In this document: positions 1 to 64,000 of the stretch, in pieces
How the letters are laid out: each line of letters begins with the position of its first letter
Position numbering within the stretch: position 1 is the first letter of the stretch
DNA from: Patescibacteria group bacterium
GTDB lineage: Bacteria; Patescibacteriota; JAQUNI01
DNA: 64,000 nt
Assembly (NCBI GenBank): GCA_028717685.1
Contig: JAQUNI010000001.1
Span: forward strand, 481,094 to 545,093
Reading direction: 5' to 3'
Made by a program: the position numbers and the translations under genes
The notes under the pieces: generated by a model
Told to the model about the DNA's origin: nothing
Database searches by the model: none
What the model saw: only the letters and a program-made list of their open reading frames with translations

Positions 1-142
1 TAATGACTTTATTTAAAAAAAGGTTCTTAAAAATTTTTTCATTTTAGATTTTAGTTTTTATTTTTTCATTTTCAATTTTTAATTTATTCAAGGGCTCGTA
101 GCTCAAGTCTTGCCCCACACCATTTTCTACAAATAAGAGGAA

Positions 143-216
143 GGGTATATAGCTCAGTTGGTTAGAGCGCTACGTTGACATCGTAGAGGTCTCTGGTTCA
201 AATCCAGATATACCCA
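143..216 (+). tRNA. tRNA-Val (anticodon GAC)
   Basis: Cloverleaf: acceptor gggtata/tataccc, D-arm agctcagttggttagagc, anticodon stem ctacg/cgtag with loop ttGACat, T-arm tctgg-ttcaaat-ccaga. Confidence 0.85.
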
Positions 217-269
217 CAAAAAATAGGTAATGAGGACTGGGAAAGTATTTAATTTTAATAAATAAAATG

Positions 270-338
270 GTGCGGGGTGAAGTTAGAGCGCTACGTTGAC
301 ATCACAAGAGGTCTCTGGTTCAAGTCTGCACGAGCCCA
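270..338 (+). pseudogene. degenerate partial copy of tRNA-Val(GAC) (anticodon-arm and T-arm region) preceded by 'gtgcggggtgaa' leader
   Basis: Sequence gttagagcgctacgttgacatc...ggtctctggttcaa closely matches the 3' two-thirds of the upstream tRNA but lacks a pairing acceptor/D-arm and T-stem. Confidence 0.5.
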
Positions 339-445
339 CCTACGCTAAAGCTTCGGTGGGTGAACCCACAAAAAAAGCGTAAAACTAAAAGCAAAAAAAA
401 CGTAAAATAAAAAATTTAATTTAGAATTTATTTTGGAAAGGAAAA

Positions 446-1381
446 ATGAACAAATTTATTGTTCAAGTAAAAGATAAAGAGGAACGGTTGGACAAATTTT
501 TAGTGCGCAAGTTTCCACAATATTCGCGCTCCCATTTACAAAAGAATATTAAAAGAGGACGAGTCGCTGTAAACAGAGAGAATGACAAAAAACCTGATTA
601 CAGGCTTAAAGCGGGGGATATTGTTGAAGCTGACATTAAACCTTTAGAAATGGTTAGTTTGGCTCCAGATAAAACTATCCCTTTAGATATTGTTTATGAA
701 AACGATGATCTGTTGGTAATTAATAAGCGAGCCGGAATTGTAGTGCACGCCGGGGTGGGACGAACAAAAAACAATTTAGTTAATGCTCTGATTGCTCACT
801 ATCCTAAAATTAAAAAAGTGGGCGATGCGCCCGACATTCGCCCCGGCATTGTTCACCGGTTAGATAAAGACGCTTCTGGATTGATGGTAATAGCAAAAAA
901 TAATCCCTCTTTCCAATACCTCAAAGGGTTATTTCAGAAAAGAAGAATTGAAAAGATATATCTCTCCCTAGTTTGGGGCAATTTTAAGGAAAAAAGAGGC
1001 AAAATCAATACGCCTCTGGCAAAGAATCCAAACAATCCGGCAAAAATGGTCGTGGTCCAGAACCCTAAAGATTCCTTGCAAAGACGCGCTAAAGCGGCTT
1101 TAACCGAATTTGAGGTGATAGAACAGTTTGACAATACCGCCTATATTAAAGTATATTTAAGAACAGGACGGCGGCATCAAATCCGCGTCCATTTTAAATC
1201 CATTGGTCATCCTTTAGTCAATGATCGTTTTTATGGTTATCGCAAACAGCGGTTCTTGGGTTCAGGTCGTCTTTTTCTCCACGCGAGCGAATTGACTTTT
1301 ACTTCTCCGCAGGGCAAAAAATTATCATTTACCTCTAAATTGCCTAATGATTTACAAGAAATCCTAACGCAGCAGGAATAA
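446..1381 (+). CDS. rluD: 23S rRNA pseudouridine synthase, RluA/RluD family (S4 domain + catalytic HRLDKDASG motif)
   Basis: N-terminal S4-like region (LDKFLV...RSHLQKNIKRGRVAVN), conserved HRLDxxxSG catalytic motif, 311 aa. Confidence 0.85.
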   Translation: MNKFIVQVKDKEERLDKFLVRKFPQYSRSHLQKNIKRGRVAVNRENDKKPDYRLKAGDIVEADIKPLEMVSLAPDKTIPLDIVYENDDLLVINKRAGIVVHAGVGRTKNNLVNALIAHYPKIKKVGDAPDIRPGIVHRLDKDASGLMVIAKNNPSFQYLKGLFQKRRIEKIYLSLVWGNFKEKRGKINTPLAKNPNNPAKMVVVQNPKDSLQRRAKAALTEFEVIEQFDNTAYIKVYLRTGRRHQIRVHFKSIGHPLVNDRFYGYRKQRFLGSGRLFLHASELTFTSPQGKKLSFTSKLPNDLQEILTQQE

Positions 1382-1432
1382 AGAAAGAGGAGGGAGGATA
1401 ATATTCATAAAGCCTCCCGCTATTCCTTATTC

Positions 1433-1930
1433 ATGATTCATAATTCCATGATTCCATTAATAGACGAATTCAAAAAAACTAACATACGCTCGGATGTCCC
1501 AAATTTTCGTCCCGGCTACACTATCCGCGTCCACCAAAAAATCCAGGAAAAAGGAAAGGAAAGAATTCAAATCTTTGAAGGGATGGTTATCGCGCGTAAA
1601 AAAGGAAAAAGCGCGGAAGCCACTTTTACCGTCCGCAAGATCTCTCAAGGAATCGGCGTGGAGAGAATTTTCCCTTTATATTCTCCCCATATTGCCGCAA
1701 TAGAGGTCGTAAAAACCGCAAGGCCCCGTCGGGCAAAATTATATTATCTGCGCCGCCGCGAACGCGAAAAAATGCGACGGGAAGAGAGGGTCAAGAAAAG
1801 AGAAGTGAAAATTGTCAAAACAGCGGATAAGAAAAAAGAAGTACCAGAGAAAAAGCAAGAAACCCCAAAACCCAAAGAAGAAGGAAAACATACAAAAAAA
1901 GAATCTAAACTAAAAAAATCTTCAAAATAA
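1433..1930 (+). CDS. rplS: 50S ribosomal protein L19 with Lys/Glu-rich C-terminal extension
   Basis: Strong similarity to L19 core ([13 protein letters not shown]...FEGMVIARK...FTVRKIS.G.GVERIF...AKLYYLR). Confidence 0.9.
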
Positions 1931-1943
1931 AATTGTCTTCCTA

Positions 1944-2028
1944 GCCCAGGTGGCGGAATTTGGTATACGCACAAGACTGAGGCTCTTGGCCATTTTTTGG
2001 CATCCGGGTTCAAGTCCCGGCCTGGGCA
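1944..2028 (+). tRNA. tRNA-Leu (anticodon GAG), long variable arm
   Basis: Acceptor gcccagg/cctgggc, anticodon stem caaga/tcttg loop ctGAGgc, long variable arm gccattttttggcatc, T-arm cgggttcaagtcccgg. Confidence 0.8.
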
Positions 2029-2077
2029 CAAAAAAAATGAAAAATGAAAAATTCAAAACTTAAAATGTCTTAATCTT

Positions 2078-2410
2078 ATGGCAAATTTTGATGACTTCTT
2101 AAAATTAGATATTCGGGTGGGAAAAATTATTGATGCCGAGGAACTGCCAAATCCAAAACACACTACCCATAAAATCACCATTGATTTCGGGGAGGAAATT
2201 GGCAAAAAAGTCTCTGGCGCTCGTCTCGTTCGCTACACCGAAAAACAGTTAATCGGCAAACTGGTCTTAGGCGTTGTAAATTTACCGCCCAAACAAATCG
2301 GGCAATTAGCTTCTGAAGTGCTAACATTGGGAGCTATGGATGCCCAAAAAGAATGCGTCCTCATCTCTCCTGACAGTAAAGATGCAATTATTGGCAGTAA
2401 AATTTATTAA
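2078..2410 (+). CDS. tRNA-binding domain protein (CsaA/Trbp111-like, EMAP-II-like OB fold)
   Basis: LDIRVGKII.AEELP...KLV.GVVNLPPKQIG pattern typical of CsaA/MetRS C-terminal tRNA-binding domain; 110 aa. Confidence 0.75.
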   Translation: MANFDDFLKLDIRVGKIIDAEELPNPKHTTHKITIDFGEEIGKKVSGARLVRYTEKQLIGKLVLGVVNLPPKQIGQLASEVLTLGAMDAQKECVLISPDSKDAIIGSKIY

Positions 2411-2452
2411 ACCCGCCTAAATTTTTGGGTATGTAGACCAGTCTTCTGTCGG

Positions 2453-2525
2453 GGACGCATAGCTCAGCTGGTAGAGCGCCTCGTTTACACCGAGGAGGTC
2501 ATAGGTCCGAGTCCTATTGCGTCCA
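2453..2525 (+). tRNA. tRNA-Val (anticodon TAC)
   Basis: Acceptor ggacgca/tgcgtcc, D-arm agctcagctggtagagc, anticodon stem cctcg/cgagg loop ttTACac, T-arm atagg-tccgagt-cctat. Confidence 0.85.
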
Positions 2526-2530
2526 CAAAT

Positions 2531-2600
2531 GTGCGGGGTGAAACTAAAGCGTCTTGTCTACACCGAGAATGATTGAGATTGAAATCCTACATTGCCTACA
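2531..2600 (+). pseudogene. degenerate partial copy of tRNA-Val(TAC) preceded by 'gtgcggggtgaa' leader
   Basis: gcgtcttgtctacaccgagaatgattgagattgaaatcctacattgcctaca is about 70% identical to the anticodon/T-arm/acceptor-3' part of the tRNA immediately upstream; same leader as at 270-281. Confidence 0.5.
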
Positions 2601-2675
2601 GAGTAAATTAAAAATGAAAAGTAAAAAATGTAAAATTGAATTTTTAATTTTTCATTTTGAATTTTAAATTGTTTT

Positions 2676-2749
2676 GGGCGTGTAGCTCAGTTGGTTAGAG
2701 CGTCGCTCTGATAAGGCGAAGGTCTGTGGTCCGAATCCACACACGCCCA
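2676..2749 (+). tRNA. tRNA-Ile (anticodon GAT)
   Basis: Acceptor gggcgtg/cacgccc, D-arm agctcagttggttagagc, anticodon loop ctGATaa, T-arm tgtgg-tccgaat-ccaca. Confidence 0.85.
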
Positions 2750-2815
2750 CAAAAGAAGCTAAAAGTAAAAAACTAAAAACTGCTAAGATATTTTATGGAA
2801 AATGTAGAATAAATA

Positions 2816-3130
2816 ATGGTATTTACAGAGAGTAAAAAATTTCAACGCAATAAAGAAGATTTCACGTGCGTAAAATGTGGTTCTCTGGTTCATGGCAATG
2901 GCTATACCAACCATTGTCCCCATTGTCTTTGGAGCAAGCATGTGGATTTCCAACCTGGCGACCGCCAAGAGGGATGCCAAGGCATGATGCAGCCTATAAG
3001 CGTTGAGCTTCGGAAAGGGATATTTATCCTTACCCATCGTTGTCTTAAATGCGGAAAACGGAAAACTAATCGCGCCGCTCACGAAGACAATTTAGAGCTT
3101 ATTCTGCAACTATCTCAAAACACAAACTAA
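2816..3130 (+). CDS. small zinc-ribbon protein, RNHCP-domain-like (CxxC...NHCPHC...CxxC)
   Basis: Two CxxC pairs flanking a TNHCPHC motif; 104 aa; no other recognisable domain. Confidence 0.45.
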   Translation: MVFTESKKFQRNKEDFTCVKCGSLVHGNGYTNHCPHCLWSKHVDFQPGDRQEGCQGMMQPISVELRKGIFILTHRCLKCGKRKTNRAAHEDNLELILQLSQNTN

Positions 3131-3195
3131 TCATTGCGTCACTCTAAATACAAGACCTTAAACCCAGGCTTCAAGGTTTAAACCTGCTAAATAAG

Positions 3196-3251
3196 ACCCC
3201 ATTAGATAACCTCATTCTCTAAACCTATTTAGAAATTTATTTCTAACGGGG
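3196..3251. repeat. palindromic CCCCGTTAGA...TCTAACGGGG repeat family, full copy (about 56 nt)
   Basis: accccattagataacctcattctctaaacctatttagaaatttatttctaacgggg; about 85% identical to the copy at 10649-10705. Confidence 0.7.
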
Positions 3252-3311
3252 TAAATATAATTTTGGTCAAAGCAGGAAATTTATATTATAATAAAAAGGG
3301 AAAAGATAAAG

Positions 3312-4058
3312 ATGCAAGAAAAAATAAATCCACAACCACTCCCAGGAATAAAAGTCCTCTTTCGAGAAACCACGGATTTTTTTCGGGAACATTTTAGCCT
3401 GCTCATTTCCCTTTCTCTAATTTTAATGGGCATTGTGTTGATTTTTAGTTTTATCTTGGGCATCTTCGGCTCCAGCCTCGCTCTCCTTGTAAGCCTAGCG
3501 AAACAAAAAGTCCTTTTTCTGATAATGATAATTATTTTTGCCATCTTGAGCATCTCATTGCTCATTGCCGCATTGATCTTCCAAATTTTAGCCCAAGGAA
3601 CAGTAATCTTGGCAATTATCCAGAAAGATCATCGCCGTGAAACAGATATCAAAAAAATTTGGCATGAAATTTTTTCCCAAGCTAAATCAATAATTTGGGT
3701 GAATATTCTTACTTTTCTGGCGACTTTAGGCGGTTATCTGCTCTTATTTATTCCCGGCCTCATTTTCGGTCTTTGGTTTAGCTTTGGGATATTCGTCCTT
3801 TTGCAAGAAAAACAAGTTGGACGCGCCGCGCTTAAAAGAAGCAGGGCATTGGTCAAGGGATATTTTTGGCCCATTGCCTTCAGAATCTTTATTCTGACCC
3901 TAATTATTGGCGGATCATCTATTTTCTGTTCCCTGATTCCTCTTTTCGGCAATGCATTAGGGATGGCTATCAGCTTGTTTGCCTTGCCTTTTATGTATAT
4001 CTATCTTTACTTAATATACAAAAATCTTCTTGAGCTTAAAAAAGTGAATCAAAATTAA
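3312..4058 (+). CDS. hypothetical polytopic membrane protein
   Basis: 248 aa, about 6 predicted hydrophobic helices; no motif recognised. Confidence 0.4.
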   Translation: MQEKINPQPLPGIKVLFRETTDFFREHFSLLISLSLILMGIVLIFSFILGIFGSSLALLVSLAKQKVLFLIMIIIFAILSISLLIAALIFQILAQGTVILAIIQKDHRRETDIKKIWHEIFSQAKSIIWVNILTFLATLGGYLLLFIPGLIFGLWFSFGIFVLLQEKQVGRAALKRSRALVKGYFWPIAFRIFILTLIIGGSSIFCSLIPLFGNALGMAISLFALPFMYIYLYLIYKNLLELKKVNQN

Positions 4059-4075
4059 TGGTTCGGCCCCGCTCC

Positions 4076-4110
4076 GCCGAAGTCCGCCTTGGGTGGACGG
4101 AGGCGAGCAA
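4076..4110 (+). repeat. structured GC-rich repeat (ccgccgaagtccgcct..ggcggacg.aggcga), copy 1, just 3' of gene 3312-4058
   Basis: ccgccgaagtccgccttgggtggacggaggcgagc; 29/33 match to 12477-12511. Confidence 0.5.
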
Positions 4111-4189
4111 GCTCACCATTAATTCTCGAACTTTCCCGAAATTAAAATAAACATTCAATCATAATTTGCAAAAAAGGAGGTGATAAAAA

Positions 4190-4882
4190 ATGGACACTTT
4201 AGGGTTGTGGGGCGAAAGCATAGTGGACTCTATAAGCAAAGTCTGGGCGAGCTTCATTATTTTTACCCCTAAATTATTTGGCGCGATTCTCGTAATGGTC
4301 TTGGGCGTATTTATCGCGATCGGCATTGCTAAAATCGTCCGCCGCATTATTAACGCTTTTCGTATTACGACTATCCTGCAAAAAACCAATATTGATGAAA
4401 TAGTAGAACGAGCGGGAATAAAATTTGACGTCGGACAACTCGGATACTGGCTAGTGAAATGGTTTCTCGTGATTGCTTTCTTTATGGCGGCTGCGGAAAT
4501 TCTTAATCTGCCGCAAGTGTCGCAATTCCTGGGTAAAATCTTGTTCTATGTTCCCAACGTGATTGTGGCGGTATTGATTATGCTGATCGGCACCATTTTG
4601 GCTAATTTCCTCTACCGTCTGGTGGAAAAAAGCGCTAAGGCTGCCGATTTAACAGTTTCTGCGCGCCTGCTCGCCGAGCTTTCCCGCTGGTCTGTGCTTA
4701 TCTTCAGTTTGATGGCTGCGTTAATCCAACTCAAGATCGCCGCGGATTTAATTCGCACTCTCTTCACGGGATTGATAGCGATGCTCGCAATCGCGGGCGG
4801 GATTGCTTTTGGCTTAGGAGGCAAGGACGAGGCAAAGCGGGTTGTGGAAAAATTGAAAGGTATACGCAATAAAAAATATTAG
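4190..4882 (+). CDS. membrane protein with repeated conserved TM-helix units (MscS-associated 'TM_helix'-like)
   Basis: 230 aa; repeated pattern of hydrophobic helix followed by short charged linker, reminiscent of PF05552-type repeats; inference only. Confidence 0.4.
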   Translation: MDTLGLWGESIVDSISKVWASFIIFTPKLFGAILVMVLGVFIAIGIAKIVRRIINAFRITTILQKTNIDEIVERAGIKFDVGQLGYWLVKWFLVIAFFMAAAEILNLPQVSQFLGKILFYVPNVIVAVLIMLIGTILANFLYRLVEKSAKAADLTVSARLLAELSRWSVLIFSLMAALIQLKIAADLIRTLFTGLIAMLAIAGGIAFGLGGKDEAKRVVEKLKGIRNKKY

Positions 4883-5013
4883 ACTAAAAAATCCCATCCT
4901 CCGTAGCGAATAAGAAAAACCGCGCCATAAGGGGTCTATCTATTATGTCTTTGGTATTCTTTAGCGTGGCGGTCAATAATCAAAATCGTTGCGGAGGATG
5001 GGAAAAACATCCC

Positions 5014-5041
5014 TTGACAGTATTTGGGAGTAAGTTATAAT
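5014..5041 (+). promoter_or_regulatory. sigma70-type promoter (TTGACA - 16 nt - TATAAT) upstream of 23S rRNA
   Basis: Perfect -35 TTGACA at 5014-5019 and perfect -10 TATAAT at 5036-5041, about 335 nt upstream of the 23S 5' end. Confidence 0.75.
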
Positions 5042-5211
5042 GGAAAATAGCTAAAAATTAAATTACTTTAGTTATGTTATATTTCATTTGCTTTATACTT
5101 CAGCGAAGCGGATAAAATCGCATATCTTGTTTTGTTGCCTTGGGGGAACCGCTTCGTCATCAGAGCGGTTTTTTGATTGGTAAAATTTCAAGAGAGAAGC
5201 CGAACTTTTTA

Positions 5212-5241
5212 CCCCATTAGAGAACGAATTTCTCTAACGGG
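5212..5241. repeat. CCCCGTTAGA-family hairpin (short copy) in rRNA leader
   Basis: ccccattagagaacgaatttctctaacggg. Confidence 0.6.
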
Positions 5242-5325
5242 ATTTAACCCACCCTTATTCAAAAAATTTCCTTTTCTCTTGAATGAAGCCGCTTCGTAAA
5301 GGAAAGAACCTTGACAATTGAATAA

Positions 5326-5360
5326 CCCATTTCAGATAAATATGAATTTATCTAATGGGG
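5326..5360. repeat. CCCCGTTAGA-family-like hairpin in rRNA leader
   Basis: cccatttcagataaatatgaatttatctaatgggg. Confidence 0.5.
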
Positions 5361-6420
5361 TCAAAAATGATTAGAAAACAAAGGGCGTATGGCGAATGCC
5401 TTGACTTAAAGAGACGATGAAGGACGTAGCAGGCTGCGATAAGCCTCGGGGAGCTGCCAAGCAAGCTTTGATCCGAGGATTTCCGAATGGGGAAACCCTA
5501 TGTAGAAAACCTACATAATCCGCCCAAATTTTTGGACTGTTAAAAATAAAAAGCTCCTCAAAAGGGGAGCATGTTAAAAAAATTGCTGGCAAAAGTGCTA
5601 AAAAAGGAGAGAGGTTGGAATTAATCTCTTGGGGACATAGGAGCTCCTTAGTCTATTTGGCGCGCGCCTTTAGCTCCACAATTCCAGACTTCACTTTCTC
5701 TCCTTTCGTCATGTTTCTTAGAATCTCCTACGTTCAAGAAACTATCTGTAGCTGTATTGCTACTAATAGTATATAGCAAATTCAAAAAATCATCAACAGT
5801 CTAAAAATTTGGGCGGAAGACAACCCGGGGAACTGAAACATCTTAGTACCCGGAGGAAAAGAAAAAAAATCCGCGCTTTGCGCGGAACATTCCCTGAGTA
5901 GTGGCGAGCGAAAGGGGAAGAGCCTAAACCTGTCGCCGCAACTCACTGTGTTCCCCTCACATCCGTTCGGGGTAAACTTTTCAGTTTACTCCGATGAGCG
6001 AAGCGACGAGGAGAGCCTAGCGAGTTGCGACGGCCGGGGTTATAAGACGAATACGCTATCAGGGCAACCTGGTACAGAGTTTAATAAAATGCGACTTGCC
6101 TAGCAGAAGGCGCCTGGAACGGCCCACCAAAGAAGGTAAAAGTCCTGTACGCGAAAAGCGTTGCATCTCTGACGTATCTCGTTCTTGAGTACTACACCAC
6201 CAGGGAAATGGTGTAGGAAGTCGGGAGTACTACTAAAGTCGCTCCTCACTTTTGTTCGGAGCTCCTTAAATTTAAAATGCAAAATGAAAAATGCAAAATT
6301 AAGGTAGAAAATTTTGCTTCGCAAAATTTTATTAATTTTAAATTTTGAATTTGTAATTTTAAATTGGAACGACGAGCGAAAGCGAGGAGCGATCTCCCAA
6401 GGCTAAATACTCTTTAAGAT

Positions 6421-6457
<37 letters not shown>

Positions 6458-8891
6458 CATCCCGGTGAGGGAGATGAAATAGTATCTGAAACCATACGCT
6501 TACAAAGAGTGGGAGCCACCGTGCCTCACTGCGTTCGGCACGGAATTTCTAATTTCTAATTAACCGAATTTCTAATCAATTTCTAATGCCTTAATGTCTA
6601 ATGTCCAAAAATTTTTGGTCATTGGGTTATTGGTCATTGGGATTTGATTAGAAATTAAAAATTAGAAATTAGTCATTCCGCCACGCCGAGCATAGCGAGG
6701 CGCGGTGGTGACCGCGTGCTTTTTGTAGAACGAACCAACGAGTTAGCTGTGTATTGCTCGTATAAGTCCGTTTTAAGCGGACGTATGCAAAGTGAAAGCG
6801 AGCGTTAATAGCGCGTTTTAATTCATTAGGCAAATAGAATTCTTCTGTTTGCCTTAATAATTAAAGGCAGTACGCACTAGACCCGAAGCCAGACGAGCTA
6901 GCCTTGGTCAGGGTGAACTTTGGGTAACACCAAAGGGAGGCCCGCACCCATTGGTCGTGTAAAGCCATGGGATGAACTGAGGCTAGAGGAGAAATTCCAA
7001 TCGAGTCTGGTGATAGCTGGTTCTCCCCGAAATAGCTTTAGGGCTAGCGTCCTATTTACAAATTTGGAGGTAGAGCACTGGATGGAGCAGGATGGGATTA
7101 CTCCCTACCTGTCCCAACTAAACTCCGAATTCCAAACTTTTACGATAGGGCAGTCAGAACGGCGCGGATAAGCGCGTCGCTCAAAAGGGAAACAGCCCAG
7201 ATTCTTATCTAAGGTCCCTAAGTTCAAGTTAAGTGGTAAAGGAAGTGAGATTACAGAGACAATTAGGAGGTTGGCTTAGAAGCAGCCATCCTTTAAAGAA
7301 AGCGTAACAGCTCACTAATCGATCGTGATCTTGCGCCGAAAATGTAACGGGGCTCAAACTTGACACCGAAGATAGAAACCGTTGCTCCGCAACGGAAGCT
7401 CCAATAATCAAGAATCAAATTCCAAACAAGAACCAATAACCGAAATTCAAATAACCAAACAATCTGGTTTTGAACTTTGGAAATTGGGATTTAAGATTTG
7501 TTTGGAAATTGGGATTTAAGATTTGGAATTTCCGCCGCGGAGCGGCGGTGGTAGGGGAGCATTCTATATCCAGTAAAGCCAGCCTGTAAGGACTGGTGGA
7601 GGATATAGAAGAGAGAATGTTGGTATGAGTAACCTAAAGTCCGGTGCGAAACCGGACCACCGTAAGTCTAAGGTTTCCTGGGCAACGTTAATCAACCCAG
7701 GGTTAGTCGATCCTAAGTCGCAAAAAACGACGATGGAAGAGTAGGTTAATATTCCTACACTACTATTAATTTTGACGGAGGGACGCCACAGGATAGATTT
7801 CGTGTCCTAATGGTTTAGGCATTGCTGATCCGTAGCCGGAAGAAACAGGCAAATCCGTTTCTTCAATTCCAAACGGCGAAGATTATCAAAAGGTTTATTC
7901 CGCAAGGAATAGGTCAATGAAATTGATTCCAGTGGCCAAGAAAAACTCCTAAAATTAGATTAATAGTACTCGTACCGTAAACCAACACAGGTAGACGGGT
8001 AGAGGATACCAAGGTGTTCGGGTGATCCTTAGCTAAGGAATTCGGCAAAACAACTAGGTGTAAGTTCGCAAGATACCTTGCCTCAAAACATTTCGCTTGC
8101 GCTTCGTGTTTCTTAAGAAATCCCAAAAATCAAGCGCCAAGCATCAAACAAATTACAAACAGAAAAATTCCAAGCTTAAAAGGGTTTGGAATTTAGGAAA
8201 TCGAAATTTAAGATTTGTTTGTCTGGCTTCGCCAGATCTCGCGAGAAGCGAGAAAAATTATGATTTGGGATTTTGAGCACGGAGCGCTAGCGGAGTGCGT
8301 ATGGGGTCGCAGTTAAAGATCCAGGACGACTGTTTACCAAAAACACAGGTCCCTGCAAAGCCAATAAGGCAAAGTATAGGGGCTGACGCTTGGCCAGTGT
8401 CGGAACGTTAAGAGCGGGGGTGAAAGCTCTCGCTTTAAGCGCCGATGAACGCCGGCCGTAACTATAACGGTCCTATGGTAGCGAAATCCCTCGTCACTTG
8501 ATTAGTGACCTGCACGAACAGCGGAACGATCCTGGAACTGTCTTAGCTAAGTGCCCGGTGAAATTGCATTTGCCGGTAAAGATGCCGGCTAGCTGTATCA
8601 AGACGAAAAGACCCCGTGGAGCTTTACTATAGCTTGGTATTGATTTGAGGTTTTGGATGCCGAGAATAGGTGGGAGACTTTGAGCGTCAGCTTTCGGGCT
8701 GACGGGAGTCGCAATATGGAATACCACCCTTTCGGAGTCTTAAATCTAACCCCTTACCTAGCAAGGATTTTTGTGGTAAATTAAGAAATTTTAATCGGAT
8801 TTATATTGTGCCTTAATTACTTAAAAATTCTTAATACTTTAGCGAGCCTAAAGGCTCGTATCTTTGCTAGGTGAGGGGGAAAGTGCCTGGT

Positions 8892-8926
<35 letters not shown>

Positions 8927-9079
8927 CAACGGAGGCGCGTATAAGGTTCCCTTGCTCCGGATGGAAACCGGAGTGAAAGTGTAAAGGCATAAGGGAGCCC
9001 TGCTGCGAGGGGTACATCCCGAGCAGTTACGAAAGTAGACCTTAATGATCCGACTCTTACTTGTAGGAGTGGAGAAGCC

Positions 9080-9114
<35 letters not shown>

Positions 9115-9156
9115 GTCGCGCCCAATAGTCCACATAGACGGCGCGGTTCGGCACCT

Positions 9157-9546
9157 CAACAACATCGGGGTGCCATGGCAGTAATGCCATAACAAAAATC
9201 TGACTTATAACGGTGAAGCCCTAATTCTTTTAATATCTTTTGTGGCATAAGTGATATAATAAGTAAAAGAGATAAATATAAAAGAATGGGTAATACCGTG
9301 GGAAGTTTAACTCAATTTCAAGGCCAAAGTTAAGAAAGATTCTGAATGAAAATATCATTCCATCTATGAAATATAAAATTGAGTTATAACCCCGTAGAGA
9401 CTTGTCCCTAAGGAGGGACGGATAGAAGTGGTGAATCAAATAAATTAAATTACGGCTTCTATAATATGTCAGCCCCCTCACTTTTTAAAGGGGAGGGGTG
9501 AAGATATAGTCCGATCCTCTTAGTAATAAGAGAAAATGCCGACAAG
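9157..9546 (+). other. putative ORF-less group I intron in 23S (between GGCACCU and CGAUGUCGGCUC, peptidyl-transferase region, around E. coli position 2500)
   Basis: 390 nt insertion splitting the invariant GGCACCUCGAUGUCGGCUC block; upstream exon ends in U, insertion ends in G; no ORF. Confidence 0.6.
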
Positions 9547-9639
9547 CGATGTCGGCTCGTCGCATCCTGGAGGTGAAGAAGCTTCCAAGGGTTTGACTGT
9601 TCGCCAATTAAAGCGGTACGCGAGCTGGGTTCAAACCGT

Positions 9640-10122
9640 CAACCAAAACCTATTTACTGTTAGATAGGTTTGGCGGCTTCTAGTGGCAACACTAGAATGA
9701 AAAACTGACTCATATCGGTGAAATCCTAGTTGACAATTAACCTGTCGCATACTAGGATAATACCGAGGGAAGTCACGGCCGTACCTCACTATCGTTCGGT
9801 ACGGGCAAATTTTTAATTTTTAATTTTTAATTTTTAATCAATTTTCAATGATTTAATGCTTAAATTTTTAAACTCAATAGAATAGAGAGTTTAAAAATTG
9901 AGTCATTACAAAATTGGAATTTGTTTGAAAATTAGAAATTGAAAATTAGAAATTCCGCCTGAACGCAAGTGAAGTGCGGCTGGTGACCCCGTAGAGACTC
10001 AAGGATAAGAACAATCCTTGGATTTAATCTTTAAAAAAGATTAGATAATACGTCAGTGCTCCAAAAAATTATTTTGGAGTGTGGTATAGTCCATGCCTTG
10101 TGGCAACACGAGGAGAAACATG
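9640..10122 (+). other. putative ORF-less group I intron in 23S at the classical I-CreI-type site (AACGU^CGUGAGACAG, around E. coli 2593)
   Basis: 483 nt insertion splitting GGGTTCAAACCGT | CGTGAGACAGGTTGG; exon ends in U, intron ends in G; no LAGLIDADG/GIY-YIG ORF. Confidence 0.6.
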
Positions 10123-10648
10123 CGTGAGACAGGTTGGTCTCCTATCTGATACAGCCGCATAAAGTCTTGAGGGAGCCCATTTCCAGTACGAGAGGACCGA
10201 AATGGATAGACCTCTGGTGTACCAGTTATCTTACCAAAGGTAAACGCTGGGTAGCTACGTCTAGTTAGGATAAATGCTGAAAGCATATAAGCGTGAAGCC
10301 GTTCCCAAGATTAGGACTTTCCGCCGCAAGGCGGAGGATTTGGTCGGAGAAGACGACCTTGATAGGCTCTAGGTGTAAGTCCTGCAAGGGATTTAGCCGA
10401 GGAGTACTAATAGATCTATTTCAATCATCTTTTGACCCCGTTAGATAAATTTATTTTCAAAAAGCGCATAGACTAAACAAAGTTATAACCCAAAAATTGA
10501 ATTTGAGTTTTAACCTTTTTAGTCTTGCGTTGCACTAGTGTCTTCACAACAAAAATCGGCTTTTAAATTGGCAAGCGTGGTGGTGATGATTGCTGTCTTT
10601 ATTACGATCGTCTTTTTACTGACCCCTCCGGCGATCGGGATGAGGTAA

Positions 10649-10705
10649 ACCCCGTTAGAGAACCTCCTTCTCTAACTCCGTTTAGAAATTTATTTCCAGC
10701 AGGGG
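10649..10705. repeat. CCCCGTTAGA-family full copy in 23S-5S spacer
   Basis: accccgttagagaacctccttctctaactccgtttagaaatttatttccagcagggg. Confidence 0.7.
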
Positions 10706-10949
10706 CTAACGGTCTGCACTGACGATGATATTAAACCACCGCCAACTTTAAGCGGTAATGACCACCGATTAAAATCGGTAACTTTCTCTAACGGGGTAAA
10801 AAACCCCAAAAATCCTGAAAGAATTTTTGGGTGACCCCTGAAGAAAAGCCCCACAAAATTATAGATTTTATGGGGGACCCCTGAAAAACCCCAATCAATC
10901 CCTATAATCAACGGAGATCTGTGAGCTAGAATGAATTAACTAATAGCTC

Positions 10950-11066
10950 TTCGGTGATTCTAGCGGAGGGGTTCCACTTGTTCCCATTTCGAACACAAAA
11001 GTTAAGCCCTCCAGCGCCGATGGTAGTGCCTCCCACGGGAGGCGCAAGAGTAGGTCATTGCCGGAA
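10950..11066 (+). rRNA. rrf: 5S rRNA (boundaries approximate)
   Basis: Conserved 5S core ...CCACTTGTTCCCATTTCGAACACAAAAGTTAAGCCCTCCAGCGCCGATGGTAGT...GAGAGTAGG. Confidence 0.75.
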
Positions 11067-11072
11067 TTATCA

Positions 11073-11105
11073 AAAAAGACCTTGAATAGATTAAGGTCTT
11101 TTTTG
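11073..11105 (+). terminator. rho-independent terminator after 5S rRNA
   Basis: aaaaagacctt-gaatagat-taaggtctttttt: GC-containing stem followed by T-run. Confidence 0.7.
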
Positions 11106-11166
11106 ATTTTTCGGAAACAATAAAAAAGAGTATCCTTAATTCCCTCCGGGATACTCATAAACTTCT

Positions 11167-12087
11167 TCAATGTCTCTTAGATTTTGGTTTCCTTTTTATG
11201 CGTTGGCTGATAAACTCTGAATGATATTTTAATGGTTTCCCATAGCTAATCAAAGCTTCAACTAAATAACCTCCGGTGGTAATACTATTTTTATCACAGC
11301 CATTTTTAAAAGTACCAGGTCGCACTACTTGAATGCCATATTTTTTAAATGACCCCCGTCCATGACGGTGTCCGATTTGTAAAACTAAAACACTTACAGT
11401 CCAACTCCGCCCGTCTATGCTAACTTTTTTGCCATCTTTTAATACCTCTGATTGCAGGAAATCTCCAGCGCTTTTACCATTGGTTAAATGGACCATTATT
11501 ATCGCTGTACCAGCAATAATAACATTGCATTCCAGACTGTTCAGGTAATAAAAATTATGCATCCACTTTTCAAGCATAATCAGAGGATTGACTAGCCCTG
11601 CTTTCTCTACCGCTACCGTGTGATTACCTTTGTTCCCAATATATGTTAAAGGGTACACTGATAAAACATCACAAAGCCTTTTTGCTTGATCTATAGGGGC
11701 AAGGTACCGTAATTGGCTTTCCTGCCCCGGATACAAACCCTCTATTAAATCTCCACTGATAAAAACATATTTACAGCCCTCGTCCTGAGCCGTCCTCAAA
11801 AAATGGCGCAAGCCTGCTTCATCAAAAAATACTGACCCGCAATGCAAATCTGAAGCCGCACCCCATTTTAAGATACACTCTCCTTTTTCTGCTTCGCTAA
11901 TTACCAGAGAAGCACTGTCATCTTGCGCTGGTATATAGTATTTATCACCCCCATCGCTATCCTGCACACGAACTGGATAACCCAAAGCAGACATCTCCAA
12001 GATTTCTGATCCGGTTAGGTCCAACTCCTTGAGACTACAAGGATTATTAAACATTCTTTGCGCAGCCGATTCTATGGACACGGGCAT
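11167..12087 (-). CDS. calcineurin-like metallophosphoesterase
   Basis: Phosphoesterase signature blocks GDLIEG...GNKGNHT...GHRHG spread over 306 aa. Confidence 0.65.
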   Translation of the reverse strand: MPVSIESAAQRMFNNPCSLKELDLTGSEILEMSALGYPVRVQDSDGGDKYYIPAQDDSASLVISEAEKGECILKWGAASDLHCGSVFFDEAGLRHFLRTAQDEGCKYVFISGDLIEGLYPGQESQLRYLAPIDQAKRLCDVLSVYPLTYIGNKGNHTVAVEKAGLVNPLIMLEKWMHNFYYLNSLECNVIIAGTAIIMVHLTNGKSAGDFLQSEVLKDGKKVSIDGRSWTVSVLVLQIGHRHGRGSFKKYGIQVVRPGTFKNGCDKNSITTGGYLVEALISYGKPLKYHSEFISQRIKRKPKSKRH

Positions 12088-12381
12088 CCTCCTTAAAGCT
12101 CATGGAAAGAACATGCTTTAATAACTTTTTACATCTATGCGCCACATATCTCAAAAATAAACTATCCCAGTTAATATGTCAAACCTATTAGCCCCTCACC
12201 TAGAAAAGATAGAAATCGTGTAGGTGAAGGGTTTGACTTTACGACTTTAAAAAATTATGATGAGAGAGGAAGGGTCGCATAGTGGTCTAGTGCGGCGCAC
12301 TCGCCCCGAGATAAACTCGGGGCGCCACGGGTTTATCCCGTGGCGAAAAATTTATATGTTTATTATATAATATAATTCAAT

Positions 12382-12469
12382 GGAGAGGTGGCCGAGTGGC
12401 TTAAGGCGACGGTCTCGAACACCGTTTGGGTCTAAAAGCCCACGTGGGTTCAAATCCCACCCTCTCCGC
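12382..12469 (+). tRNA. tRNA-Ser (anticodon CGA), long variable arm
   Basis: Acceptor ggagagg/cctctcc, D-arm gccgagtggcttaaggc, anticodon stem acggt/accgt loop ctCGAac, long variable arm, T-arm gtggg-ttcaaat-cccac. Confidence 0.85.
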
Positions 12470-12476
12470 CTTCGGT

Positions 12477-12511
12477 CCGCCGAAGTCCGCCTCAGGCGGA
12501 CGAAGGCGACC
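12477..12511 (+). repeat. structured GC-rich repeat, copy 2, just 3' of tRNA-Ser
   Basis: ccgccgaagtccgcctcaggcggacgaaggcgacc; nested inverted repeats. Confidence 0.5.
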
Positions 12512-12565
12512 TTCGCCCGCCCTTAAGAAGCATTTATAAAAACTTAAAAATTAACAACAAGTATT

Positions 12566-12979
12566 ATGAAAATAGGAATAATCGGCTCAATGCAATTTAC
12601 CGAAAAAATGCTTGAGGTAAGAGAAAAACTGCGGGAATTGGGTCATGATGCTTTTCTCACAGATTCACATAAAGCAATGGTGGGTAAGACCGATGACGAG
12701 ATTGAAAAAATCAAGCTTCATCAAAAATACAATATGGACGCCATTCGTAAATTCTGGAAAATGATGCAGGGAGCTGACGCTGTTCTTATTTTGAATCTTG
12801 ATAAGAACGGCATCAAAAATTATATTGGGGGAAATACCTTAATGGAAATCGGTTTTGCCCATGTTCTGAATCAAAGAATCTTTATGTTAAACCCAATTCC
12901 CGAAATGCCATATTGCAAAACTGAAATTGAAGCTGTAAAGCCGATTATTCTTAATGGAGATTTAACAAAAATAAAGTAG
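12566..12979 (+). CDS. nucleoside 2-deoxyribosyltransferase-like / DNPH1 (Rcl)-like small hydrolase fold protein
   Basis: MKIGIIGSM N-terminus and C-terminal ADAVLILNLD....GGNTLMEIGFAHVLNQRIFML matching the NDT-family motif (DxxLA.LDG...GTxFEiGyA..lgKPv). Confidence 0.55.
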   Translation: MKIGIIGSMQFTEKMLEVREKLRELGHDAFLTDSHKAMVGKTDDEIEKIKLHQKYNMDAIRKFWKMMQGADAVLILNLDKNGIKNYIGGNTLMEIGFAHVLNQRIFMLNPIPEMPYCKTEIEAVKPIILNGDLTKIK

Positions 12980-12993
12980 GCAGTGAGGAAATG

Positions 12994-13024
12994 CTGGTTT
13001 AAGTGCGTATAATATTCAAGAATT
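12994..13024 (+). repeat. intergenic element 'X' (gtttaagYgcgtataatattcaagaatt), copy 1
   Basis: ctggtttaagtgcgtataatattcaagaatt; 29/31 identical to 14374-14404. Confidence 0.6.
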
Positions 13025-13109
13025 TGTATTCTTTATAAACACAACGCGTATAACAATGAGTTATGTAAAATTACCAATAAATTTACACTCTAAAATTTAA
13101 CATTATTTT

Positions 13110-13814
13110 ATGTCAGACAAAACTGAAGGGACATTTGTCCCAGAACAAGAAAAAAGGAGGGGTATAGAAGTCCTAAATTTGCCAGAAGTTAGAGTAAGCT
13201 CTGCTTCATTCGCTAGAATTCGTGATAGCCAAGGAAGATACGCGCTTCTTGTAAACAAAAATAGGGCAAAAAAGGGAGACATCTTACTAACTCCGATTGG
13301 TGGCGCAATTGAAACCACTGAAGAAGGTTTACAAACCCTTCAACAACTTCTTGAAATTGAAAAAATTGCGTTTGAAAAAGGAAATGATTTACGCTTCCGT
13401 ATGCCAGGAAAAAAAGCCAATGAATTTAGGGCATGGTTTCTTCAAAGACAACAGAGAGAGACGAACCCAATAAGAGAAGTTGTTGAAGAACTTGTTGATG
13501 AGGCAGAGCTATTAAAAAGAGAAGATCTTGGTGAGCTTCAGTGTGGCTTGGTCGGCTTTGATGCTGAGCTGGAGGAAACAACACGTATAGGGCAAGAAGG
13601 GCAAATGACCCTGCGCTTGTTGGAAATATTTGAGGCAGGATTAAAAGCTGAAATTATAACTAAATTAGAAGAATTATCTAATCAACCAAACGCAGTTATC
13701 TATTTTGTAACCGCCGAAGAAATACAAGCTGGACAAACTAATGATGGAATTAAGATTAGTAAATCATCCAACTCTCTGCTGAATCCAAAAAAAACGATAG
13801 AACCGTTCATATAA
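13110..13814 (+). CDS. hypothetical protein; possible Nudix-fold with degenerate Nudix box
   Basis: YALLVNK...DILLTPIGGAIETTEEGLQTLQQLLEIEKIAF resembles the Nudix box (GX5EX7REUXEEXGU) but RE and one E of EE are replaced; low confidence. Confidence 0.3.
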   Translation: MSDKTEGTFVPEQEKRRGIEVLNLPEVRVSSASFARIRDSQGRYALLVNKNRAKKGDILLTPIGGAIETTEEGLQTLQQLLEIEKIAFEKGNDLRFRMPGKKANEFRAWFLQRQQRETNPIREVVEELVDEAELLKREDLGELQCGLVGFDAELEETTRIGQEGQMTLRLLEIFEAGLKAEIITKLEELSNQPNAVIYFVTAEEIQAGQTNDGIKISKSSNSLLNPKKTIEPFI

Positions 13815-13842
13815 ATTTATTGGCAACATTACATAACAGCAT

Positions 13843-13912
13843 ATATCTGGCTCGCTCCCTGCAGTCAATTGACTCATATTCACTTCAGGTGGACATCAGA
13901 TATACACAAACG
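13843..13912 (+). repeat. conserved about 70 nt intergenic element 'Y', copy A
   Basis: tatatctggctcgctccctgcagtcaattgactcatattcacttcaggtggacatcagatatacacaaacg; related copies at 14916-14988 and 15838-15906. Confidence 0.6.
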
Positions 13913-14012
13913 TTGAATAAAATACCACTTACATTTCAAGGGGTGGAATTCAAATTGATGATAAATTTATAAAATCGCATTAGAAAATTATTAACTACTA
14001 ACGAAAAAACAA

Positions 14013-14351
14013 ATGGAAAACTTGGAACAAGAGAGTGGAGATATTCATACCAAAGAAGTTGAGAGGAACAATATTGATATCGAAGAAATCAAAAGGTTTT
14101 ATGATGTGATAGGCACCAAAATGCGTAATTTCACAAGACCATCCGGAAAACTGAATGTGGAAGCCTATGGAAGATTTATGGATTTTATGGATAAATTGGA
14201 AGAGAAATACGGGAAAGAAGAATTACGAAAATATGCGGCATGGCAGGCGGCAAGCGGCAGCAGTATTTTAGAGGACGAATTTATTGACATCACGGGGCTT
14301 GATCTTCCGGGTGAAGATTCCATAGAGAATTTTTTTGACTCACAAAAATGA
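14013..14351 (+). CDS. hypothetical acidic protein (paralog 1 of tandem pair)
   Basis: 112 aa, MENLEQESG...; about 55% identical to the downstream gene, with duplicated 5' leader. Confidence 0.5.
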   Translation: MENLEQESGDIHTKEVERNNIDIEEIKRFYDVIGTKMRNFTRPSGKLNVEAYGRFMDFMDKLEEKYGKEELRKYAAWQAASGSSILEDEFIDITGLDLPGEDSIENFFDSQK

Positions 14352-14373
14352 GCTGTCCGCCAATTAGGGAACG

Positions 14374-14404
14374 CCAGTTTAAGCGCGTATAATATTCAAG
14401 AATT
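14374..14404 (+). repeat. intergenic element 'X', copy 2
   Basis: ccagtttaagcgcgtataatattcaagaatt. Confidence 0.6.
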
Positions 14405-14513
14405 AAGATTTTTTCAGAAAACAATTCATATAAGAACGAGTTAAACGAAATTTTGCTCAACAAATATTTTTTATTTTTTATTAAAAAATTATTAACTACT
14501 AACGAAAAAACAA

Positions 14514-14852
14514 ATGGAAAACTTGGAACAAGAGAGTGGAAATATCTATACCGAAAAAATTGAGAGGAACAATATTGATATCGAAGAAATCAAAAGGTTT
14601 TATGATATGATAAGAACCAAAATGGAGAATGCCATAAGTCCATCCGGAGAACTGAGCGAGGAAGCCTGGGACAAACTTACGGATTTTATTCAACAATTGA
14701 AAAACAAATACGGGCAAGAAGAATTACAAAAATGCGCGGCATTCCATGCGGCAACCGGCAGTGGTATTCCCGAGGGTAAATTGGTTGATATCACAAGGCT
14801 TGATTTTCCGGGCGGAGATTCCATAGAGGATTTTTTGGACTCGCAAAAATGA
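14514..14852 (+). CDS. hypothetical acidic protein (paralog 2 of tandem pair)
   Basis: 112 aa, same N-terminus (MENLEQESG.I.T...ERNNIDIEEIKRFYD) and C-terminus (DSIE.F.DSQK) as 14013-14351. Confidence 0.5.
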   Translation: MENLEQESGNIYTEKIERNNIDIEEIKRFYDMIRTKMENAISPSGELSEEAWDKLTDFIQQLKNKYGQEELQKCAAFHAATGSGIPEGKLVDITRLDFPGGDSIEDFLDSQK

Positions 14853-14915
14853 ACAGGCTCGGATAATATTTTTCCTATCGGCAAAATAAAACTTTTCATT
14901 ACATCCAGTGACAGT

Positions 14916-14988
14916 ATATATCTGGCTCGCTTATTATAGTCACTCGAATCATATCCACCTAAGGCGGACATCAGATACACGTACACGC
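14916..14988 (+). repeat. intergenic element 'Y', copy B
   Basis: tatatctggctcgcttattatagtcactcgaatcatatccacctaaggcggacatcagatacacgtacacg. Confidence 0.6.
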
Positions 14989-14995
14989 AAATATT

Positions 14996-15808
14996 GTGCG
15001 CAATCAACAACCTAAAATTATGGATCAAAGCATACTTACAGAATGTGGAAAATTTGCAACCGAGTTGGCGAAAAACGCAGGAAGTCTGATCAAAAAACAC
15101 TTTGAGCAAAAATTAAATAAGACCAAAAAGGATAAAGAAGAAAGGAATTTTGTCACAAGAGCAGACCTTGAGTCAGAGGAATTCATCATCAACAGTATCA
15201 AAAAGGAATTTCCTGACCATAATATCTTAGCCGAGGAATCTGGGTCTCTCACGTCTCTATCAGGGTTTATTTGGATAGTTGATCCTCTTGATGGAACAAC
15301 AAACTTTTCAAGAAATTTGCCATTTTTCACGATTTCTATCGCACTCGCAAAAAATGATCGGGTTATTCTAGGCATTGTATATCAACCAATCAATGACGAG
15401 TTGTTTTATGCTGAAAAGGGAAAGGGAGCGTTCCTGAATGCAAAAAGAATTATCGTATCTGAAAATCACTCCTTATCAAAATCAATAGTCTCTCAAAGCT
15501 TTGATTATTCTAATAAAAAGAGAAGAGACAATATCAAAAATATACAGAAAATCTTCTTTTTGATTGAAGGTTTCAGATTGCTTCATTCAACCGCGTTGGA
15601 ACTTTGTTATGTTGCATCGGGACGATATGATGGATATATGATCTCAAGCGCAAACCCATGGGACATTGCGGCTGGGGCATTAATCGTGGAAGAAGCTGGT
15701 GGATCTGTGACTAAATTTGATGGTACACAATGGGAATTGATGCGCCCAAGGATTGTTGCTACGAATGGATTAATTCACAAAGAACTTCTAAAGAAAATAA
15801 ATACCTAG
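14996..15808 (+). CDS. inositol monophosphatase family protein (SuhB/CysQ-like)
   Basis: IMPase motifs IWIVDPLDGTTNF and WDIAAGALIVEEAGG. Confidence 0.8.
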   Translation: MRNQQPKIMDQSILTECGKFATELAKNAGSLIKKHFEQKLNKTKKDKEERNFVTRADLESEEFIINSIKKEFPDHNILAEESGSLTSLSGFIWIVDPLDGTTNFSRNLPFFTISIALAKNDRVILGIVYQPINDELFYAEKGKGAFLNAKRIIVSENHSLSKSIVSQSFDYSNKKRRDNIKNIQKIFFLIEGFRLLHSTALELCYVASGRYDGYMISSANPWDIAAGALIVEEAGGSVTKFDGTQWELMRPRIVATNGLIHKELLKKINT

Positions 15809-15837
15809 CAAGGATTGACTGCGCCCAACAGCGACTA

Positions 15838-15906
15838 TGCGGTTTCGCTCCCTTGCAGTCGCTCCACCCACATTCACTTCAGGCGGACATCGGATATCCG
15901 CGAACG
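15838..15906 (+). repeat. intergenic element 'Y', copy C
   Basis: gcggtttcgctcccttgcagtcgctccacccacattcacttcaggcggacatcggatatccgcgaacg. Confidence 0.55.
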
Positions 15907-15997
15907 TTATTGGCGATCTTTCGGGCTTAAAGAAAGGAGATAAGAAAGATTTGTTATTCATTATTTAAATAACAATGTTAAAAACATCGGAGGGTAT

Positions 15998-17998
15998 ATG
16001 AAAAAAATTCTAATCTTATTCTGCGCTCTAGTGGCTATTTTTTGGGCTATCCCAGTAATTCCAGATGCCAAAGCCGAGGACTTACCGAGCGGGGTTATTC
16101 CTAAACTGCCCAAGACGGCGAATGACCCTATTCTTTCCGAAGGCAAAATTTATCCTTTTTGGGGACCAGTATGCCAAAGATACACTTATTCTGTAATTTA
16201 CAGCGATAAAGAAGGCAGGACGCCGGAATATGTTAAGATTTATTTCAACGGCAAAATGATAGATATGGAAAAAGCGGACGCGAACGATAATAATTACAAA
16301 AAAGGAGTGAAATATATTTACAAGAATGTTCCGAATAAATTTGGTTCTAATTTTTATTATTTTGAGGCTTCAAATGGACTGGGCAAGACGCGCGATTCAA
16401 TTATTGACTCGCCAGATAACGGACCAGTGCTTTTTGATGCTGATTTTAAAGAGAATGAAATTATTTTGATTGATCCTGAAAGTGGAAACCTAAAGTGGCG
16501 CTATCCAATTCAAGAAGAGTGGGTCGGCGGAGTCGCGCTGTCTGATGATGGCAGATACTTGGCGGCGCAAACTTCCAATCATATTTACTTTTTTGACACG
16601 GAAAAAAGTGAGCCTTCTTGGAGCTATCAAAGTCCGACCGGCGGCGCGATAGGCGGAGATGTTAAAGGCGGAGTAGCGATTTCCGCTCGCGGCGATAAAA
16701 TTTTTGCCGCTTTAAACGGTAAGGCGTTGATGTTTGATCAAAACTCTAATCAGCCTATCTGGACCTATAATTTAGGTAATAATGGCGGAGGCGCTTATGG
16801 CGTGGACATTGCTAAAAACGGTGCATACGCGGCAGTGGCAATGGCTGGTTCGGAAGAAGACCTAAATAGCAATGTTTTGATCTTATTTGACGCCAAGGAT
16901 AAAAAGTTATGGCAATATCATTCCGCGGGCAACTGGCATGAGGTTAATTTATCACAAGATGGTTCATATATTGCCGGATCAACAGGTTGTCCGGATCGAA
17001 GGGGTTATCTTTTTACTAAAGACTCGGCTGAACCAATAATCAAGTCTGAACCTTTATCTAAAGAATCGCCAATTGACGAAACGCGAATATCGGCAGATGG
17101 CAGTTTAATCGCTTTCGGGGTTGAGTCAGGTTATGGTGCGATTGTTTTAATGGACGCGCAAAAAAAGGAAATTTTATGGAAATATGAAACTTCCCAGGGA
17201 ACATCTGTACGCGCGTTAGCAATGGCACCTAGTGGAAACTTGATTGGCGCTGGCACTTTTGGCGGCGATATTTTAATTTTTGAAAAAAATTCAAATAAGC
17301 CGATTGAAAAATTAAAAATTAATTCCACAATCGGCGCTTTTGATATAACGGATGATGGATTACTTTTTGCGACTGGTTCGGCTGATAAGAAAATCCGGGT
17401 ATTTGAAAAGGGAGCTGGCAAAGCAAAAGCGGAAATTTCAGCGAATGAATACGTCGGAGAATTAGATATCGCGGCAAATGGAAAATATTTAGCCGCAGGC
17501 ACAAGCGGCGCGGTATATTTTTTTGAAACGATCAGGGATTTGGAAAATAAGGGAGTTTTTGCCTGCAAGGAAATTATAGAACCCAAAGCAGAAGACACTA
17601 CATTGTTCGGTGGACAAAATAGCGGGAATAATTTGGCGGACAGTGCAGATAATCAAGAAAAACCAGTGAAAAAAGAAACGTCTTCTTGGCTTACGCGGGG
17701 CGCGATAATTTTTGGAGGAATATTGATAATTGCGCTTTTTGGCTACATTTTGATTTGCCGCAAACGCGCGCGACCGCCCAAAAAGTTGATTATCATTTTA
17801 ATATCATTTTCAATAATACTGGCTTTGATAGTTGTTTTTTACTTTGGACAATGGAAAAATGTTGAATCTGATAAAAGCTTAGATCAAGGCCAAATTAAAA
17901 AAGAAGGGCAGGAAAATATCTGTGGAAATACTTTGTGCGAGCCCAATTTGGGGGAAACAAAGGAGAATTGCGCCAAAGACTGCTTAGGCGGGGAATAA
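15998..17998 (+). CDS. secreted beta-propeller (PQQ/BamB-like repeat) surface protein with C-terminal TM anchor; paralog A
   Basis: Signal peptide MKKILILFCALVAIFWAIPVIPDAKAED; repeated (Y/F)xFD...P(I/L)W.Y blades; two C-terminal hydrophobic helices; Cys-rich tail. Confidence 0.5.
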   Translation: MKKILILFCALVAIFWAIPVIPDAKAEDLPSGVIPKLPKTANDPILSEGKIYPFWGPVCQRYTYSVIYSDKEGRTPEYVKIYFNGKMIDMEKADANDNNYKKGVKYIYKNVPNKFGSNFYYFEASNGLGKTRDSIIDSPDNGPVLFDADFKENEIILIDPESGNLKWRYPIQEEWVGGVALSDDGRYLAAQTSNHIYFFDTEKSEPSWSYQSPTGGAIGGDVKGGVAISARGDKIFAALNGKALMFDQNSNQPIWTYNLGNNGGGAYGVDIAKNGAYAAVAMAGSEEDLNSNVLILFDAKDKKLWQYHSAGNWHEVNLSQDGSYIAGSTGCPDRRGYLFTKDSAEPIIKSEPLSKESPIDETRISADGSLIAFGVESGYGAIVLMDAQKKEILWKYETSQGTSVRALAMAPSGNLIGAGTFGGDILIFEKNSNKPIEKLKINSTIGAFDITDDGLLFATGSADKKIRVFEKGAGKAKAEISANEYVGELDIAANGKYLAAGTSGAVYFFETIRDLENKGVFACKEIIEPKAEDTTLFGGQNSGNNLADSADNQEKPVKKETSSWLTRGAIIFGGILIIALFGYILICRKRARPPKKLIIILISFSIILALIVVFYFGQWKNVESDKSLDQGQIKKEGQENICGNTLCEPNLGETKENCAKDCLGGE

Positions 17999-18038
17999 AT
18001 AGTCAATTAATTTTAAAAATAAAAACATCGGAGGTTAT

Positions 18039-19964
18039 ATGAAAAAAAATTTAATCTTATTCTGCGCTCTAGTTGCTCTTTTTTGGGCTATCCCAGTAAT
18101 TCCAGACGCCAAAGCCGAGGATAAGCCAGCCGAATTAAATAATCAGCCGGCGGCTCAAATTTTCCCTAAATTGCCGACCACGCCCGATGACCCCCATTTG
18201 GATGACGCCAAGGTTTATCCGATGTGGGGACCGCTTTGCATGCGCTATACTTATTCCGTGGTTTATCAAGACGATAAAAACCGCGCGCCGGAATATATGA
18301 GGATGTATTTTAACGGCAAATGGCTTGACCTTGCAAAAGAAAACAAGAACGATTCTGATTACAAAAAGGGGGTAAAATATGTTTACAAGTTTGTGCCTAA
18401 TAAACTGGGCTCAAATTTCTATTTCTTTGAAGCTTCAAATGGCAAGGGCAAAGCGCGCGACGGGATTATTGATTCACCAGACAATGGGCCGGTTCTGTTT
18501 GAAACTGATTTTTCCCAAAATGAGATTGCCTTGATTGACCCGAAATCTGGCCAAAAATTATGGAGTTATCCCACCCACAAAGAATGGGTAAAAGGAGTAG
18601 CCCTTTCCGACGATGGCAAATATTTAGCGGCGACTACCACCAAACATATTTATTTCTTTGAAACGAGCAAGCAGAATCCGCTTTGGAGTTATCAGTATCA
18701 AGGCAGTTTTGATGTGGAAAACAATGATGTCAAAGGCGGCGTTGACGTTTCCGTCGATGGTTCCAAAATCTTTGCCCTGATTGGCAAATACGCTATTTTG
18801 TTTTCCAAAGATTCAAATCAACCAATCTGGCAGAAGGATGTCAAACAACAAGGCTACAACACGGCTATTTCGGCTGACGGGAAATATATGGCTGCGGGCA
18901 CGGCGGGGGATGAGAAAAATGTTGATACCAATTTATTAATATTATGGAGCGAAAAGAGCGCGACCCCCTTGTGGCAGTACCACGCCGCTGGCAACTTTCA
19001 TGATGTTTCTTTGTCTTTTGACGGCTCATATATTGCCGGAGCAACCGGCTGCCCCGACCGACGCGCCTATATTTTTTCCAAGGATTCAAACGAGCCAGTG
19101 ATGAGAAGCGATATGCTAGCCGAAGATTCTCCGGTCAACCGAGCTAAAATTTCAGCTGACGGGAAATACGTGGCTTACTCGGCTGAATATAACAAAGGTA
19201 TTGCCTTTTTGTTTAAAAATCCAAAATTTGGCGGCTCAAACCAGCCTGTCTGGAAACTTTTACCGCCCAGCCAACGTTCAGGCCGAGCTTTGGCAATGAC
19301 ACCGGATGCTAAAACCATCTTAGAAACAACTTTCGCGGGTGATGTTCTGACTCTTGGCCTTGCTTCAAATCAACCAACTGCTTATTGGAAGTATCCCAAT
19401 CCAATTGCCGCCGCCGATTTAAGCGACGATGGCAGGTTAATCGCTGTCGGCGGAACGGCGGAAAGAGTCTATCTCATTGACGGCGATTCCAAAAAACAAA
19501 CGGCGGAGGTTCAATTTTCAGAATATATCAGCGAAATTGATGTGGCAGGCGACGGCAAATATGTGGCGGCTGGCACTGGCGGCGCTAATTATTTTTTTGA
19601 ATCTTTTAGCCAAAATGAGAATAAAAAGGTTAGTTGCGATAAAGTTATTGAGCCGGAGCCGGAGATGGTCCAGGATCAAACCGATTCCAAGCTTTACGAC
19701 GGCGTTCAAGATGTTGATCAAAACTTGTCCGGCGGCAACGAGGTTAAACAATTTACGCAAAAAAATTGGCTCATTATTGTCTCAACCTTGGCTTGCTTAA
19801 TAATTTTGTTCTCAATAATTTTTGGCAAAACCAGAAAAAAATATTGGCTCATTATTATTATTTTGCTGATTATCGCTTTGGTATTGAGCTTAATTTTTTT
19901 CCGCAAACCTCCAAAATCTGATTTAGAAAAAACCGAACAGGGTACTCAATTAGAAAACCAATGA
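18039..19964 (+). CDS. secreted beta-propeller surface protein, paralog B of 15998-17998
   Basis: Near-identical signal peptide and N-terminal domain (YTYSV.Y.D...PEY...YFNGK...KKGVKY.YK.VPNK.GSNFY.FEASNG), same repeat architecture and C-terminal TM. Confidence 0.5.
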   Translation: MKKNLILFCALVALFWAIPVIPDAKAEDKPAELNNQPAAQIFPKLPTTPDDPHLDDAKVYPMWGPLCMRYTYSVVYQDDKNRAPEYMRMYFNGKWLDLAKENKNDSDYKKGVKYVYKFVPNKLGSNFYFFEASNGKGKARDGIIDSPDNGPVLFETDFSQNEIALIDPKSGQKLWSYPTHKEWVKGVALSDDGKYLAATTTKHIYFFETSKQNPLWSYQYQGSFDVENNDVKGGVDVSVDGSKIFALIGKYAILFSKDSNQPIWQKDVKQQGYNTAISADGKYMAAGTAGDEKNVDTNLLILWSEKSATPLWQYHAAGNFHDVSLSFDGSYIAGATGCPDRRAYIFSKDSNEPVMRSDMLAEDSPVNRAKISADGKYVAYSAEYNKGIAFLFKNPKFGGSNQPVWKLLPPSQRSGRALAMTPDAKTILETTFAGDVLTLGLASNQPTAYWKYPNPIAAADLSDDGRLIAVGGTAERVYLIDGDSKKQTAEVQFSEYISEIDVAGDGKYVAAGTGGANYFFESFSQNENKKVSCDKVIEPEPEMVQDQTDSKLYDGVQDVDQNLSGGNEVKQFTQKNWLIIVSTLACLIILFSIIFGKTRKKYWLIIIILLIIALVLSLIFFRKPPKSDLEKTEQGTQLENQ

Positions 19965-20122
19965 TTGAAATGATGATATAGAGAAATAAATCTAAAATAT
20001 CATGGCGGCACTTGGGGGCAAAAAAATTAGGGCAAGAAGGCCATCAAATATAACAAAGAGGTGAGAAATGGTTAGTTTTGGATTATGAAAAAAAATTAAA
20101 AAAATTTAAATAGCAGAAACGC

Positions 20123-21607
20123 ATGGTCAAAAAATATATTTTAGAGGGGGTTATTTTCTTTTGCGGAGCAATCGGAATGATTTTAGAACTCACTGGATCA
20201 AGAATTTTAGCGCCATATTTTGGAACATCAATTTTAGTCTGGACAAATATAATCGGGCTAATCTTGGGCAGTTTAAGTTTGGGTTATTATTTGGGAGGAA
20301 GAATAGCGGACAAGCAGGCAAATTATAAGATTCTATCAATCATCATTCTAACAGCCGCGGGGTCTGTATTTTTAGCCGCGTTCAGCCATCAATATTTTTT
20401 ATATTCAATTTCAAGCCTAATTCATGATTTGAGGTTGGGTTCATTTATCGCTACCTTAATTTTATTTGCTCCGGCAAGCGTCGCCTTGGGCATGGTTTCA
20501 CCTTATGTGGTGAAACTGAAGATGCAGGATTTAAAAAATACAGGCAAGACCGTGGGGAATCTTTACGCTCTTTCCACGATTGGCAGTATCGCAGGCACAT
20601 TTTTAAGCGGATTTATCCTGATCGCGACACTAGGCAGCACAATAATTTTATTTATTTTGAGCGTTGCTTTAGTTTTAATCAGTTTAATTACCAATATCAG
20701 CTATTACAAAATTAAAACCGGATTGATCCTAATTTTACTAATTAGTATCGGAATATTTAATCAGATTAAACGCGAGAGGGAAAGCAGGGGATTTATTGAC
20801 ATAGACACGCAATATCAGAGAATTCAAATTTTTCAGGGAATTGACGCGAAGAATAACGAACCCGCGAGATATCTTAGAACCGACCCTTTATCAGTCCAAT
20901 CAGCAATGTATTTAAATAGCAATGATCTAGTTTTTGACTATACAAAATTTTATAATTTATTTAAATACTTTAATCCGGAAGCAAAGCAGACTTTAATGAT
21001 CGGAGGCGCGGGGTATTCTTATCCAAAATATTATTTAGAAAATTTCCCAAACCTGACGATGGATGTCGTGGAAATTGATCCAATGATGACTAAACTCGCG
21101 AAAAAATATTTTCGCCTGCAGGACAATCCAAGATTAAAAATTAACCATGAGGACGGAAGAGTATTTTTAAATCGAACCAAGAATAAATATGATGCTGTAT
21201 TGGGGGACGCTTTTAACGCCCACACACCGCCTTTTCAATTAACAACCAAAGAGGCGACGCAAAAAATTTATGATTTGCTGAATCCCGAGGGAGTGGCGAT
21301 AGTTAACCTTATTTCCTCTCTTTCCGGGGGAAAAAGCAAATTTCTAGAAGCGGAATACGCAACCTACAAGGCAGTATTTCCGCAAGTTTATTTATTTCCA
21401 GTAAACGGTCAAAATAATCTTGAACGAACGCAAAACATTATTTTAGTAGCGCTAAAAACAGGAAAAAATCCGCAACTCAATATTCAAAATCCGGAATTTG
21501 ACCAATATTTAAAAAATATTTACTATCTTCCAACAAATCAAAAACCATTACCAATTTTAACAGACGAAAAGGCGCCGGTGGAAAATTACACTTTGAATTT
21601 TTATTAA
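20123..21607 (+). CDS. spermidine/polyamine synthase fused to N-terminal multi-TM domain
   Basis: N-terminal about 200 aa of hydrophobic helices; C-terminal aminopropyltransferase-like block (LMIGGAGYSYP...VVEIDP...DAVLGDAFN). Confidence 0.75.
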   Translation: MVKKYILEGVIFFCGAIGMILELTGSRILAPYFGTSILVWTNIIGLILGSLSLGYYLGGRIADKQANYKILSIIILTAAGSVFLAAFSHQYFLYSISSLIHDLRLGSFIATLILFAPASVALGMVSPYVVKLKMQDLKNTGKTVGNLYALSTIGSIAGTFLSGFILIATLGSTIILFILSVALVLISLITNISYYKIKTGLILILLISIGIFNQIKRERESRGFIDIDTQYQRIQIFQGIDAKNNEPARYLRTDPLSVQSAMYLNSNDLVFDYTKFYNLFKYFNPEAKQTLMIGGAGYSYPKYYLENFPNLTMDVVEIDPMMTKLAKKYFRLQDNPRLKINHEDGRVFLNRTKNKYDAVLGDAFNAHTPPFQLTTKEATQKIYDLLNPEGVAIVNLISSLSGGKSKFLEAEYATYKAVFPQVYLFPVNGQNNLERTQNIILVALKTGKNPQLNIQNPEFDQYLKNIYYLPTNQKPLPILTDEKAPVENYTLNFY

Positions 21608-21758
21608 TCAATTGGAATTCATTGAAAAATAGGCGGTTTAAAAAGCTTTGGGAAATCCATGGCTTTAACTAGCGCATAAACCTTGCATCAAGGGGGTTTT
21701 TAGATTATGATGAAGGTGTTTTTAAAAGGAGGGAATTTTGAAAATTTAATTTATTTTT

Positions 21759-22634
21759 ATGCCTAAAATCACCAAAGCGATTATTACCGCCGCGGGCTAC
21801 GGCACCCGCTTTTTGCCCGCGACAAAGGTCCAGCCAAAAGAAATGCTGCCTATCATTGATAAACCCATTATCCAATATCTCGTTGAAGAAGCGGTAGCGT
21901 CGGGAATTAAAGATGTCATTATTGTCACCCGCGCGGGTTTGCATTCTTTAGAAGATCATTTTGATTCCGCTTTTGAGATTGAACACCAACTAGAAGCTAA
22001 CGGTAAAAAGGATATTTTAGAAAAACTGAAACAGCTGACCCGAATGGCTAATTTTGTTTACATCCGCCAAACCAAAGACCTGCCCTATGGCAATGGTTCG
22101 CCACTTTTAGCCGCTCAACACTTAATTGGCAAAAATGAAGCTTTTGTTTATATGTTCGGCGACGATCTGGTAAAGTCAAAGGTGCCGGCAACAAAACAAC
22201 TCATTCAAACCTTTAACAAAACCAAACCCAAAGCCGTGATCGGCGTGCAAGAAATACCCCAGGAAGAAACCAACCGCTACGGCATTGTTAAATACAAAAA
22301 AGACACTAAAATTAACCAGATCGTGAAGCTGGTGGAAAAACCTGCCGCGAGCGAAGCGCCGTCCAATATGGCTGTGTTCGGCCGCTACATTTTAACCGAT
22401 AAAATCATCAAAATTTTAGAAAATCTCCCTCTAGGGAAAGATAATGAGCTGTGGCTTGCCGACGCTCTTAACAAATTAGCCCAGACTGAAAGAGTAGTAG
22501 CCACGCCTATTAACGGCAAATGGTTAACCACAGGCGATCCTTTACGCTATATGAAAGCTATGGTAGAATTTGCCTTAGAGAGGAAAGATATTGGGCCGGA
22601 TTTTACGGAGTACTTAAAGGGACTCAAATTGTAA
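21759..22634 (+). CDS. galU: UTP--glucose-1-phosphate uridylyltransferase
   Basis: KAIITAAGYGTRFLPATKVQPKEMLPIIDKPIIQY matches GalU N-terminal signature. Confidence 0.85.
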   Translation: MPKITKAIITAAGYGTRFLPATKVQPKEMLPIIDKPIIQYLVEEAVASGIKDVIIVTRAGLHSLEDHFDSAFEIEHQLEANGKKDILEKLKQLTRMANFVYIRQTKDLPYGNGSPLLAAQHLIGKNEAFVYMFGDDLVKSKVPATKQLIQTFNKTKPKAVIGVQEIPQEETNRYGIVKYKKDTKINQIVKLVEKPAASEAPSNMAVFGRYILTDKIIKILENLPLGKDNELWLADALNKLAQTERVVATPINGKWLTTGDPLRYMKAMVEFALERKDIGPDFTEYLKGLKL

Positions 22635-22747
22635 TTCTAACCATAAAACATTGTTCAATTGTTCCATTGCTCAATTGTTGGTTTTTAATAATGGAATAAT
22701 AGAACAATCGAGCAATGATGACTTTAGAAGTGTGAATCGCATCTAAA

Positions 22748-24082
22748 ATGAAAATAAAAAAAATCCTTATTATTCTCTTGGTTCCCGTCCTCCTCGCTAC
22801 GGTCGGTTTTGGCTGTAAAAGATCCTGCGCGCCAGGGCAACCCGGCGGAACCACTAAGAAACAGCCCGTTGAGCTTACTTTTTGGGGAATCTTTACCGAG
22901 AGCGGTCAGATTGAACCTGTGATTAAGGCTTTTGAAGCACAAAATCCCAATATTAAAATCAATTACAAAAATTTCGGCAATGATTACCCTAATTACCGCA
23001 CCGAAATTTTTAACGCCCTTGCTCAAGGCAGGGGACCTGATATTTGGATGGTGCACCATACTTGGATTCAAAGGGATAAAGATTTCCTGACCCCTTGCCC
23101 TCCGGAATTATGCAATGTCCAAAACTTTAAAGAGACAATGGTAAAAGCGGTCGTAGACGACAGCATTATTGACGGTTCTATCTATGCTATGCCTTGGAGT
23201 CTAGACACCTTAGCGCTTTTTTATAACAAAGATTTATTTAACCAGGCGCATATCTTAAACCCTCCGCGAACTTGGGAAGAATTTACAGAGGACGTGAAAA
23301 AACTCACCAAGCAAAATGAAAAGGGGCAAATCATACAAGCGGGGGCGGCTCTCGGCACAGGACAAAATATCAATCGCGCCCCTGATATCCTTGCTCTTCT
23401 GATGATGCAAAATGGCGCTCAAATGACAGACATAAACCGCGGCACAGTAACCTTTAACACCTCTGGCGCTCCCAGCGCGCCCTCCCCAAACGGCAGCCAG
23501 CAGCAGGAAACCTTGCCCGGCGAGGAAGCTTTTCAATTCTATACTGATTTTGCCTCGCCCAAAAAAGAAACCTACACTTGGAACTCTCTGCAACATTATT
23601 CCATTGACGCTTTCGTAGAAGGCTCTTTGGCGATGATGTTTTCTTACTCCTATCATGTGCCCACGATTCAATTAAAAGCGCCTAATCTGGACTTCGGGGT
23701 GGCTTTATTGCCGCAGGTGTCTGGAGGACGCGAGGTAAATTTCGCGAATTACTGGACAAATGTGGTCGCCACAAGGACTCCTTACAAAAAAGAGGCTTGG
23801 TCTTTCTTGGTTTTTGCCGCTCAAAAAGAAATAATGCAGAAGTTTTGCGAAGACAGCCGCCGCCCTCCGAGCCGGCGCGACCTTTACCAAATGTTTGACA
23901 ACGACCCGGAATTGCAACCTTTTACCAACCAAATTTTAACCGCGGAATCCTGGTATCGCTCGGATAACGACAAGACCGATGCAATCTTTGAAGAAATGAT
24001 TGAAGATGTGGTTTTAGGCAAAAAGAATATCCCCGAAGCGATGACGGAAGCCGCGGCAGAGATGCAGACGATGATGAAGTGA
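22748..24082 (+). CDS. ABC transporter extracellular solute-binding protein (family 1, sugar-type), lipoprotein signal
   Basis: Lipobox-like LATVGFGC; SBP_bac_1-like N-terminal block ELTFWG...I..F...NPNIKI; 444 aa; no adjacent permease/ATPase. Confidence 0.7.
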   Translation: MKIKKILIILLVPVLLATVGFGCKRSCAPGQPGGTTKKQPVELTFWGIFTESGQIEPVIKAFEAQNPNIKINYKNFGNDYPNYRTEIFNALAQGRGPDIWMVHHTWIQRDKDFLTPCPPELCNVQNFKETMVKAVVDDSIIDGSIYAMPWSLDTLALFYNKDLFNQAHILNPPRTWEEFTEDVKKLTKQNEKGQIIQAGAALGTGQNINRAPDILALLMMQNGAQMTDINRGTVTFNTSGAPSAPSPNGSQQQETLPGEEAFQFYTDFASPKKETYTWNSLQHYSIDAFVEGSLAMMFSYSYHVPTIQLKAPNLDFGVALLPQVSGGREVNFANYWTNVVATRTPYKKEAWSFLVFAAQKEIMQKFCEDSRRPPSRRDLYQMFDNDPELQPFTNQILTAESWYRSDNDKTDAIFEEMIEDVVLGKKNIPEAMTEAAAEMQTMMK

Positions 24083-24236
24083 AATTTCTAATTGACCTAA
24101 TTGTTCTAAGTATTCTAAATAATGACCAAATCCTAATAACTAATGACCAAAAATTTCAGAAACCAGTTTAGAAATTTCTTATTAGGTATTGGAATTTATT
24201 TAGGTCAATTAGAATAATTAGAAATTCACAGAGAAC

Positions 24237-24632
24237 ATGTTCAAATTCAAATTATTCTCCACTATAATCCTTGCCCTACTCGGAATATCTTTAGTCTTAA
24301 ACCTAGCCCACGCGGCTTTAGTGCCTTGCGGCGGCACGGGTCAACCGGAGTGCAATCTTTGCCATTTTTTTGTCTTAATCCAAACTATCTTTAAATATCT
24401 GCTGGGATTTCTGGGAATCGTGGCGCTGCTCATCTTTGTCATCATCGGCTTTATGTTTTTATTCGGTTCCACCAATGAAGGTCTGCTCACTACCGGCAAA
24501 AAGGCTCTGACCTCCGCGATAATCGGTCTTGTCCTGGTGCTCGTCGCTTGGCTTATAATCAACACTGTGGGCTACGCCATAGGTTGGGCGCAAAAAGGCA
24601 GCTGGTGGACATTTAATTGCGTATCAGAATAA
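24237..24632 (+). CDS. VirB2/TrbC-like two-TM pilin-family protein (member 1 of array)
   Basis: Signal peptide, 4-Cys loop (PCGGTGQPEC.LC), two hydrophobic helices separated by FGSTNEGLLTTGKKAL loop. Confidence 0.45.
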   Translation: MFKFKLFSTIILALLGISLVLNLAHAALVPCGGTGQPECNLCHFFVLIQTIFKYLLGFLGIVALLIFVIIGFMFLFGSTNEGLLTTGKKALTSAIIGLVLVLVAWLIINTVGYAIGWAQKGSWWTFNCVSE

Positions 24633-24633
24633 A

Positions 24634-24664
24634 CCCTATTAGAAAACTTTGCTTCTAACGGGGT
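24634..24664. repeat. CCCCGTTAGA-family short hairpin after pilin gene 1
   Basis: ccctattagaaaactttgcttctaacggggt. Confidence 0.6.
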
Positions 24665-24687
24665 AAAAACATTTTTATAATTTCAAA

Positions 24688-24738
24688 GGATGTCACTCGC
24701 GAGCCACGTCGTTCGCGAACGACGTGGCGAGTGATATC
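24688..24738. promoter_or_regulatory. 51 nt near-perfect palindrome with GTCGTTCGCGAACGAC core, 9 nt upstream of the giant pilin-adhesin ATG
   Basis: ggatgtcactcgcgagccacgtcgttcgcgaacgacgtggcgagtgatatcc; shares core and flanks (aaaggatgtc...atcctaaaa) with the palindrome at 41548-41571 upstream of dnaA. Confidence 0.55.
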
Positions 24739-24746
24739 CTAAAAAA

Positions 24747-27700
24747 ATGAACACAAAATCTATTTTCAAACTTCTATTTCTTTGTTCTGTAATCTTTATA
24801 CTCGGATTTTCTATCGCACATTCTGCTTTAGCGACTGAACCGATTAATGTTAGTTTGGAAAACCCTATCGGAACAGACACGGTCACAGGGCTCATTAATA
24901 AAATCACGGGCTGGGTTTTAGGCATCGCGGGTTCCATTATGATGATTGTTTTGATTTTCGCGGGTTTTCGCTATTTAACCGCCGGAGCTAATGAAGACAG
25001 AGCCAAAAGCGCCAAAAAAATGCTGACGTGGGCGATTATTGGCATCGCGATAATCGTCGGCGCGGCTGCGATTACCAACGCGGTAATGGACGCGCTGGGC
25101 GTACCTGAAACTACTACCGGCGGGGGAGGGGGTACGGCAAACGTGGCGGCAGCTTTGGACACAATAGAATTGGCTCCGGAGGGCGATCTCAATGGAGATG
25201 GAGAAATCAACGCCGGAGATACGATAAATGTTGTTGCTAATTTAACTAATAATAGTGATCAAGATATTACTCTGAATAATGTCCGCCTCATTGCGGTTGC
25301 GGCTGGCTCTGCAACGGGAATGAATAATCTTGAGCAAGGGGACAAAAAAAAAGTAGCGGGGGCAAGCACATTGATCGCTGACGAACAAGAAATTCTTAAA
25401 TGCGGCTACAGGGAATACTGGATTATTAGAGAATTTGGCCCGATTACCGTTAAAGCGCGGGAAACCGTCGGCTTGCACTCGGAATGGACAGTTCTCAATA
25501 TTCCGGATAATATTTTAATCCAATTAGAAACATCAGACGCAACCCAGCAACAAGCCTGTGAACTTTTAGGCAGGGTGCCGATAGATGGAGGCGAGAGCGG
25601 AACTAGCGGCTTATTAAGTTATGTAAGCCACACGGTGAAGAGAAGCAGTATCGAAAATGAGAGCGCGGAGCCTAAAGTCGCGCCCGGGGCAGAAGTCACA
25701 ATGGAGGTCTGCCTGAAGAATACAGGCGGCGAAGAAATCGATGACGCGAATGTAAATCTTTCCCCGCAAGAGGATGGGGTTAGTGTCTTAAATAACCCGC
25801 GTAGGTACGCGGGGGTAGATCCCGAGGAAGTAGCATGCAAAGACTACGACTTTTCAATCGCGGCAGATTATAAACCAACATCAATCAATTTTAAAATCCA
25901 AGACGCAACGTCAGATGACAAAGTCAGCGAATCTAATATTAAGGTGGATTTAGGCACGGGAGGAGAAGGAGGAATAGAGGAAGGCACATGCAACAGCAGC
26001 AGCGGTTGTGTGACTTTCCAGGAATACACCATTCAGGATAGCTCTATTGGCGGATCAAGGCCAAACGCTAAGGTTGTTCCCGGAGCGACTGTTATGATGC
26101 GTGTTTATTTAGAAAATCAAACCAGCACAGACTTTGGGGACACTATACAGGCAACTCTCACCACCAGCGATAGTGGCGTTACTGTCACGAATAATCCGGG
26201 GAAATATAGCGGAATGCATATTAACAAACACGAATATTACGGATACACATTTTCCATTCCGGGAAGTTACACTAAAAATTCCATAAATTTTACGATCCAA
26301 GGAAGCAAAGTAACCTCAACAAATTTTACTGTGCCGATAGACACAAGTTTTAAACAGAATTTAACCGCCCTCTACTTCGGATCCGGAATAGGCAACACAC
26401 TAGTGGTTAAGGGTACCATCCTGCATCCCACTTTTTCCATTAAGAATACCGGCGCGATGGCTCTTGCCGCGAATCAAGATTTTAATGTTGAATTATACGC
26501 CTGCTATAGCAAAGACGCAGATGCCTGCGCTGGATTAACCAGCAAGCCAGAATATAAATTCTATTCTGGCAGTGCGAAAGAGATGTCCGGCGGGTGGACA
26601 AGCATACCGTCAGGAGGATACGTGGCGGTGAAATATCCCTTAGATTTCGAAGTCAAAGAACAGAAAAATCTTTATCTCGGCATTAAAATAGACACGGGCA
26701 ACAGCATTAATGAAAGCAACGAGAATGATAATACGGGCGGACCATACGAAGTTCAGATCGCTAGCTGGAACGCGGAGGTCAAAGAATTGACTTTAGACGA
26801 TGATCCGACCCAAGGGACTAAAATTACTTATCTCGATCCTCCAGCAAATACCAAAATAGTTTATCGCGGTTCATTTAAAATCACGAACACAGGAACGGGC
26901 AACACTAATCTGGGTTCAACGGATTTTTATTACAAAATTGACCTTATTGACGGACCTTGCGCGGAATCCACTCCAGGATTATATAATAGCCAGGAGCAAC
27001 AATTAACGGGCTATCTTCTTCCCGGCAACTCTGTGACTAAAAATTTAGAAATTGATACGAGGCAGAATTATCCGTTCACTTGGCAGACTGGAAAATCTTA
27101 CAGAGTAAGGATTATATTGAAGGATCACAGTACACTTGAACAAATACCCAATAAAGTGGTTTGCGCCGCGCCTTTCACCTACGGCGGGGAGCCTACCCTT
27201 ACTTATAACGCCAAGGTTCTAAACGCGAGCCTTACCACAACGGGGGTCACTAACTATCTCTATGTGTATGGCAAGGTAAAAAATGACAGCACAAAAAAAG
27301 CGGATGTTAGCTACGGCTGGAGCATTAATAAAAATAGCAGCGGCGCGACGGATAACTTTGGCTGTTTACAAAATGCTTCTACTTATAATTCAGGCGAAAC
27401 TATGAACGCGGGATCAATGCCCGCGGACAGTGAAGTTACAATAACCAGCGGACACATCGACAAGCCTGCTGAAAATGGATATTACCAAACAGTAGTTACG
27501 GCAAATGTTCCCGGGGATACAGATGCAACAGATAATAAAAAATGCTCTACTCCTCTTAAAATAGAAAGTGGCGGAACAAAACCGCCACCTATAGAGCCTG
27601 CTATATCTTACGACCTGGAAGCAAGTAAGGCGGTATTGAGTTATGATCCTGCCGCTAACCGATTTAAAACCACTATCTGCGTCAAAAATCACAGCACTAA

Positions 27701-28466
27701 AAATGGTGAAGCTTATAGCGGTTTTATAGGATATTACTCATGGTCTTTAAGAAGAGATGGCATCGAATCTGTGGAGGCTTCAATGAGCGGTTTCACGGCC
27801 GGATCAGGCGAAGAACAATGTTTTGATGCTAACCCATACCGAACAGAGCTTGGCGAGTATCGGTTTTCTTTAATTACCAGCGTGGGCAACCAAAATATAG
27901 ATGTTAAGCCCGGCAATGATTCAATATGGTCCAATACAGTAACAATTTCCGAAACTCCCCCCGTACTGCCCCCATCCGCTCCAGCTGACTACAAGACAGA
28001 AATCTCTACTTACGGTATGACCGCTAATCCGCCGGATAATCCCGGGACTTATAATTACCGCATTACCTACGAAAACAAAAGCACCCAAGATGGTCAACCG
28101 ATCAGGGCAAATGTGAGTTGGGGCGTTAAGATGTTGCGCAACGACTCTTTGCCAACGGGCTGCCCGGCAAGCGGCGGATCTACGGTATTCTCATATAATA
28201 CAGTCATCGATGCTCAGAACGGCATTTTCGTGGATATGTATGGCGATAGTTATAAACCGAGCCAAGAAGGATATTACCATTTAGAGGCTTGGGCTGGGGT
28301 TAGCGGTTACGAAGACAGTAAAAGTTATAAATGCACTAGCACGGTGCATCACGTTCCCGCCACTTCCGCAAGTTTAGACCTCTCCAGCGCCAATGCCTTT
28401 GCGCTGCCGCTTTTAGACGAGCAAATCAAAAATTTCTGGCAAAAATTGCAGGAGGTGATAGAATAA
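24747..28466 (+). CDS. giant surface protein: N-terminal VirB2/TrbC-like pilin module fused to about 1100 aa Thr/Gly/Asn-rich extracellular domain with CARDB/Ig-like repeats (putative adhesin)
   Basis: Residues about 45-115 (ITGWVLGIAGSIMMIVLIFAGFRYLTAGANEDRAKSAKKMLTWAIIGIAIIVGAAAITNAV) match the two-TM pilin unit of the downstream paralogs; downstream repeats like KV.PGA.V.M.V.L.N.G. Confidence 0.55.
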   Translation: MNTKSIFKLLFLCSVIFILGFSIAHSALATEPINVSLENPIGTDTVTGLINKITGWVLGIAGSIMMIVLIFAGFRYLTAGANEDRAKSAKKMLTWAIIGIAIIVGAAAITNAVMDALGVPETTTGGGGGTANVAAALDTIELAPEGDLNGDGEINAGDTINVVANLTNNSDQDITLNNVRLIAVAAGSATGMNNLEQGDKKKVAGASTLIADEQEILKCGYREYWIIREFGPITVKARETVGLHSEWTVLNIPDNILIQLETSDATQQQACELLGRVPIDGGESGTSGLLSYVSHTVKRSSIENESAEPKVAPGAEVTMEVCLKNTGGEEIDDANVNLSPQEDGVSVLNNPRRYAGVDPEEVACKDYDFSIAADYKPTSINFKIQDATSDDKVSESNIKVDLGTGGEGGIEEGTCNSSSGCVTFQEYTIQDSSIGGSRPNAKVVPGATVMMRVYLENQTSTDFGDTIQATLTTSDSGVTVTNNPGKYSGMHINKHEYYGYTFSIPGSYTKNSINFTIQGSKVTSTNFTVPIDTSFKQNLTALYFGSGIGNTLVVKGTILHPTFSIKNTGAMALAANQDFNVELYACYSKDADACAGLTSKPEYKFYSGSAKEMSGGWTSIPSGGYVAVKYPLDFEVKEQKNLYLGIKIDTGNSINESNENDNTGGPYEVQIASWNAEVKELTLDDDPTQGTKITYLDPPANTKIVYRGSFKITNTGTGNTNLGSTDFYYKIDLIDGPCAESTPGLYNSQEQQLTGYLLPGNSVTKNLEIDTRQNYPFTWQTGKSYRVRIILKDHSTLEQIPNKVVCAAPFTYGGEPTLTYNAKVLNASLTTTGVTNYLYVYGKVKNDSTKKADVSYGWSINKNSSGATDNFGCLQNASTYNSGETMNAGSMPADSEVTITSGHIDKPAENGYYQTVVTANVPGDTDATDNKKCSTPLKIESGGTKPPPIEPAISYDLEASKAVLSYDPAANRFKTTICVKNHSTKNGEAYSGFIGYYSWSLRRDGIESVEASMSGFTAGSGEEQCFDANPYRTELGEYRFSLITSVGNQNIDVKPGNDSIWSNTVTISETPPVLPPSAPADYKTEISTYGMTANPPDNPGTYNYRITYENKSTQDGQPIRANVSWGVKMLRNDSLPTGCPASGGSTVFSYNTVIDAQNGIFVDMYGDSYKPSQEGYYHLEAWAGVSGYEDSKSYKCTSTVHHVPATSASLDLSSANAFALPLLDEQIKNFWQKLQEVIE

Positions 28467-28536
28467 AATCACAACGCGAGCGATAGGGCGCCGCGAGCGG
28501 CTAAAAAACACAAGATCAAAATCAAATAAAAAACCA

Positions 28537-29070
28537 ATGAAAAAATCCAAATATCCGCAAATTTTCTGCTTGAGCATCTTCCTGCTCCTCTTTGGTTTTT
28601 CTGTTTTCACCGCAACGGCGCAAGATGAACCTACTGGATTACAACGCCCTGACGCCGCGGCGGCTGGACTGCCCGCGGGTGACTTCAAGGCTTTGATTAA
28701 CGGCATTGTAAAATGGGTGCTTTGGATCGCAGCGCCAGCTTGTTTAGTCGCTCTTGTTTACGGCGGGATGCGTTATGCCTTTGCCGGAGGAAGTGAAGAG
28801 AAGGCTGAAAATGCGAAGAAGATAATGAAATACGCAGTCATTGGCGTCGCGATCATCATCGCGGCTTACGCTATTGTCGGCTTAATCACCGCGCTTATTT
28901 CCGGCGAAGTGCCGGCAACGCCAGAAGTCAACGGAAGTAATGCCACTCCGAAACGATTTGCTGGCGGTTGCCCAAGTCTGGGACAAGGGGCTCGCTGTGT
29001 CAATGCTGACAATGTACAAAGTCTATGTAATTGTGAGACCACTGATCCTAATAGCTGTTACTGTCCTTGA
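28537..29070 (+). CDS. pilin-family protein with C-terminal 8-Cys knot-like tail
   Basis: Signal peptide; WVLWIAAPACLVALVYGGMRYAFAGGSEEKAENAKKIMKYAVIGVAIIIAAYAIVGL two-TM unit; C-terminal CPSLGQGARCVNADNVQSLCNCETTDPNSCYCP. Confidence 0.5.
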   Translation: MKKSKYPQIFCLSIFLLLFGFSVFTATAQDEPTGLQRPDAAAAGLPAGDFKALINGIVKWVLWIAAPACLVALVYGGMRYAFAGGSEEKAENAKKIMKYAVIGVAIIIAAYAIVGLITALISGEVPATPEVNGSNATPKRFAGGCPSLGQGARCVNADNVQSLCNCETTDPNSCYCP

Positions 29071-29129
29071 TAACATTTTTATATTTCTCCACAAAATAAA
29101 ATCAATAAAATTGAAGGGAGGTGAAATAA

Positions 29130-29537
29130 ATGAAGTTAAATTACAAAAAAATTGTTCCCATACTAAGTCTTTTCACTATAATTAGTTTGTTTGGTCTTTA
29201 TAGTTTCACAGCAATAGCAGCAGATCCAACAGACACATGGAAAGAACAAAAGATCCCCGTAACAGGCCCAGAAATGTCCACTGACGCGCCCAAGAATATG
29301 GTTACCATAGCCCTGAACTGGTTCTATATCATTGCCGCCGTTCTTTGTGTGGCTGTTATTATTTGGGCAGGAATTACCTATGCGACCGCAGGTGGCGACG
29401 AGGAAAAGGTGGGGAAAGCAAAAAATCGTCTTATTTACGGCATCATTGGGGTAGCCTTGATTATCGGCGCTTACGCGATTACCCAACTGATTAAAAGTGC
29501 GATGTCTGGTACAGCACCAGCAGCGCCAACATTGTAA
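29130..29537 (+). CDS. pilin-family protein (two-TM unit YATAGGDEEKVGKAKNRLIYG)
   Basis: Signal peptide + WFYIIAAVLCVAVIIWAGITYATAGGDEEKVGKAKNRLIYGIIGVALIIGAYAITQL. Confidence 0.55.
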   Translation: MKLNYKKIVPILSLFTIISLFGLYSFTAIAADPTDTWKEQKIPVTGPEMSTDAPKNMVTIALNWFYIIAAVLCVAVIIWAGITYATAGGDEEKVGKAKNRLIYGIIGVALIIGAYAITQLIKSAMSGTAPAAPTL

Positions 29538-29575
29538 TAACCAAGACAAATAACTAAATATAATCAAAAAAGGAG

Positions 29576-30010
29576 GTGAGAACAATGTACAAACGCAAAC
29601 TGAAAAATCTGTTAATGTTATGCATTATTGCCTTAGTTTTAACAGGCCCGAGTTTGGTTTCCATAGCCCAAGCAGCAGACACAGAGGGTACTATCCCCAC
29701 TCAAATCCCTTCTGCTGGCTTTCAAGCAAAACCTAGCGATGCAGAAGTACAGGCAGCCCCTGGTAAACTACTGACCACAGGACTAAGTTGGTTCTATGCT
29801 ATTGCCGCAATACTTTGTGTGGCTGTTATTATTTGGGCAGGAATTACCTATGCGACCGCAGGTGGCGACGAGGAAAAGGTGGGGAAAGCAAAAAATCGTC
29901 TTATTTACGGCATCATTGGGGTAGCCTTGATTATCGGCGCTTACGCGATTACCCAACTGATTAAGAGTGCGATGTCTGGCAACGCACCAACAGCACCGAC
30001 ATTGCAGTAA
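29576..30010 (+). CDS. pilin-family protein, near-identical core to 29130-29537
   Basis: Shares a 167 nt stretch with one mismatch with the preceding gene; same two-TM unit. Confidence 0.55.
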   Translation: MRTMYKRKLKNLLMLCIIALVLTGPSLVSIAQAADTEGTIPTQIPSAGFQAKPSDAEVQAAPGKLLTTGLSWFYAIAAILCVAVIIWAGITYATAGGDEEKVGKAKNRLIYGIIGVALIIGAYAITQLIKSAMSGNAPTAPTLQ

Positions 30011-30035
30011 AAAGAACTAAAATAAACAAAAACAG

Positions 30036-30066
30036 ACTATCCGTTAACGGGTCTGTTTTTGTTTTG
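30036..30066 (+). terminator. hairpin + T-run after pilin gene
   Basis: cagactatccgttaacgggtctgtttttgtttt. Confidence 0.5.
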
Positions 30067-30133
30067 CGCAGTTTAGAAATTTCAATTATAATAAAGGCAA
30101 GGTAATAATTCTACCCAAATAAAAAACAAAATT

Positions 30134-30598
30134 ATGTCTAAAATTATCAAAAGCGCATTTTTTCTAATTCTCCTAACCGCGCCTTTGTTCTTTGCTCAAG
30201 GCGCCGGAGAAGAACCTGAATATTATTGCACCAAAAAACAAGACAATGGCGAATTGAAAAAATGCACCTCCAATGCGCAATGCGTGGGTTTGGGCACCTG
30301 CGTCAAAGTGTATCATGGCGGTTTTCAGCCAGCATACAATCCCGATACCCCTAAAGCATGGATTACAGCAGGTTTAAACTGGTTCTTAGCCCTCGCCGCG
30401 ATTCTCTGTGTTGCCGTTTTGGTTTGGGCTGGTATTACTTATGCCACAGCCGGCGGAGATGAAGACAAAGTAGAAAAAGCCAAGAAGAGAATGATTTATG
30501 GAGTAATTGGGGTTGCTTTTATTATTGGCGCTTTTGCAATTACCCAGCTCATCAAAACTGGCCTAGAAGGGAATCTGCCTACTAGCCCCGCTTTGTAA
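30134..30598 (+). CDS. pilin-family protein with N-terminal 6-Cys module
   Basis: EYYCTKKQDNGELKKCTSNAQCVGLGTCVKVY then WFLALAAILCVAVLVWAGITYATAGGDEDKVEKAKKRMIYGVIGVAFIIGAFAITQL. Confidence 0.55.
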   Translation: MSKIIKSAFFLILLTAPLFFAQGAGEEPEYYCTKKQDNGELKKCTSNAQCVGLGTCVKVYHGGFQPAYNPDTPKAWITAGLNWFLALAAILCVAVLVWAGITYATAGGDEDKVEKAKKRMIYGVIGVAFIIGAFAITQLIKTGLEGNLPTSPAL

Positions 30599-30630
30599 TA
30601 ACAAAACTGGCAATAAAAATATCAAAACTT

Positions 30631-30927
30631 ATGTTGGAATTGCCCTCCATTGATACCTACAACCTTTCCGCCCAAGTCTCCCGATTTGCCAATGAGAGCT
30701 TGATTACTTACCTTATTGGTCTCCCGATTATCTTTGGCATTTTGCTTTTGATTTACGGCATTTTTAAATTTGTATTTGCCGGTTCTTGCAAGCCGGATAA
30801 GGACGATGCGAGAAGATTGCTTTGGGTTTCTATAATCATCATTATCGTAGCAATCTTGGCTTACGCGATTTATTTTTGGATCTACGGCGCCGCGAACTCC
30901 GCTACTTTGCCTAATGCCGTAGAATAG
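30631..30927 (+). CDS. short pilin-family-like two-TM protein (member 7)
   Basis: Two hydrophobic helices with FAGSCKPDKDDARRLL loop; no signal peptide cleavage site obvious. Confidence 0.35.
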   Translation: MLELPSIDTYNLSAQVSRFANESLITYLIGLPIIFGILLLIYGIFKFVFAGSCKPDKDDARRLLWVSIIIIIVAILAYAIYFWIYGAANSATLPNAVE

Positions 30928-30937
30928 CATTCCCTAT

Positions 30938-30972
30938 GGTAGAGACGTTGCAATGCAACGTCTCTACTTTTT
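30938..30972 (+). terminator. rho-independent terminator closing the pilin array
   Basis: gtagagacgttgcaatgcaacgtctctac followed by ttttttt. Confidence 0.75.
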
Positions 30973-31074
30973 TTATCTTTGACAAAAAAGAGGAAATCAT
31001 TGACAATGTAGAAAGAAACGCTACTCCCACCCCCTCCACCTCCCCCTCTGGCAGGGGGAGAGGAACTCTTTTTT

Positions 31075-31158
31075 GCTCCCGTGGCGGAATTGGCATACGC
31101 GTAGCGCTTAGAACGCTATCCCTGAAAAGGGTTGCAGGTTCAAATCCTGCCGGGAGCA
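31075..31158 (+). tRNA. tRNA-Leu (anticodon TAG), long variable arm
   Basis: Acceptor gctcccg/cgggagc, anticodon stem tagcg/cgcta loop ctTAGaa, variable arm tccctgaaaagggtt, T-arm gcagg-ttcaaat-cctgc. Confidence 0.85.
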
Positions 31159-31320
31159 CACTTTTACGGTGTAATAGTTAAAAGTTCAAGGTGCAAAATT
31201 CAAAGTTGCAGTTTAAAGTTCAAAATTGAAAAACTTACAACTTTGAATTCAACTTTTCACTTTGAACTTTGAACTATTAACTAAGTTGCAGATCCTTCCC
31301 CCGGCACAAAAACACCTCCG

Positions 31321-32616
31321 TCATTGCTTCGCCCCTGCGGTGGTCACGATGACGACAGCGACTATTATCCAAAACAGCACCGACAAATCATTTTTAAAAT
31401 AAGGCGTGTCCACAAGACCGTGCACCAGCAACGCTATCATTGCCGCTAAGGCGTATTCCACTATGGGATCATCTTTCTTTTGCCAGCCTTGTTTGAAGAA
31501 GATAATAATGAGCCAGATAAAACTTGCTAAACCCAAAATACCCATCTCAATCCATAGAGCGAGATACAGATTGTGCGGTTTGACTACCAACCATTCCAAA
31601 GGCGGAAAAGCAACTCGCGGCACATATTCGCGGTAGGAGGCTTCAAAATTCCCCAATCCCACACCCCAAAAAGGGTGTTCTTTTATAATAAGAAGCGAAG
31701 TCTGCCAAATTTCCGCGCGAGTAGAAGAGGAGGTGCGAGTGCTAAAATCCAAAAGCCGTCCGAATTTGGGCGACTCGGATTCGCTAATGCTTACCAAAAT
31801 TACAAGCAGGGCAAAAATCAAGAGATATTTTAATCTTTTTATCGGGATTTTAATTCTAGACCAAAGGAAAACGAGAGCGCCGAACAATCCCAGCCAACCG
31901 CCATAAGATTTAGTGAAATAGAGAGCGAGAAGAACTGCAATAAATAATAGGTAATAGGTAATCAGTAAAAATTTGGAGCGCACTTTTTTCCAAAAAGTGA
32001 AAGATAGAACCAAAATAGGTGCCACATACATCGCGACATAATTTGCCGGAACAAAAAACGAGTTCAACCGACCATCCGAATCAAGACCTACCCGAAAAAT
32101 ATACTCGTAAAGCCCATAAATCGCAATGTAAGAAGCGGAAAGAAATAATGTGAGAACAACTGCCTTAATCTCTTTTTTTCTTCTTACAAGATCTAAAAAT
32201 AGAATTAAGACCAAAAGGGGATTAAGAAACCAACCCTTTAAAACCCCCAAACTCAATCTTTTATCCGGGGAAATGACGGTCGCGAGAATTGCTGCCCCGA
32301 AAAACAAAGCTAGGGGGATAAAAAAAGGACGGATGACGCGATAAACTCGCCTTATTTTTTTAATTAAATTTTTAGAAAAAATCGCTTTGAACAGCCAAAC
32401 TAGAAAAACAAAATAAATGGATAGTTCTAAAAAAGTGGTAGGAATGAAAAAAATCTCTCTCCGGATTAAATAAGTAGGAAGCAGAAACAAAATCAAATAC
32501 AAACCCCAGCGGGTTTTAAATAAAGATATTATTAGGATAAATAGCAGAAAGAGTGTGAAGTATAGCATAAATTTTGGAATTAGGAATAATGAATTGGGAA
32601 TAAGGAATAGCATCAT
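31321..32616 (-). CDS. O-antigen ligase/polymerase-like polytopic membrane protein
   Basis: About 11 TM helices; Wzy_C-like block LALYFTKSYGGWLGLFGALV. Confidence 0.5.
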   Translation of the reverse strand: MMLFLIPNSLFLIPKFMLYFTLFLLFILIISLFKTRWGLYLILFLLPTYLIRREIFFIPTTFLELSIYFVFLVWLFKAIFSKNLIKKIRRVYRVIRPFFIPLALFFGAAILATVISPDKRLSLGVLKGWFLNPLLVLILFLDLVRRKKEIKAVVLTLFLSASYIAIYGLYEYIFRVGLDSDGRLNSFFVPANYVAMYVAPILVLSFTFWKKVRSKFLLITYYLLFIAVLLALYFTKSYGGWLGLFGALVFLWSRIKIPIKRLKYLLIFALLVILVSISESESPKFGRLLDFSTRTSSSTRAEIWQTSLLIIKEHPFWGVGLGNFEASYREYVPRVAFPPLEWLVVKPHNLYLALWIEMGILGLASFIWLIIIFFKQGWQKKDDPIVEYALAAMIALLVHGLVDTPYFKNDLSVLFWIIVAVVIVTTAGAKQ

Positions 32617-32665
32617 ATCTATTTTTTCACTCCTGATTCCTGCTTCCGAATTCCAAATTCATTCC

Positions 32666-34066
32666 TTATTTATCATTGACGCATGAAACTGATGTAAATT
32701 CTTGACTCTTTCCTTTGTCAGGACTTTTAGTCCTTATCACCAACGCCAGAAATATCCAAATCACTTCCATAAAATGCGGATACAAAAGACTATTGGTAAA
32801 TTGGGAGTGAACGAGCATTCCGGACAACGCGCCAAGCATTCCTAAGCCCAAAGCCGCGGCGACTTTATTATCGCTCTTCTCGCGCCACGCTTTGAAACTT
32901 ACCCAAAACATAGCGCCCAAAAGCCATAAATAAGCTAAAAAACCAAAGATCCCAGTCGTTACCAAAATGGTCAAAAAAGAGGAATCGCTGCCAAAATCGG
33001 AATGGCTCGCTTCGGATCCAATCTTACCATATTCCGATTGGACATATTTAAAGGTGTTAAAACCCACGCCCAAAAAAAGATGGTCACGGGCGATCTCCCA
33101 AGTCGCGAGCCAAGAAGCAATCCTCGCTTGCGCGGTCACGTCAATCTCGGTTGCCCCGGCTAATCTTGTTTGCAAACGATCCGAAACCCCAACTAAAATT
33201 AAAAGAGCCGCGAGACCTCCTAACAGCAGCTTTTTGGACTTTAAAATGCCTAAAACCAAGAGCGTCGCCAAAAAAGCCAAAAAGGCGCTGCGTGAATAAG
33301 TAAGAATCAGGGCGCCAAACAAAACCAATCCTAAAATCGCCAAGAATAATCTGTATTTGCGATTTTGGGAGTACAAGAAAAAGCTTAAGACAAAACTCAA
33401 AATAAAAACAAAAAAACCGCCCATAAAATTCGGGTCAAACCAAGTGGAGAGCAGGCGCTTGATATGGGGATCCCACCCCGCTTTTGCCGCCATAGCGGAA
33501 AAATCAGGGACAAAAATATATTGCAAAAAGCCCAAAATAGCCAAAATAAAGGAACAAACGAAAATCCAGGCGATATATTTTTTAATCTCTTTCGCGCCCT
33601 TCGCCACATCCAAGACGATATAAAACAACAAAGCATATTCCAAAAACCGCAGGTAGTAAAAACTGGAAACTAAAGCCTCTCCCCAAGCAAGATTACGTAT
33701 GCCCCAAATTAAAGAAATTAAAGCTATACCCAAGAAAATAAAGAGAGGCGCGTTGAGGGGCGTGGATTGAATTTTGAAATCGCGCTTGACCAATTTTCCA
33801 AAAATCCAGCAAAGAATCATTACCGGAATAATCATATCGTTGGGCAGAAAAAAACTCTCCGTGCTAGGCAAAGGAATGCGCACTAATTGACCTAAAACTA
33901 AAGAAAAAATCACCAAGACTAAACCGAATTTGAAATCCAGGAAAATTAAAAAGCCCAAAAGCAAACCGAGGCAGGCTAAAAAGCCCAAAAGGGGATTGTA
34001 AGCCAACAGGAAAGAAACGACTCCAACGCATAAAAGAATGGCTATAACTTTAGCAGGTTTAAACAT
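32666..34066 (-). CDS. O-antigen ligase family membrane protein (Wzy_C motif)
   Basis: LTYSRSAFLAFLATLLVLGIL (T.SR.a.l motif) within polytopic membrane protein of 466 aa. Confidence 0.6.
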   Translation of the reverse strand: MFKPAKVIAILLCVGVVSFLLAYNPLLGFLACLGLLLGFLIFLDFKFGLVLVIFSLVLGQLVRIPLPSTESFFLPNDMIIPVMILCWIFGKLVKRDFKIQSTPLNAPLFIFLGIALISLIWGIRNLAWGEALVSSFYYLRFLEYALLFYIVLDVAKGAKEIKKYIAWIFVCSFILAILGFLQYIFVPDFSAMAAKAGWDPHIKRLLSTWFDPNFMGGFFVFILSFVLSFFLYSQNRKYRLFLAILGLVLFGALILTYSRSAFLAFLATLLVLGILKSKKLLLGGLAALLILVGVSDRLQTRLAGATEIDVTAQARIASWLATWEIARDHLFLGVGFNTFKYVQSEYGKIGSEASHSDFGSDSSFLTILVTTGIFGFLAYLWLLGAMFWVSFKAWREKSDNKVAAALGLGMLGALSGMLVHSQFTNSLLYPHFMEVIWIFLALVIRTKSPDKGKSQEFTSVSCVNDK

Positions 34067-34200
34067 GAAAAATGTCTAATTATCCTAAATAACAATAGTT
34101 AACTTTCAAATTTTTATAACTTATAACTTGAAACGTGTAACCCAAGACTTGAGTTACACGTTATAGGTTACAAGTTTAATGTACGAGGTCAATTAGGAAT

Positions 34201-35286
34201 TTATATCCGTTCTAATATTTTTAGAATCTCCCTTGCTGTTTGCTCCCAACTAAACTTTTTTACTCTCTCCCGCCCTAATCTAGCTAATCTAACCCTTAAT
34301 TCCTGATTGGTCAATATCCGCTCCAGCGCCTCGGCAATCTCCGCTACATTTCTGGGATTAACCAATAAAGCCGCTCCTCCTGCCACTTCAGGCAGAGAAG
34401 AAAGGTTGCTTGTGATTACAGGAGCGCCGCAAGCCATTGCTTCCAAAGGAGGCAAACCAAAACCTTCATATAAAGAAGGAAAGACAAAAACAGCGGCTAA
34501 ATGGTAAAGGGCAATGAGGTCTTTTCTCTCAATATAGCCCAAAAAATGCACATACCGCTCAAGATTTAATTGCCGGACCCTCTGGAAAATTCCCTCATAG
34601 TACCAACCCTTTTTACCCGCGATTACTAAGCCATATTCTTCTTTTAAGGGGAATCTCTGGTAAGCCTCTAATAAACGAATGAGATTTTTTCTGGGCTCCA
34701 AGGTGCCCGCGAAAAGAATAAATTCTGAAGGCAAATTATATTTCTGTCTCACTTCCGCCAAAAAAGAAGGGGATTTTTGTTGATATTGATCCGCGGCTAA
34801 ATAAACCACATTTATTTTAGAAGAGGGAAGGGAAAACAATCTTCGCAGGTCTCTTTTGGTAGCATTAGAAATCGCAATTACCCTCTCACTCTTGGCAAGC
34901 GCTCTTTTTAAGAAACATCTCTCCAAAAAAACCGCCTTGGGATTATGCTTTTGAGGGAACAAAAAGGTAACTAAATCAGGAGTAAACACAACCGAGTTTT
35001 TAACCCCTAAAGCGGGAAGAATGTAACTAACTAGCGCTAAATAAACATCGGGTTTTAAAATCAATTCTAGATCCAGCCAAACAAAAAGGTGCCATAGAAT
35101 GCCCGGCAATCGCACTCTTCTTATCTTGAAATTGGCGCCAAAGCGGCAAGGAAATTTTTCTCTGGAATATAAAAAATATTGATTCCGAGAATCAATTTTC
35201 GCTAAATGCTTAATTATTTGATAACTATATTCTCCCTTACCCGTCCGCGCGCCCGCAATCGCACGGGCATCTATGGCGATACGCAT
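34201..35286 (-). CDS. glycosyltransferase family 4 (GT-B, group 1)
   Basis: C-terminal [28 protein letters not shown] (E-x7-E motif region). Confidence 0.85.
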
Positions 35287-35559
35287 ACTGTGAAAAATTA
35301 GTAAACCTTAAATTACTAAATGCATCGTCTGTTAGCGAGGGATGTTCCCTCCCCTTACCAAGGGGAGACGGGGAGGGGTCTAATTTATATCTAGATGTTT
35401 ATAGCTAGATGACCATTCTCCCTCCCCCTCCATCTCCCCCTCGGGCAGGGGGAGTGTAATCAGGCTTCTCGCTAATGGACAGAATAAATTTCGTAATTTA
35501 AGGGTAGTAAACGGTAAAAATTACTAATTAACTAATTACTAGTTACTGATTACCAATTA

Positions 35560-36468
35560 CTAACTATCATTTACCCTTTTATAACGCGCAAAACCTTTAA
35601 ACTTTCCTCGCACCCGCTGCCAATACTCCCGCTCGATAAGAGCAAGCAGACTATAAATGAAAATCTGCCAAGCCTGATAAGAGAAAAAGGCGATAAAGGT
35701 AAAAATATTTTGAAAAGCAATATTTTTTAAACCGAAATAAACCTCATTAGCTCTTAAGTTCTTCATTGCTTCAAGGGGAGCAAGGCGCCCCCCTGGGGAA
35801 TAGGAATGAACAACAAAAGCCTGACCATTGTAAAAGACTTTCCCCCCTCTATGCTTAATACGAAGGCATAAATCCGGCTCTTCCAGATTGGGACCGGGCA
35901 AAAAGTTTTTCTCAAACCCTCCCACCTCTTGAAAATAAGAGTTTCGCACTGCAAGGTTGCCAGCGCCGCCCCAATCGCAAAATCCTTGGGTAGCAAGGGA
36001 GAGACGCGCGTCCACGCGACCATTAAAATAAATCGTGCCGCCTGCTCTTTTACGACATAACAAATAAAACGGATAAAAAGGCAAATTTAAAATTATATCA
36101 GAAAATGCGCCCTGTTTGCTTTGCAAACGTTTCTCCACAATTCTACCCGCAACAACCACTATCTCTCTATTCTTGAAAGGTTTCGCGATCTCCGCGAGCC
36201 AATGAGGAGAGGGGGCACAGTCGTCATCTAAAAAAGCTAATACTTCCCCCCGAGCTATCCTCGCTCCCGCGTTTTTAGCCCTTCCAGGACCAATACTACC
36301 GCGGGTCGCAATCACTTTAACTCCTTGAAACTTATTTGGCGCCCCGGTGCGACTGTCATTAACAACAATAATCTCCTTAGGCTTCAAGGTCTGCTTTTTT
36401 AAACCCTCTAAGCACAGATTAAGTTCGCGCGCCCTGCCGCAAGTAGGAATAATAACCGAGATTTGCAT
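35560..36468 (-). CDS. glycosyltransferase family 2
   Basis: ISVIIPTCGR...VVNDSR...FLDDD (DxD) GT2 signature. Confidence 0.8.
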   Translation of the reverse strand: MQISVIIPTCGRARELNLCLEGLKKQTLKPKEIIVVNDSRTGAPNKFQGVKVIATRGSIGPGRAKNAGARIARGEVLAFLDDDCAPSPHWLAEIAKPFKNREIVVVAGRIVEKRLQSKQGAFSDIILNLPFYPFYLLCRKRAGGTIYFNGRVDARLSLATQGFCDWGGAGNLAVRNSYFQEVGGFEKNFLPGPNLEEPDLCLRIKHRGGKVFYNGQAFVVHSYSPGGRLAPLEAMKNLRANEVYFGLKNIAFQNIFTFIAFFSYQAWQIFIYSLLALIEREYWQRVRGKFKGFARYKRVNDS

Positions 36469-37922
36469 TATTTTTTAATACTCAAAGATTCTTTGAGGAT
36501 ATCTTTAGGCAAGCCGCCAAGCAGATACAGCACCGCCAGATAGAGCGTTGCGCCGCAGACAAACCTGACTACAAAATTCCAAGAGGGAAACAGGATGAAA
36601 AACAAAAAAAGCACCGCGCCTGCTACTATGCTTCGCCCTAAAATTCCTTTTCTCCAGGGTAAATGATATGATTTTCTGATAATATAAAAACTCCAAATCA
36701 AAATTAAAAGTTCCACTAAAACCGTAGTCACCGCCGCCCCGATGTAAGAAAAAGAGGGGATTAGGATTAAATCCAGAAAGACTGCAAAAATAGCGCCTGT
36801 TAAATATCCCCAAATCATCTTCTTTTGCTGATCCAACGCCACAATAAGGTGAGACGGCAAAGCGGCAAGAAAAATAATCCCAACGGCAATACTTAAAATC
36901 TGAAGCACTCTTATGGAAGGATCAAAGTCAGGACCAGAGATAATATGGATCATTTGAGGCGCGAAGAAAAAGATACAGATGGCAAGGGGCACCGTGCCCA
37001 CAATCAAAAAATCAAAGCTTTTCTGGAAAATGCGCTGGAAACGCGCGGGGTCGCTGTCCCGATGCAAAGAAAACTGCGGCAAAACCAAACTGCAAAACAG
37101 AATCGGAAAGGCGATCAAAAGCTCCAAAATTTTGTAAGCCGCGCCGTAAATTCCCACATCCGCCTCGGGTTTCAAAAGGGATAGAATAATCGTGTCGAAC
37201 TTAAAATAAATCAAGTTAAAAACCATGGAAAGAGCGAGAGGCCAAGAACGGTGAAAAATATATTTCCAAACCTTGGAATCAGCCTCAAAGCGGATTTTAG
37301 CATAGGGCAGGGTAAATAAATAAACCAAAAGCGACTGTACAAGATTGCCCCAAGCCACCGCCCAGACAATACTCAATAACCCCTTTGCTTTCCAAACTGA
37401 CCACAAAACCAGCCCCAGAGTCAGGAGACGCCCTAAAATCTCCGCCAAAACCAGCTTTGAAGTTTTTAATTCACGAAAAAACAAACCGTCAAAAACATGG
37501 CGGAAAGAAAGGAGGAAAAAAGCAAAACAATCTACGGCGATGGCTTGCTTCACAAGCGCGGGGTAAGGCATTAAGAAACCCACCAAAGCTCCTAAACCTA
37601 AAATAGCCGCCGAAGTAAATATTCTCAAAGAGAAGGCGTTGGATAAAAACTTATTTAAGTTTAAATTTTTCTTGCCAATTTCATTGGTAACAACCAAAGA
37701 AATACCCATACCGGCAATGGTGGAAAAAAAGCCAGAAAAAGCCATTACGGTCGTATATTGGCCAAATCCCGCCCTGCCAAGGTAGCGCGCTGTTGCTGCG
37801 ATTACTCCAAAACCAATAAAAGCCGAGAGCACCCTGCCCACGGATTGCACCAAAGTATTGTAAGCGATTTTGCGTGTTAGAGACATATTGGGAAAAACTC
37901 TTCTAGTTGACGTAACGTCCAA
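36468..37922 (-). CDS. polysaccharide biosynthesis flippase (Wzx / MOP superfamily)
   Basis: 484 aa, about 14 TM helices, N-terminal ...YNTLVQSVGRVLSAFIGFGVIAATARYLG typical of Wzx/RfbX. Confidence 0.7.
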   Translation of the reverse strand: MDVTSTRRVFPNMSLTRKIAYNTLVQSVGRVLSAFIGFGVIAATARYLGRAGFGQYTTVMAFSGFFSTIAGMGISLVVTNEIGKKNLNLNKFLSNAFSLRIFTSAAILGLGALVGFLMPYPALVKQAIAVDCFAFFLLSFRHVFDGLFFRELKTSKLVLAEILGRLLTLGLVLWSVWKAKGLLSIVWAVAWGNLVQSLLVYLFTLPYAKIRFEADSKVWKYIFHRSWPLALSMVFNLIYFKFDTIILSLLKPEADVGIYGAAYKILELLIAFPILFCSLVLPQFSLHRDSDPARFQRIFQKSFDFLIVGTVPLAICIFFFAPQMIHIISGPDFDPSIRVLQILSIAVGIIFLAALPSHLIVALDQQKKMIWGYLTGAIFAVFLDLILIPSFSYIGAAVTTVLVELLILIWSFYIIRKSYHLPWRKGILGRSIVAGAVLFLFFILFPSWNFVVRFVCGATLYLAVLYLLGGLPKDILKESLSIKK

Positions 37923-38048
37923 ATATTACTATATTCTAGCCAAAAAAACAATAGGACAGGATAATTAAGGCATACTAAAAAGACCCCCTACGGAGCCAAA
38001 AGAATAGTCTGCCCTACACGATGCGATAATTTCATCATCTATGTTAAA

Positions 38049-38588
38049 TTATCCTTCCGCTGCCGCCGCTCCGGCAGGCAAAACCTCTCTCTTTTTCTGC
38101 CAAATTTTAAAACCTTTCTTTATCGGCAGTACGTTATCCCGCACGATTACTGCCTCTTTTTTCAGAGCGACTACCTGATCCTTATGAATGATGAGCTGTC
38201 CTTTAAGCATATTGGCAAGCAAACCTGTTTTAACATAATATTTGACCACTTGACCGTCAAGATCATCAAACTCAAAATCCCTGATTTCGCCCAGAATATC
38301 GCCGCTCTCCGTCACGGCTTGATTTTTTAAGATTGCGAATTTCTCCCGGTCTAACGCTGAAACATGAGCATCTTTCTCAATCGGCGCGATGGAATTGGGA
38401 AAAGCCGCAATTTTATTATCCGCGATATTTTTAATATTAGAGAACAAGATATAACTCTCTTTATTGATCTTGAAAGCATATATTCTTCCTGTTTCCCTGA
38501 CAATAAAAAAGCCCTTAACTATTCCTTCAAAGGGTCCCGCAGAGTCTTCAATCTTTCGGTTCAAAATTTTTTGGGCGGATAAAAGCAT
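38049..38588 (-). CDS. PRC-barrel domain protein (YlmC/YmxH-like, two barrels)
   Basis: Repeated G.V.D...D...G.I pattern of PRC barrels; conserved position next to jag/yidC. Confidence 0.45.
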   Translation of the reverse strand: MLLSAQKILNRKIEDSAGPFEGIVKGFFIVRETGRIYAFKINKESYILFSNIKNIADNKIAAFPNSIAPIEKDAHVSALDREKFAILKNQAVTESGDILGEIRDFEFDDLDGQVVKYYVKTGLLANMLKGQLIIHKDQVVALKKEAVIVRDNVLPIKKGFKIWQKKREVLPAGAAAAEG

Positions 38589-38758
38589 AGTGAAAAAATT
38601 AACCTAATTATTCTAATTAACCTAATTGACCTAAATAAATCAGGAATACCCAAATCCCAATGAACAAAATTAATTATCAAGTAAGAATTATTGGGTGATT
38701 CAAGATTTGTTCATTGTTTAGAATAATTAGAGCAATTAGAATAATTAGAAATTTTCAT

Positions 38759-39271
38759 TTACTCTTCTTTCGGCTTGATTATCACGCGCCTTTCTTCCAG
38801 TTCGCCTTCGCTTTCCGTGACTACCTCATCGCTATCCGCCAAGAAAAGATGAATAATTCTGCGCTCATAAGCAGGCATTGCTTCCAAAATAAGGGGCTTT
38901 TTAGTTTTAGCCACTCGCTCCGCGGAATCCTGGGCTAATTTTTGAAGGTAAACCATCCGATTCTCCCTATATTTATTCACATCTAAGATGAAATTGACAA
39001 TTTGATTAACCTTGCGCCTCACCGCCAATCTCAATAAGTGCTGCAACGCGTTTAAATTAGAACCTCGCTGTCCGATTAAAAGATTGGGGTTCTCTTTATT
39101 CTCAATATTAACCCAGATTATATCCTCGTTGTCCTGATCCACAATTTTCGCCCTCACTTTGCCGGAGAGGGACATCTTTTCCAGCAACCCCTCTGTAAGC
39201 CCGCAAATCACTTCAATAATTTCGGAGTTATTCACTTTCGAATGAGAACTTTCTAATACTTCTTTTTGCAT
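38759..39271 (-). CDS. jag: Jag/KhpB R3H-domain RNA-binding protein
   Basis: KH-like + R3H block (IGQRGSNLNALQHLLRLAV...ERRIIHLFL); syntenic downstream of yidC. Confidence 0.8.
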   Translation of the reverse strand: MQKEVLESSHSKVNNSEIIEVICGLTEGLLEKMSLSGKVRAKIVDQDNEDIIWVNIENKENPNLLIGQRGSNLNALQHLLRLAVRRKVNQIVNFILDVNKYRENRMVYLQKLAQDSAERVAKTKKPLILEAMPAYERRIIHLFLADSDEVVTESEGELEERRVIIKPKEE

Positions 39272-39417
39272 ATTTTTGGCGTTAATCTTGATAAATCCCG
39301 CAAAATTTTAATTCGCTCTATAGACCTTTTGTAAGACAACCTTTTCTGCTGCAATTAGCGGATTGCATAACGAAAAATTATCTCGCAAAAGGTCTTATTT
39401 AAAAAGCAAGAAATATC

Positions 39418-40167
39418 TTAAGAAACAGGGAATGATTCTTTGTCTTTATCTGAATCCTTTCTCATCACCAACCACTGTTGGGCAATGGAAAACAAAGTCG
39501 TCGCTACCCAATAAAGGGAAAGACCCGCGGGAAAACTTAAGGCAATAAAAATAGTTAAGACGGGCATAATATAAACCATCTGGTTGGTCATATTGGCGGC
39601 AATAGCGCTAAAATCATTACCGCTCGCCCGCGGCGCGGGCTTCTTTTTTTTCATCAGCATCCTGGACTGCCAGAATTGGGTCACGCCTGCCAAAATCGCC
39701 AAATAAACGTTCCTTGCTCCTAAATCTAAAAAATTTAAAAAGTAGGGATCTAACTTACCCGGATTATGGACAAAAGAGTATAAGAGCTTAAGCACCTCCG
39801 GATTATTGAGACCATCCCTTAAAACTTGATAAATCGCAATTAGGAATGGAAATTGAATCAAAATGGGCAGGCAAGAAGAAAGGGGATTAATTTTATTCTT
39901 GCGGTAAAATTCCATAGTCGCCCGACTCATTCCTTCCTTGTCGTTTTGATACTGCTTCTTGATTTTCTCAAGCTCCGGCTGTAAATCCTGCAAGGCTTTT
40001 TGCGATTTAACGGATTTCGCGGACAAAGGATAAAGGATGAATCTCAAAACAATGGTCAGGACAATAATCGCGATGCCCAAATCATGGCCTGGAATAATAT
40101 TATAAAAAAATACCAGCAGATTGAAAAGGGGTTGATAGAGAAGAGTACGAAACAAATCGCCGAGCAT
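39418..40167 (-). CDS. yidC: membrane protein insertase YidC/Oxa1 (short form)
   Basis: GIAIIVLTIVLRFILYPLS...EFYRKNKINPLSSCLPILIQFPFLIAIY matches the 60 kDa inner-membrane insertase core. Confidence 0.85.
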   Translation of the reverse strand: MLGDLFRTLLYQPLFNLLVFFYNIIPGHDLGIAIIVLTIVLRFILYPLSAKSVKSQKALQDLQPELEKIKKQYQNDKEGMSRATMEFYRKNKINPLSSCLPILIQFPFLIAIYQVLRDGLNNPEVLKLLYSFVHNPGKLDPYFLNFLDLGARNVYLAILAGVTQFWQSRMLMKKKKPAPRASGNDFSAIAANMTNQMVYIMPVLTIFIALSFPAGLSLYWVATTLFSIAQQWLVMRKDSDKDKESFPVS

Positions 40168-40200
40168 AATTTGGAATTATAAATTATGAATAGATAAGAG

Positions 40201-40443
40201 TTATCGCACAGGGTCGTAACCACCCTTGCTCCATGGATGACAACGGATAACCCTTTTCAGAGCAAGCCACGACCCGCGCAAAACGCCGAATCTTTGAATA
40301 GATTCGTGACCATATTCAGAACAAGTAGGGGTAAAACGGCAAAAGCCATAAGGATGGCGAAAGGCTGGAAAACCATGATCCGGAGAGAGGGTGATTTGAT
40401 ATAAGCGAATGAGCTTTAGAAGAAGAAAACGCATAAATTTCAT
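40201..40443 (-). CDS. yidD: membrane protein insertion efficiency factor YidD
   Basis: YQITLSP...[11 protein letters not shown]...[11 protein letters not shown] signature, 80 aa. Confidence 0.85.
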
Positions 40444-40489
40444 TGTTCTATTGTTTCATTGCTTCATTGTTAAAGCAATAGTTTGGCTT

Positions 40490-40834
40490 TTAAGCCTGAA
40501 AAGTCCGGCTCTTGCAGAGTAAATTTTTTATATCTTCTTGAATTTTCTGGAAGTTTTTGCCAACTATAGCTGGCTGCGCAATGATGACCACATCATATCC
40601 ACCCTGTAAGTGATTTAAAAAAAACTTAACCGCCTCGCTCATTCTTCTCTTAATTAAATTGCGGCCGGTTGCTTTTTTAATCAATTTTTTAGAAATCACA
40701 AAGCCAAATCTCGCCACACCCCGATCATTTCTGACTATTTTAGCGATGAATAATTCAGATCTTAAACCCCAACCTTGCCTGAAAACATAATTAAAGTCTT
40801 TTTTATCCGTCAAACGATGTTCTTTAGGCAACAT
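40490..40834 (-). CDS. rnpA: ribonuclease P protein component
   Basis: L.K..RL....F..V......R......IARFGF.ISKK..KKA..RN..KRR, basic 114 aa, between rpmH and yidD. Confidence 0.85.
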   Translation of the reverse strand: MLPKEHRLTDKKDFNYVFRQGWGLRSELFIAKIVRNDRGVARFGFVISKKLIKKATGRNLIKRRMSEAVKFFLNHLQGGYDVVIIAQPAIVGKNFQKIQEDIKNLLCKSRTFQA

Positions 40835-40845
40835 ACGATTTATCT

Positions 40846-40980
40846 CTATTTGCTCAATCTTTTTCTGCCCTTACGGCGTCTGCGAGCCAATAAATTGCGG
40901 CCGGCGCCAGTTTGCATTCTTTTCCGAAACCCATGGACTCTCTTTCTTCTTTTTCTTTTAGGCTGATAAGTTCTTTTCAT
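40846..40980 (-). CDS. rpmH: 50S ribosomal protein L34
   Basis: [44 protein letters not shown] (44 aa); ORF-track start upstream is too long. Confidence 0.85.
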
Positions 40981-41242
40981 AAGAAAAAATAAATCCAGCG
41001 CATTTCGGCGGGGCGTTAATTGCCTAATCACCGAAAAGATCGCAGCTTTCTGACGCCACCGAACAGACAGCGGAGCATTCAAAAAGGTGCTGGATAAAAA
41101 ATATTAATTATTAAATCCTCTTTCAAAAGTGTAACTGATATTACCCCCAAAGTCAAACTAATGTATTTTAACTTATTCAGCTAACTTTATCCCGCCAGAG
41201 AAAGCCCCGACGAAGTCGGTAGTGGAAAAAATATAGACGCTG

Positions 41243-41272
41243 ACCCTGTTAGAAATAAATTTCTAACAGGGT
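41243..41272. repeat. CCCCGTTAGA-family short hairpin upstream of dnaA
   Basis: accctgttagaaataaatttctaacagggt. Confidence 0.6.
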
Positions 41273-41299
41273 CTAATGGGGTTTACTAATTCACTCTAA

Positions 41300-41585
41300 T
41301 TTATTGCTTCCCCAAATATTCCACAGTTTATGCACACTTTATTAACATTCTAACATAACCCTGCTTGATAACGAGATGATTTTTTCAGATTAATGCCAAC
41401 ACAAACCCATTTTTCAATGATTAATCTTTCTGTTATCAAGATTTTCAATTTACTTGTGGATAAATATATTGTATTATTATATAATTAGAGTCTTAGGGGG
41501 GTTGCGCGTCTTTCACAAATAGAGCCCTTCGCGAAGGGCTCTATAAAGGATGTCGTTCGCGAACGACATCCTAAAATAAAAACAT
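41300..41585 (+). promoter_or_regulatory. dnaA upstream region with DnaA-box-like sites and two perfect palindromes
   Basis: TGTGGATAA at about 41453; TTATGCACA at about 41329; perfect palindromes agagcccttcgcgaagggctct (41521-41542) and ggatgtcgttcgcgaacgacatcc (41548-41571) 15 nt before the ATG. Confidence 0.5.
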
Positions 41586-43010
41586 ATGGATAATCAACAA
41601 ATTTGGCAGAATGTTCTCGGCGAATTAGAACTCTCCATCAGTAAAGCAAATTTTACTACATGGTTTACCAATACCGCCCTTGTTTCTTACAAGGATCGCC
41701 AAGCGCTCATCAGCGTCCCTAACCTCTTTACCAAAGAATGGCTGGAAAATAAATATCAAAAACCAATCTTGCACGCCCTAATAAACGCCGTTGGCGAACG
41801 CATTGAAGGAGTGAAATATGAAGTGAGGAGCCTCAAGGCACAAAACCCGCCCTTGCGGGAAAAGATGTCTCCAACAAAAGAGACATTTTTGGAAGATTTT
41901 AGTCCCGATGGATTTTCAGTACAAAAGGATCTTCCAGATAATGAGAATGGGGCATCTGCTCCTTTCAAACAAAACAGCGCCGCCCAGACCACAAATCTAA
42001 ATCCCCGTTATACTTTTAATAACTTTATTGTCGGATCAAATAACGAATTGGCCCGTGCCGCCTGTCATGCCGTCGCCTGCAACCCTGGCGAGACTTACAA
42101 CCCTTTATTTATTTACGGCGGCGTGGGTTTAGGGAAAACTCACCTTCTCCAAGCAGTGGGCAACGAAATCACGAAAAAATTCCACGACAAAAAAATAAAA
42201 TATATTGCCAGTGAAAGATTTACCAATGAACTCGTGCGGTCCATTGAAAAACACGATGTGGACTATTTTAAAGAACGATACCGCAATATTGATGTGATGA
42301 TTATAGATGACATTCAATTTATTGCCGGCAAAGAAAAAACCCAAGAGGAGTTCTTCCATATCTTCAATGCCCTCTATGGAGAAAATAAACAAATTGTCAT
42401 TTCCTCTGACCGTTCACCCAAAGCCATCCCCGCCCTGGAGGAACGTCTCTCTTCACGCTTTGAAGGAGGGATGATCGCCGATATCACCCCGCCAGACTTG
42501 GAAACCCGCATTGCCATTCTTAGAAATAAAGCTGAGAAAATGGGAATCACACCCTGTGATGAAGTATTAAATTACATTGCCATCAACGTTCAACGCAATG
42601 TGCGCGAATTGGAAGGGGCACTAAACCGAATTATTGCCCACTATCAGCTCCATCATCTGGAACTAACCCTGGAAAACGCGCAAAAAATTCTTAAAAATGT
42701 GATTAATACCCCAAGGTCCCATCTTATTTCAGCCAAAGAGATTATTGATTCGGTCATTCAATTTTACAACCTCGACGTTAAAGACTTATTAAGCGAATCC
42801 AGAAGAAAAGAGATCTCTTATCCGCGGCAGATATTAATGTATCTTTTAAGATCCGAGGCTAAAATTTCCTACCCTTCCATCGGGCAAGAATTGGGAGGAC
42901 GCGATCATACTACCGTGATCCATGCTTATAAAAAAATTAACGGGGAACTTGCTGAAAACGAAGAGTTGCGCCAAGAGATTGAGCTTATTAAACAAAGACT
43001 TTATAATTGA
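41586..43010 (+). CDS. dnaA: chromosomal replication initiator protein DnaA
   Basis: AAA+ Walker A GGVGLGKTHL, Walker B IDDIQF, C-terminal DNA-binding HTH (ELGGRDHTTVIHAY). Confidence 0.95.
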   Translation: MDNQQIWQNVLGELELSISKANFTTWFTNTALVSYKDRQALISVPNLFTKEWLENKYQKPILHALINAVGERIEGVKYEVRSLKAQNPPLREKMSPTKETFLEDFSPDGFSVQKDLPDNENGASAPFKQNSAAQTTNLNPRYTFNNFIVGSNNELARAACHAVACNPGETYNPLFIYGGVGLGKTHLLQAVGNEITKKFHDKKIKYIASERFTNELVRSIEKHDVDYFKERYRNIDVMIIDDIQFIAGKEKTQEEFFHIFNALYGENKQIVISSDRSPKAIPALEERLSSRFEGGMIADITPPDLETRIAILRNKAEKMGITPCDEVLNYIAINVQRNVRELEGALNRIIAHYQLHHLELTLENAQKILKNVINTPRSHLISAKEIIDSVIQFYNLDVKDLLSESRRKEISYPRQILMYLLRSEAKISYPSIGQELGGRDHTTVIHAYKKINGELAENEELRQEIELIKQRLYN

Positions 43011-43496
43011 CATTTCGCAAGAAGCAAATTTTAGAAATATCTGTACTTTATAAGCAGGCCTGCCGAAATTTTACAAAATGAAATCCAAGCTGATAAGTCT
43101 GGCTTCGCCAGACTCCAGCCCGAATGATCTTGGCGACCAGACAATTCAGATATTAAGGAAACATTCAGTCTATTCAAAGTCAGAAAACCTGAATAACTAA
43201 ATGATAAAATGGGGATAACATATTGAATAAGAGGTGTAAAGAGTGGTGAAAAACTAACCATTTATCCACAATTTTATTTACACAGAAAACCAACTACTAC
43301 CTTTTTGCAATATTCATCCACATATTATTCTTTCGCTGTTCGCTATTTATCCTCCGCCCGAAAAATGTCTTTCTACTGAACTGTTAGCTTATTTTCAAAA
43401 GAGTGTTACTTGCGGTTTGAATGTTATCAACAATATAATAATAACAATAATAATTAATTAAATATTATTAAATATTATTGTTATTAAATTTAATTC
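43011..43496 (+). other. putative oriC (dnaA-dnaN intergenic): DnaA boxes + AT-rich unwinding element
   Basis: Perfect TTATCCACA at 43263-43271; TCATCCACA about 43314; AT-rich run ataataataacaataataattaattaaatattattaaatattattgttattaaatttaa at 43430-43495. Confidence 0.6.
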
Positions 43497-44636
43497 ATGA
43501 AAATACTTTGCACACAGGAAAATTTAAATAAGGGGCTAACCGCAGTTAGTAAGCTGGCAATCCCCAATATTAATCTGCCGATTTTGAGCAATATTCTTCT
43601 GGAAACTAAAAATGGTCGTTTAAGATTGGCAAGCACTAATTTGGAAACGGGGATTAACTATTTTGTGCGGGGAAAGGTGGTGTCGCAAGGCAGTATTACT
43701 GTTGCCTCCTCTTTAATTACTAATTATATTAATTCACTCCCCGTGAATAAAGTAACTTTAAAGGTGGAAAATGATAATTTAAATATAAAAACCGCGTCCG
43801 ATAAAGCGGTAATGCGCGGTTTGCCAGCCTCGGATTTCCCTTTCCAGTATGCTTTAGTTAGTAAAATGAAAAAGGGGATAATGTTTTCCGTTAAAGAAAG
43901 GGATTTGCGATTCGGCCTTCTGGAGGTTAGTTTCGCGACGACGCAAGACGAGCTCCGTCCGGAAATTGCGGGTGTCTTTTTTAATTTTGGGAAGCAGGAT
44001 TTGACCTTGGTGGCAACCGACAGTTATCGTTTGGCAGAGAAATGTATAAAGTTTGAGCAGATGAATAAAGAAGCCGCGAAGGCTATTATTCCCTTGAAGG
44101 CGATTCAGGAGCTCGTTCATATTTTGGAAGACAGCGAAGAGATAGTGAAAATCTTTTTTGTGGAGAACCAGGTCCTTTTCCAATTTAGAGAAATTGATTT
44201 TACCGCCCGTTTGGTTGAAGGTCAGTATCCTGATTACAAACAAATCATTCCTCAAAGGTTGCTCTGCAAAGCGAAGGTGAAGACGCGCGATTTCGCCCAG
44301 GCAGTAAGGCGAGCGAGTTTTTTTACCGCCCGGGAAACCAATGATATCAGAGTTAAGCTGGACCCTAAAAGTAACGAGATTTTGATTTCAGCGGAGAGCG
44401 CTGGAATAGGCACTAATGAGTCTAGGGTAGAAGCCGAGGTGCGGGGCGAGCCTCAGGAGATTGTTTATAATCATCGTTACTTTTTAGAGGGTTTAAATAA
44501 TTTGCCTTCCGAAGAAACCATTTTTGAGACTAATGGGCCTGATGAGCCTGGAATTTTGAGGCCTGTTGATCCCGACGGCATGCCTGCCGGGCAGGCAGGT
44601 TCTTTTCTTTATCTAATTATGCCTATTCGGAATTGA
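43497..44636 (+). CDS. dnaN: DNA polymerase III beta sliding clamp
   Basis: Three-domain clamp architecture, 379 aa, syntenic after dnaA. Confidence 0.9.
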   Translation: MKILCTQENLNKGLTAVSKLAIPNINLPILSNILLETKNGRLRLASTNLETGINYFVRGKVVSQGSITVASSLITNYINSLPVNKVTLKVENDNLNIKTASDKAVMRGLPASDFPFQYALVSKMKKGIMFSVKERDLRFGLLEVSFATTQDELRPEIAGVFFNFGKQDLTLVATDSYRLAEKCIKFEQMNKEAAKAIIPLKAIQELVHILEDSEEIVKIFFVENQVLFQFREIDFTARLVEGQYPDYKQIIPQRLLCKAKVKTRDFAQAVRRASFFTARETNDIRVKLDPKSNEILISAESAGIGTNESRVEAEVRGEPQEIVYNHRYFLEGLNNLPSEETIFETNGPDEPGILRPVDPDGMPAGQAGSFLYLIMPIRN

Positions 44637-44710
44637 ATTCCGGAAATTAAGAAGCAGGAATTCCCGCAAGATCAGTGTTCCTGATTCCTGATTATTTCTG
44701 ATTCTATTTT

Positions 44711-45856
44711 ATGCGCCTGAACCATCTAAAGTTAGTTAATTTTCGCAATTATGACAGTTTAGACATAGGGACAAAAAAGAGGGTGATTATTTTAGTTGGC
44801 GACAACGCACAGGGCAAGACTAATTTTTTGGAGGCGGTTTACCTTTTGGCAATTACTAAATCTTTTCGTTTGAGAAGCGACGCGGATTTGGTTGGCGAGA
44901 AAGATGATTTTGTTCGGATTGAAGCAGAGGTTGTAAGTCAAAACCGAGATTCTAAAATAGAGGTTGTTCTTAAAAAACAGGAGAATCGGGGTAATATTCA
45001 GAAAATAATTAAGCTTAATGGTCAGATGGCGCCTGTGCGCGCGATTTTGGGCGCTTTTTCGGCAGTTTTATTTTGTCCGGAGGATATCAATTTAATTAAA
45101 GCGGTGCCTGGCGCCCGCCGCCGTTTTTTAGATATCGTGGCCTGTAAAGTAAATTCTACCTATTGCGAGACATTGATGGGATACAATAAAATTCTGAAGA
45201 ATCGCAATCAAGTTTTGTTGCGGATCAACAGAGGAATTGGAAATCATGAAGAGCTGATTTTTTGGAATAATGAACTTACGCAAAAAGGAAGTTTCATTAT
45301 TAAATTCCGCCAGAATATGGCGCAAAGGCTGGCCTCTTTAACTAAGATTTATTACAACAAAATTGCCAAAAGAGTTGAGACCGCATCGCTGCCAGAGTTG
45401 AGTCTGCATTATCTGCCCTCATTTCATATTCCGCCTAAACTAGACGAGGAGGCAATTAGTTTGAGATTCCGTGGCGAACTTTTAAAGAGGGAGGAGGTGG
45501 AAATCGCGCGTCAGCAGACTTTATCCGGTCCGCATCGGGATGATTTCACTTTTATTTTAGGTCGGAAGAATATTGTTTTCGGGGGTTCGCGGGGCGAATT
45601 TCGGAGCGCCATTTTGTCTCTTAAGCTGTCGGAATTGGATTTTTTAAAAGAAAATTTGGGGGAACGGCCAGTTTTGCTTCTAGATGATGTATTTTCTGAA
45701 TTGGACCGGGAGCGGAAAAGAAGGATAGCGGCATTAGTGAAAAATCAACAGGTTTTTATCGCGACTACCGACCTCAAAGAAATCCCTCCTGAACTCAAGA
45801 AAGAAGCTTTAATCTTAAAAGTAGAAATGGGGCGGATAAAGACCGCAGTTATGTAA
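44711..45856 (+). CDS. recF: DNA replication and repair protein RecF
   Basis: N-terminal Walker A (LVGDNAQGKTNFLEAV), C-terminal LLLDDV Walker B/signature. Confidence 0.9.
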   Translation: MRLNHLKLVNFRNYDSLDIGTKKRVIILVGDNAQGKTNFLEAVYLLAITKSFRLRSDADLVGEKDDFVRIEAEVVSQNRDSKIEVVLKKQENRGNIQKIIKLNGQMAPVRAILGAFSAVLFCPEDINLIKAVPGARRRFLDIVACKVNSTYCETLMGYNKILKNRNQVLLRINRGIGNHEELIFWNNELTQKGSFIIKFRQNMAQRLASLTKIYYNKIAKRVETASLPELSLHYLPSFHIPPKLDEEAISLRFRGELLKREEVEIARQQTLSGPHRDDFTFILGRKNIVFGGSRGEFRSAILSLKLSELDFLKENLGERPVLLLDDVFSELDRERKRRIAALVKNQQVFIATTDLKEIPPELKKEALILKVEMGRIKTAVM

Positions 45857-45938
45857 CTTATAACTTGTAACTTGTAACGCAAGAACAATGTAACTTGAGT
45901 TATAAGTTATAAGTTATAGGTTACAAGTTATAAGAAAT

Positions 45939-46241
45939 ATGTTTATTCCTTTAAAATCTGTTTTGCCTCAGATTACCAACAGGGTGGGCATCAGTGTGGC
46001 AATAAAAGAAGACCAGATTCCATTGGCCTATAAAAAGGTTGTGGAAGAGATTCTTAATCAAAAAGCCGCGAGCGCTTCGCGGGTTTTATTTTTGCACCAT
46101 AAAATTTTGACCATAGAGGTGCCTTCTTCAGCATGGGCTTGCCAATTGCAATTCTCCCAAGCGGAAATTGTGGAGCAACTCAACACATTATGCGGCAGAG
46201 AAGTAGTGGAGAGGATTATATTCAGGGTAACTGGTAATTAG
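45939..46241 (+). CDS. DUF721/DciA-like small protein (recF-adjacent)
   Basis: 100 aa; position after recF as in the Gram-positive dnaA-dnaN-recF-DUF721 arrangement; weak motif similarity. Confidence 0.55.
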   Translation: MFIPLKSVLPQITNRVGISVAIKEDQIPLAYKKVVEEILNQKAASASRVLFLHHKILTIEVPSSAWACQLQFSQAEIVEQLNTLCGREVVERIIFRVTGN

Positions 46242-46346
46242 TGTTTAAGTAATCAGTAATCGGTAACTAGTAATCAGTAATTTTTGCCATTTAACCACGC
46301 ACCTGCCTTTCACTTTTTAAAAAAGGTGTGGGATAGTGCGGGGTTT

Positions 46347-49265
46347 TTATTTTATTTCCACAACCACCCTCGCGCTTTGAGTAGTTTCGTTTTCGTGGGA
46401 GACCAGAATGGTATAGATTTCGTACTGGCCGGGCAAGGGTTTTCTTTCCCAAATTAAATCATATTCCTCCCCGTCGGGCGTCGCGGGTTCAAAACTGGAC
46501 CCGATAAGGAAAGCTCTTTTGTCCCGGGTGAGGTCGCGGGCGTAAAAATTAATTTTTCGGATGCCATTTGGATGTGAGGCAACTGCCTTCAATTTATAGG
46601 GAAAATTTTCGTCTTGCAAAGTAAGCTGTCCGGCGGGTTGGCTTATATAGATAATTTGTTCGTTTTTAAGATTAATGGTCACGGAATCCTGCGCGGTGTT
46701 CCCCATCTTGTCGTAAGCAATGACTTTAATGGTATGGAAACCGGGTTCATCATAACTTACATAATGTGTTTTAAAAGGGGGATTGCCGTTTTTAACATCA
46801 AAGAGTTTATTATCAAGATAGAATTCTACCTTGTCAAAGGTTAAAGGCGCTTCGCCATCGGCTTCAATGTTGATGTTGCTATCTTCAATTAAGTCATTGT
46901 CGGCTGGCGAGGTAATATTGATGGCGGGTTGATTTTTTTCTTCATGGTAATCGCAAGTTTCCGTGGGCACCTTTCCCGTCTCAATTTTTTCCCGCGCTAT
47001 CCATTCTTGGATGGGTTTTTCCCAACGTTCATACATAGGATCGTTCTCGGGATGCTCTGGAACGGGACCGCGAGGATTATCCTTGTCCGCATAGTAAAGA
47101 ATCGTATGAATCTCGCGGAATGTTTTTTCAACCACTTGTTCGGGGCGGCAACAGGTTTCATGCAGGATTTGATTATTTACTTCACAGACCCGCGCCGTGG
47201 TTTCATTATATTTGCCGTGCAATATCATTTTGTCCAGCTGATATTTCGTATAAGGGGTAAATTTTTCGGTAGAAGCGCCCTCTAGAGCCTTTTTCATAAA
47301 AGCCTGCCAGATGGGGGCGGCAACTTGAGAACCGTCAGCGCGGCGCATCTCACTATTGTCATTATTGCCCACCCAGACGCCCGCTGCTAACGATGGGGTG
47401 TAACCGACTGTCCAGGCATCGCGATAATCTTGGGTTGTGCCAGTCTTAGCGGCAACCGGTATTCCTCCTAAATTCAGATAATTATGGGTTCCAAAGATCA
47501 TCGCGCGGGCATTATTATCAGAAAGAATACTGTTAATTTCTCTCGCAACTTGCTCGGGGATGACCCTTTTTCCTTCTCCTTGCTGCCATTCTTCCAAGAT
47601 TTGGCCATCTTTATCTTCTATTTTCATAATTACCGTTTTTTCCTGACGGATGCCATCATTGGCAAAAACGCCGTAGGCAGGCACAAAATCGATTAATTTT
47701 ACTTCACCGCCGCCTAAAACCAGAGAAAGTCCGAATCGCGACCGTTCCCCCAGGGTGGTGATGCCCATTTGATTAGCAAGGTCAATAGTTTCATCAATGC
47801 CCGCTAAGTAAAGCGTTTTTACTGCTGGGATATTAAGGGAATTAGCGAGTGCTGTGCGCATAGTGACTGATCCGTGTTCTTTACCATCGTAATTTTGAGG
47901 GATATATTCTTTGCCTCCCTGGAGGCCAAAGTTAGTGGTGAGATCGAAAAGCAAGGTATCAGGGGTGTAGCCCTTTTGAAAGGCGCGGGCATAAGCAAAT
48001 GGTTTAAAAGAGGAACCTGGCTGGCGGGGTCGGAGCGTAACATTCACATTGCCGTCATTTTGGAGGTCAAAATAGTCGCGCGAACCGACCATTACTAAAA
48101 TTTGTCCCGTCTTCGGGTCAGAAGCAAGCAGGGCGGCATTGCGGGCATTAAATTTTTGGGGATAATCACCGCTCATCTCGTAGACTAACTCTTCGGCTAT
48201 TTTTTGTTTGTCATAATCCAAGGTCGTGTACACCTTCAAGCCTCCTCTTTCAATAAAGTCTTCGCCATATTTATCCGCGAGGATTTCTTTAATATATAAT
48301 ACAAAATGGGGGGCGATTATCCCTTCTCTGTTTTCCGCGTAGCTCAATTCTTCTTGTTTCGCGCTATTCGCTTCCTCGGGCGTGATATAACCCAAAGTAG
48401 CCATACGGTTTAAAATATATTCCCTACGGGCAGCCAAAGCCTCTGGGTGGGAGCCAAAAGGAGAGTAGTAAGTTGTGGCGCGGGGAAGAGAAGCGAGGGT
48501 GGCAGCTTCCCCCAAGGTTAATTCCGAGGCTTTTTTATTAAAGAAGGTTTGGCTTGCCGCTTCTATGCCGTAGGCATTAGAACCATAAGGAATTTCATTC
48601 AGATACATCTCTAAAATTTGATCTTTGGAGAACCGCCTTTCCAACTCCAGAGACAGGATTAACTCTTTGAATTTGCGGGAGAAGGTCCGTTCAGGGGTTA
48701 AAATAGAGTTCTTAATAAATTGTTGAGTAATAGTTGAGCCGCCTTGGCGTACGCCGCCGCCCTTCACATCAGACCAGGCTGCCCTTAAGATGGAGCGGAA
48801 ATCAATGCCCCTATGGTTATAGAAATCGTCGTCTTCAGCGGTAAGGGTGGCTTTGATTAAATAATTAGAAATTTGAGCGAAGGGAACTATAGTGCGCTTT
48901 TCCTCGCCGTGGATTTCGTATAAAAGATGCTCGCCGGTGCGGTCATAGATTTTAGTGCTTTCCGTCATCTGGCGTTCTGCAAGTTTTTGGGGATCAGGCA
49001 GGTCTTTGGCAAAATAAGCAAAAACCGAGATAGCGCTGACAACTAAACCAAAAATTCCCAATAAAAATAAGGCGAGAATGATTTTCACTGTTTTTTTCAG
49101 CCGCTTTCTTTTTCTTGTTTTTAGTTCTTCGCGGGTAATTACTAAATCTCCCCGCTTGTAGCGCGCGTAACCCGTTTTTTTGCGCTTAGGCAAAGATTTT
49201 TGTTGCTTTTGCGGATTTTTTAACATAGATAGCTTAATTCTACGAGATTTTGGGAGAAGTGTCAA
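46347..49265 (-). CDS. class A penicillin-binding protein (PBP1A: transglycosylase + transpeptidase) with C-terminal Ig-like extension
   Basis: GT51 motifs (EDDDFYNHRGID, RQGGSTITQQ), TP motif (RQPGSSFKPF), N-terminal TM anchor; 972 aa. Confidence 0.9.
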   Translation of the reverse strand: MTLLPKSRRIKLSMLKNPQKQQKSLPKRKKTGYARYKRGDLVITREELKTRKRKRLKKTVKIILALFLLGIFGLVVSAISVFAYFAKDLPDPQKLAERQMTESTKIYDRTGEHLLYEIHGEEKRTIVPFAQISNYLIKATLTAEDDDFYNHRGIDFRSILRAAWSDVKGGGVRQGGSTITQQFIKNSILTPERTFSRKFKELILSLELERRFSKDQILEMYLNEIPYGSNAYGIEAASQTFFNKKASELTLGEAATLASLPRATTYYSPFGSHPEALAARREYILNRMATLGYITPEEANSAKQEELSYAENREGIIAPHFVLYIKEILADKYGEDFIERGGLKVYTTLDYDKQKIAEELVYEMSGDYPQKFNARNAALLASDPKTGQILVMVGSRDYFDLQNDGNVNVTLRPRQPGSSFKPFAYARAFQKGYTPDTLLFDLTTNFGLQGGKEYIPQNYDGKEHGSVTMRTALANSLNIPAVKTLYLAGIDETIDLANQMGITTLGERSRFGLSLVLGGGEVKLIDFVPAYGVFANDGIRQEKTVIMKIEDKDGQILEEWQQGEGKRVIPEQVAREINSILSDNNARAMIFGTHNYLNLGGIPVAAKTGTTQDYRDAWTVGYTPSLAAGVWVGNNDNSEMRRADGSQVAAPIWQAFMKKALEGASTEKFTPYTKYQLDKMILHGKYNETTARVCEVNNQILHETCCRPEQVVEKTFREIHTILYYADKDNPRGPVPEHPENDPMYERWEKPIQEWIAREKIETGKVPTETCDYHEEKNQPAINITSPADNDLIEDSNINIEADGEAPLTFDKVEFYLDNKLFDVKNGNPPFKTHYVSYDEPGFHTIKVIAYDKMGNTAQDSVTINLKNEQIIYISQPAGQLTLQDENFPYKLKAVASHPNGIRKINFYARDLTRDKRAFLIGSSFEPATPDGEEYDLIWERKPLPGQYEIYTILVSHENETTQSARVVVEIK

Positions 49266-49366
49266 AAGGGAATCGGGAATCAGGAATCAGGAATTTGGAA
49301 TTTGGGATTTTTTGACTGTTTTAAGGAAAAAAGTTATAATTAGAACATATTAATCAATTTTTTATT

Positions 49367-49597
49367 ATGAATCAAGATAAATTAAAAGAGATAATTAATT
49401 CTATAAATGAAAGGCTCGCTTTGCATGGCGGTAGTGTGGATTTGGTAGATTTTGACGGGAAAAAAAAGATAGTGAAGCTAAGACTACAAGGCGCTTGTGG
49501 TCATTGTCCAATGGCGCAATTAACTAGCGAGAATTTTATTAAAAAAGAACTTTTAGCTAAGATGCCGGACTTGAAAGAGATCATGATGGTTGGGTAG
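49367..49597 (+). CDS. NifU-like (Nfu C-terminal domain) Fe-S scaffold/carrier protein
   Basis: GACGHCPMAQ CxxC motif in Nfu-type context, 76 aa. Confidence 0.7.
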   Translation: MNQDKLKEIINSINERLALHGGSVDLVDFDGKKKIVKLRLQGACGHCPMAQLTSENFIKKELLAKMPDLKEIMMVG

Positions 49598-49771
49598 TAA
49601 TTTTTGATTTGTAATTTTTAACTAATTTTTATTGAATTAAAGAATTATTGGAAAATGAAATCATTCAAAATTAAGTAGTTAAAAATTAGTTAAAAAACAA
49701 AAATTAAAAATTTGCAATTCATCATAGGCTAAATAGGCTAATCCGCCCAAGAAGGCGGAAAATTAAGATTT

Positions 49772-50977
49772 ATGTCTAGAGTTATTGTAGATAAGCAAAA
49801 AATAGATGAACTCTTAACCCGCGGCGTGGCAGAAGTAATAGATAAAGAAAATTTGGCGAAAAAACTTTTGGCTGGAAAAAAGTTAAGAGTAAAATTAGGG
49901 ATTGACCCTACAAGTCCGAATATTCATTTGGGTCGCACGATTCCGCTTTTGAAATTGCGCGATTTTCAAGATTTAGGGCATCAGGTGGTTTTGATCATCG
50001 GCGATTTTACAGGTTTAATTGGAGATACAAGCGATAAAACTAGCGAAAGACCGATGTTATCCCATAGCGAGATTGAAAAAAATATGCAGACATATTTGGA
50101 GCAAGCGGGTAAAATTTTAGACACCAAGGCTTTTGAATTTCGCCATAACTCGGAATGGCTCAAAAAATTAAATTATTTAGAAATAGGGGAGCAGGCTGAT
50201 CTTTTTTCGATTTCTGAATTTATTACTCGGGAAAATATCAAAAAAAGGCTTAATGAAGGGAAGCGCGTTTCTTTACGCGAAGTGCTTTATCCGTTGATGC
50301 AGGGTTATGATTCCGTGGCTATAAAAGCAGATGTAGAATTAGGCGGAACCGACCAGCGCTTTAATCTCTTAGCAGGCAGAAAATTGCAAGAGCATTTTAG
50401 CCAAAAACCGCAGGATATTTTAATGAATAATTTGATTGCGGGCTTAGATGGGCGCAAGATGAGTTCATCTTGGGGCAATGTAATTAATGTCGGGGATACG
50501 CCCGAAGAAATGTTTGGCAAAATAATGAGTATGGCTGATGATTTAATTATTCCTTATTTTATCCACTGCACGCGGACGCCTTCAGAAGAAGTTGAAGAAG
50601 CCCAAAAAGCGCTTAAAGAAGGCAAAAATCCCAAAGAAATTAAGGAAAAGTTGGCTTACGAGATTACTCGGATGTACTGGGGCGAGGACGGGGCTAAAAA
50701 AGGCAAGGATAACTTTGATCTTGTTTTTTGCCAGAATAAAATTCCGGAAGATATTCCCGAGGTTAGTTTTCAAGAAAAGGAACTGGATATTTTGGATTTA
50801 TTAGTAAGGGCTAAACTCTGCAAAAGTAAAAGCGAGGCGCGGGATATGGTGGAGCAGGGAGCAGTGAAGATTGACCAAGAAATTATTCGCGATTGGAAGA
50901 TAATAATTTCTGGGTTGAACAATAAAGTTGTTCAGGTGGGGAAGAGGAAATTTTGCCGCATCAAGAATAATAAATGA
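49772..50977 (+). CDS. tyrS: tyrosine--tRNA ligase with C-terminal S4-like domain
   Basis: Class I HIGH-region (PTSPNIHLGR), KMSSS motif, GDFTGLIGDTSDK block typical of TyrRS. Confidence 0.9.
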   Translation: MSRVIVDKQKIDELLTRGVAEVIDKENLAKKLLAGKKLRVKLGIDPTSPNIHLGRTIPLLKLRDFQDLGHQVVLIIGDFTGLIGDTSDKTSERPMLSHSEIEKNMQTYLEQAGKILDTKAFEFRHNSEWLKKLNYLEIGEQADLFSISEFITRENIKKRLNEGKRVSLREVLYPLMQGYDSVAIKADVELGGTDQRFNLLAGRKLQEHFSQKPQDILMNNLIAGLDGRKMSSSWGNVINVGDTPEEMFGKIMSMADDLIIPYFIHCTRTPSEEVEEAQKALKEGKNPKEIKEKLAYEITRMYWGEDGAKKGKDNFDLVFCQNKIPEDIPEVSFQEKELDILDLLVRAKLCKSKSEARDMVEQGAVKIDQEIIRDWKIIISGLNNKVVQVGKRKFCRIKNNK

Positions 50978-51015
50978 AACCTTAAAATATAAATTCTCTG
51001 ATAAAATAATATAAA

Positions 51016-51049
51016 AATCCGCGATTTTTATTGCGGATTGATGTTTTTT
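51016..51049. terminator. bidirectional hairpin terminator between convergent tyrS and ROK-kinase genes
   Basis: aatccgcgatttttattgcggatt followed by gatgtttttt. Confidence 0.65.
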
Positions 51050-51076
51050 AAGATTCAGTATTAAATTTTTTGATTT

Positions 51077-51961
51077 CTAACGATCTAACAGCGCCGCTCC
51101 GATCATTCCTGCTTCGCGGCCAAGCTTGGCTTTGACGATTTTTACGCATTCACCTAAACCTTTTAAGGTGAATTTTTTTGTATTGTGAATAGCAAGATCA
51201 GCAAAATTCGCAACTTCAGACAAGCCGCCGCCGAGGACAATTATTTCGGGCTCTAAGATATTGATAATATTGGCAAGGCCTACGGCTAAATAGTTGCTTG
51301 CTTGCCTAAATATGGATTGAGCTGGCTCCAGACCGCTTTTTGCTTCTTCTTCTATGGCATAGGCATCCCGCCTAAACCCGGTGCGGTTTTCATATTCCTG
51401 GATGATGGCTGTAGCCGAAGCATACGCCTCCAGGCATCCTTTTTGGCCACAGGAGCATTTTCGTCCGTTATAATCAATAATCATATGACCAAACTCTGTC
51501 GCGGACGTGCAGACGCCGTGGTAGAGTTTGCCGTCAATGACAAGACCCCCGCCGATACCTGTGCCCAAGGTGAGTCCGGCGGCTTTTTTCTTCCCATACG
51601 CAGCGCCGTAAGTAACCTCGGCTAAGATAAAGGCATTAGTATCATTATCCAAAAAGACCTGTACTTTAAATTCTTTTTGCAGAAGACGAGCAAAATCAAT
51701 ATGCTCCAGAGCCTTTAAATTAGGCGATAAAAGATTGATTTTTTGATTAATGTCAATAATGCCGGCTTGGGCAAGGCCGATTTTTTTTACTCCAGGGACA
51801 ATAATTTTTTTAATATTTTCTTGGACAGCTTGAATCAATTCTTCTTCTTTATGGGGCGAAGAGATGGTTGTTTGCTTTAAAATTTTAAACCCCTCTTTGT
51901 TGATTTCAAGTAGACCGAAATTGGTTTTGGTGCCGCCTAGATCAATACCCACAGAAAGCAT
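51077..51961 (-). CDS. ROK-family sugar kinase (glucokinase-like)
   Basis: N-terminal GIDLGGTKT; ROK Cys/His zinc motif region (CSCGQKGCLE). Confidence 0.8.
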   Translation of the reverse strand: MLSVGIDLGGTKTNFGLLEINKEGFKILKQTTISSPHKEEELIQAVQENIKKIIVPGVKKIGLAQAGIIDINQKINLLSPNLKALEHIDFARLLQKEFKVQVFLDNDTNAFILAEVTYGAAYGKKKAAGLTLGTGIGGGLVIDGKLYHGVCTSATEFGHMIIDYNGRKCSCGQKGCLEAYASATAIIQEYENRTGFRRDAYAIEEEAKSGLEPAQSIFRQASNYLAVGLANIINILEPEIIVLGGGLSEVANFADLAIHNTKKFTLKGLGECVKIVKAKLGREAGMIGAALLDR

Positions 51962-51965
51962 AATT

Positions 51966-54230
51966 TTATGTCCAAATTTGTTCTTTATTGTTTAGATATT
52001 TTTTTAGAGTGAGCCGCGCCAAAAGGTATGAAATTGTAGATTCCGCGCCTTGATTGAGATTGACTGAAGATTCTCTTAAACCATCGTGACAGCCGCCCGT
52101 GCTTTCGTCGTAAACCATCCGATTTAAAAGATTTTTGCCCAGAAACCAATAAAACGCGTTGATCGCTTGATTCAGATATTTTTTTTGTTTGGTAATCTTA
52201 TAACATAGAGTAAGGGCTTGAACCATTTCCGCAGCCTCTTCGGGCTGTTGGTCAAAATACGCCCTTTTGCCGCTAAGCGTATACCAACCTCTTTGACCAA
52301 TAGGAGAAAAGATTTCATTTTCAAAGGTAATAGAGCACAAAAAGTCCAAAGTTTTTTCCGCAACTTGCAAGTAATTTTGTTTTTTGGTCGCTAAATAGGC
52401 ATAAAGCAAGGCTGCGGGCAGTTTCCCGTTGGAATATGAGACTTTGCGCTCAAACCATTGCCACGAAGGGTTAGAATTCTTGCGATAAAGCGCGACAAGA
52501 GAGTTGGCTTTACGCTGTATATATTTGATGTTTTGCAGAGATGGGGCGATTTTGTGGAATTTGCAGATTCCGATTAGGGCACAGGCAATAGCGCGGGAAT
52601 ATTTCAATTTTTTAGTTGGAGGGATTGCTTTTTGGAATAAGGCTTTGGCTTTGTTTCTAATCGTTTGGGGTAAAGATTTTGTCGCAGTAATCGTCCCTAA
52701 GGCCCAGACTGCGCGGCCGTGCGCGTCTTCAGACCAATGTTTTAGGTCAATCTCTTGATTATGATTGACGAAATTGAAAAATCTACCATCATTTTTTTGC
52801 ACGTGTTGAATGAAATTTAAATATATTTTGAGCAAAGGGAGAACATTTTTTTTTCTAAAAAGCCTGTAATGATAGCAGAGAGCAATGAGGCCGCGCGCCA
52901 CATCATCCGTTGAGTATCCTGAATTTGGATCTGGCGTCGCGTGTTGCGCGAATTGGATAATACCGAAATTATCACTTAACTTTTTAAAATGCTTTAGGCT
53001 CACTTGCGGCAGTTTTTTTAGAGACTTTTGCTCAAGGCTCGAATATTGCTGAAAGATTTTGGTATAGGAGAGAGCGACATTGGGCCAGGTCATCATTCGG
53101 CTGGAGGAATAAGCCTCTTTTTCTATTTTTGTTTTTAGATCGGGATTATTCAATATCTTAAGGATGGCTTTTGCAAAGGATTGGGGATTTTTAAAATCAA
53201 CGAGAATGCCTTGGTTTTCATTTTGAATTACATCGCGCGCATGCAGGAAGGGGGTGGAGATGACAGCGCGACCGCAACCTAAAGCATAGGCTAAGGTGCC
53301 GCTTGTGATTTGATAGGGATTCAGATTAGAGGCAACATAGACATCGGTCGCTTGAAGATATTGGATAATCTCCTGCAGGGTTAAATATTTATTGTAGAAT
53401 TTAACATTATGCTGCAGTTTTAATTTTTGCACATTTTTTTCCAGAGAATTCCTGTACTCTTCGCCTTTTAAACTTCTGACCACAGGATGGGTTTCACCAA
53501 TAATTAAGTAAAGAAGATTGGGAAATTTTTCCACCACTTTAGGGAGGGCTGCGATAACATACTCATACCCTTTATCTTCACTGACTAACCCGAAGGAAGA
53601 AAGAACGATTCTGTCTTGATAACCAAGCTTGATTTTTGGCTTCAAATTCGGCACAAAGGGGACACTGGGAATTCCGTGCGGGATTATTTCAATAGCGGAT
53701 TTTATATTATAATCATTCCTTAATATTTTTATCGCGCGAGGAGTCATCACGATAAGACAGCGGGCATAGCGCGCAATAGACTGAACAATATTTTTCAAAT
53801 GGTCATCAGGATGGGGCAGCAGAGAATGAAGGGTAACCACTATGGGTTTTTGCAAGGTTTCTAGAAAAGGCACGAGGTAGCTTCCCCATTCGCCGCCGAA
53901 AATGCCGAACTCATGCTGAATGCATACTAATTTTACCTCTTTCAGGGAATTGATCTTTTTTGCAATGTCAATATACTCTTGAATATTGGATTCATTAATT
54001 TCAAAGATTACCTTCTTTTGATAATTATATATGTTTATTGCCCCTCTATTTAATGCCAGAACTTTTGTTTTTAAGCTTGGCATTTTGTTGGCAATGGCAT
54101 TTGCCAAATCGTGCGTAAAAGTCGCAATACCGCATTCGCGTGGCGGAAATGTGCCTACATACAAAATCCAAGATGGCTCTTCTTTAGTAATCATAGACAG
54201 TATTTTATCACGAAGCGATGATCCAGTCAA
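51966..54230 (-). CDS. bifunctional-looking protein: N-terminal GT4 glycosyltransferase fused to C-terminal six-hairpin glycosidase-like domain
   Basis: N-terminal about 400 aa GT-B fold blocks (ILYVGTFPPRECGIATFTHDL...E.G.P); C-terminal about 330 aa Trp/Tyr-rich alpha/alpha-toroid-like; domain assignment of C-terminus is inference. Confidence 0.5.
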   Translation of the reverse strand: MTGSSLRDKILSMITKEEPSWILYVGTFPPRECGIATFTHDLANAIANKMPSLKTKVLALNRGAINIYNYQKKVIFEINESNIQEYIDIAKKINSLKEVKLVCIQHEFGIFGGEWGSYLVPFLETLQKPIVVTLHSLLPHPDDHLKNIVQSIARYARCLIVMTPRAIKILRNDYNIKSAIEIIPHGIPSVPFVPNLKPKIKLGYQDRIVLSSFGLVSEDKGYEYVIAALPKVVEKFPNLLYLIIGETHPVVRSLKGEEYRNSLEKNVQKLKLQHNVKFYNKYLTLQEIIQYLQATDVYVASNLNPYQITSGTLAYALGCGRAVISTPFLHARDVIQNENQGILVDFKNPQSFAKAILKILNNPDLKTKIEKEAYSSSRMMTWPNVALSYTKIFQQYSSLEQKSLKKLPQVSLKHFKKLSDNFGIIQFAQHATPDPNSGYSTDDVARGLIALCYHYRLFRKKNVLPLLKIYLNFIQHVQKNDGRFFNFVNHNQEIDLKHWSEDAHGRAVWALGTITATKSLPQTIRNKAKALFQKAIPPTKKLKYSRAIACALIGICKFHKIAPSLQNIKYIQRKANSLVALYRKNSNPSWQWFERKVSYSNGKLPAALLYAYLATKKQNYLQVAEKTLDFLCSITFENEIFSPIGQRGWYTLSGKRAYFDQQPEEAAEMVQALTLCYKITKQKKYLNQAINAFYWFLGKNLLNRMVYDESTGGCHDGLRESSVNLNQGAESTISYLLARLTLKKYLNNKEQIWT

Positions 54231-54333
54231 CTTACATTAATTTTTAAGGGACCCCGCTCTTCGAATCTGAAGGCTCGTCAGAGTCTGAACGACCTGAACG
54301 ACCTAAGTTTTTTAAAATTTAGGCGGGAAAGCT

Positions 54334-55359
54334 TCAGGCATTGCGTAATAATTTCACCAAAAGTTCATCTAAATTTAAAGAAACAGCAGCAATGACCTGA
54401 TCGGCGGCGCCATAATAAATATACAGTCGACCGTCAAAAAGAGCAGTATCAGTCGGGAAAATGATGTTAGCCACATTGCCAGATTTTTCATAATCCGCCT
54501 CTGGCGAAAATAAAGGATAATCCAGCCTGCCGATTACTTTTAGCGGGTTCTGTTTATTAAGTAATGCCGCTGTAGCATGATAAATTTTGCCGTAGCTGGA
54601 ATCTTCCACGGCGTGATAAATTAAAAGCCAGCCAGCATCAGTTTCCAGGGGCGGCGCGCCGCCGCCAATATTGCGGGATTCAAAAGCATATTTCGGTTCT
54701 AAAATAACATATTCCCCCAGTTTTTTCAGATAATGCTCCCAATATTTTTTATCCATTAATTGTTCAAAGCGATCAAAAAAAATAACTTGCATACCCGGCA
54801 GAATGCGGTGGATTAACGCAAATTTTCCGTTGATTTTTTTAGGGAAAAGAAGGGCATCTTTTTCCCAGAGGATAACATCAGGGCCTACCTTGTCTTTATA
54901 ATATGATTCAAAGAAAAAGTATTTTTCTTTAAGATTATAGCTGGATTTTCGGAAAAGATCCTCGGCTTTATCATAGGTTAATTGGCACGAAATAATACCC
55001 CTCTTTTTCCATTCTTTTAAATCTTTGCTTTCCGCGTAAGCAATCCTAGCATTTTTTCCGTCAAATGCTGTGTAGGTTAGATAATAGGTGCCTTCAATAT
55101 AGGCGATGCGGGGATCCTCAATGCCTTGTTTTTCATAATCATATTCTGGACGCAAGATAGGTTCCGCCGCCCTTTCTACCACTTTTAACGGACCCTCCAG
55201 AACACAATAGCCGATTGAAGAATAGTTGTCTTTCTGGACTGCCCGATAAAACATCTTTAGAATCTTTCCCGCCTGGACTACAGCAGGGTTTGAAACAGCC
55301 TCAGTTTCATGTTTTTGTTCGGAGGGCTTTAAAATTACGCCTTCTCTCTTAATGTTCAT
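54334..55359 (-). CDS. GH130-family glycoside phosphorylase-like protein (DUF377)
   Basis: SNPAVVQ...IEDPRIAYIEGTYYLTYTAFDG...ARIAYAESKDLKEWKKRG pattern of GH130 beta-propeller. Confidence 0.6.
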   Translation of the reverse strand: MNIKREGVILKPSEQKHETEAVSNPAVVQAGKILKMFYRAVQKDNYSSIGYCVLEGPLKVVERAAEPILRPEYDYEKQGIEDPRIAYIEGTYYLTYTAFDGKNARIAYAESKDLKEWKKRGIISCQLTYDKAEDLFRKSSYNLKEKYFFFESYYKDKVGPDVILWEKDALLFPKKINGKFALIHRILPGMQVIFFDRFEQLMDKKYWEHYLKKLGEYVILEPKYAFESRNIGGGAPPLETDAGWLLIYHAVEDSSYGKIYHATAALLNKQNPLKVIGRLDYPLFSPEADYEKSGNVANIIFPTDTALFDGRLYIYYGAADQVIAAVSLNLDELLVKLLRNA

Positions 55360-55432
55360 TGTTTTTAGAATCAGTTAATTGATTTTTTTGAAATAGCCCC
55401 CAAAATTTTTTATTGGAATTTTTGGGGTTTAC

Positions 55433-56890
55433 TCAATCATCAATCATTTCAGGCTGTTCGTGCAGAGGTGTGATGTCTAGTTGCCTGTAAACCCATCGCG
55501 CGACATTATGCCCCCATTCATTGAGTTTATTGGTTCTTAAATCCAGCACGCCACGCAGAGCTAAAACGCGGAATAATCTCTGATTGGGCGTGAGTTTAGA
55601 ATTAAGGATAGGCACGCCATCGGCAATTAGAAATTCGTCTTTGGTTTTTAGATGTTTGTAATGATAGCCTTCTCGTTTAAAGATGAATTTTCCGTTTTGA
55701 TACTTATAAATCCCGGCTGCTATTTCCTTTTTGTTTTCCGCCCATTTATAAAGGAGGTTATGCAGGATCATCTGGCTGCCAATTTTCGGTCGGCGGATAT
55801 TGCGATTGACCTTGTTAATATCAATGCGGTAATTAGCCTTTAAAAATTCCAGGACGTGGAATCCCAAAAGAGGTGGTTCTCCATTGGCAATTTGGACCAT
55901 AGGAAGGCAGGGAAAAGAGCCTAGAAGGCGAGGATTACATTCCACGACATAAAGCTTCTCGGTTTCTTTTTCAAGGAGCATATCCAATCCAAAGATTCCT
56001 TTGTAACGCAGGCCAGAGAGATGAGAACCGATTTTTTCCGCGATTATATTGGCTTGTCTCTGGACCTTTTCATTAAATACTGCCTGCGTCCAGTCGTGTC
56101 CAGAGAATAAACCCGAACCTTTTTTGAGATTCCAGAGTTCAGGTATGTCTAGGAGTTGAAATTGGAGTCCAGTTGAAATAATTCCTTCTCTGGTTACACA
56201 ACCGGTTAGGCTAGGGGATGGACCGTGGATAAATTTCGTAATCACAACTTCGGGCGGGGTTTCATATTCCTGCACGCGGCTGTGGTTAATGAAATTATTA
56301 TAGTCCTCTTTATTATTAATAAAAAAAGTTCCTTTCCCGCCGCCGCGATCAGGAAGCTGGATTACAAAATGCGGCCCATATTTTTTATTAAGCGCGTCAA
56401 AATCTATTTTTGAAAGATTATCGGTTTCACCAGGGATTAAGTCAATGTCGCATTTTTTTAAGATATCTCGGAAATAAACTTTGTTTTCCAAACTTTTTTT
56501 GCCAAATTCCGGTGAATTGTTAAGTATGGTCCAGCCATGTTTTTTGGATTCCGCCATAATCTTGTCAGTAGTTTTGTAAAAGAGCAGGGCTGGCTTCTCC
56601 GGCAGTTTTTTTAAATACTTTTGGGTACGGCGGTTCAAAATAATAGAAGTAGCGTTACGGTTGCATTTCAGATGTTTTGTCGGTCTGCCTCGTTCCAAGG
56701 AATAAACAGAAATGTCTTTTTCAATCGCTGGCGTGTCTAAGCTATATCTTAGGCAGACTATCTTGTAGTTTGGGACGATGTCTTCCAAACCAGTACGATT
56801 AAAAGCAGTTACGCCGACACCAACAATCGGTTTTTTGATGGTCTGAAATACTGCTTTCAAGTCTTGGAGGTTGGTAACACGAATGGCCAT
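55433..56890 (-). CDS. ATP-grasp superfamily ligase (second ATP-grasp of the cluster)
   Basis: DRGGGKG glycine-rich loop and C-terminal ...GLDMLLEKETEKLYVVECNPR ATP-grasp Mg/ATP motif. Confidence 0.5.
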   Translation of the reverse strand: MAIRVTNLQDLKAVFQTIKKPIVGVGVTAFNRTGLEDIVPNYKIVCLRYSLDTPAIEKDISVYSLERGRPTKHLKCNRNATSIILNRRTQKYLKKLPEKPALLFYKTTDKIMAESKKHGWTILNNSPEFGKKSLENKVYFRDILKKCDIDLIPGETDNLSKIDFDALNKKYGPHFVIQLPDRGGGKGTFFINNKEDYNNFINHSRVQEYETPPEVVITKFIHGPSPSLTGCVTREGIISTGLQFQLLDIPELWNLKKGSGLFSGHDWTQAVFNEKVQRQANIIAEKIGSHLSGLRYKGIFGLDMLLEKETEKLYVVECNPRLLGSFPCLPMVQIANGEPPLLGFHVLEFLKANYRIDINKVNRNIRRPKIGSQMILHNLLYKWAENKKEIAAGIYKYQNGKFIFKREGYHYKHLKTKDEFLIADGVPILNSKLTPNQRLFRVLALRGVLDLRTNKLNEWGHNVARWVYRQLDITPLHEQPEMIDD

Positions 56891-56895
56891 ATTTT

Positions 56896-58194
56896 TTATT
56901 TAATAAATTTACTTTGTATGATTTTTATTAACTCCTTTTTAAAAATATCAAAAGCGGAGATTAAACCAATATTTTTATAATTGATAAAATGTTGTTTTAA
57001 AAATGTGAATTCCACTAAATCGAATTTACCTTGGCTAAGGCGATCAAGCAAAATAAAGGTTTGCTTTAAATCAAGATTCTCTTGTTTTATTAAGGCATTG
57101 ATTTCTTTTAAACCAAAAAAATAAAGACTGTCATGGTAATTGGCGCCTTTAACTGCGCTTGACCGCAAGCCTCTCTTGGCGCGCAGGGTTAAGTCCCATG
57201 CCAGGTCGTTATTGATATTCAATTTAGTTAAAGTGATAAACGTTTGATAAAAAGATTTCTTTCGGGCTAGTAAAATAGTTTTAAGGCGCAGATGGGGAAT
57301 AAGGCTTTCACGACGGCTGCGTGCTTGAGGCGTTAAGAACTTTTGCAGTTCTTGATAAGCCAGTTCGCCTATTTTTACAGCAATGCCCTCTTCTTTCCTA
57401 ACGCTCGCGCTAGAGTTGTGGCGGGCGAAAAAAGCAGGATATTTCCGGGCGTTAGTAGAGATTAAAGCGTGGCCCAGGACTTCATGGGCTAGGCTGCGGA
57501 TGATCCTGGCGGGTGAACGCAAGGTACAAATCCCGACTTTAATATTTTTTCTGCTCGTGATAATTCCCTGGAGACGGCTATCTATCGCCGAGATTTTTGC
57601 CCTGTGTTTTAAACCTAGTTTAGAAAGGATTTTTTGCGCGAAATAGACAGTTTCATAGGCCTCAATAATTTCTTGTTTATTACGGGGGAATGACAATTTA
57701 GCAGGGAGTCCTGAATGCTTTATTTTTTTAAATTCATAATATTCTCTGCTCGCTAGTGAAAAGCCTTTCTTTTGGCTCAAAGAATTAAGAATAATCGCCT
57801 TCTCGGCATCAAAGATGCGGCGTTGGTAAATCTGACCTAGGGCTGACTTGTCACTCTCTACCTCCCGCCGGAAAGCGTTTAATTTTTTAACTAGGGCAGC
57901 TGCTTTATCAAAAGTGAGGGGAGAGCTTTTTTTGTAGTGAAATGCGGGATTATAGATTTTGTTTTCATAAAGCGCGCGAAAGAATTTTTTTTGTTCACTC
58001 AATTCATTGGTAATCGCGTGGAGGGAATAGGTTTTAGTGAATTTTTGGGCTAGAGATTTTAGTCTTTGGTGGTATTCCCTGTCTTTTTGACGACTGTATT
58101 GGTTCGCGGTAATAATTTGAGGAATTTTCCCCTTGTTGATCTTAATATATTCTTTCACCCATCGCAGATAAGATTTAGAGTCAAAGTGGGTCAT
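56896..58194 (-). CDS. DUF1704-like (QEGLA-motif family) protein with HExxH zinc-peptidase-like motif
   Basis: LAHEVLGHAL (HExxH) followed about 25 aa later by EEGIAVKIGE (QEGLA-type motif); about 430 aa as in this family. Confidence 0.55.
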   Translation of the reverse strand: MTHFDSKSYLRWVKEYIKINKGKIPQIITANQYSRQKDREYHQRLKSLAQKFTKTYSLHAITNELSEQKKFFRALYENKIYNPAFHYKKSSPLTFDKAAALVKKLNAFRREVESDKSALGQIYQRRIFDAEKAIILNSLSQKKGFSLASREYYEFKKIKHSGLPAKLSFPRNKQEIIEAYETVYFAQKILSKLGLKHRAKISAIDSRLQGIITSRKNIKVGICTLRSPARIIRSLAHEVLGHALISTNARKYPAFFARHNSSASVRKEEGIAVKIGELAYQELQKFLTPQARSRRESLIPHLRLKTILLARKKSFYQTFITLTKLNINNDLAWDLTLRAKRGLRSSAVKGANYHDSLYFFGLKEINALIKQENLDLKQTFILLDRLSQGKFDLVEFTFLKQHFINYKNIGLISAFDIFKKELIKIIQSKFIK

Positions 58195-58234
58195 TGATTT
58201 TAAGTGAATTTTAACTGCGTATAGCTCCTCTAAC

Positions 58235-59650
58235 TTAATGCGTTTTAGCTATTTTATGCGGATCAACCAAAAATCTTTTTAAATCTTTGCGGCCAATAAT
58301 CATTGGATATTTTAAATGCCTTCGTTTGACAATGGAAACAGCGGTTTTTACTTTCATGCCCGCCAGCACAAAGGTTAAAGGAACCATTACGCGATAGGTA
58401 GTGCCATGGGCGGAATGGATAATAATTGTGTTTACTATTTCTTTGTAATTGCTCAACACCTCTTCCTCAACCTCCTGGGCTATTATTTTTGCCTGCTCGG
58501 GCGAAAGGGGAGTATTAAAATGGTATTTTCCAATCGCTTCCAGGGCGTTGTCAAAACCTAAAATACGGGCAAGCTCGGTGCTAATTGAACTATAGCCCGC
58601 TCCCGTATCAATTTTAGCTTGGATTTGATATTGTTCTCCATTTTTGGTAAAAAGAATAATTGGTTCGCTGGAACCCACGATATATTTACCGCCTTTTTCA
58701 TCTCTTTTGGCTTCTTCTATATCACCACCAAAGAGTTCTTGCGCGATGCGGATGCCTTTTTCTGCGGTTTTAATTTTTAAGCCCCGCACCCTTTCCAATC
58801 TTTCTTTCAAAGGGGAGAGATTGGCGATTTGGATAGAAAGACCGGGCCTAGCATTTACTTCAAGGAGCACCGGGCCTCGATCGCGATCCAGAACTATATC
58901 TGCCCCTAGATACCCTAATCCTGAAGCAATCTGCGCTTCTACAGCGAGCTTTAAGATTTGTTTCCAGTGGGGAATTTTGATGTTTGAGAGCGCGCGATTG
59001 GTGCCAGGGATATTTTTTAACACTTGGTCATCTTGGATTGCGGTTGTGGTCATGCCCGTGGCAATATCAATACCCACCCCAATACCCCCAAGATGAAGAT
59101 TGGCTTTGCCTTCGGAACGCCGCGTGGGCAGGCGAAGCATTGCCATTAAAGGCATTTTATTGTAGATGATAATGCGGACATCAGGCGTGCCGCGGTAGCA
59201 TAAGCGGCGGAATTTTTTAGTTTTTTTGAGTCTTTCCTCAAAGAAGGCGATATCCGGATCGCCAGAAATAGAATAACGTCCGTCCAAAATATCTTGAATA
59301 TGAGCTTTAAAATCGGCAATTGTGGCTTCTCCCCCCGATGATTTAATCCAGTTGCTGTTTTTTTTGCGGCCATAGATTACCATAATTCCACCTCCCCCTA
59401 AACCCATATTGGGTTTTAACACAAAACTGGAGGGAAGAGTCTCCCAAGAGAAATGGTCTAGATCAGTGCGGTTCGCGATGACGCCGTATAATTTTGGTAC
59501 GGGAATGCCCACCTTCTGCAGAATATGTTTGGTTTTTAGTTTGTTATTCGCGAGCCGAATCGCGCGGCGGTTGTTACTCGGACGAATATAGTCAAAATTG
59601 CGGGCATTCATACCTAAGATACTTTGAGCAGTTTTAAGATATTGAAACAT
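58235..59650 (-). CDS. RimK-like (alpha-L-glutamate ligase-related) ATP-grasp fused to C-terminal retropepsin-like 'ATP-dependent zinc protease' domain
   Basis: Central ATP-grasp blocks (KPNMGLGGGGIMV, GADIVLDRDRGPVLLEVNARPG); C-terminal DTGA aspartyl-protease motif (KIDTGAGYSSI). Confidence 0.6.
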   Translation of the reverse strand: MFQYLKTAQSILGMNARNFDYIRPSNNRRAIRLANNKLKTKHILQKVGIPVPKLYGVIANRTDLDHFSWETLPSSFVLKPNMGLGGGGIMVIYGRKKNSNWIKSSGGEATIADFKAHIQDILDGRYSISGDPDIAFFEERLKKTKKFRRLCYRGTPDVRIIIYNKMPLMAMLRLPTRRSEGKANLHLGGIGVGIDIATGMTTTAIQDDQVLKNIPGTNRALSNIKIPHWKQILKLAVEAQIASGLGYLGADIVLDRDRGPVLLEVNARPGLSIQIANLSPLKERLERVRGLKIKTAEKGIRIAQELFGGDIEEAKRDEKGGKYIVGSSEPIILFTKNGEQYQIQAKIDTGAGYSSISTELARILGFDNALEAIGKYHFNTPLSPEQAKIIAQEVEEEVLSNYKEIVNTIIIHSAHGTTYRVMVPLTFVLAGMKVKTAVSIVKRRHLKYPMIIGRKDLKRFLVDPHKIAKTH

Positions 59651-59787
59651 AGGTAAAATTTTAAATTTTCAAGCACCAATTTTCAATGAAATCAAAAAGC
59701 ACCAAATTCCAAACAAAACATTTTTTGTTTGGTTGAAAATTGGAATTTGGAACTTCATTGCAATTTGAAAATTGAAAATTAGAAATT

Positions 59788-61365
59788 TTATTTTCCTTCT
59801 TCTTTTTTCTTTTGTATTATTGCCTTTATAACTTTCCGAAAGCGGAAGTATTCCGAGACGCGCAGCCCTGTCCATCGTCCTAAAGCAAGATTCAAGACGA
59901 TGGTTAAAAAGATAAGCTCGGGATAAGCAATAATGAGCGTGCGCAAGGTTTGCCAAGTGACAATAAAATAACAAATAATGGAGAGAATTAAAGTTTCCAG
60001 AGTTAATTTAATCGCCGTGCGTGCGCCTTTATCCACTTGGACGTTTACAAACTGCTCTACTAATATAATCATAATTAACATCGGAAAGATGGAAACGGCG
60101 ATGAGGCCGGTGCGACCGTGATAAGCGCCTTCAGCAAGCATCGCCAGAATCGCGATACTGACTAAAGTCAAAACAATCGCAATACGGGGCAGATGGAGCA
60201 TTTTAATTTTCTGCAGTATGAGACGCATTAGGGTGCCAAAGATGAGAATTAAAAGGAAGATCGCCAGTCCGTATTTTAAACCCGTAGCCACAAAGGAGAG
60301 AGCTACCACAGAAGGGATATAAATACCAAAGGCTTTAATCCCTAAAATCTGACGGGCAAAGGCAATGATGGTGGCGACCAAAGGGAGCATCAGGATAAGC
60401 AGAATCGTATTGGTAGGTACGCCCTTGTTAATCATAAAGTTCACCGCATAGGAAGCAAAGTTCCAAGGCGCGAGTTTATTCAATGTTCTTTGGCTATGGA
60501 CACCCACAGTTTTAAATTCGATTCCCTGTGTGCGTAAGGCAGGGATAATATTTTGGGGAGTGCGCGCTTCGATGATAAAGGTTAATGCCTCCTTGTGGGT
60601 TAAAAGCACCACTTCCGGCTTTAAAATATCAAAAGTGCTCTGTGCTACTCGGGAAGCGATGCCAAAACCTTTGTCCGTAATTGCCACAATCGTTTTATTA
60701 TTAAAACTTAAGTCTTCAATCTTTTCAGTTTGTTGGCCAAGCTTAGCGAGCGCCTCTAGTCCCGCCAAGGAAGAAGTCCAGCTGATAATGATATTAGATT
60801 TTTTCAAGTCGGCGGAGGATTCCGCGAGTTTGCGGGTTAATTTTTCCAAGCCCGTGTATTCCGCCTCGCTAGGTTCATATTGGATTGGAATAATTAAAAT
60901 TCCTTTTTGCGCCGCGTATTGGGTCAGAGATTTAAGTTCTGGATCGTCTAAGGTCTTGTCCGTGATCATTACCAGGAGATCATTATAGACAGTGACAAAG
61001 ATTTCATCTTCGGATTCCAGCTCGCCAGCGGTCATTTTTAGTTTAATGCGATAGTTGCCTGGTTCATTATAGATATGGATTACATCCACGCCTTCTTCCT
61101 TTTCACCATCGCCAAAATTCCATTCATAGTTTACTTCTAAATCCTCCGGAATTACCGTTGATCCCGACGCGTCAAAAAGCACCTTTCTTTGGGTCGCCAC
61201 ATTTTGATCCTTGCCGGCATTGGCTTTGATTTGGGGTGCAATCTGGATAGGTAGGATTTGATTTTGGTTTTGCAGGGGCGCGGTCTCTTGCGCCAGAGCA
61301 GCATTGGCGATTAAGGAGACTGCCGTGACGGTCAAGAATATAGCGAAAGATAAATTTTTGGTCAT
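59788..61365 (-). CDS. secreted/periplasmic-domain + 7TM membrane protein (7TM-inactive-transglutaminase-like architecture)
   Basis: Signal peptide, about 300 aa soluble domain, then 7 hydrophobic helices at C-terminus; co-occurrence with RimK-like ATP-grasp/DUF1704 is the basis for the family guess. Confidence 0.4.
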   Translation of the reverse strand: MTKNLSFAIFLTVTAVSLIANAALAQETAPLQNQNQILPIQIAPQIKANAGKDQNVATQRKVLFDASGSTVIPEDLEVNYEWNFGDGEKEEGVDVIHIYNEPGNYRIKLKMTAGELESEDEIFVTVYNDLLVMITDKTLDDPELKSLTQYAAQKGILIIPIQYEPSEAEYTGLEKLTRKLAESSADLKKSNIIISWTSSLAGLEALAKLGQQTEKIEDLSFNNKTIVAITDKGFGIASRVAQSTFDILKPEVVLLTHKEALTFIIEARTPQNIIPALRTQGIEFKTVGVHSQRTLNKLAPWNFASYAVNFMINKGVPTNTILLILMLPLVATIIAFARQILGIKAFGIYIPSVVALSFVATGLKYGLAIFLLILIFGTLMRLILQKIKMLHLPRIAIVLTLVSIAILAMLAEGAYHGRTGLIAVSIFPMLIMIILVEQFVNVQVDKGARTAIKLTLETLILSIICYFIVTWQTLRTLIIAYPELIFLTIVLNLALGRWTGLRVSEYFRFRKVIKAIIQKKKEEGK

Positions 61366-61554
61366 AAAGTTTGACTAAATTTAATTTGTGTTTTCTAAAC
61401 AATTGTATTTTAACTTAAATTGAGGCAAGAGGCAAGACAGGAATCGGGAATCAGGAAGCAGGAATTATGAATTGGGAATAAGGAGGAAAAAAATAAAAAA
61501 GCGCTATTAGATTATAGCACTTATATTTATTTCTGGATTCTAGTTTCTGGCTTT

Positions 61555-62025
61555 TCACCTCACCGAATTTGCGGCGCAGACGGCGCAGGCGAGAGCGTCA
61601 GCCGCGTCATCTGGTTTTGGGATTTCCTTTAGATTAAGCAGTATTTTTACCATTTTTTGGACCTGCTCTTTGCCGGCACGCCCATAACAAGCAACCGCTT
61701 GTTTTACTTGCAAGGGAGTGGCGTCAAAAACCGGAATCTTGTTCTGTTCCGCGCAAAGCAAAATAACGCCTCTTGCGTGCCCCACTATGATTGCGGTTTT
61801 TGTATTTTTAAAGAAGAAAACCTGCTCGCAAGCCAAAAGATCGGGTTTGCTTTTTTTAATTATTTTGTTTATTTCCTTGTAAATCGTGGCAAGCCGCATA
61901 GGCAGATCTTGCTTGGCTGGCGTAGAGATTATGCCATATTTAATTAAAGTCAATCTATTTTTGTCTTTTCCTATTAAACCATATCCAGTAGTCGCAGTGC
62001 CGGGGTCAATGCCGAGGATAATCAT
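61555..62025 (-). CDS. ruvC: crossover junction endodeoxyribonuclease RuvC
   Basis: MIILGIDPGTATTGYG... RNase H-fold catalytic D; 156 aa. Confidence 0.9.
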   Translation of the reverse strand: MIILGIDPGTATTGYGLIGKDKNRLTLIKYGIISTPAKQDLPMRLATIYKEINKIIKKSKPDLLACEQVFFFKNTKTAIIVGHARGVILLCAEQNKIPVFDATPLQVKQAVACYGRAGKEQVQKMVKILLNLKEIPKPDDAADALACAVCAANSVR

Positions 62026-62108
62026 ATTTTAGTAATCAGTAATTGGTAATCGGTAATTAGTAATTTTTATCGGCCGCAGGTCGATTTGTACTAATTACTA
62101 GTTACTGA

Positions 62109-62825
62109 TTACGGATTACTTTTTAGATTTGTGTAAATCTCCTGCACATCATCGTGCTCTTCTAAAGCATTCAGTAATTTTTCCACCCTGGAAACATCAA
62201 TGGCAACAGTATTTTTAGGCGCGAATCCGAGCTCCGCGGATTCAATTTTTATTTGCAGGGCGTCTAGTTTTTCTTTGACTTTTTGAAGGTCTTGGGGCGC
62301 GGTATAAATTAAGGTCTCGTTATTTTCAATTTTGATATCTTCAGCGCCGGCTTCAATTACCGCGAGTTCCTGTTCCTCGGATAATTTGCATGCTCCTAAA
62401 TCAATAATGCCGCAAGGCGTAAATTGCCAAGAAAGAGAACCGCTTTCTCCAAATTTGCCGCCGTTTTTAGTGAGGATATTTTTAATCTCGGAAAGGGTGC
62501 GGTTTTTGTTATCGGTGGCGGTTTTAATGATAATCGCCAAGCCCTCGGGTCCCACAGCCCCATAGGTTGCCTCCTCAATTTGACCTTCTGCTCCCTCGCC
62601 CGTCCCGCGCTTTACTGCTTTTTCAACTGTTACTTGCGGCATATTCGCTTGTTTGGCTTTTTCTAAAGCAAGGCGCAGTTTAAAATTCATCATTGGATCG
62701 CCGCCGCCGCCCTCTTTGGCCGCGATCGCGATCATACGGCCGATTTTAGTAAAAATTTTGCCTCGTTTTTGATCCGCGGCTCCCTTTTGGTGTTTAATTG
62801 TGGCCCATTTAGAATGACCGGACAT
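62109..62825 (-). CDS. YebC/PmpR-family probable transcriptional regulator
   Basis: MSGHSKWATIKHQKGAADQKRGKIF signature; true start at MSGHSKW (ORF-track start too far upstream). Confidence 0.85.
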   Translation of the reverse strand: MSGHSKWATIKHQKGAADQKRGKIFTKIGRMIAIAAKEGGGGDPMMNFKLRLALEKAKQANMPQVTVEKAVKRGTGEGAEGQIEEATYGAVGPEGLAIIIKTATDNKNRTLSEIKNILTKNGGKFGESGSLSWQFTPCGIIDLGACKLSEEQELAVIEAGAEDIKIENNETLIYTAPQDLQKVKEKLDALQIKIESAELGFAPKNTVAIDVSRVEKLLNALEEHDDVQEIYTNLKSNP

Positions 62826-62960
62826 ATAGTTAGAATCTAGAATCTGGAATTTGGAATCTAGAATCAAGAATAATGTGATATAAGTATTGTAGCGGAAAGA
62901 GGGGAGAATTTCAATCTTTAATTTGGGCAAGAAAAAAACCACAAGATGTGCTTGTGGTAT

Positions 62961-63482
62961 TTAATTATACGACATTAAGTAAGGAATTTCTGTAACCCCG
63001 CTGCCATCAGTGAGTGGTAGAATAATGGTAACTAAATTTTGTGCCTGGAAAAGCGTCCTCGTTTCACGTTTTAGTTTGGTAATTTTGAAGCCCTGACGCA
63101 AAGCAATTTTTTCTTTACGGTCTATTTTCGGATTGGCATCAAAAATCAAAGTTATTAACGTGGGCAAGAGCAGATTCACAGTTTTTGCTAATCTTTGCAA
63201 TTTAGAGTTTTTTTCTACTTTGAACTGGAAATCTGCGTCGCTAAGAGCACTTTTATCAATGTTGGTTAGAATTTCCTCAATGATGGTTTGTTTTCTGTCA
63301 ATCAAAGTAAAGAGCTTTTTCTGCTCGTCATTCATCTCTCCCACTTCTTCCTCAAGTTTGGGGTTCTGGGGGTATCTTGGTTCAATGTAGTCTTGGGGTT
63401 CAATTTTTTGAAATTTCGTCCAAAGCCGTAGTTTCTTAAATAACAATTCCAGGTTTAACTCTCCGTTCGTTTGTTCTGACAT
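62961..63482 (-). CDS. hypothetical protein
   Basis: 173 aa ORF with RBS-like ggaggt upstream; no motif recognised. Confidence 0.35.
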   Translation of the reverse strand: MSEQTNGELNLELLFKKLRLWTKFQKIEPQDYIEPRYPQNPKLEEEVGEMNDEQKKLFTLIDRKQTIIEEILTNIDKSALSDADFQFKVEKNSKLQRLAKTVNLLLPTLITLIFDANPKIDRKEKIALRQGFKITKLKRETRTLFQAQNLVTIILPLTDGSGVTEIPYLMSYN

Positions 63483-63519
63483 TTTGTACCTCCAGCTGGT
63501 GTTTTTTTGCGTTTAATGT

Positions 63520-64000
63520 TCAAGCGGATTTAATAAAGGAGCAATTTTCATTTTTACAGTATTTTTTGATTTTTGTCAAATAAAAAATGAAGAAAAATAA
63601 GAAGACAGGGGAGTAATAAAAATACATATTGGGTCCGGTTTGGGGCAAAATTTTTTGCTGATTTGGCTGAGTTTGATTTTCTGGGGTTTTTGGTCTTGTG
63701 ATTTTTGCGGCTAAAATTTGCGGAAACCCATTATCCTTACCAGGAGTCGGATTATCTGTCCATTGCCAATGATCCACATTTTGACGGCTGTAAGATTGTC
63801 CTTCTTTAGCTTTGCTATATTTAATTTCATCAACTGCCTGACCTAAAGGGTTTAGAAGCCGCACACAATCGCCATTGTTGTTTAAAGATATTTTAGTTTC
63901 TTTGTAGTAAAGGACGAGATAAGAATTGGCTTTAATTTTAGTGTTTTCGGGAAAGGTGTGCGGCTTGGAGCCCGCGCTTTCGCAATCATCAATCTGCCAA
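63520..64000 (-). CDS. partial (5'-truncated by window edge) lamin-tail-domain surface protein ending in LPQTG sortase sorting signal
   Basis: Reading frame open to window end; LTD-like block (SYLVLYYKE...NNNGDCVRLLNPLGQAVDEIKY); C-terminus LPQTG + hydrophobic stretch + basic tail. Confidence 0.55.
   Translation of the reverse strand, partial: WQIDDCESAGSKPHTFPENTKIKANSYLVLYYKETKISLNNNGDCVRLLNPLGQAVDEIKYSKAKEGQSYSRQNVDHWQWTDNPTPGKDNGFPQILAAKITRPKTPENQTQPNQQKILPQTGPNMYFYYSPVFLFFFIFYLTKIKKYCKNENCSFIKSA

Follow-up and report, generated by a model that had tools for sequence, protein, structure and literature searches.

Does an array of pilin genes in a Patescibacteria chromosome encode a pilus that carries its own adhesin? 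In 383 assemblies of Patescibacteria, Quinonero-Coronel et al. (2025) described 441 arrays, each with 2–11 genes for VirB2-like pilins, which are read in print as an adaptation to host strains, and PrgB-like adhesins were not detected in that survey (PMC12102498). The six-pilin array of Southlakia epibionticum is essential (PMC10633639, PMC12857230) and is located inside a T4SS cluster (PMC10633639). The locus studied here lies in a 64-kb stretch of DNA (the window), which comes, as had been surmised, from a CPR/Patescibacteria bacterium. It comprises seven genes (M1–M7), one of which, M2, continues beyond its pilin module for about 1,100 residues. The diversified pilin battery of the original prediction is not new, tandem arrays having already been published for Patescibacteria (PMC12102498); the less described part of the locus is M2, not the array itself. 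Through the M2 fusion, these cells could equip their pilus with an adhesin.

The array and its surroundings

The seven predicted genes were found, all in the same orientation, with intergenic gaps of 32–123 nt (Table 1). The strong terminator expected at the end of the array was also present, as a stem followed by a T-run at 30938–30968, 3' of M7. The gene directly upstream, for a solute-binding lipoprotein (SBP), is a conserved syntenic partner: it stands immediately 5' of the pilin array in the related loci L002, L007, L017/L018 and L020, at a distance of just 13–22 nt in L017 and L020. Genes for an ABC permease or ATPase are absent from its vicinity. A Wzy/glycosyltransferase cluster flanks the array on the other side and shares in the synteny seen in this clade, and the locus as a whole lies amid envelope genes (SBP, Wzy, glycosyltransferases, flippase, YidC). 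The best explanation is that the seven genes form an operon for type IV secretion pilins of the VirB2-like (PF18895) kind, located near the chromosomal origin of a Doudnabacteria-related Patescibacterium.

Table 1. Features of the locus, in positions of the window
Feature	Position (nt)	Strand	Remark
SBP (solute-binding lipoprotein, SBP_bac_1/8) gene, directly 5' of array	22748..24082	+	Pfam match
M1	24237..24632	+	PF18895 pilin, 131 aa
M2	24747..28466	+	modular pilin, 1239 aa
M2 pilin module, residues 43–113	24873..25085	+	counterpart of plain 115-aa position-2 pilin
M2 extracellular extension, residues 121–1239	25107..28463	+	about eight beta domains
EF-hand/dockerin-like loop DLNGDGEINAGD, M2 residues 147–158, domain D1	25185..25220	+	read from sequence
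Internal duplication D2 (293–405) / D3 (418–535) of M2	25623..26351	+	hhalign
CARDB domain, M2 residues 553–663	26403..26735	+	PF07705
M3	28537..29070	+	PF18895 pilin, 177 aa
M4	29130..29537	+	plain PF18895 pilin, 135 aa
M5	29576..30010	+	plain PF18895 pilin, 144 aa, GTG start
M6	30134..30598	+	PF18895 pilin, 154 aa
M7	30631..30927	+	leaderless two-TM pilin-like protein, 98 aa
Intrinsic terminator, array end	30938..30978	+	14-bp stem with 7 G-C pairs, 3-nt loop, then TTTTTTTATCT

Six members belong to the VirB2-like pilin family

Each of M1–M6 has an N-terminal Sec-type signal peptide and two hydrophobic helices with a short charged loop between them. This module had been ascribed to all seven proteins, but M7 is divergent and lacks the signal peptide. 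The proposed loop motif, (Y/F)(A/L)(T/F)AGG(D/S/N)EEK..AK, fits M3–M6 well and M2 approximately, but is degenerate in M1 and M7.

Profile searches confirmed that the module is a VirB2/TrbC-like T4SS pilin. M1–M6 scored 37.5–57.8 bits (M1, 37.5; M2, 47.7; M3, 57.8; M4, 48.7; M5, 50.3; M6, 47.7) against PF18895 (T4SS_pilin), the gathering score of which is 26.6 bits. M2 also passed the TrbC profile PF04956, with 35.5 bits against a gathering score of 27.9; M1 and M3–M6 remained below it (19.6–25.1 bits). The NCBIfam model NF045849 ('pilin-like conjugal transfer protein'; cutoff 40 bits) was matched by M2, M4, M5 and M6 at 45–48.5 bits (45.3 for M4), while M1 and M3 stayed under its cutoff and M7 gave no match. 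A scan of the window with a local pilin HMM found the module nowhere except in M1–M7, and neither fold search nor PDB profile search detected a relation of the module to solved pilins. To our knowledge, PF18895 proteins have never been observed as a pilus.

M7 had no PF18895 match at E ≤ 1 and belonged to no Pfam family. Against an HMM of 29 stand-alone pilins it scored 24.5 bits, the maximum in 300 shuffles being 8.0; M7 is a divergent, leaderless relative. Among the members of the locus M7 is the most conserved (L002 ortholog 93% identical, dN/dS 0.109), and it always stands last in the array, its family (16 clusters, 95–104 aa) also occupying the array ends in L017 and L020.

M2 is a genuine and conserved fusion

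The prediction that M2 is a real fusion, conserved in relatives, was borne out. An identical copy of the 1239-aa ORF is present in the independent Logan contig L001, and full-length orthologs with 82% and 68% identity are encoded in syntenic arrays of Candidatus Doudnabacteria relatives. These orthologs (1260 and 1228 aa) are uninterrupted, and the assemblies (JGI, ENA, NCBI, Logan) derive from different samples. The junction running from the module through the linker to D1 ranks among the best-conserved parts of the protein, which the NCBI annotation already calls 'pilin'. In sister lineages a plain 115-aa pilin occupies position 2 of the array, and the local pilin HMM found no further position-2-type pilin in the window besides the M2 module.

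M2 begins with a signal peptide (residues 1–29), followed by the VirB2-like hairpin and a TTTGGGGG linker; a stretch of about 1,100 residues, all-beta in structure, comes next, and a helix forms the C-terminus. The hairpin had been placed at residues 45–115 or so, in good agreement with the PF18895 module at 43–113. Directly after TM2 comes the flexible Thr/Gly linker (residues 121–129), and the extension, since it follows TM2, would be extracellular. Its predicted richness in Thr, Asn and Gly was found as well (T 9.3, G 9.2, S 9.1, N 7.4%). The all-beta secondary structure was taken from an AF2 model of low confidence (pLDDT 37). About eight domains can be distinguished, with two Cys per domain, and all 16 Cys are invariant in three orthologs. 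In the same orthologs, 10 of the 12 positions of the DLNGDGEINAGD loop are invariant (the exceptions being E153 and A156), and this loop may bind calcium. D2 and D3 are related to each other (hhalign probability 99.1%, E 6.5e-19), and the CARDB domain scored 28.4 bits against a PF07705 cutoff of 22.7 and is also present in P0008. The extension had been described as CARDB/Ig-like repeats; this description holds for the one Pfam CARDB match and the one clear duplication (D2/D3), but the other domains have no family match. Among 1.84 billion cluster representatives, only P0003 and P0008 were related to the extension. The label 'adhesin' is therefore weakly grounded, only one of the roughly eight domains having a family assignment.

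The two parts of M2 evolve at different rates. The dN/dS ratio was 0.088 for the module, compared with 0.09 for the neighbouring SBP and NTP-transferase genes, and 0.115 for D1 versus 0.37–0.68 for D2–D8. Thus, the module and the first domain are constrained like housekeeping genes (dN/dS about 0.1), and the outer domains evolve 3–6 times faster. The module shares 48–53% identity with the plain position-2 pilins L017_p2 and L020_p2 and 55% with the modules at the C-terminal ends of P0026 and P0030; across lineages, the motif FAGFRYLTAGA-E--A--AKKML-W-IIG is retained at 48–55% identity. This identity to stand-alone pilins and the low dN/dS suggest that the M2 module still behaves as a pilin. 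From their rapid evolution, the outer domains look as if they were in contact with something variable.

Is such a fusion unusual? The PF18895 module is joined to large domains in other Patescibacteria, and in this respect the original prediction went too far. Uhrbacteria encode a 592-aa protein combining the module with Big_5 and a 2377-aa protein combining it with Big_7/TIG/Big_5; P0131 is a fusion of the PF18895 module with CHAP, a hydrolase; P0026, P0030 and P0088 are giant Cys-rich proteins with the module at their C-terminal end. Our literature search found no paper describing fusions of the PF18895 module with giant domains, so that 'undescribed functionally' still appears correct.

Cysteine modules and divergence of the other members

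The predicted cysteine modules needed revision. M1 does not have a 4-Cys loop, its cysteines being split between the N-terminal (Cys 31, 39 and 42) and C-terminal (Cys 128) parts, all on the predicted extracellular ends of the hairpin. The C-terminal module of M3 contains six cysteines (Cys 145–176) rather than eight; of the other two, one belongs to the signal peptide and one to TM1. The N-terminal module of M6 contains four (Cys 32–56) rather than six, with a further one in TM1; the L002 counterpart of M6 (D5) lacks the Cys module.

M1 has an ortholog in L002 (81% identity) and M3 has orthologs in L002 (63%) and L005 (75%). The AF2 model of M4 (pLDDT 71) shows hairpin helices at residues 53–86 and 91–126. 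The hairpin-coding segment of M5 (29774–30010, 237 nt) is 91% identical in DNA to that of M4 (29304–29540), and M5 is a duplicate that arose recently from M4 and whose exposed N-terminus has diverged. M4–M6 are hypervariable between sister genomes (dN 0.37–0.49; dS of neighbouring genes about 0.2–0.3). Such variability is not seen in M1, M7 or the M2 module, which are conserved, and positional orthology from p1 through p6 is kept across distant lineages.

Secretion machinery is encoded near some related modules

The window had been said to hold no secretion ATPase, and indeed none was matched when practically every ORF of ≥120 aa was scanned against Pfam. These scans revealed no VirB4, VirD4, VirB6, PilB, PilC or other T4SS/T4P gene in the window, and the syntenic blocks of L002, L017 and L020 contained no T4SS genes. 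Of 11 genome loci, 4 have a VirB4-like ATPase (PF19044/PF12846) encoded no more than a few kb from an M2-type pilin module. One of these loci, L015, encodes a 385-aa module-plus-extension protein about 1 kb 3' of the VirB4-like gene, with one 374-aa ORF between them. The absence of an ATPase near the array is not unusual, since pilins are near virB4 in only 1135 of the 1948 assemblies having both (PMC12102498).

A proposed modular pilin and its alternatives

We think it somewhat probable that the locus is a VirB2-like T4SS pilin operon in which M2 serves as a modular pilin, sparsely displaying surface domains on a T4SS-dependent pilus or assembly; the T4SS would be encoded elsewhere in the genome. 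Each product would be exported via its Sec signal peptide and inserted as a helical hairpin, with the short K/R-rich loop toward the cytoplasm (or the lumen in a pilus) and both ends outward. All added features would therefore be outside, both the 1,100-residue extension of M2 and the Cys knots in M1, M3 and M6, and the eight or so presumably disulfide-stabilised beta domains of M2 would reach tens of nanometres out from the cell. The small paralogs M3–M6, whose exposed ends would diversify quickly, would form the bulk of a short pilus or surface assembly. An appendage of 1,100 residues on every subunit would clash sterically with a VirB2-type helical lattice, so that incorporation would be sparse. 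M2 would join at low stoichiometry, at the tip, as sparse decoration or docked at the machine, entering through its unchanged pilin module and displaying a fast-evolving host-binding domain. The T4SS loci of Patescibacteria, otherwise devoid of an adhesin, would in this way be supplied with one. The leaderless and highly conserved M7 may be a non-variable assembly or priming partner.

We considered the possibility that the PF18895 hairpin is a non-polymerising, T4SS-independent two-helix membrane anchor, possibly oligomerising in the membrane of the monoderm CPR cell. M2 would then be a membrane-anchored stalk adhesin, its eight beta domains being able to span a thin wall and S-layer, and the small paralogs would be small surface or membrane proteins. 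The lack of T4SS genes in the window and in the L002, L017 and L020 blocks fits this idea, as do the surrounding envelope genes and the CHAP and Ig-like domains, which are joined to the module as to any anchor. Moreover, 98 of the best 150 representatives have 2–8 tandem PF18895 modules, which would give 4–16 TM segments; such polypeptides fit equally well with a module that serves for oligomerisation as an integral-membrane unit. Yet the housekeeping-like dN/dS of the module and the retention of its motif are more than a mere anchor should require, and the matches of the module to TrbC/VirB2 and to the pilin-like conjugal protein of Mycoplasma ICE exceed curated cutoffs. VirB4 adjoins the same type of module in some related loci, and the Southlakia array is essential and lies within a T4SS cluster (PMC10633639). 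We hold a T4SS-independent anchor to be rather unlikely.

More doubtful is the proposal that the array is mainly a cassette of alternative, antigenically distinct major pilins used for host range or evasion, with M2 as one variant that has no special adhesin role. The M4/M5 duplication, the hypervariability of M4–M6 and the gain or loss of Cys modules would agree with it, and host-strain adaptation is the published view of Patescibacteria arrays (PMC12102498). However, the positional orthology across distant lineages speaks for separate roles without redundancy and against interchangeable variants; conservation prevails in M1, the M2 module and M7; no gene lacks a start codon of its own; and scans for direct repeats and for terminators/promoters gave no silent-cassette structure. 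For M3–M6 the proposal is compatible with the modular-pilin reading and is hence partial and non-exclusive.

Much less credible still is a pro-protein, in which the extension would be cut off at the TTTGGGGG linker and released, and the module would do no more than direct export or sorting. Pilins of the TrbC and VirB2 type are trimmed at the C-terminus and cyclised; the C-terminal processing of RP4 TrbC would be the model here, and the flexible linker comes right after TM2. No TraF-like or other dedicated peptidase was found in the window, however, and conservation of the linker is poor (53% in P0003), that of the flanking module and D1 high. In P0026, P0030 and P0088 the large domain is N-terminal to the module, so that C-terminal trimming could not free it. 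Finally, an assembly chimera or frameshift that would have merged two genes, one for a pilin and one for a surface protein, can be practically dismissed: the extension homolog P0008 of L007 is a separate ORF after in-frame stops, but the independent identical ORF, the uninterrupted orthologs and the conserved junction all speak against an artefact. An apparent SBP–pilin 'fusion' in L007 was rejected as the product of a scaffold N-run.

Comparison with known systems

The closest counterparts are the published Patescibacteria arrays (PMC12102498), including that of Southlakia epibionticum ML1 (Wang et al. 2023, PMC10633639). They belong to the same Pfam family (PF18895, and also PF04956), and are likewise tandem sets of 2–11 divergent paralogs, chromosomal and close to dnaA, in a monoderm CPR host. 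The present locus differs by having no adjoining virB4/T4SS genes, and by the 1,100-aa extension and the conserved leaderless last member, neither of which is mentioned in PMC12102498 or PMC10633639.

TrbC/VirB2 (PF04956), the subunits of the T-pilus and RP4 pilus, have the same signal peptide, hairpin of two hydrophobic helices and short basic loop, but belong to Gram-negative T4SS, whereas the host is monoderm here and M1 and M3–M6 fall below the TrbC cutoff. We know of no classical VirB2 with a large folded domain, nor of giant fusions in the VirB2 arrays of Bartonella/Anaplasma. The Mycoplasma ICE family Mbov_0395/MMCAP2_0565 (NF045849), of which M2, M4, M5 and M6 exceed the curated cutoff, is a monoderm (MPF-FATA type) conjugation component, which fits the reported ancestry of Patescibacteria T4SS. 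However, NF045849 is labelled an 'equivalog' for a mobile-element protein, whereas the present operon is chromosomal and conserved and has no ICE genes in its neighbourhood.

The VirB2 arrays of Bartonella/Anaplasma resemble the present one in their tandem amplification and diversification, proposed to serve broader host interaction or immune evasion (as cited in PMC12102498), but these are Gram-negative intracellular pathogens of eukaryotes and their arrays are linked to a complete VirB system. The modular type IV pilins PilB/PilC of Streptococcus sanguinis (PMC8179133, PMC9934059) follow the same logic, a pilin module with a bulky adhesive module: the modular subunits are minor ones, and the filament gains binding activity. 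This is an analogy only, the filament being unrelated, with a prepilin-peptidase-cleaved class III leader, found in none of M1–M7, and a single N-terminal helix. The role proposed for M2 is also that of PrgB in Gram-positive bacteria and of VirB5 at the pilus tip, namely a surface or tip adhesin for T4SS target-cell contact. M2 has no sequence relationship with either and would be anchored via its pilin hairpin, not by sortase or non-covalent tip docking.

A conserved giant fusion in the second position of the pilin array

The seven genes of the array (M1 to M7) were found at the positions of the original prediction, all on the plus strand (see the table), with intergenic gaps of 114, 70, 59, 38, 123 and 32 nt from M1 to M7. 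The strong terminator said to close the array was also recovered, with a 14-bp stem containing 7 G-C pairs and a T-run directly 3' of M7, and it is the sole strong plus-strand terminator of the region.

The second gene, M2, is annotated by NCBI as 'pilin', and its product joins the pilin module, a two-helix hairpin (residues 43-113), to an extension comprising residues 121-1239. That this giant fusion is real was confirmed by the presence of the same 1239-aa ORF, between M1 and M3, in an independently assembled Logan contig (L001). It is also conserved in relatives. An uninterrupted ortholog of 1260 aa (82% identity) is found in a Candidatus Doudnabacteria MAG, in the JGI, ENA, NCBI and Logan assemblies, and a second one has 1228 aa and 68% identity. 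The Doudnabacteria locus (L002) is syntenic, its order being a gene for a solute-binding lipoprotein (SBP), genes D1, D2 (the fusion), D3, D4 and D5, an ortholog of M7 encoding 98 aa, and Wzy genes. The identical ORF in L001, the uninterrupted orthologs and the junction between module, linker and first extension domain, which is among the best-conserved parts of M2, together rule out an assembly chimera.

Coordinates of the array, its surroundings and the related loci (window, 64,000-nt stretch; L numbers, contigs or loci carrying relatives)
Sequence	Feature	Position	Strand	Details
Window	23S rRNA match	5369-9237
Window	ORF	11167-12087	minus	no Pfam match
Window	ORF	12566-12979	plus	no Pfam match
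Window	SMODS-associated NUDIX domain protein	13110-13814		PF18167, 86 bits
Window	beta-propeller protein	15998-17998
Window	beta-propeller protein	18039-19964
Window	SBP	22748-24082		SBP_bac_1/8, sugar-type; lipobox VGFGC
Window	M1	24237-24632	plus	131 aa
Window	M2	24747-28466	plus	1239 aa
Window	M2 EF-hand/dockerin-like loop	25185-25220		residues 147-158
Window	M2 C-terminal amphipathic helix	28371-28463		residues 1209-1239
Window	M3	28537-29070	plus	177 aa
Window	M4	29130-29537	plus	135 aa
Window	M5	29576-30010	plus	144 aa, GTG start
Window	M6	30134-30598	plus	154 aa
Window	M7	30631-30927	plus	98 aa
Window	terminator	30938-30968	plus
Window	site just 3' of array	30979-31320		tRNA-Leu(tag)
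Window	tRNA-Leu(tag)	31075-31159		next after terminator
Window	dnaA	41586
Window	ATP-grasp cluster	55433-61365	minus
L002	beta-propeller gene	1662-3662
L002	SBP	8073-9377
L002	spot after array	16285-16657		GIY-YIG endonuclease gene
L007	beta-propeller gene	41-1996
L007	region of the 617-aa ORF, M1-type gene and P0008 ORF	3455-7750		CAYWOB010000038.1
L007	N-run	4807-4906		100 nt
L010	PF18895 + Big_5 protein	9812-11590		592 aa
L010	PF18895 + Big_7, TIG, Big_5, DUF4215 protein	11592-18725		2377 aa
L017	SBP	4844-6124
L017	multi-TM ORF	8349-9941	minus	530 aa
L020	SBP	281-1594

Genomic surroundings

The array is chromosomal and lies near the replication origin, with yidC, jag, dnaA, dnaN and recF 9-15 kb downstream; six tRNA genes and one 23S rRNA gene are present within the window. 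Downstream of the array, the opposite strand carries two Wzy-type ligases, two glycosyltransferases and a flippase. In the clade, an SBP gene is always directly 5' of the pilin array, and the gap between them is 13-22 nt in the sister-lineage loci L017 and L020, so that co-transcription is likely. An ABC permease or ATPase gene for the SBP was not found in the window. It has been speculated that the pilus takes up host molecules, which makes the pairing of an orphan SBP with a pilin operon intriguing.

Several other features of the region were recorded. The site just 3' of the array differs among relatives, being occupied by the tRNA-Leu gene in the window, by an endonuclease gene in L002 and, in L017, by a multi-TM ORF that separates the M7-like gene from the last pilin. 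The two large WD40/PQQ-like beta-propeller proteins encoded upstream, which have a hydrophobic C-terminal segment and syntenic counterparts in L002 and L007, may be further surface proteins. The NUDIX gene and its two adjoining ORFs may be the remnant of a defence-related locus, and the minus-strand cluster encoding ATPgrasp_ST plus Zn_protease, ATP-grasp_3, a MATCAP-like peptidase and a PKD plus 7TM_transglut membrane protein looks like a peptide-modification or ligase system. The 23S rRNA match extends over 3,869 nt, compared with 2,925 nt for the model, which implies that insertions account for about 940 nt. A further 1.7 kb (9238-10949) leads to the 5S gene, and no 16S gene is present in the window. 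Unlinked rRNA genes bearing insertions are typical of CPR bacteria.

Assignment of the array proteins to the VirB2-like pilins

Profile searches placed M1 to M6 above the gathering cutoff (26.6 bits) of the T4SS_pilin family PF18895, with scores of 37.5, 47.7, 57.8, 48.7, 50.3 and 47.7 bits, respectively. M7 gave no match at E<=1 and is outside the family by this criterion. A hydrophobicity scan identified three hydrophobic segments in M1 to M6 (signal peptide, TM1 and TM2), with AxA-like cleavage sites, and two in M7, without a signal peptide. The architecture originally attributed to all seven proteins, a signal peptide followed by two helices, therefore applies to M1 to M6, M7 being leaderless, though a MAFFT alignment kept all seven in register across the hairpin. 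The common loop motif likewise holds for M3 to M6: M4 and M5 have the loop TAGGDEEKVGKAK, M3 and M6 have near variants of it, and M2 has TAGANEDRAKSAKK, the loop being degenerate in M1 and M7. The cysteine counts had to be revised, since M3 has six in its C-terminal tail (not eight) and M6 has four in an N-terminal insert (not six); M1 has three N-terminal and one C-terminal cysteine.

With TrbC/VirB2 (PF04956, cutoff 27.9 bits), M2 scored 35.5 bits, and M1 and M3 to M6 remained under the cutoff at 19.6-25.1 bits (E 1e-3 to 2e-5). M2 (45.0 bits), M4 (45.3), M5 (48.5) and M6 (45.3) exceeded the 40-bit cutoff of NF045849, the NCBIfam 'Mbov_0395 family pilin-like conjugal transfer protein' of Mycoplasma ICEs; M1 (27.1) and M3 (29.5) were below it and M7 did not match. 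At the level of profile similarity, this would independently tie the proteins to a conjugation system of monoderms. The AlphaFold2 model of M4 (pLDDT 71) contains the expected hairpin (helices 53-86 and 91-126) after the helix of the signal peptide (8-30). Foldseek returned no PDB match to this model at E<=0.001, a bare helical hairpin discriminating little, and searches of PDB sequences with profiles built from the paralog and M2 alignments gave no relevant match to solved pilins. No class III leader or prepilin-peptidase site (G/[FM]xxxE) was visible in the N-termini of M1 to M6, which are ordinary Sec signal peptides.

M7 scored 24.5 bits against a custom HMM built from 29 stand-alone pilins, far above the best of 300 shuffles (8.0 bits) and the reversed sequence (-1.8 bits), indicating that it is a divergent, leaderless relative of the pilin hairpin. 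Pfam and NCBIfam gave no support for a VirB3/PrgI homolog, the best affinity of M7 being to the pilin HMM. It is 93% identical to its Doudnabacteria ortholog, with a dN/dS of 0.109. The family comprises about 16 clusters of 95-104 aa annotated 'hypothetical', and a gene of this type ends the pilin array in the contexts examined (L002, L017/L018 and L020). This leaderless family is an under-described variant.

Outside the seven genes, the window contains no further pilin module detectable with a local pilin HMM. As the original prediction had it, no secretion ATPase is encoded in the window: Pfam scans of essentially all ORFs of at least 120 aa revealed no VirB4, VirD4, VirB6, VirB8, PilB, PilC or PilD. 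Linkage to VirB4, VirB6, VirB3/PrgI or TrsD was found neither in the 64-kb window nor in the syntenic loci L002, L017 and L020. When genomes were scanned for the module with an alignment of five closer sequences, 4 of the 11 loci (L009, L012, L014 and L015) were seen to encode a VirB4-like ATPase (PF19044/PF12846) no more than a few kb from an M2-type module. The main rival reading is a hairpin that only anchors the protein in the membrane or lets it oligomerise, independently of a T4SS; the lack of T4SS genes in the conserved neighbourhood of the array speaks for it.

The outer domains of M2 evolve much faster than its pilin module

The hairpin of M2 is followed by a TTTGGGGG linker and about 1,100 residues that are all-beta by AlphaFold2 secondary structure; the model (residues 40-1239, three-ortholog alignment) was of low confidence (pLDDT 37), so that secondary structure alone was used. 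The 16 cysteines of the extension are invariant across the three orthologs and occur two per unit of about 120-150 residues, which supports about eight predicted disulfide-bonded extracellular domains (D1 to D8). D2 (293-405) and D3 (418-535) clearly arose by duplication (hhalign 99%), and D6, D7 and D8 resemble each other weakly (hhalign of sub-alignments, E about 2e-3 to 5e-3). The 'CARDB/Ig-like repeats' of the original prediction are partly borne out, by this duplication and by one CARDB domain among about eight, D4 (residues 553-663; PF07705, 28.4 bits, cutoff 22.7). The homologous region of P0008, a protein from another cluster, scored 33.2 bits. An iterative HMM seeded with the CARDB segment stayed at one domain, and self-BLAST of M2 gave no off-diagonal matches. 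Two short elements are well conserved: an EF-hand/dockerin-like loop in D1, DLNGDGEINAGD, in which 10 of the 12 positions do not vary among the three orthologs, and the C-terminal amphipathic helix, which is 94% and 84% identical to those of the other two orthologs.

Comparison with the Doudnabacteria ortholog gave dN/dS values of 0.088 for the module and 0.115 for D1, close to those of the neighbouring SBP (0.091) and NTP-transferase (0.090), and of 0.37-0.68 for D2-D8. The anchor-proximal part of M2 is therefore constrained like its housekeeping neighbours and the distal part is fast-evolving, as expected of a surface that contacts something variable.

Pilin modules are fused to other domains in other Patescibacteria

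Word-indexed searches were insensitive (3 matches for M2 and 4 for the module) and an exhaustive search of cluster representatives was required. At E<=1e-3 it yielded 12,381 representatives, almost all of which matched by way of the module. The best 150 of them, classified with the local HMM, comprised 98 proteins with 2-8 modules in one polypeptide, 42 plain pilins, 7 proteins with a single module and an N-terminal extension of at least 100 aa, 2 with a C-terminal extension of at least 100 aa (the M2 family and P0131) and 1 without a module (P0008); scores of several modules being summed, this sample is biased towards multi-module proteins. The linkers of the latter are short and P0009 (820 aa, 8 modules) has no internal signal peptides, so they look like genuine 'polypilins' and not like read-through of tandem genes. 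The abundance of such tandem-module polypeptides also favours the view that the hairpin only anchors or oligomerises.

Fusion to other domains, originally thought to be unusual, proved to recur. P0026 (1263 aa) and P0030 (1350 aa) combine a giant Cys-rich region, CarboxypepD_reg domains and a coiled coil with a C-terminal module 55% identical to that of M2, and P0088 (701 aa) is Cys-rich with the module at its C-terminal end. In P0131 (373 aa), a PF18895 module (35-104) precedes a CHAP/NlpC-P60 peptidoglycan hydrolase domain (259-349); judged by its domains, it could be a pilin-anchored wall-degrading enzyme. The T4SS loci of Patescibacteria are mostly without VirB1. Two adjoining genes of Candidatus Uhrbacteria (L010, MGDT01000003.1), flanked by housekeeping genes (HisRS, EngA), encode proteins that follow the M2 design, an N-terminal module with a giant extension, with unrelated domains. 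In L015, a VirB4-like ATPase gene is followed, after about 1 kb that holds one 374-aa ORF, by the gene for a 385-aa protein made of module and extension. We found no description of modular VirB2-like pilins, of pilin-domain fusions or of polypilins in the literature searched, in keeping with the statement that such a fusion is functionally undescribed.

M2 derives from a position-2 pilin

A block consisting of the NTP-transferase, the SBP, five pilins, an M7-like gene, two Wzy genes, glycosyltransferases, a flippase, Jag and YidC is kept in L017 (a 707-kb scaffold), L018 and L020. Best matches indicated positional orthology of the array genes of these relatives (p1 with M1, p3 with M3, p4/p5 with M4-M6, p6 with M7), and p2 is 48-53% identical to the M2 module. 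This positional orthology of the operon is another under-described variant. The p2 product of the relatives is a plain pilin of 115 aa, and M2 is the sole p2-type gene of the window. These findings indicated that M2 is the position-2 pilin to which an extension was added. Constraint of the module at housekeeping level, together with its taking the place of the sole p2-type pilin, is the strongest argument against a hairpin that is nothing but an anchor, an explanation that we consider unlikely.

Relatives of the extension are few: of 1.84 billion cluster representatives, the M2 cluster and P0008 (585 aa, 37% identical across M2 residues 418-812) alone match it. P0008 has a Cys-rich tail. In L007, its ORF is in one frame with an M1-type gene and a D1-like remnant, with three TAA stops between, and a plain p2-type pilin comes after it. 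This arrangement may reflect the decay or rearrangement of a fusion, or else a fault of the assembly; as the locus comes from a scaffolded co-assembly with an N-run nearby, we count it as no more than a hint of rearrangement. A 617-aa 'SBP-pilin fusion' ORF in L007 was rejected as an artefact of this N-run.

The remaining pilins also diversify. M4 and M5 are 91% identical over their final 237 nt and differ in their exposed N-terminal parts, a pattern that points to a recent duplication. Between sister genomes, neighbouring genes have a dS of about 0.2-0.3 and M3-M6 are much more diverged (dN 0.31-0.49), with Cys modules gained or lost.

Discussion

In VirB2-type pilins, the two ends of the hairpin are on the outside, and the basic loop is turned towards the cytoplasm or the pilus lumen. 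The K/R-rich loops of the array are consistent with this topology, in which all accessory modules of the locus, and likewise the extensions of the other fusions, are predicted to be on outward-facing ends. From this placement we propose a pilus model with M2 as a binding stalk. M3-M6, which diversify quickly, would form the bulk of a surface assembly or short pilus that depends on a T4SS. M2 would join it at low stoichiometry through its unchanged pilin module, or dock at the machine, and would display a long, disulfide-stabilised, fast-evolving stalk, M7 acting as a conserved, non-variable partner. We lean slightly towards such a pilus-associated role. Whether the hairpin serves a pilus or only an anchor, M2 is predicted to be surface-exposed and host-facing.

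The domains found in fusions include beta-sandwich stalks (M2 and the 2377-aa Uhrbacteria protein), a CHAP hydrolase and Cys-rich knots. A bolder version of the pilus-associated role, which we regard as possible but doubtful, is that the Patescibacteria have a general 'modular VirB2 pilin' system made of PF18895 modules, with folded domains covalently built into or docked onto a monoderm T4SS pilus, M2 as the host-recognition subunit supplying the adhesin reported to be missing from their T4SSs and the M7 family as a hitherto unrecognised assembly or priming factor.

A large part of bacterial diversity belongs to the Patescibacteria, most of which are thought to be attached to other microbes. 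In the one genetically tractable species, the T4SS and its pilin array are essential for epibiotic growth. M2, with its frozen module and fast 1,100-residue outer domains, is a concrete, testable candidate for host recognition, as are the fusions of pilin modules to Ig-like, CHAP and Cys-rich domains. For the Doudnabacteria lineage, the fixed pilin gene order and neighbourhood, with the SBP upstream and an envelope-polysaccharide cluster downstream, and the unannotated, conserved 98-aa gene that ends the operon offer a handle for annotation and experiments. If the hairpin were only an anchor, 'pilin' would be a questionable name for a very large family, with about 12,400 matching cluster representatives. 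The interest of these observations is moderate, and would be higher if modular VirB2 pilins were the missing adhesins of the Patescibacteria T4SS.

Of the original interpretation, the assignment to a pilin family and the conserved fusion stand, and the part of M2 as an adhesin built into a fibre stays a predicted one. The seven-gene array as such is of an already described kind. Searching 3,035 Patescibacteria genomes with PF18895 and PF04956, Quinonero-Coronel et al. (2025; PMC12102498) found VirB2-like pilins together with VirB4 in 1,948 assemblies and pilins near virB4 in 1,135 of these. The arrays that they described numbered 441, came from 383 assemblies and held 2-11 pilin genes each; identity within an array averaged 25%. 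T4SS genes were often close to dnaA. Linkage to virB4 was absent in about 40% of assemblies, hence it does not strictly define PF18895 pilins, and the absence of the ATPase from the window is unremarkable. One Doudnabacteria-class genome is VirB4-positive in their table, and no PrgB-like adhesins were detected in the survey (PMC12102498). A pilin series within the Southlakia T4SS cluster is essential (Wang et al. 2023; PMC10633639), and according to a 2025 review no member of PF18895 has been demonstrated to form a filament (PMC12857230). The conserved giant C-terminal fusion is, in comparison, an under-described variant. Type IV pilins, modular ones included, are like this array in function only, the window being without PilB, PilC and PilD. 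The closest concept is that of the modular type IV pilins of Streptococcus sanguinis (PMC8179133), which belong to an unrelated filament system and provide an analogy for a pilin that carries a large added domain.
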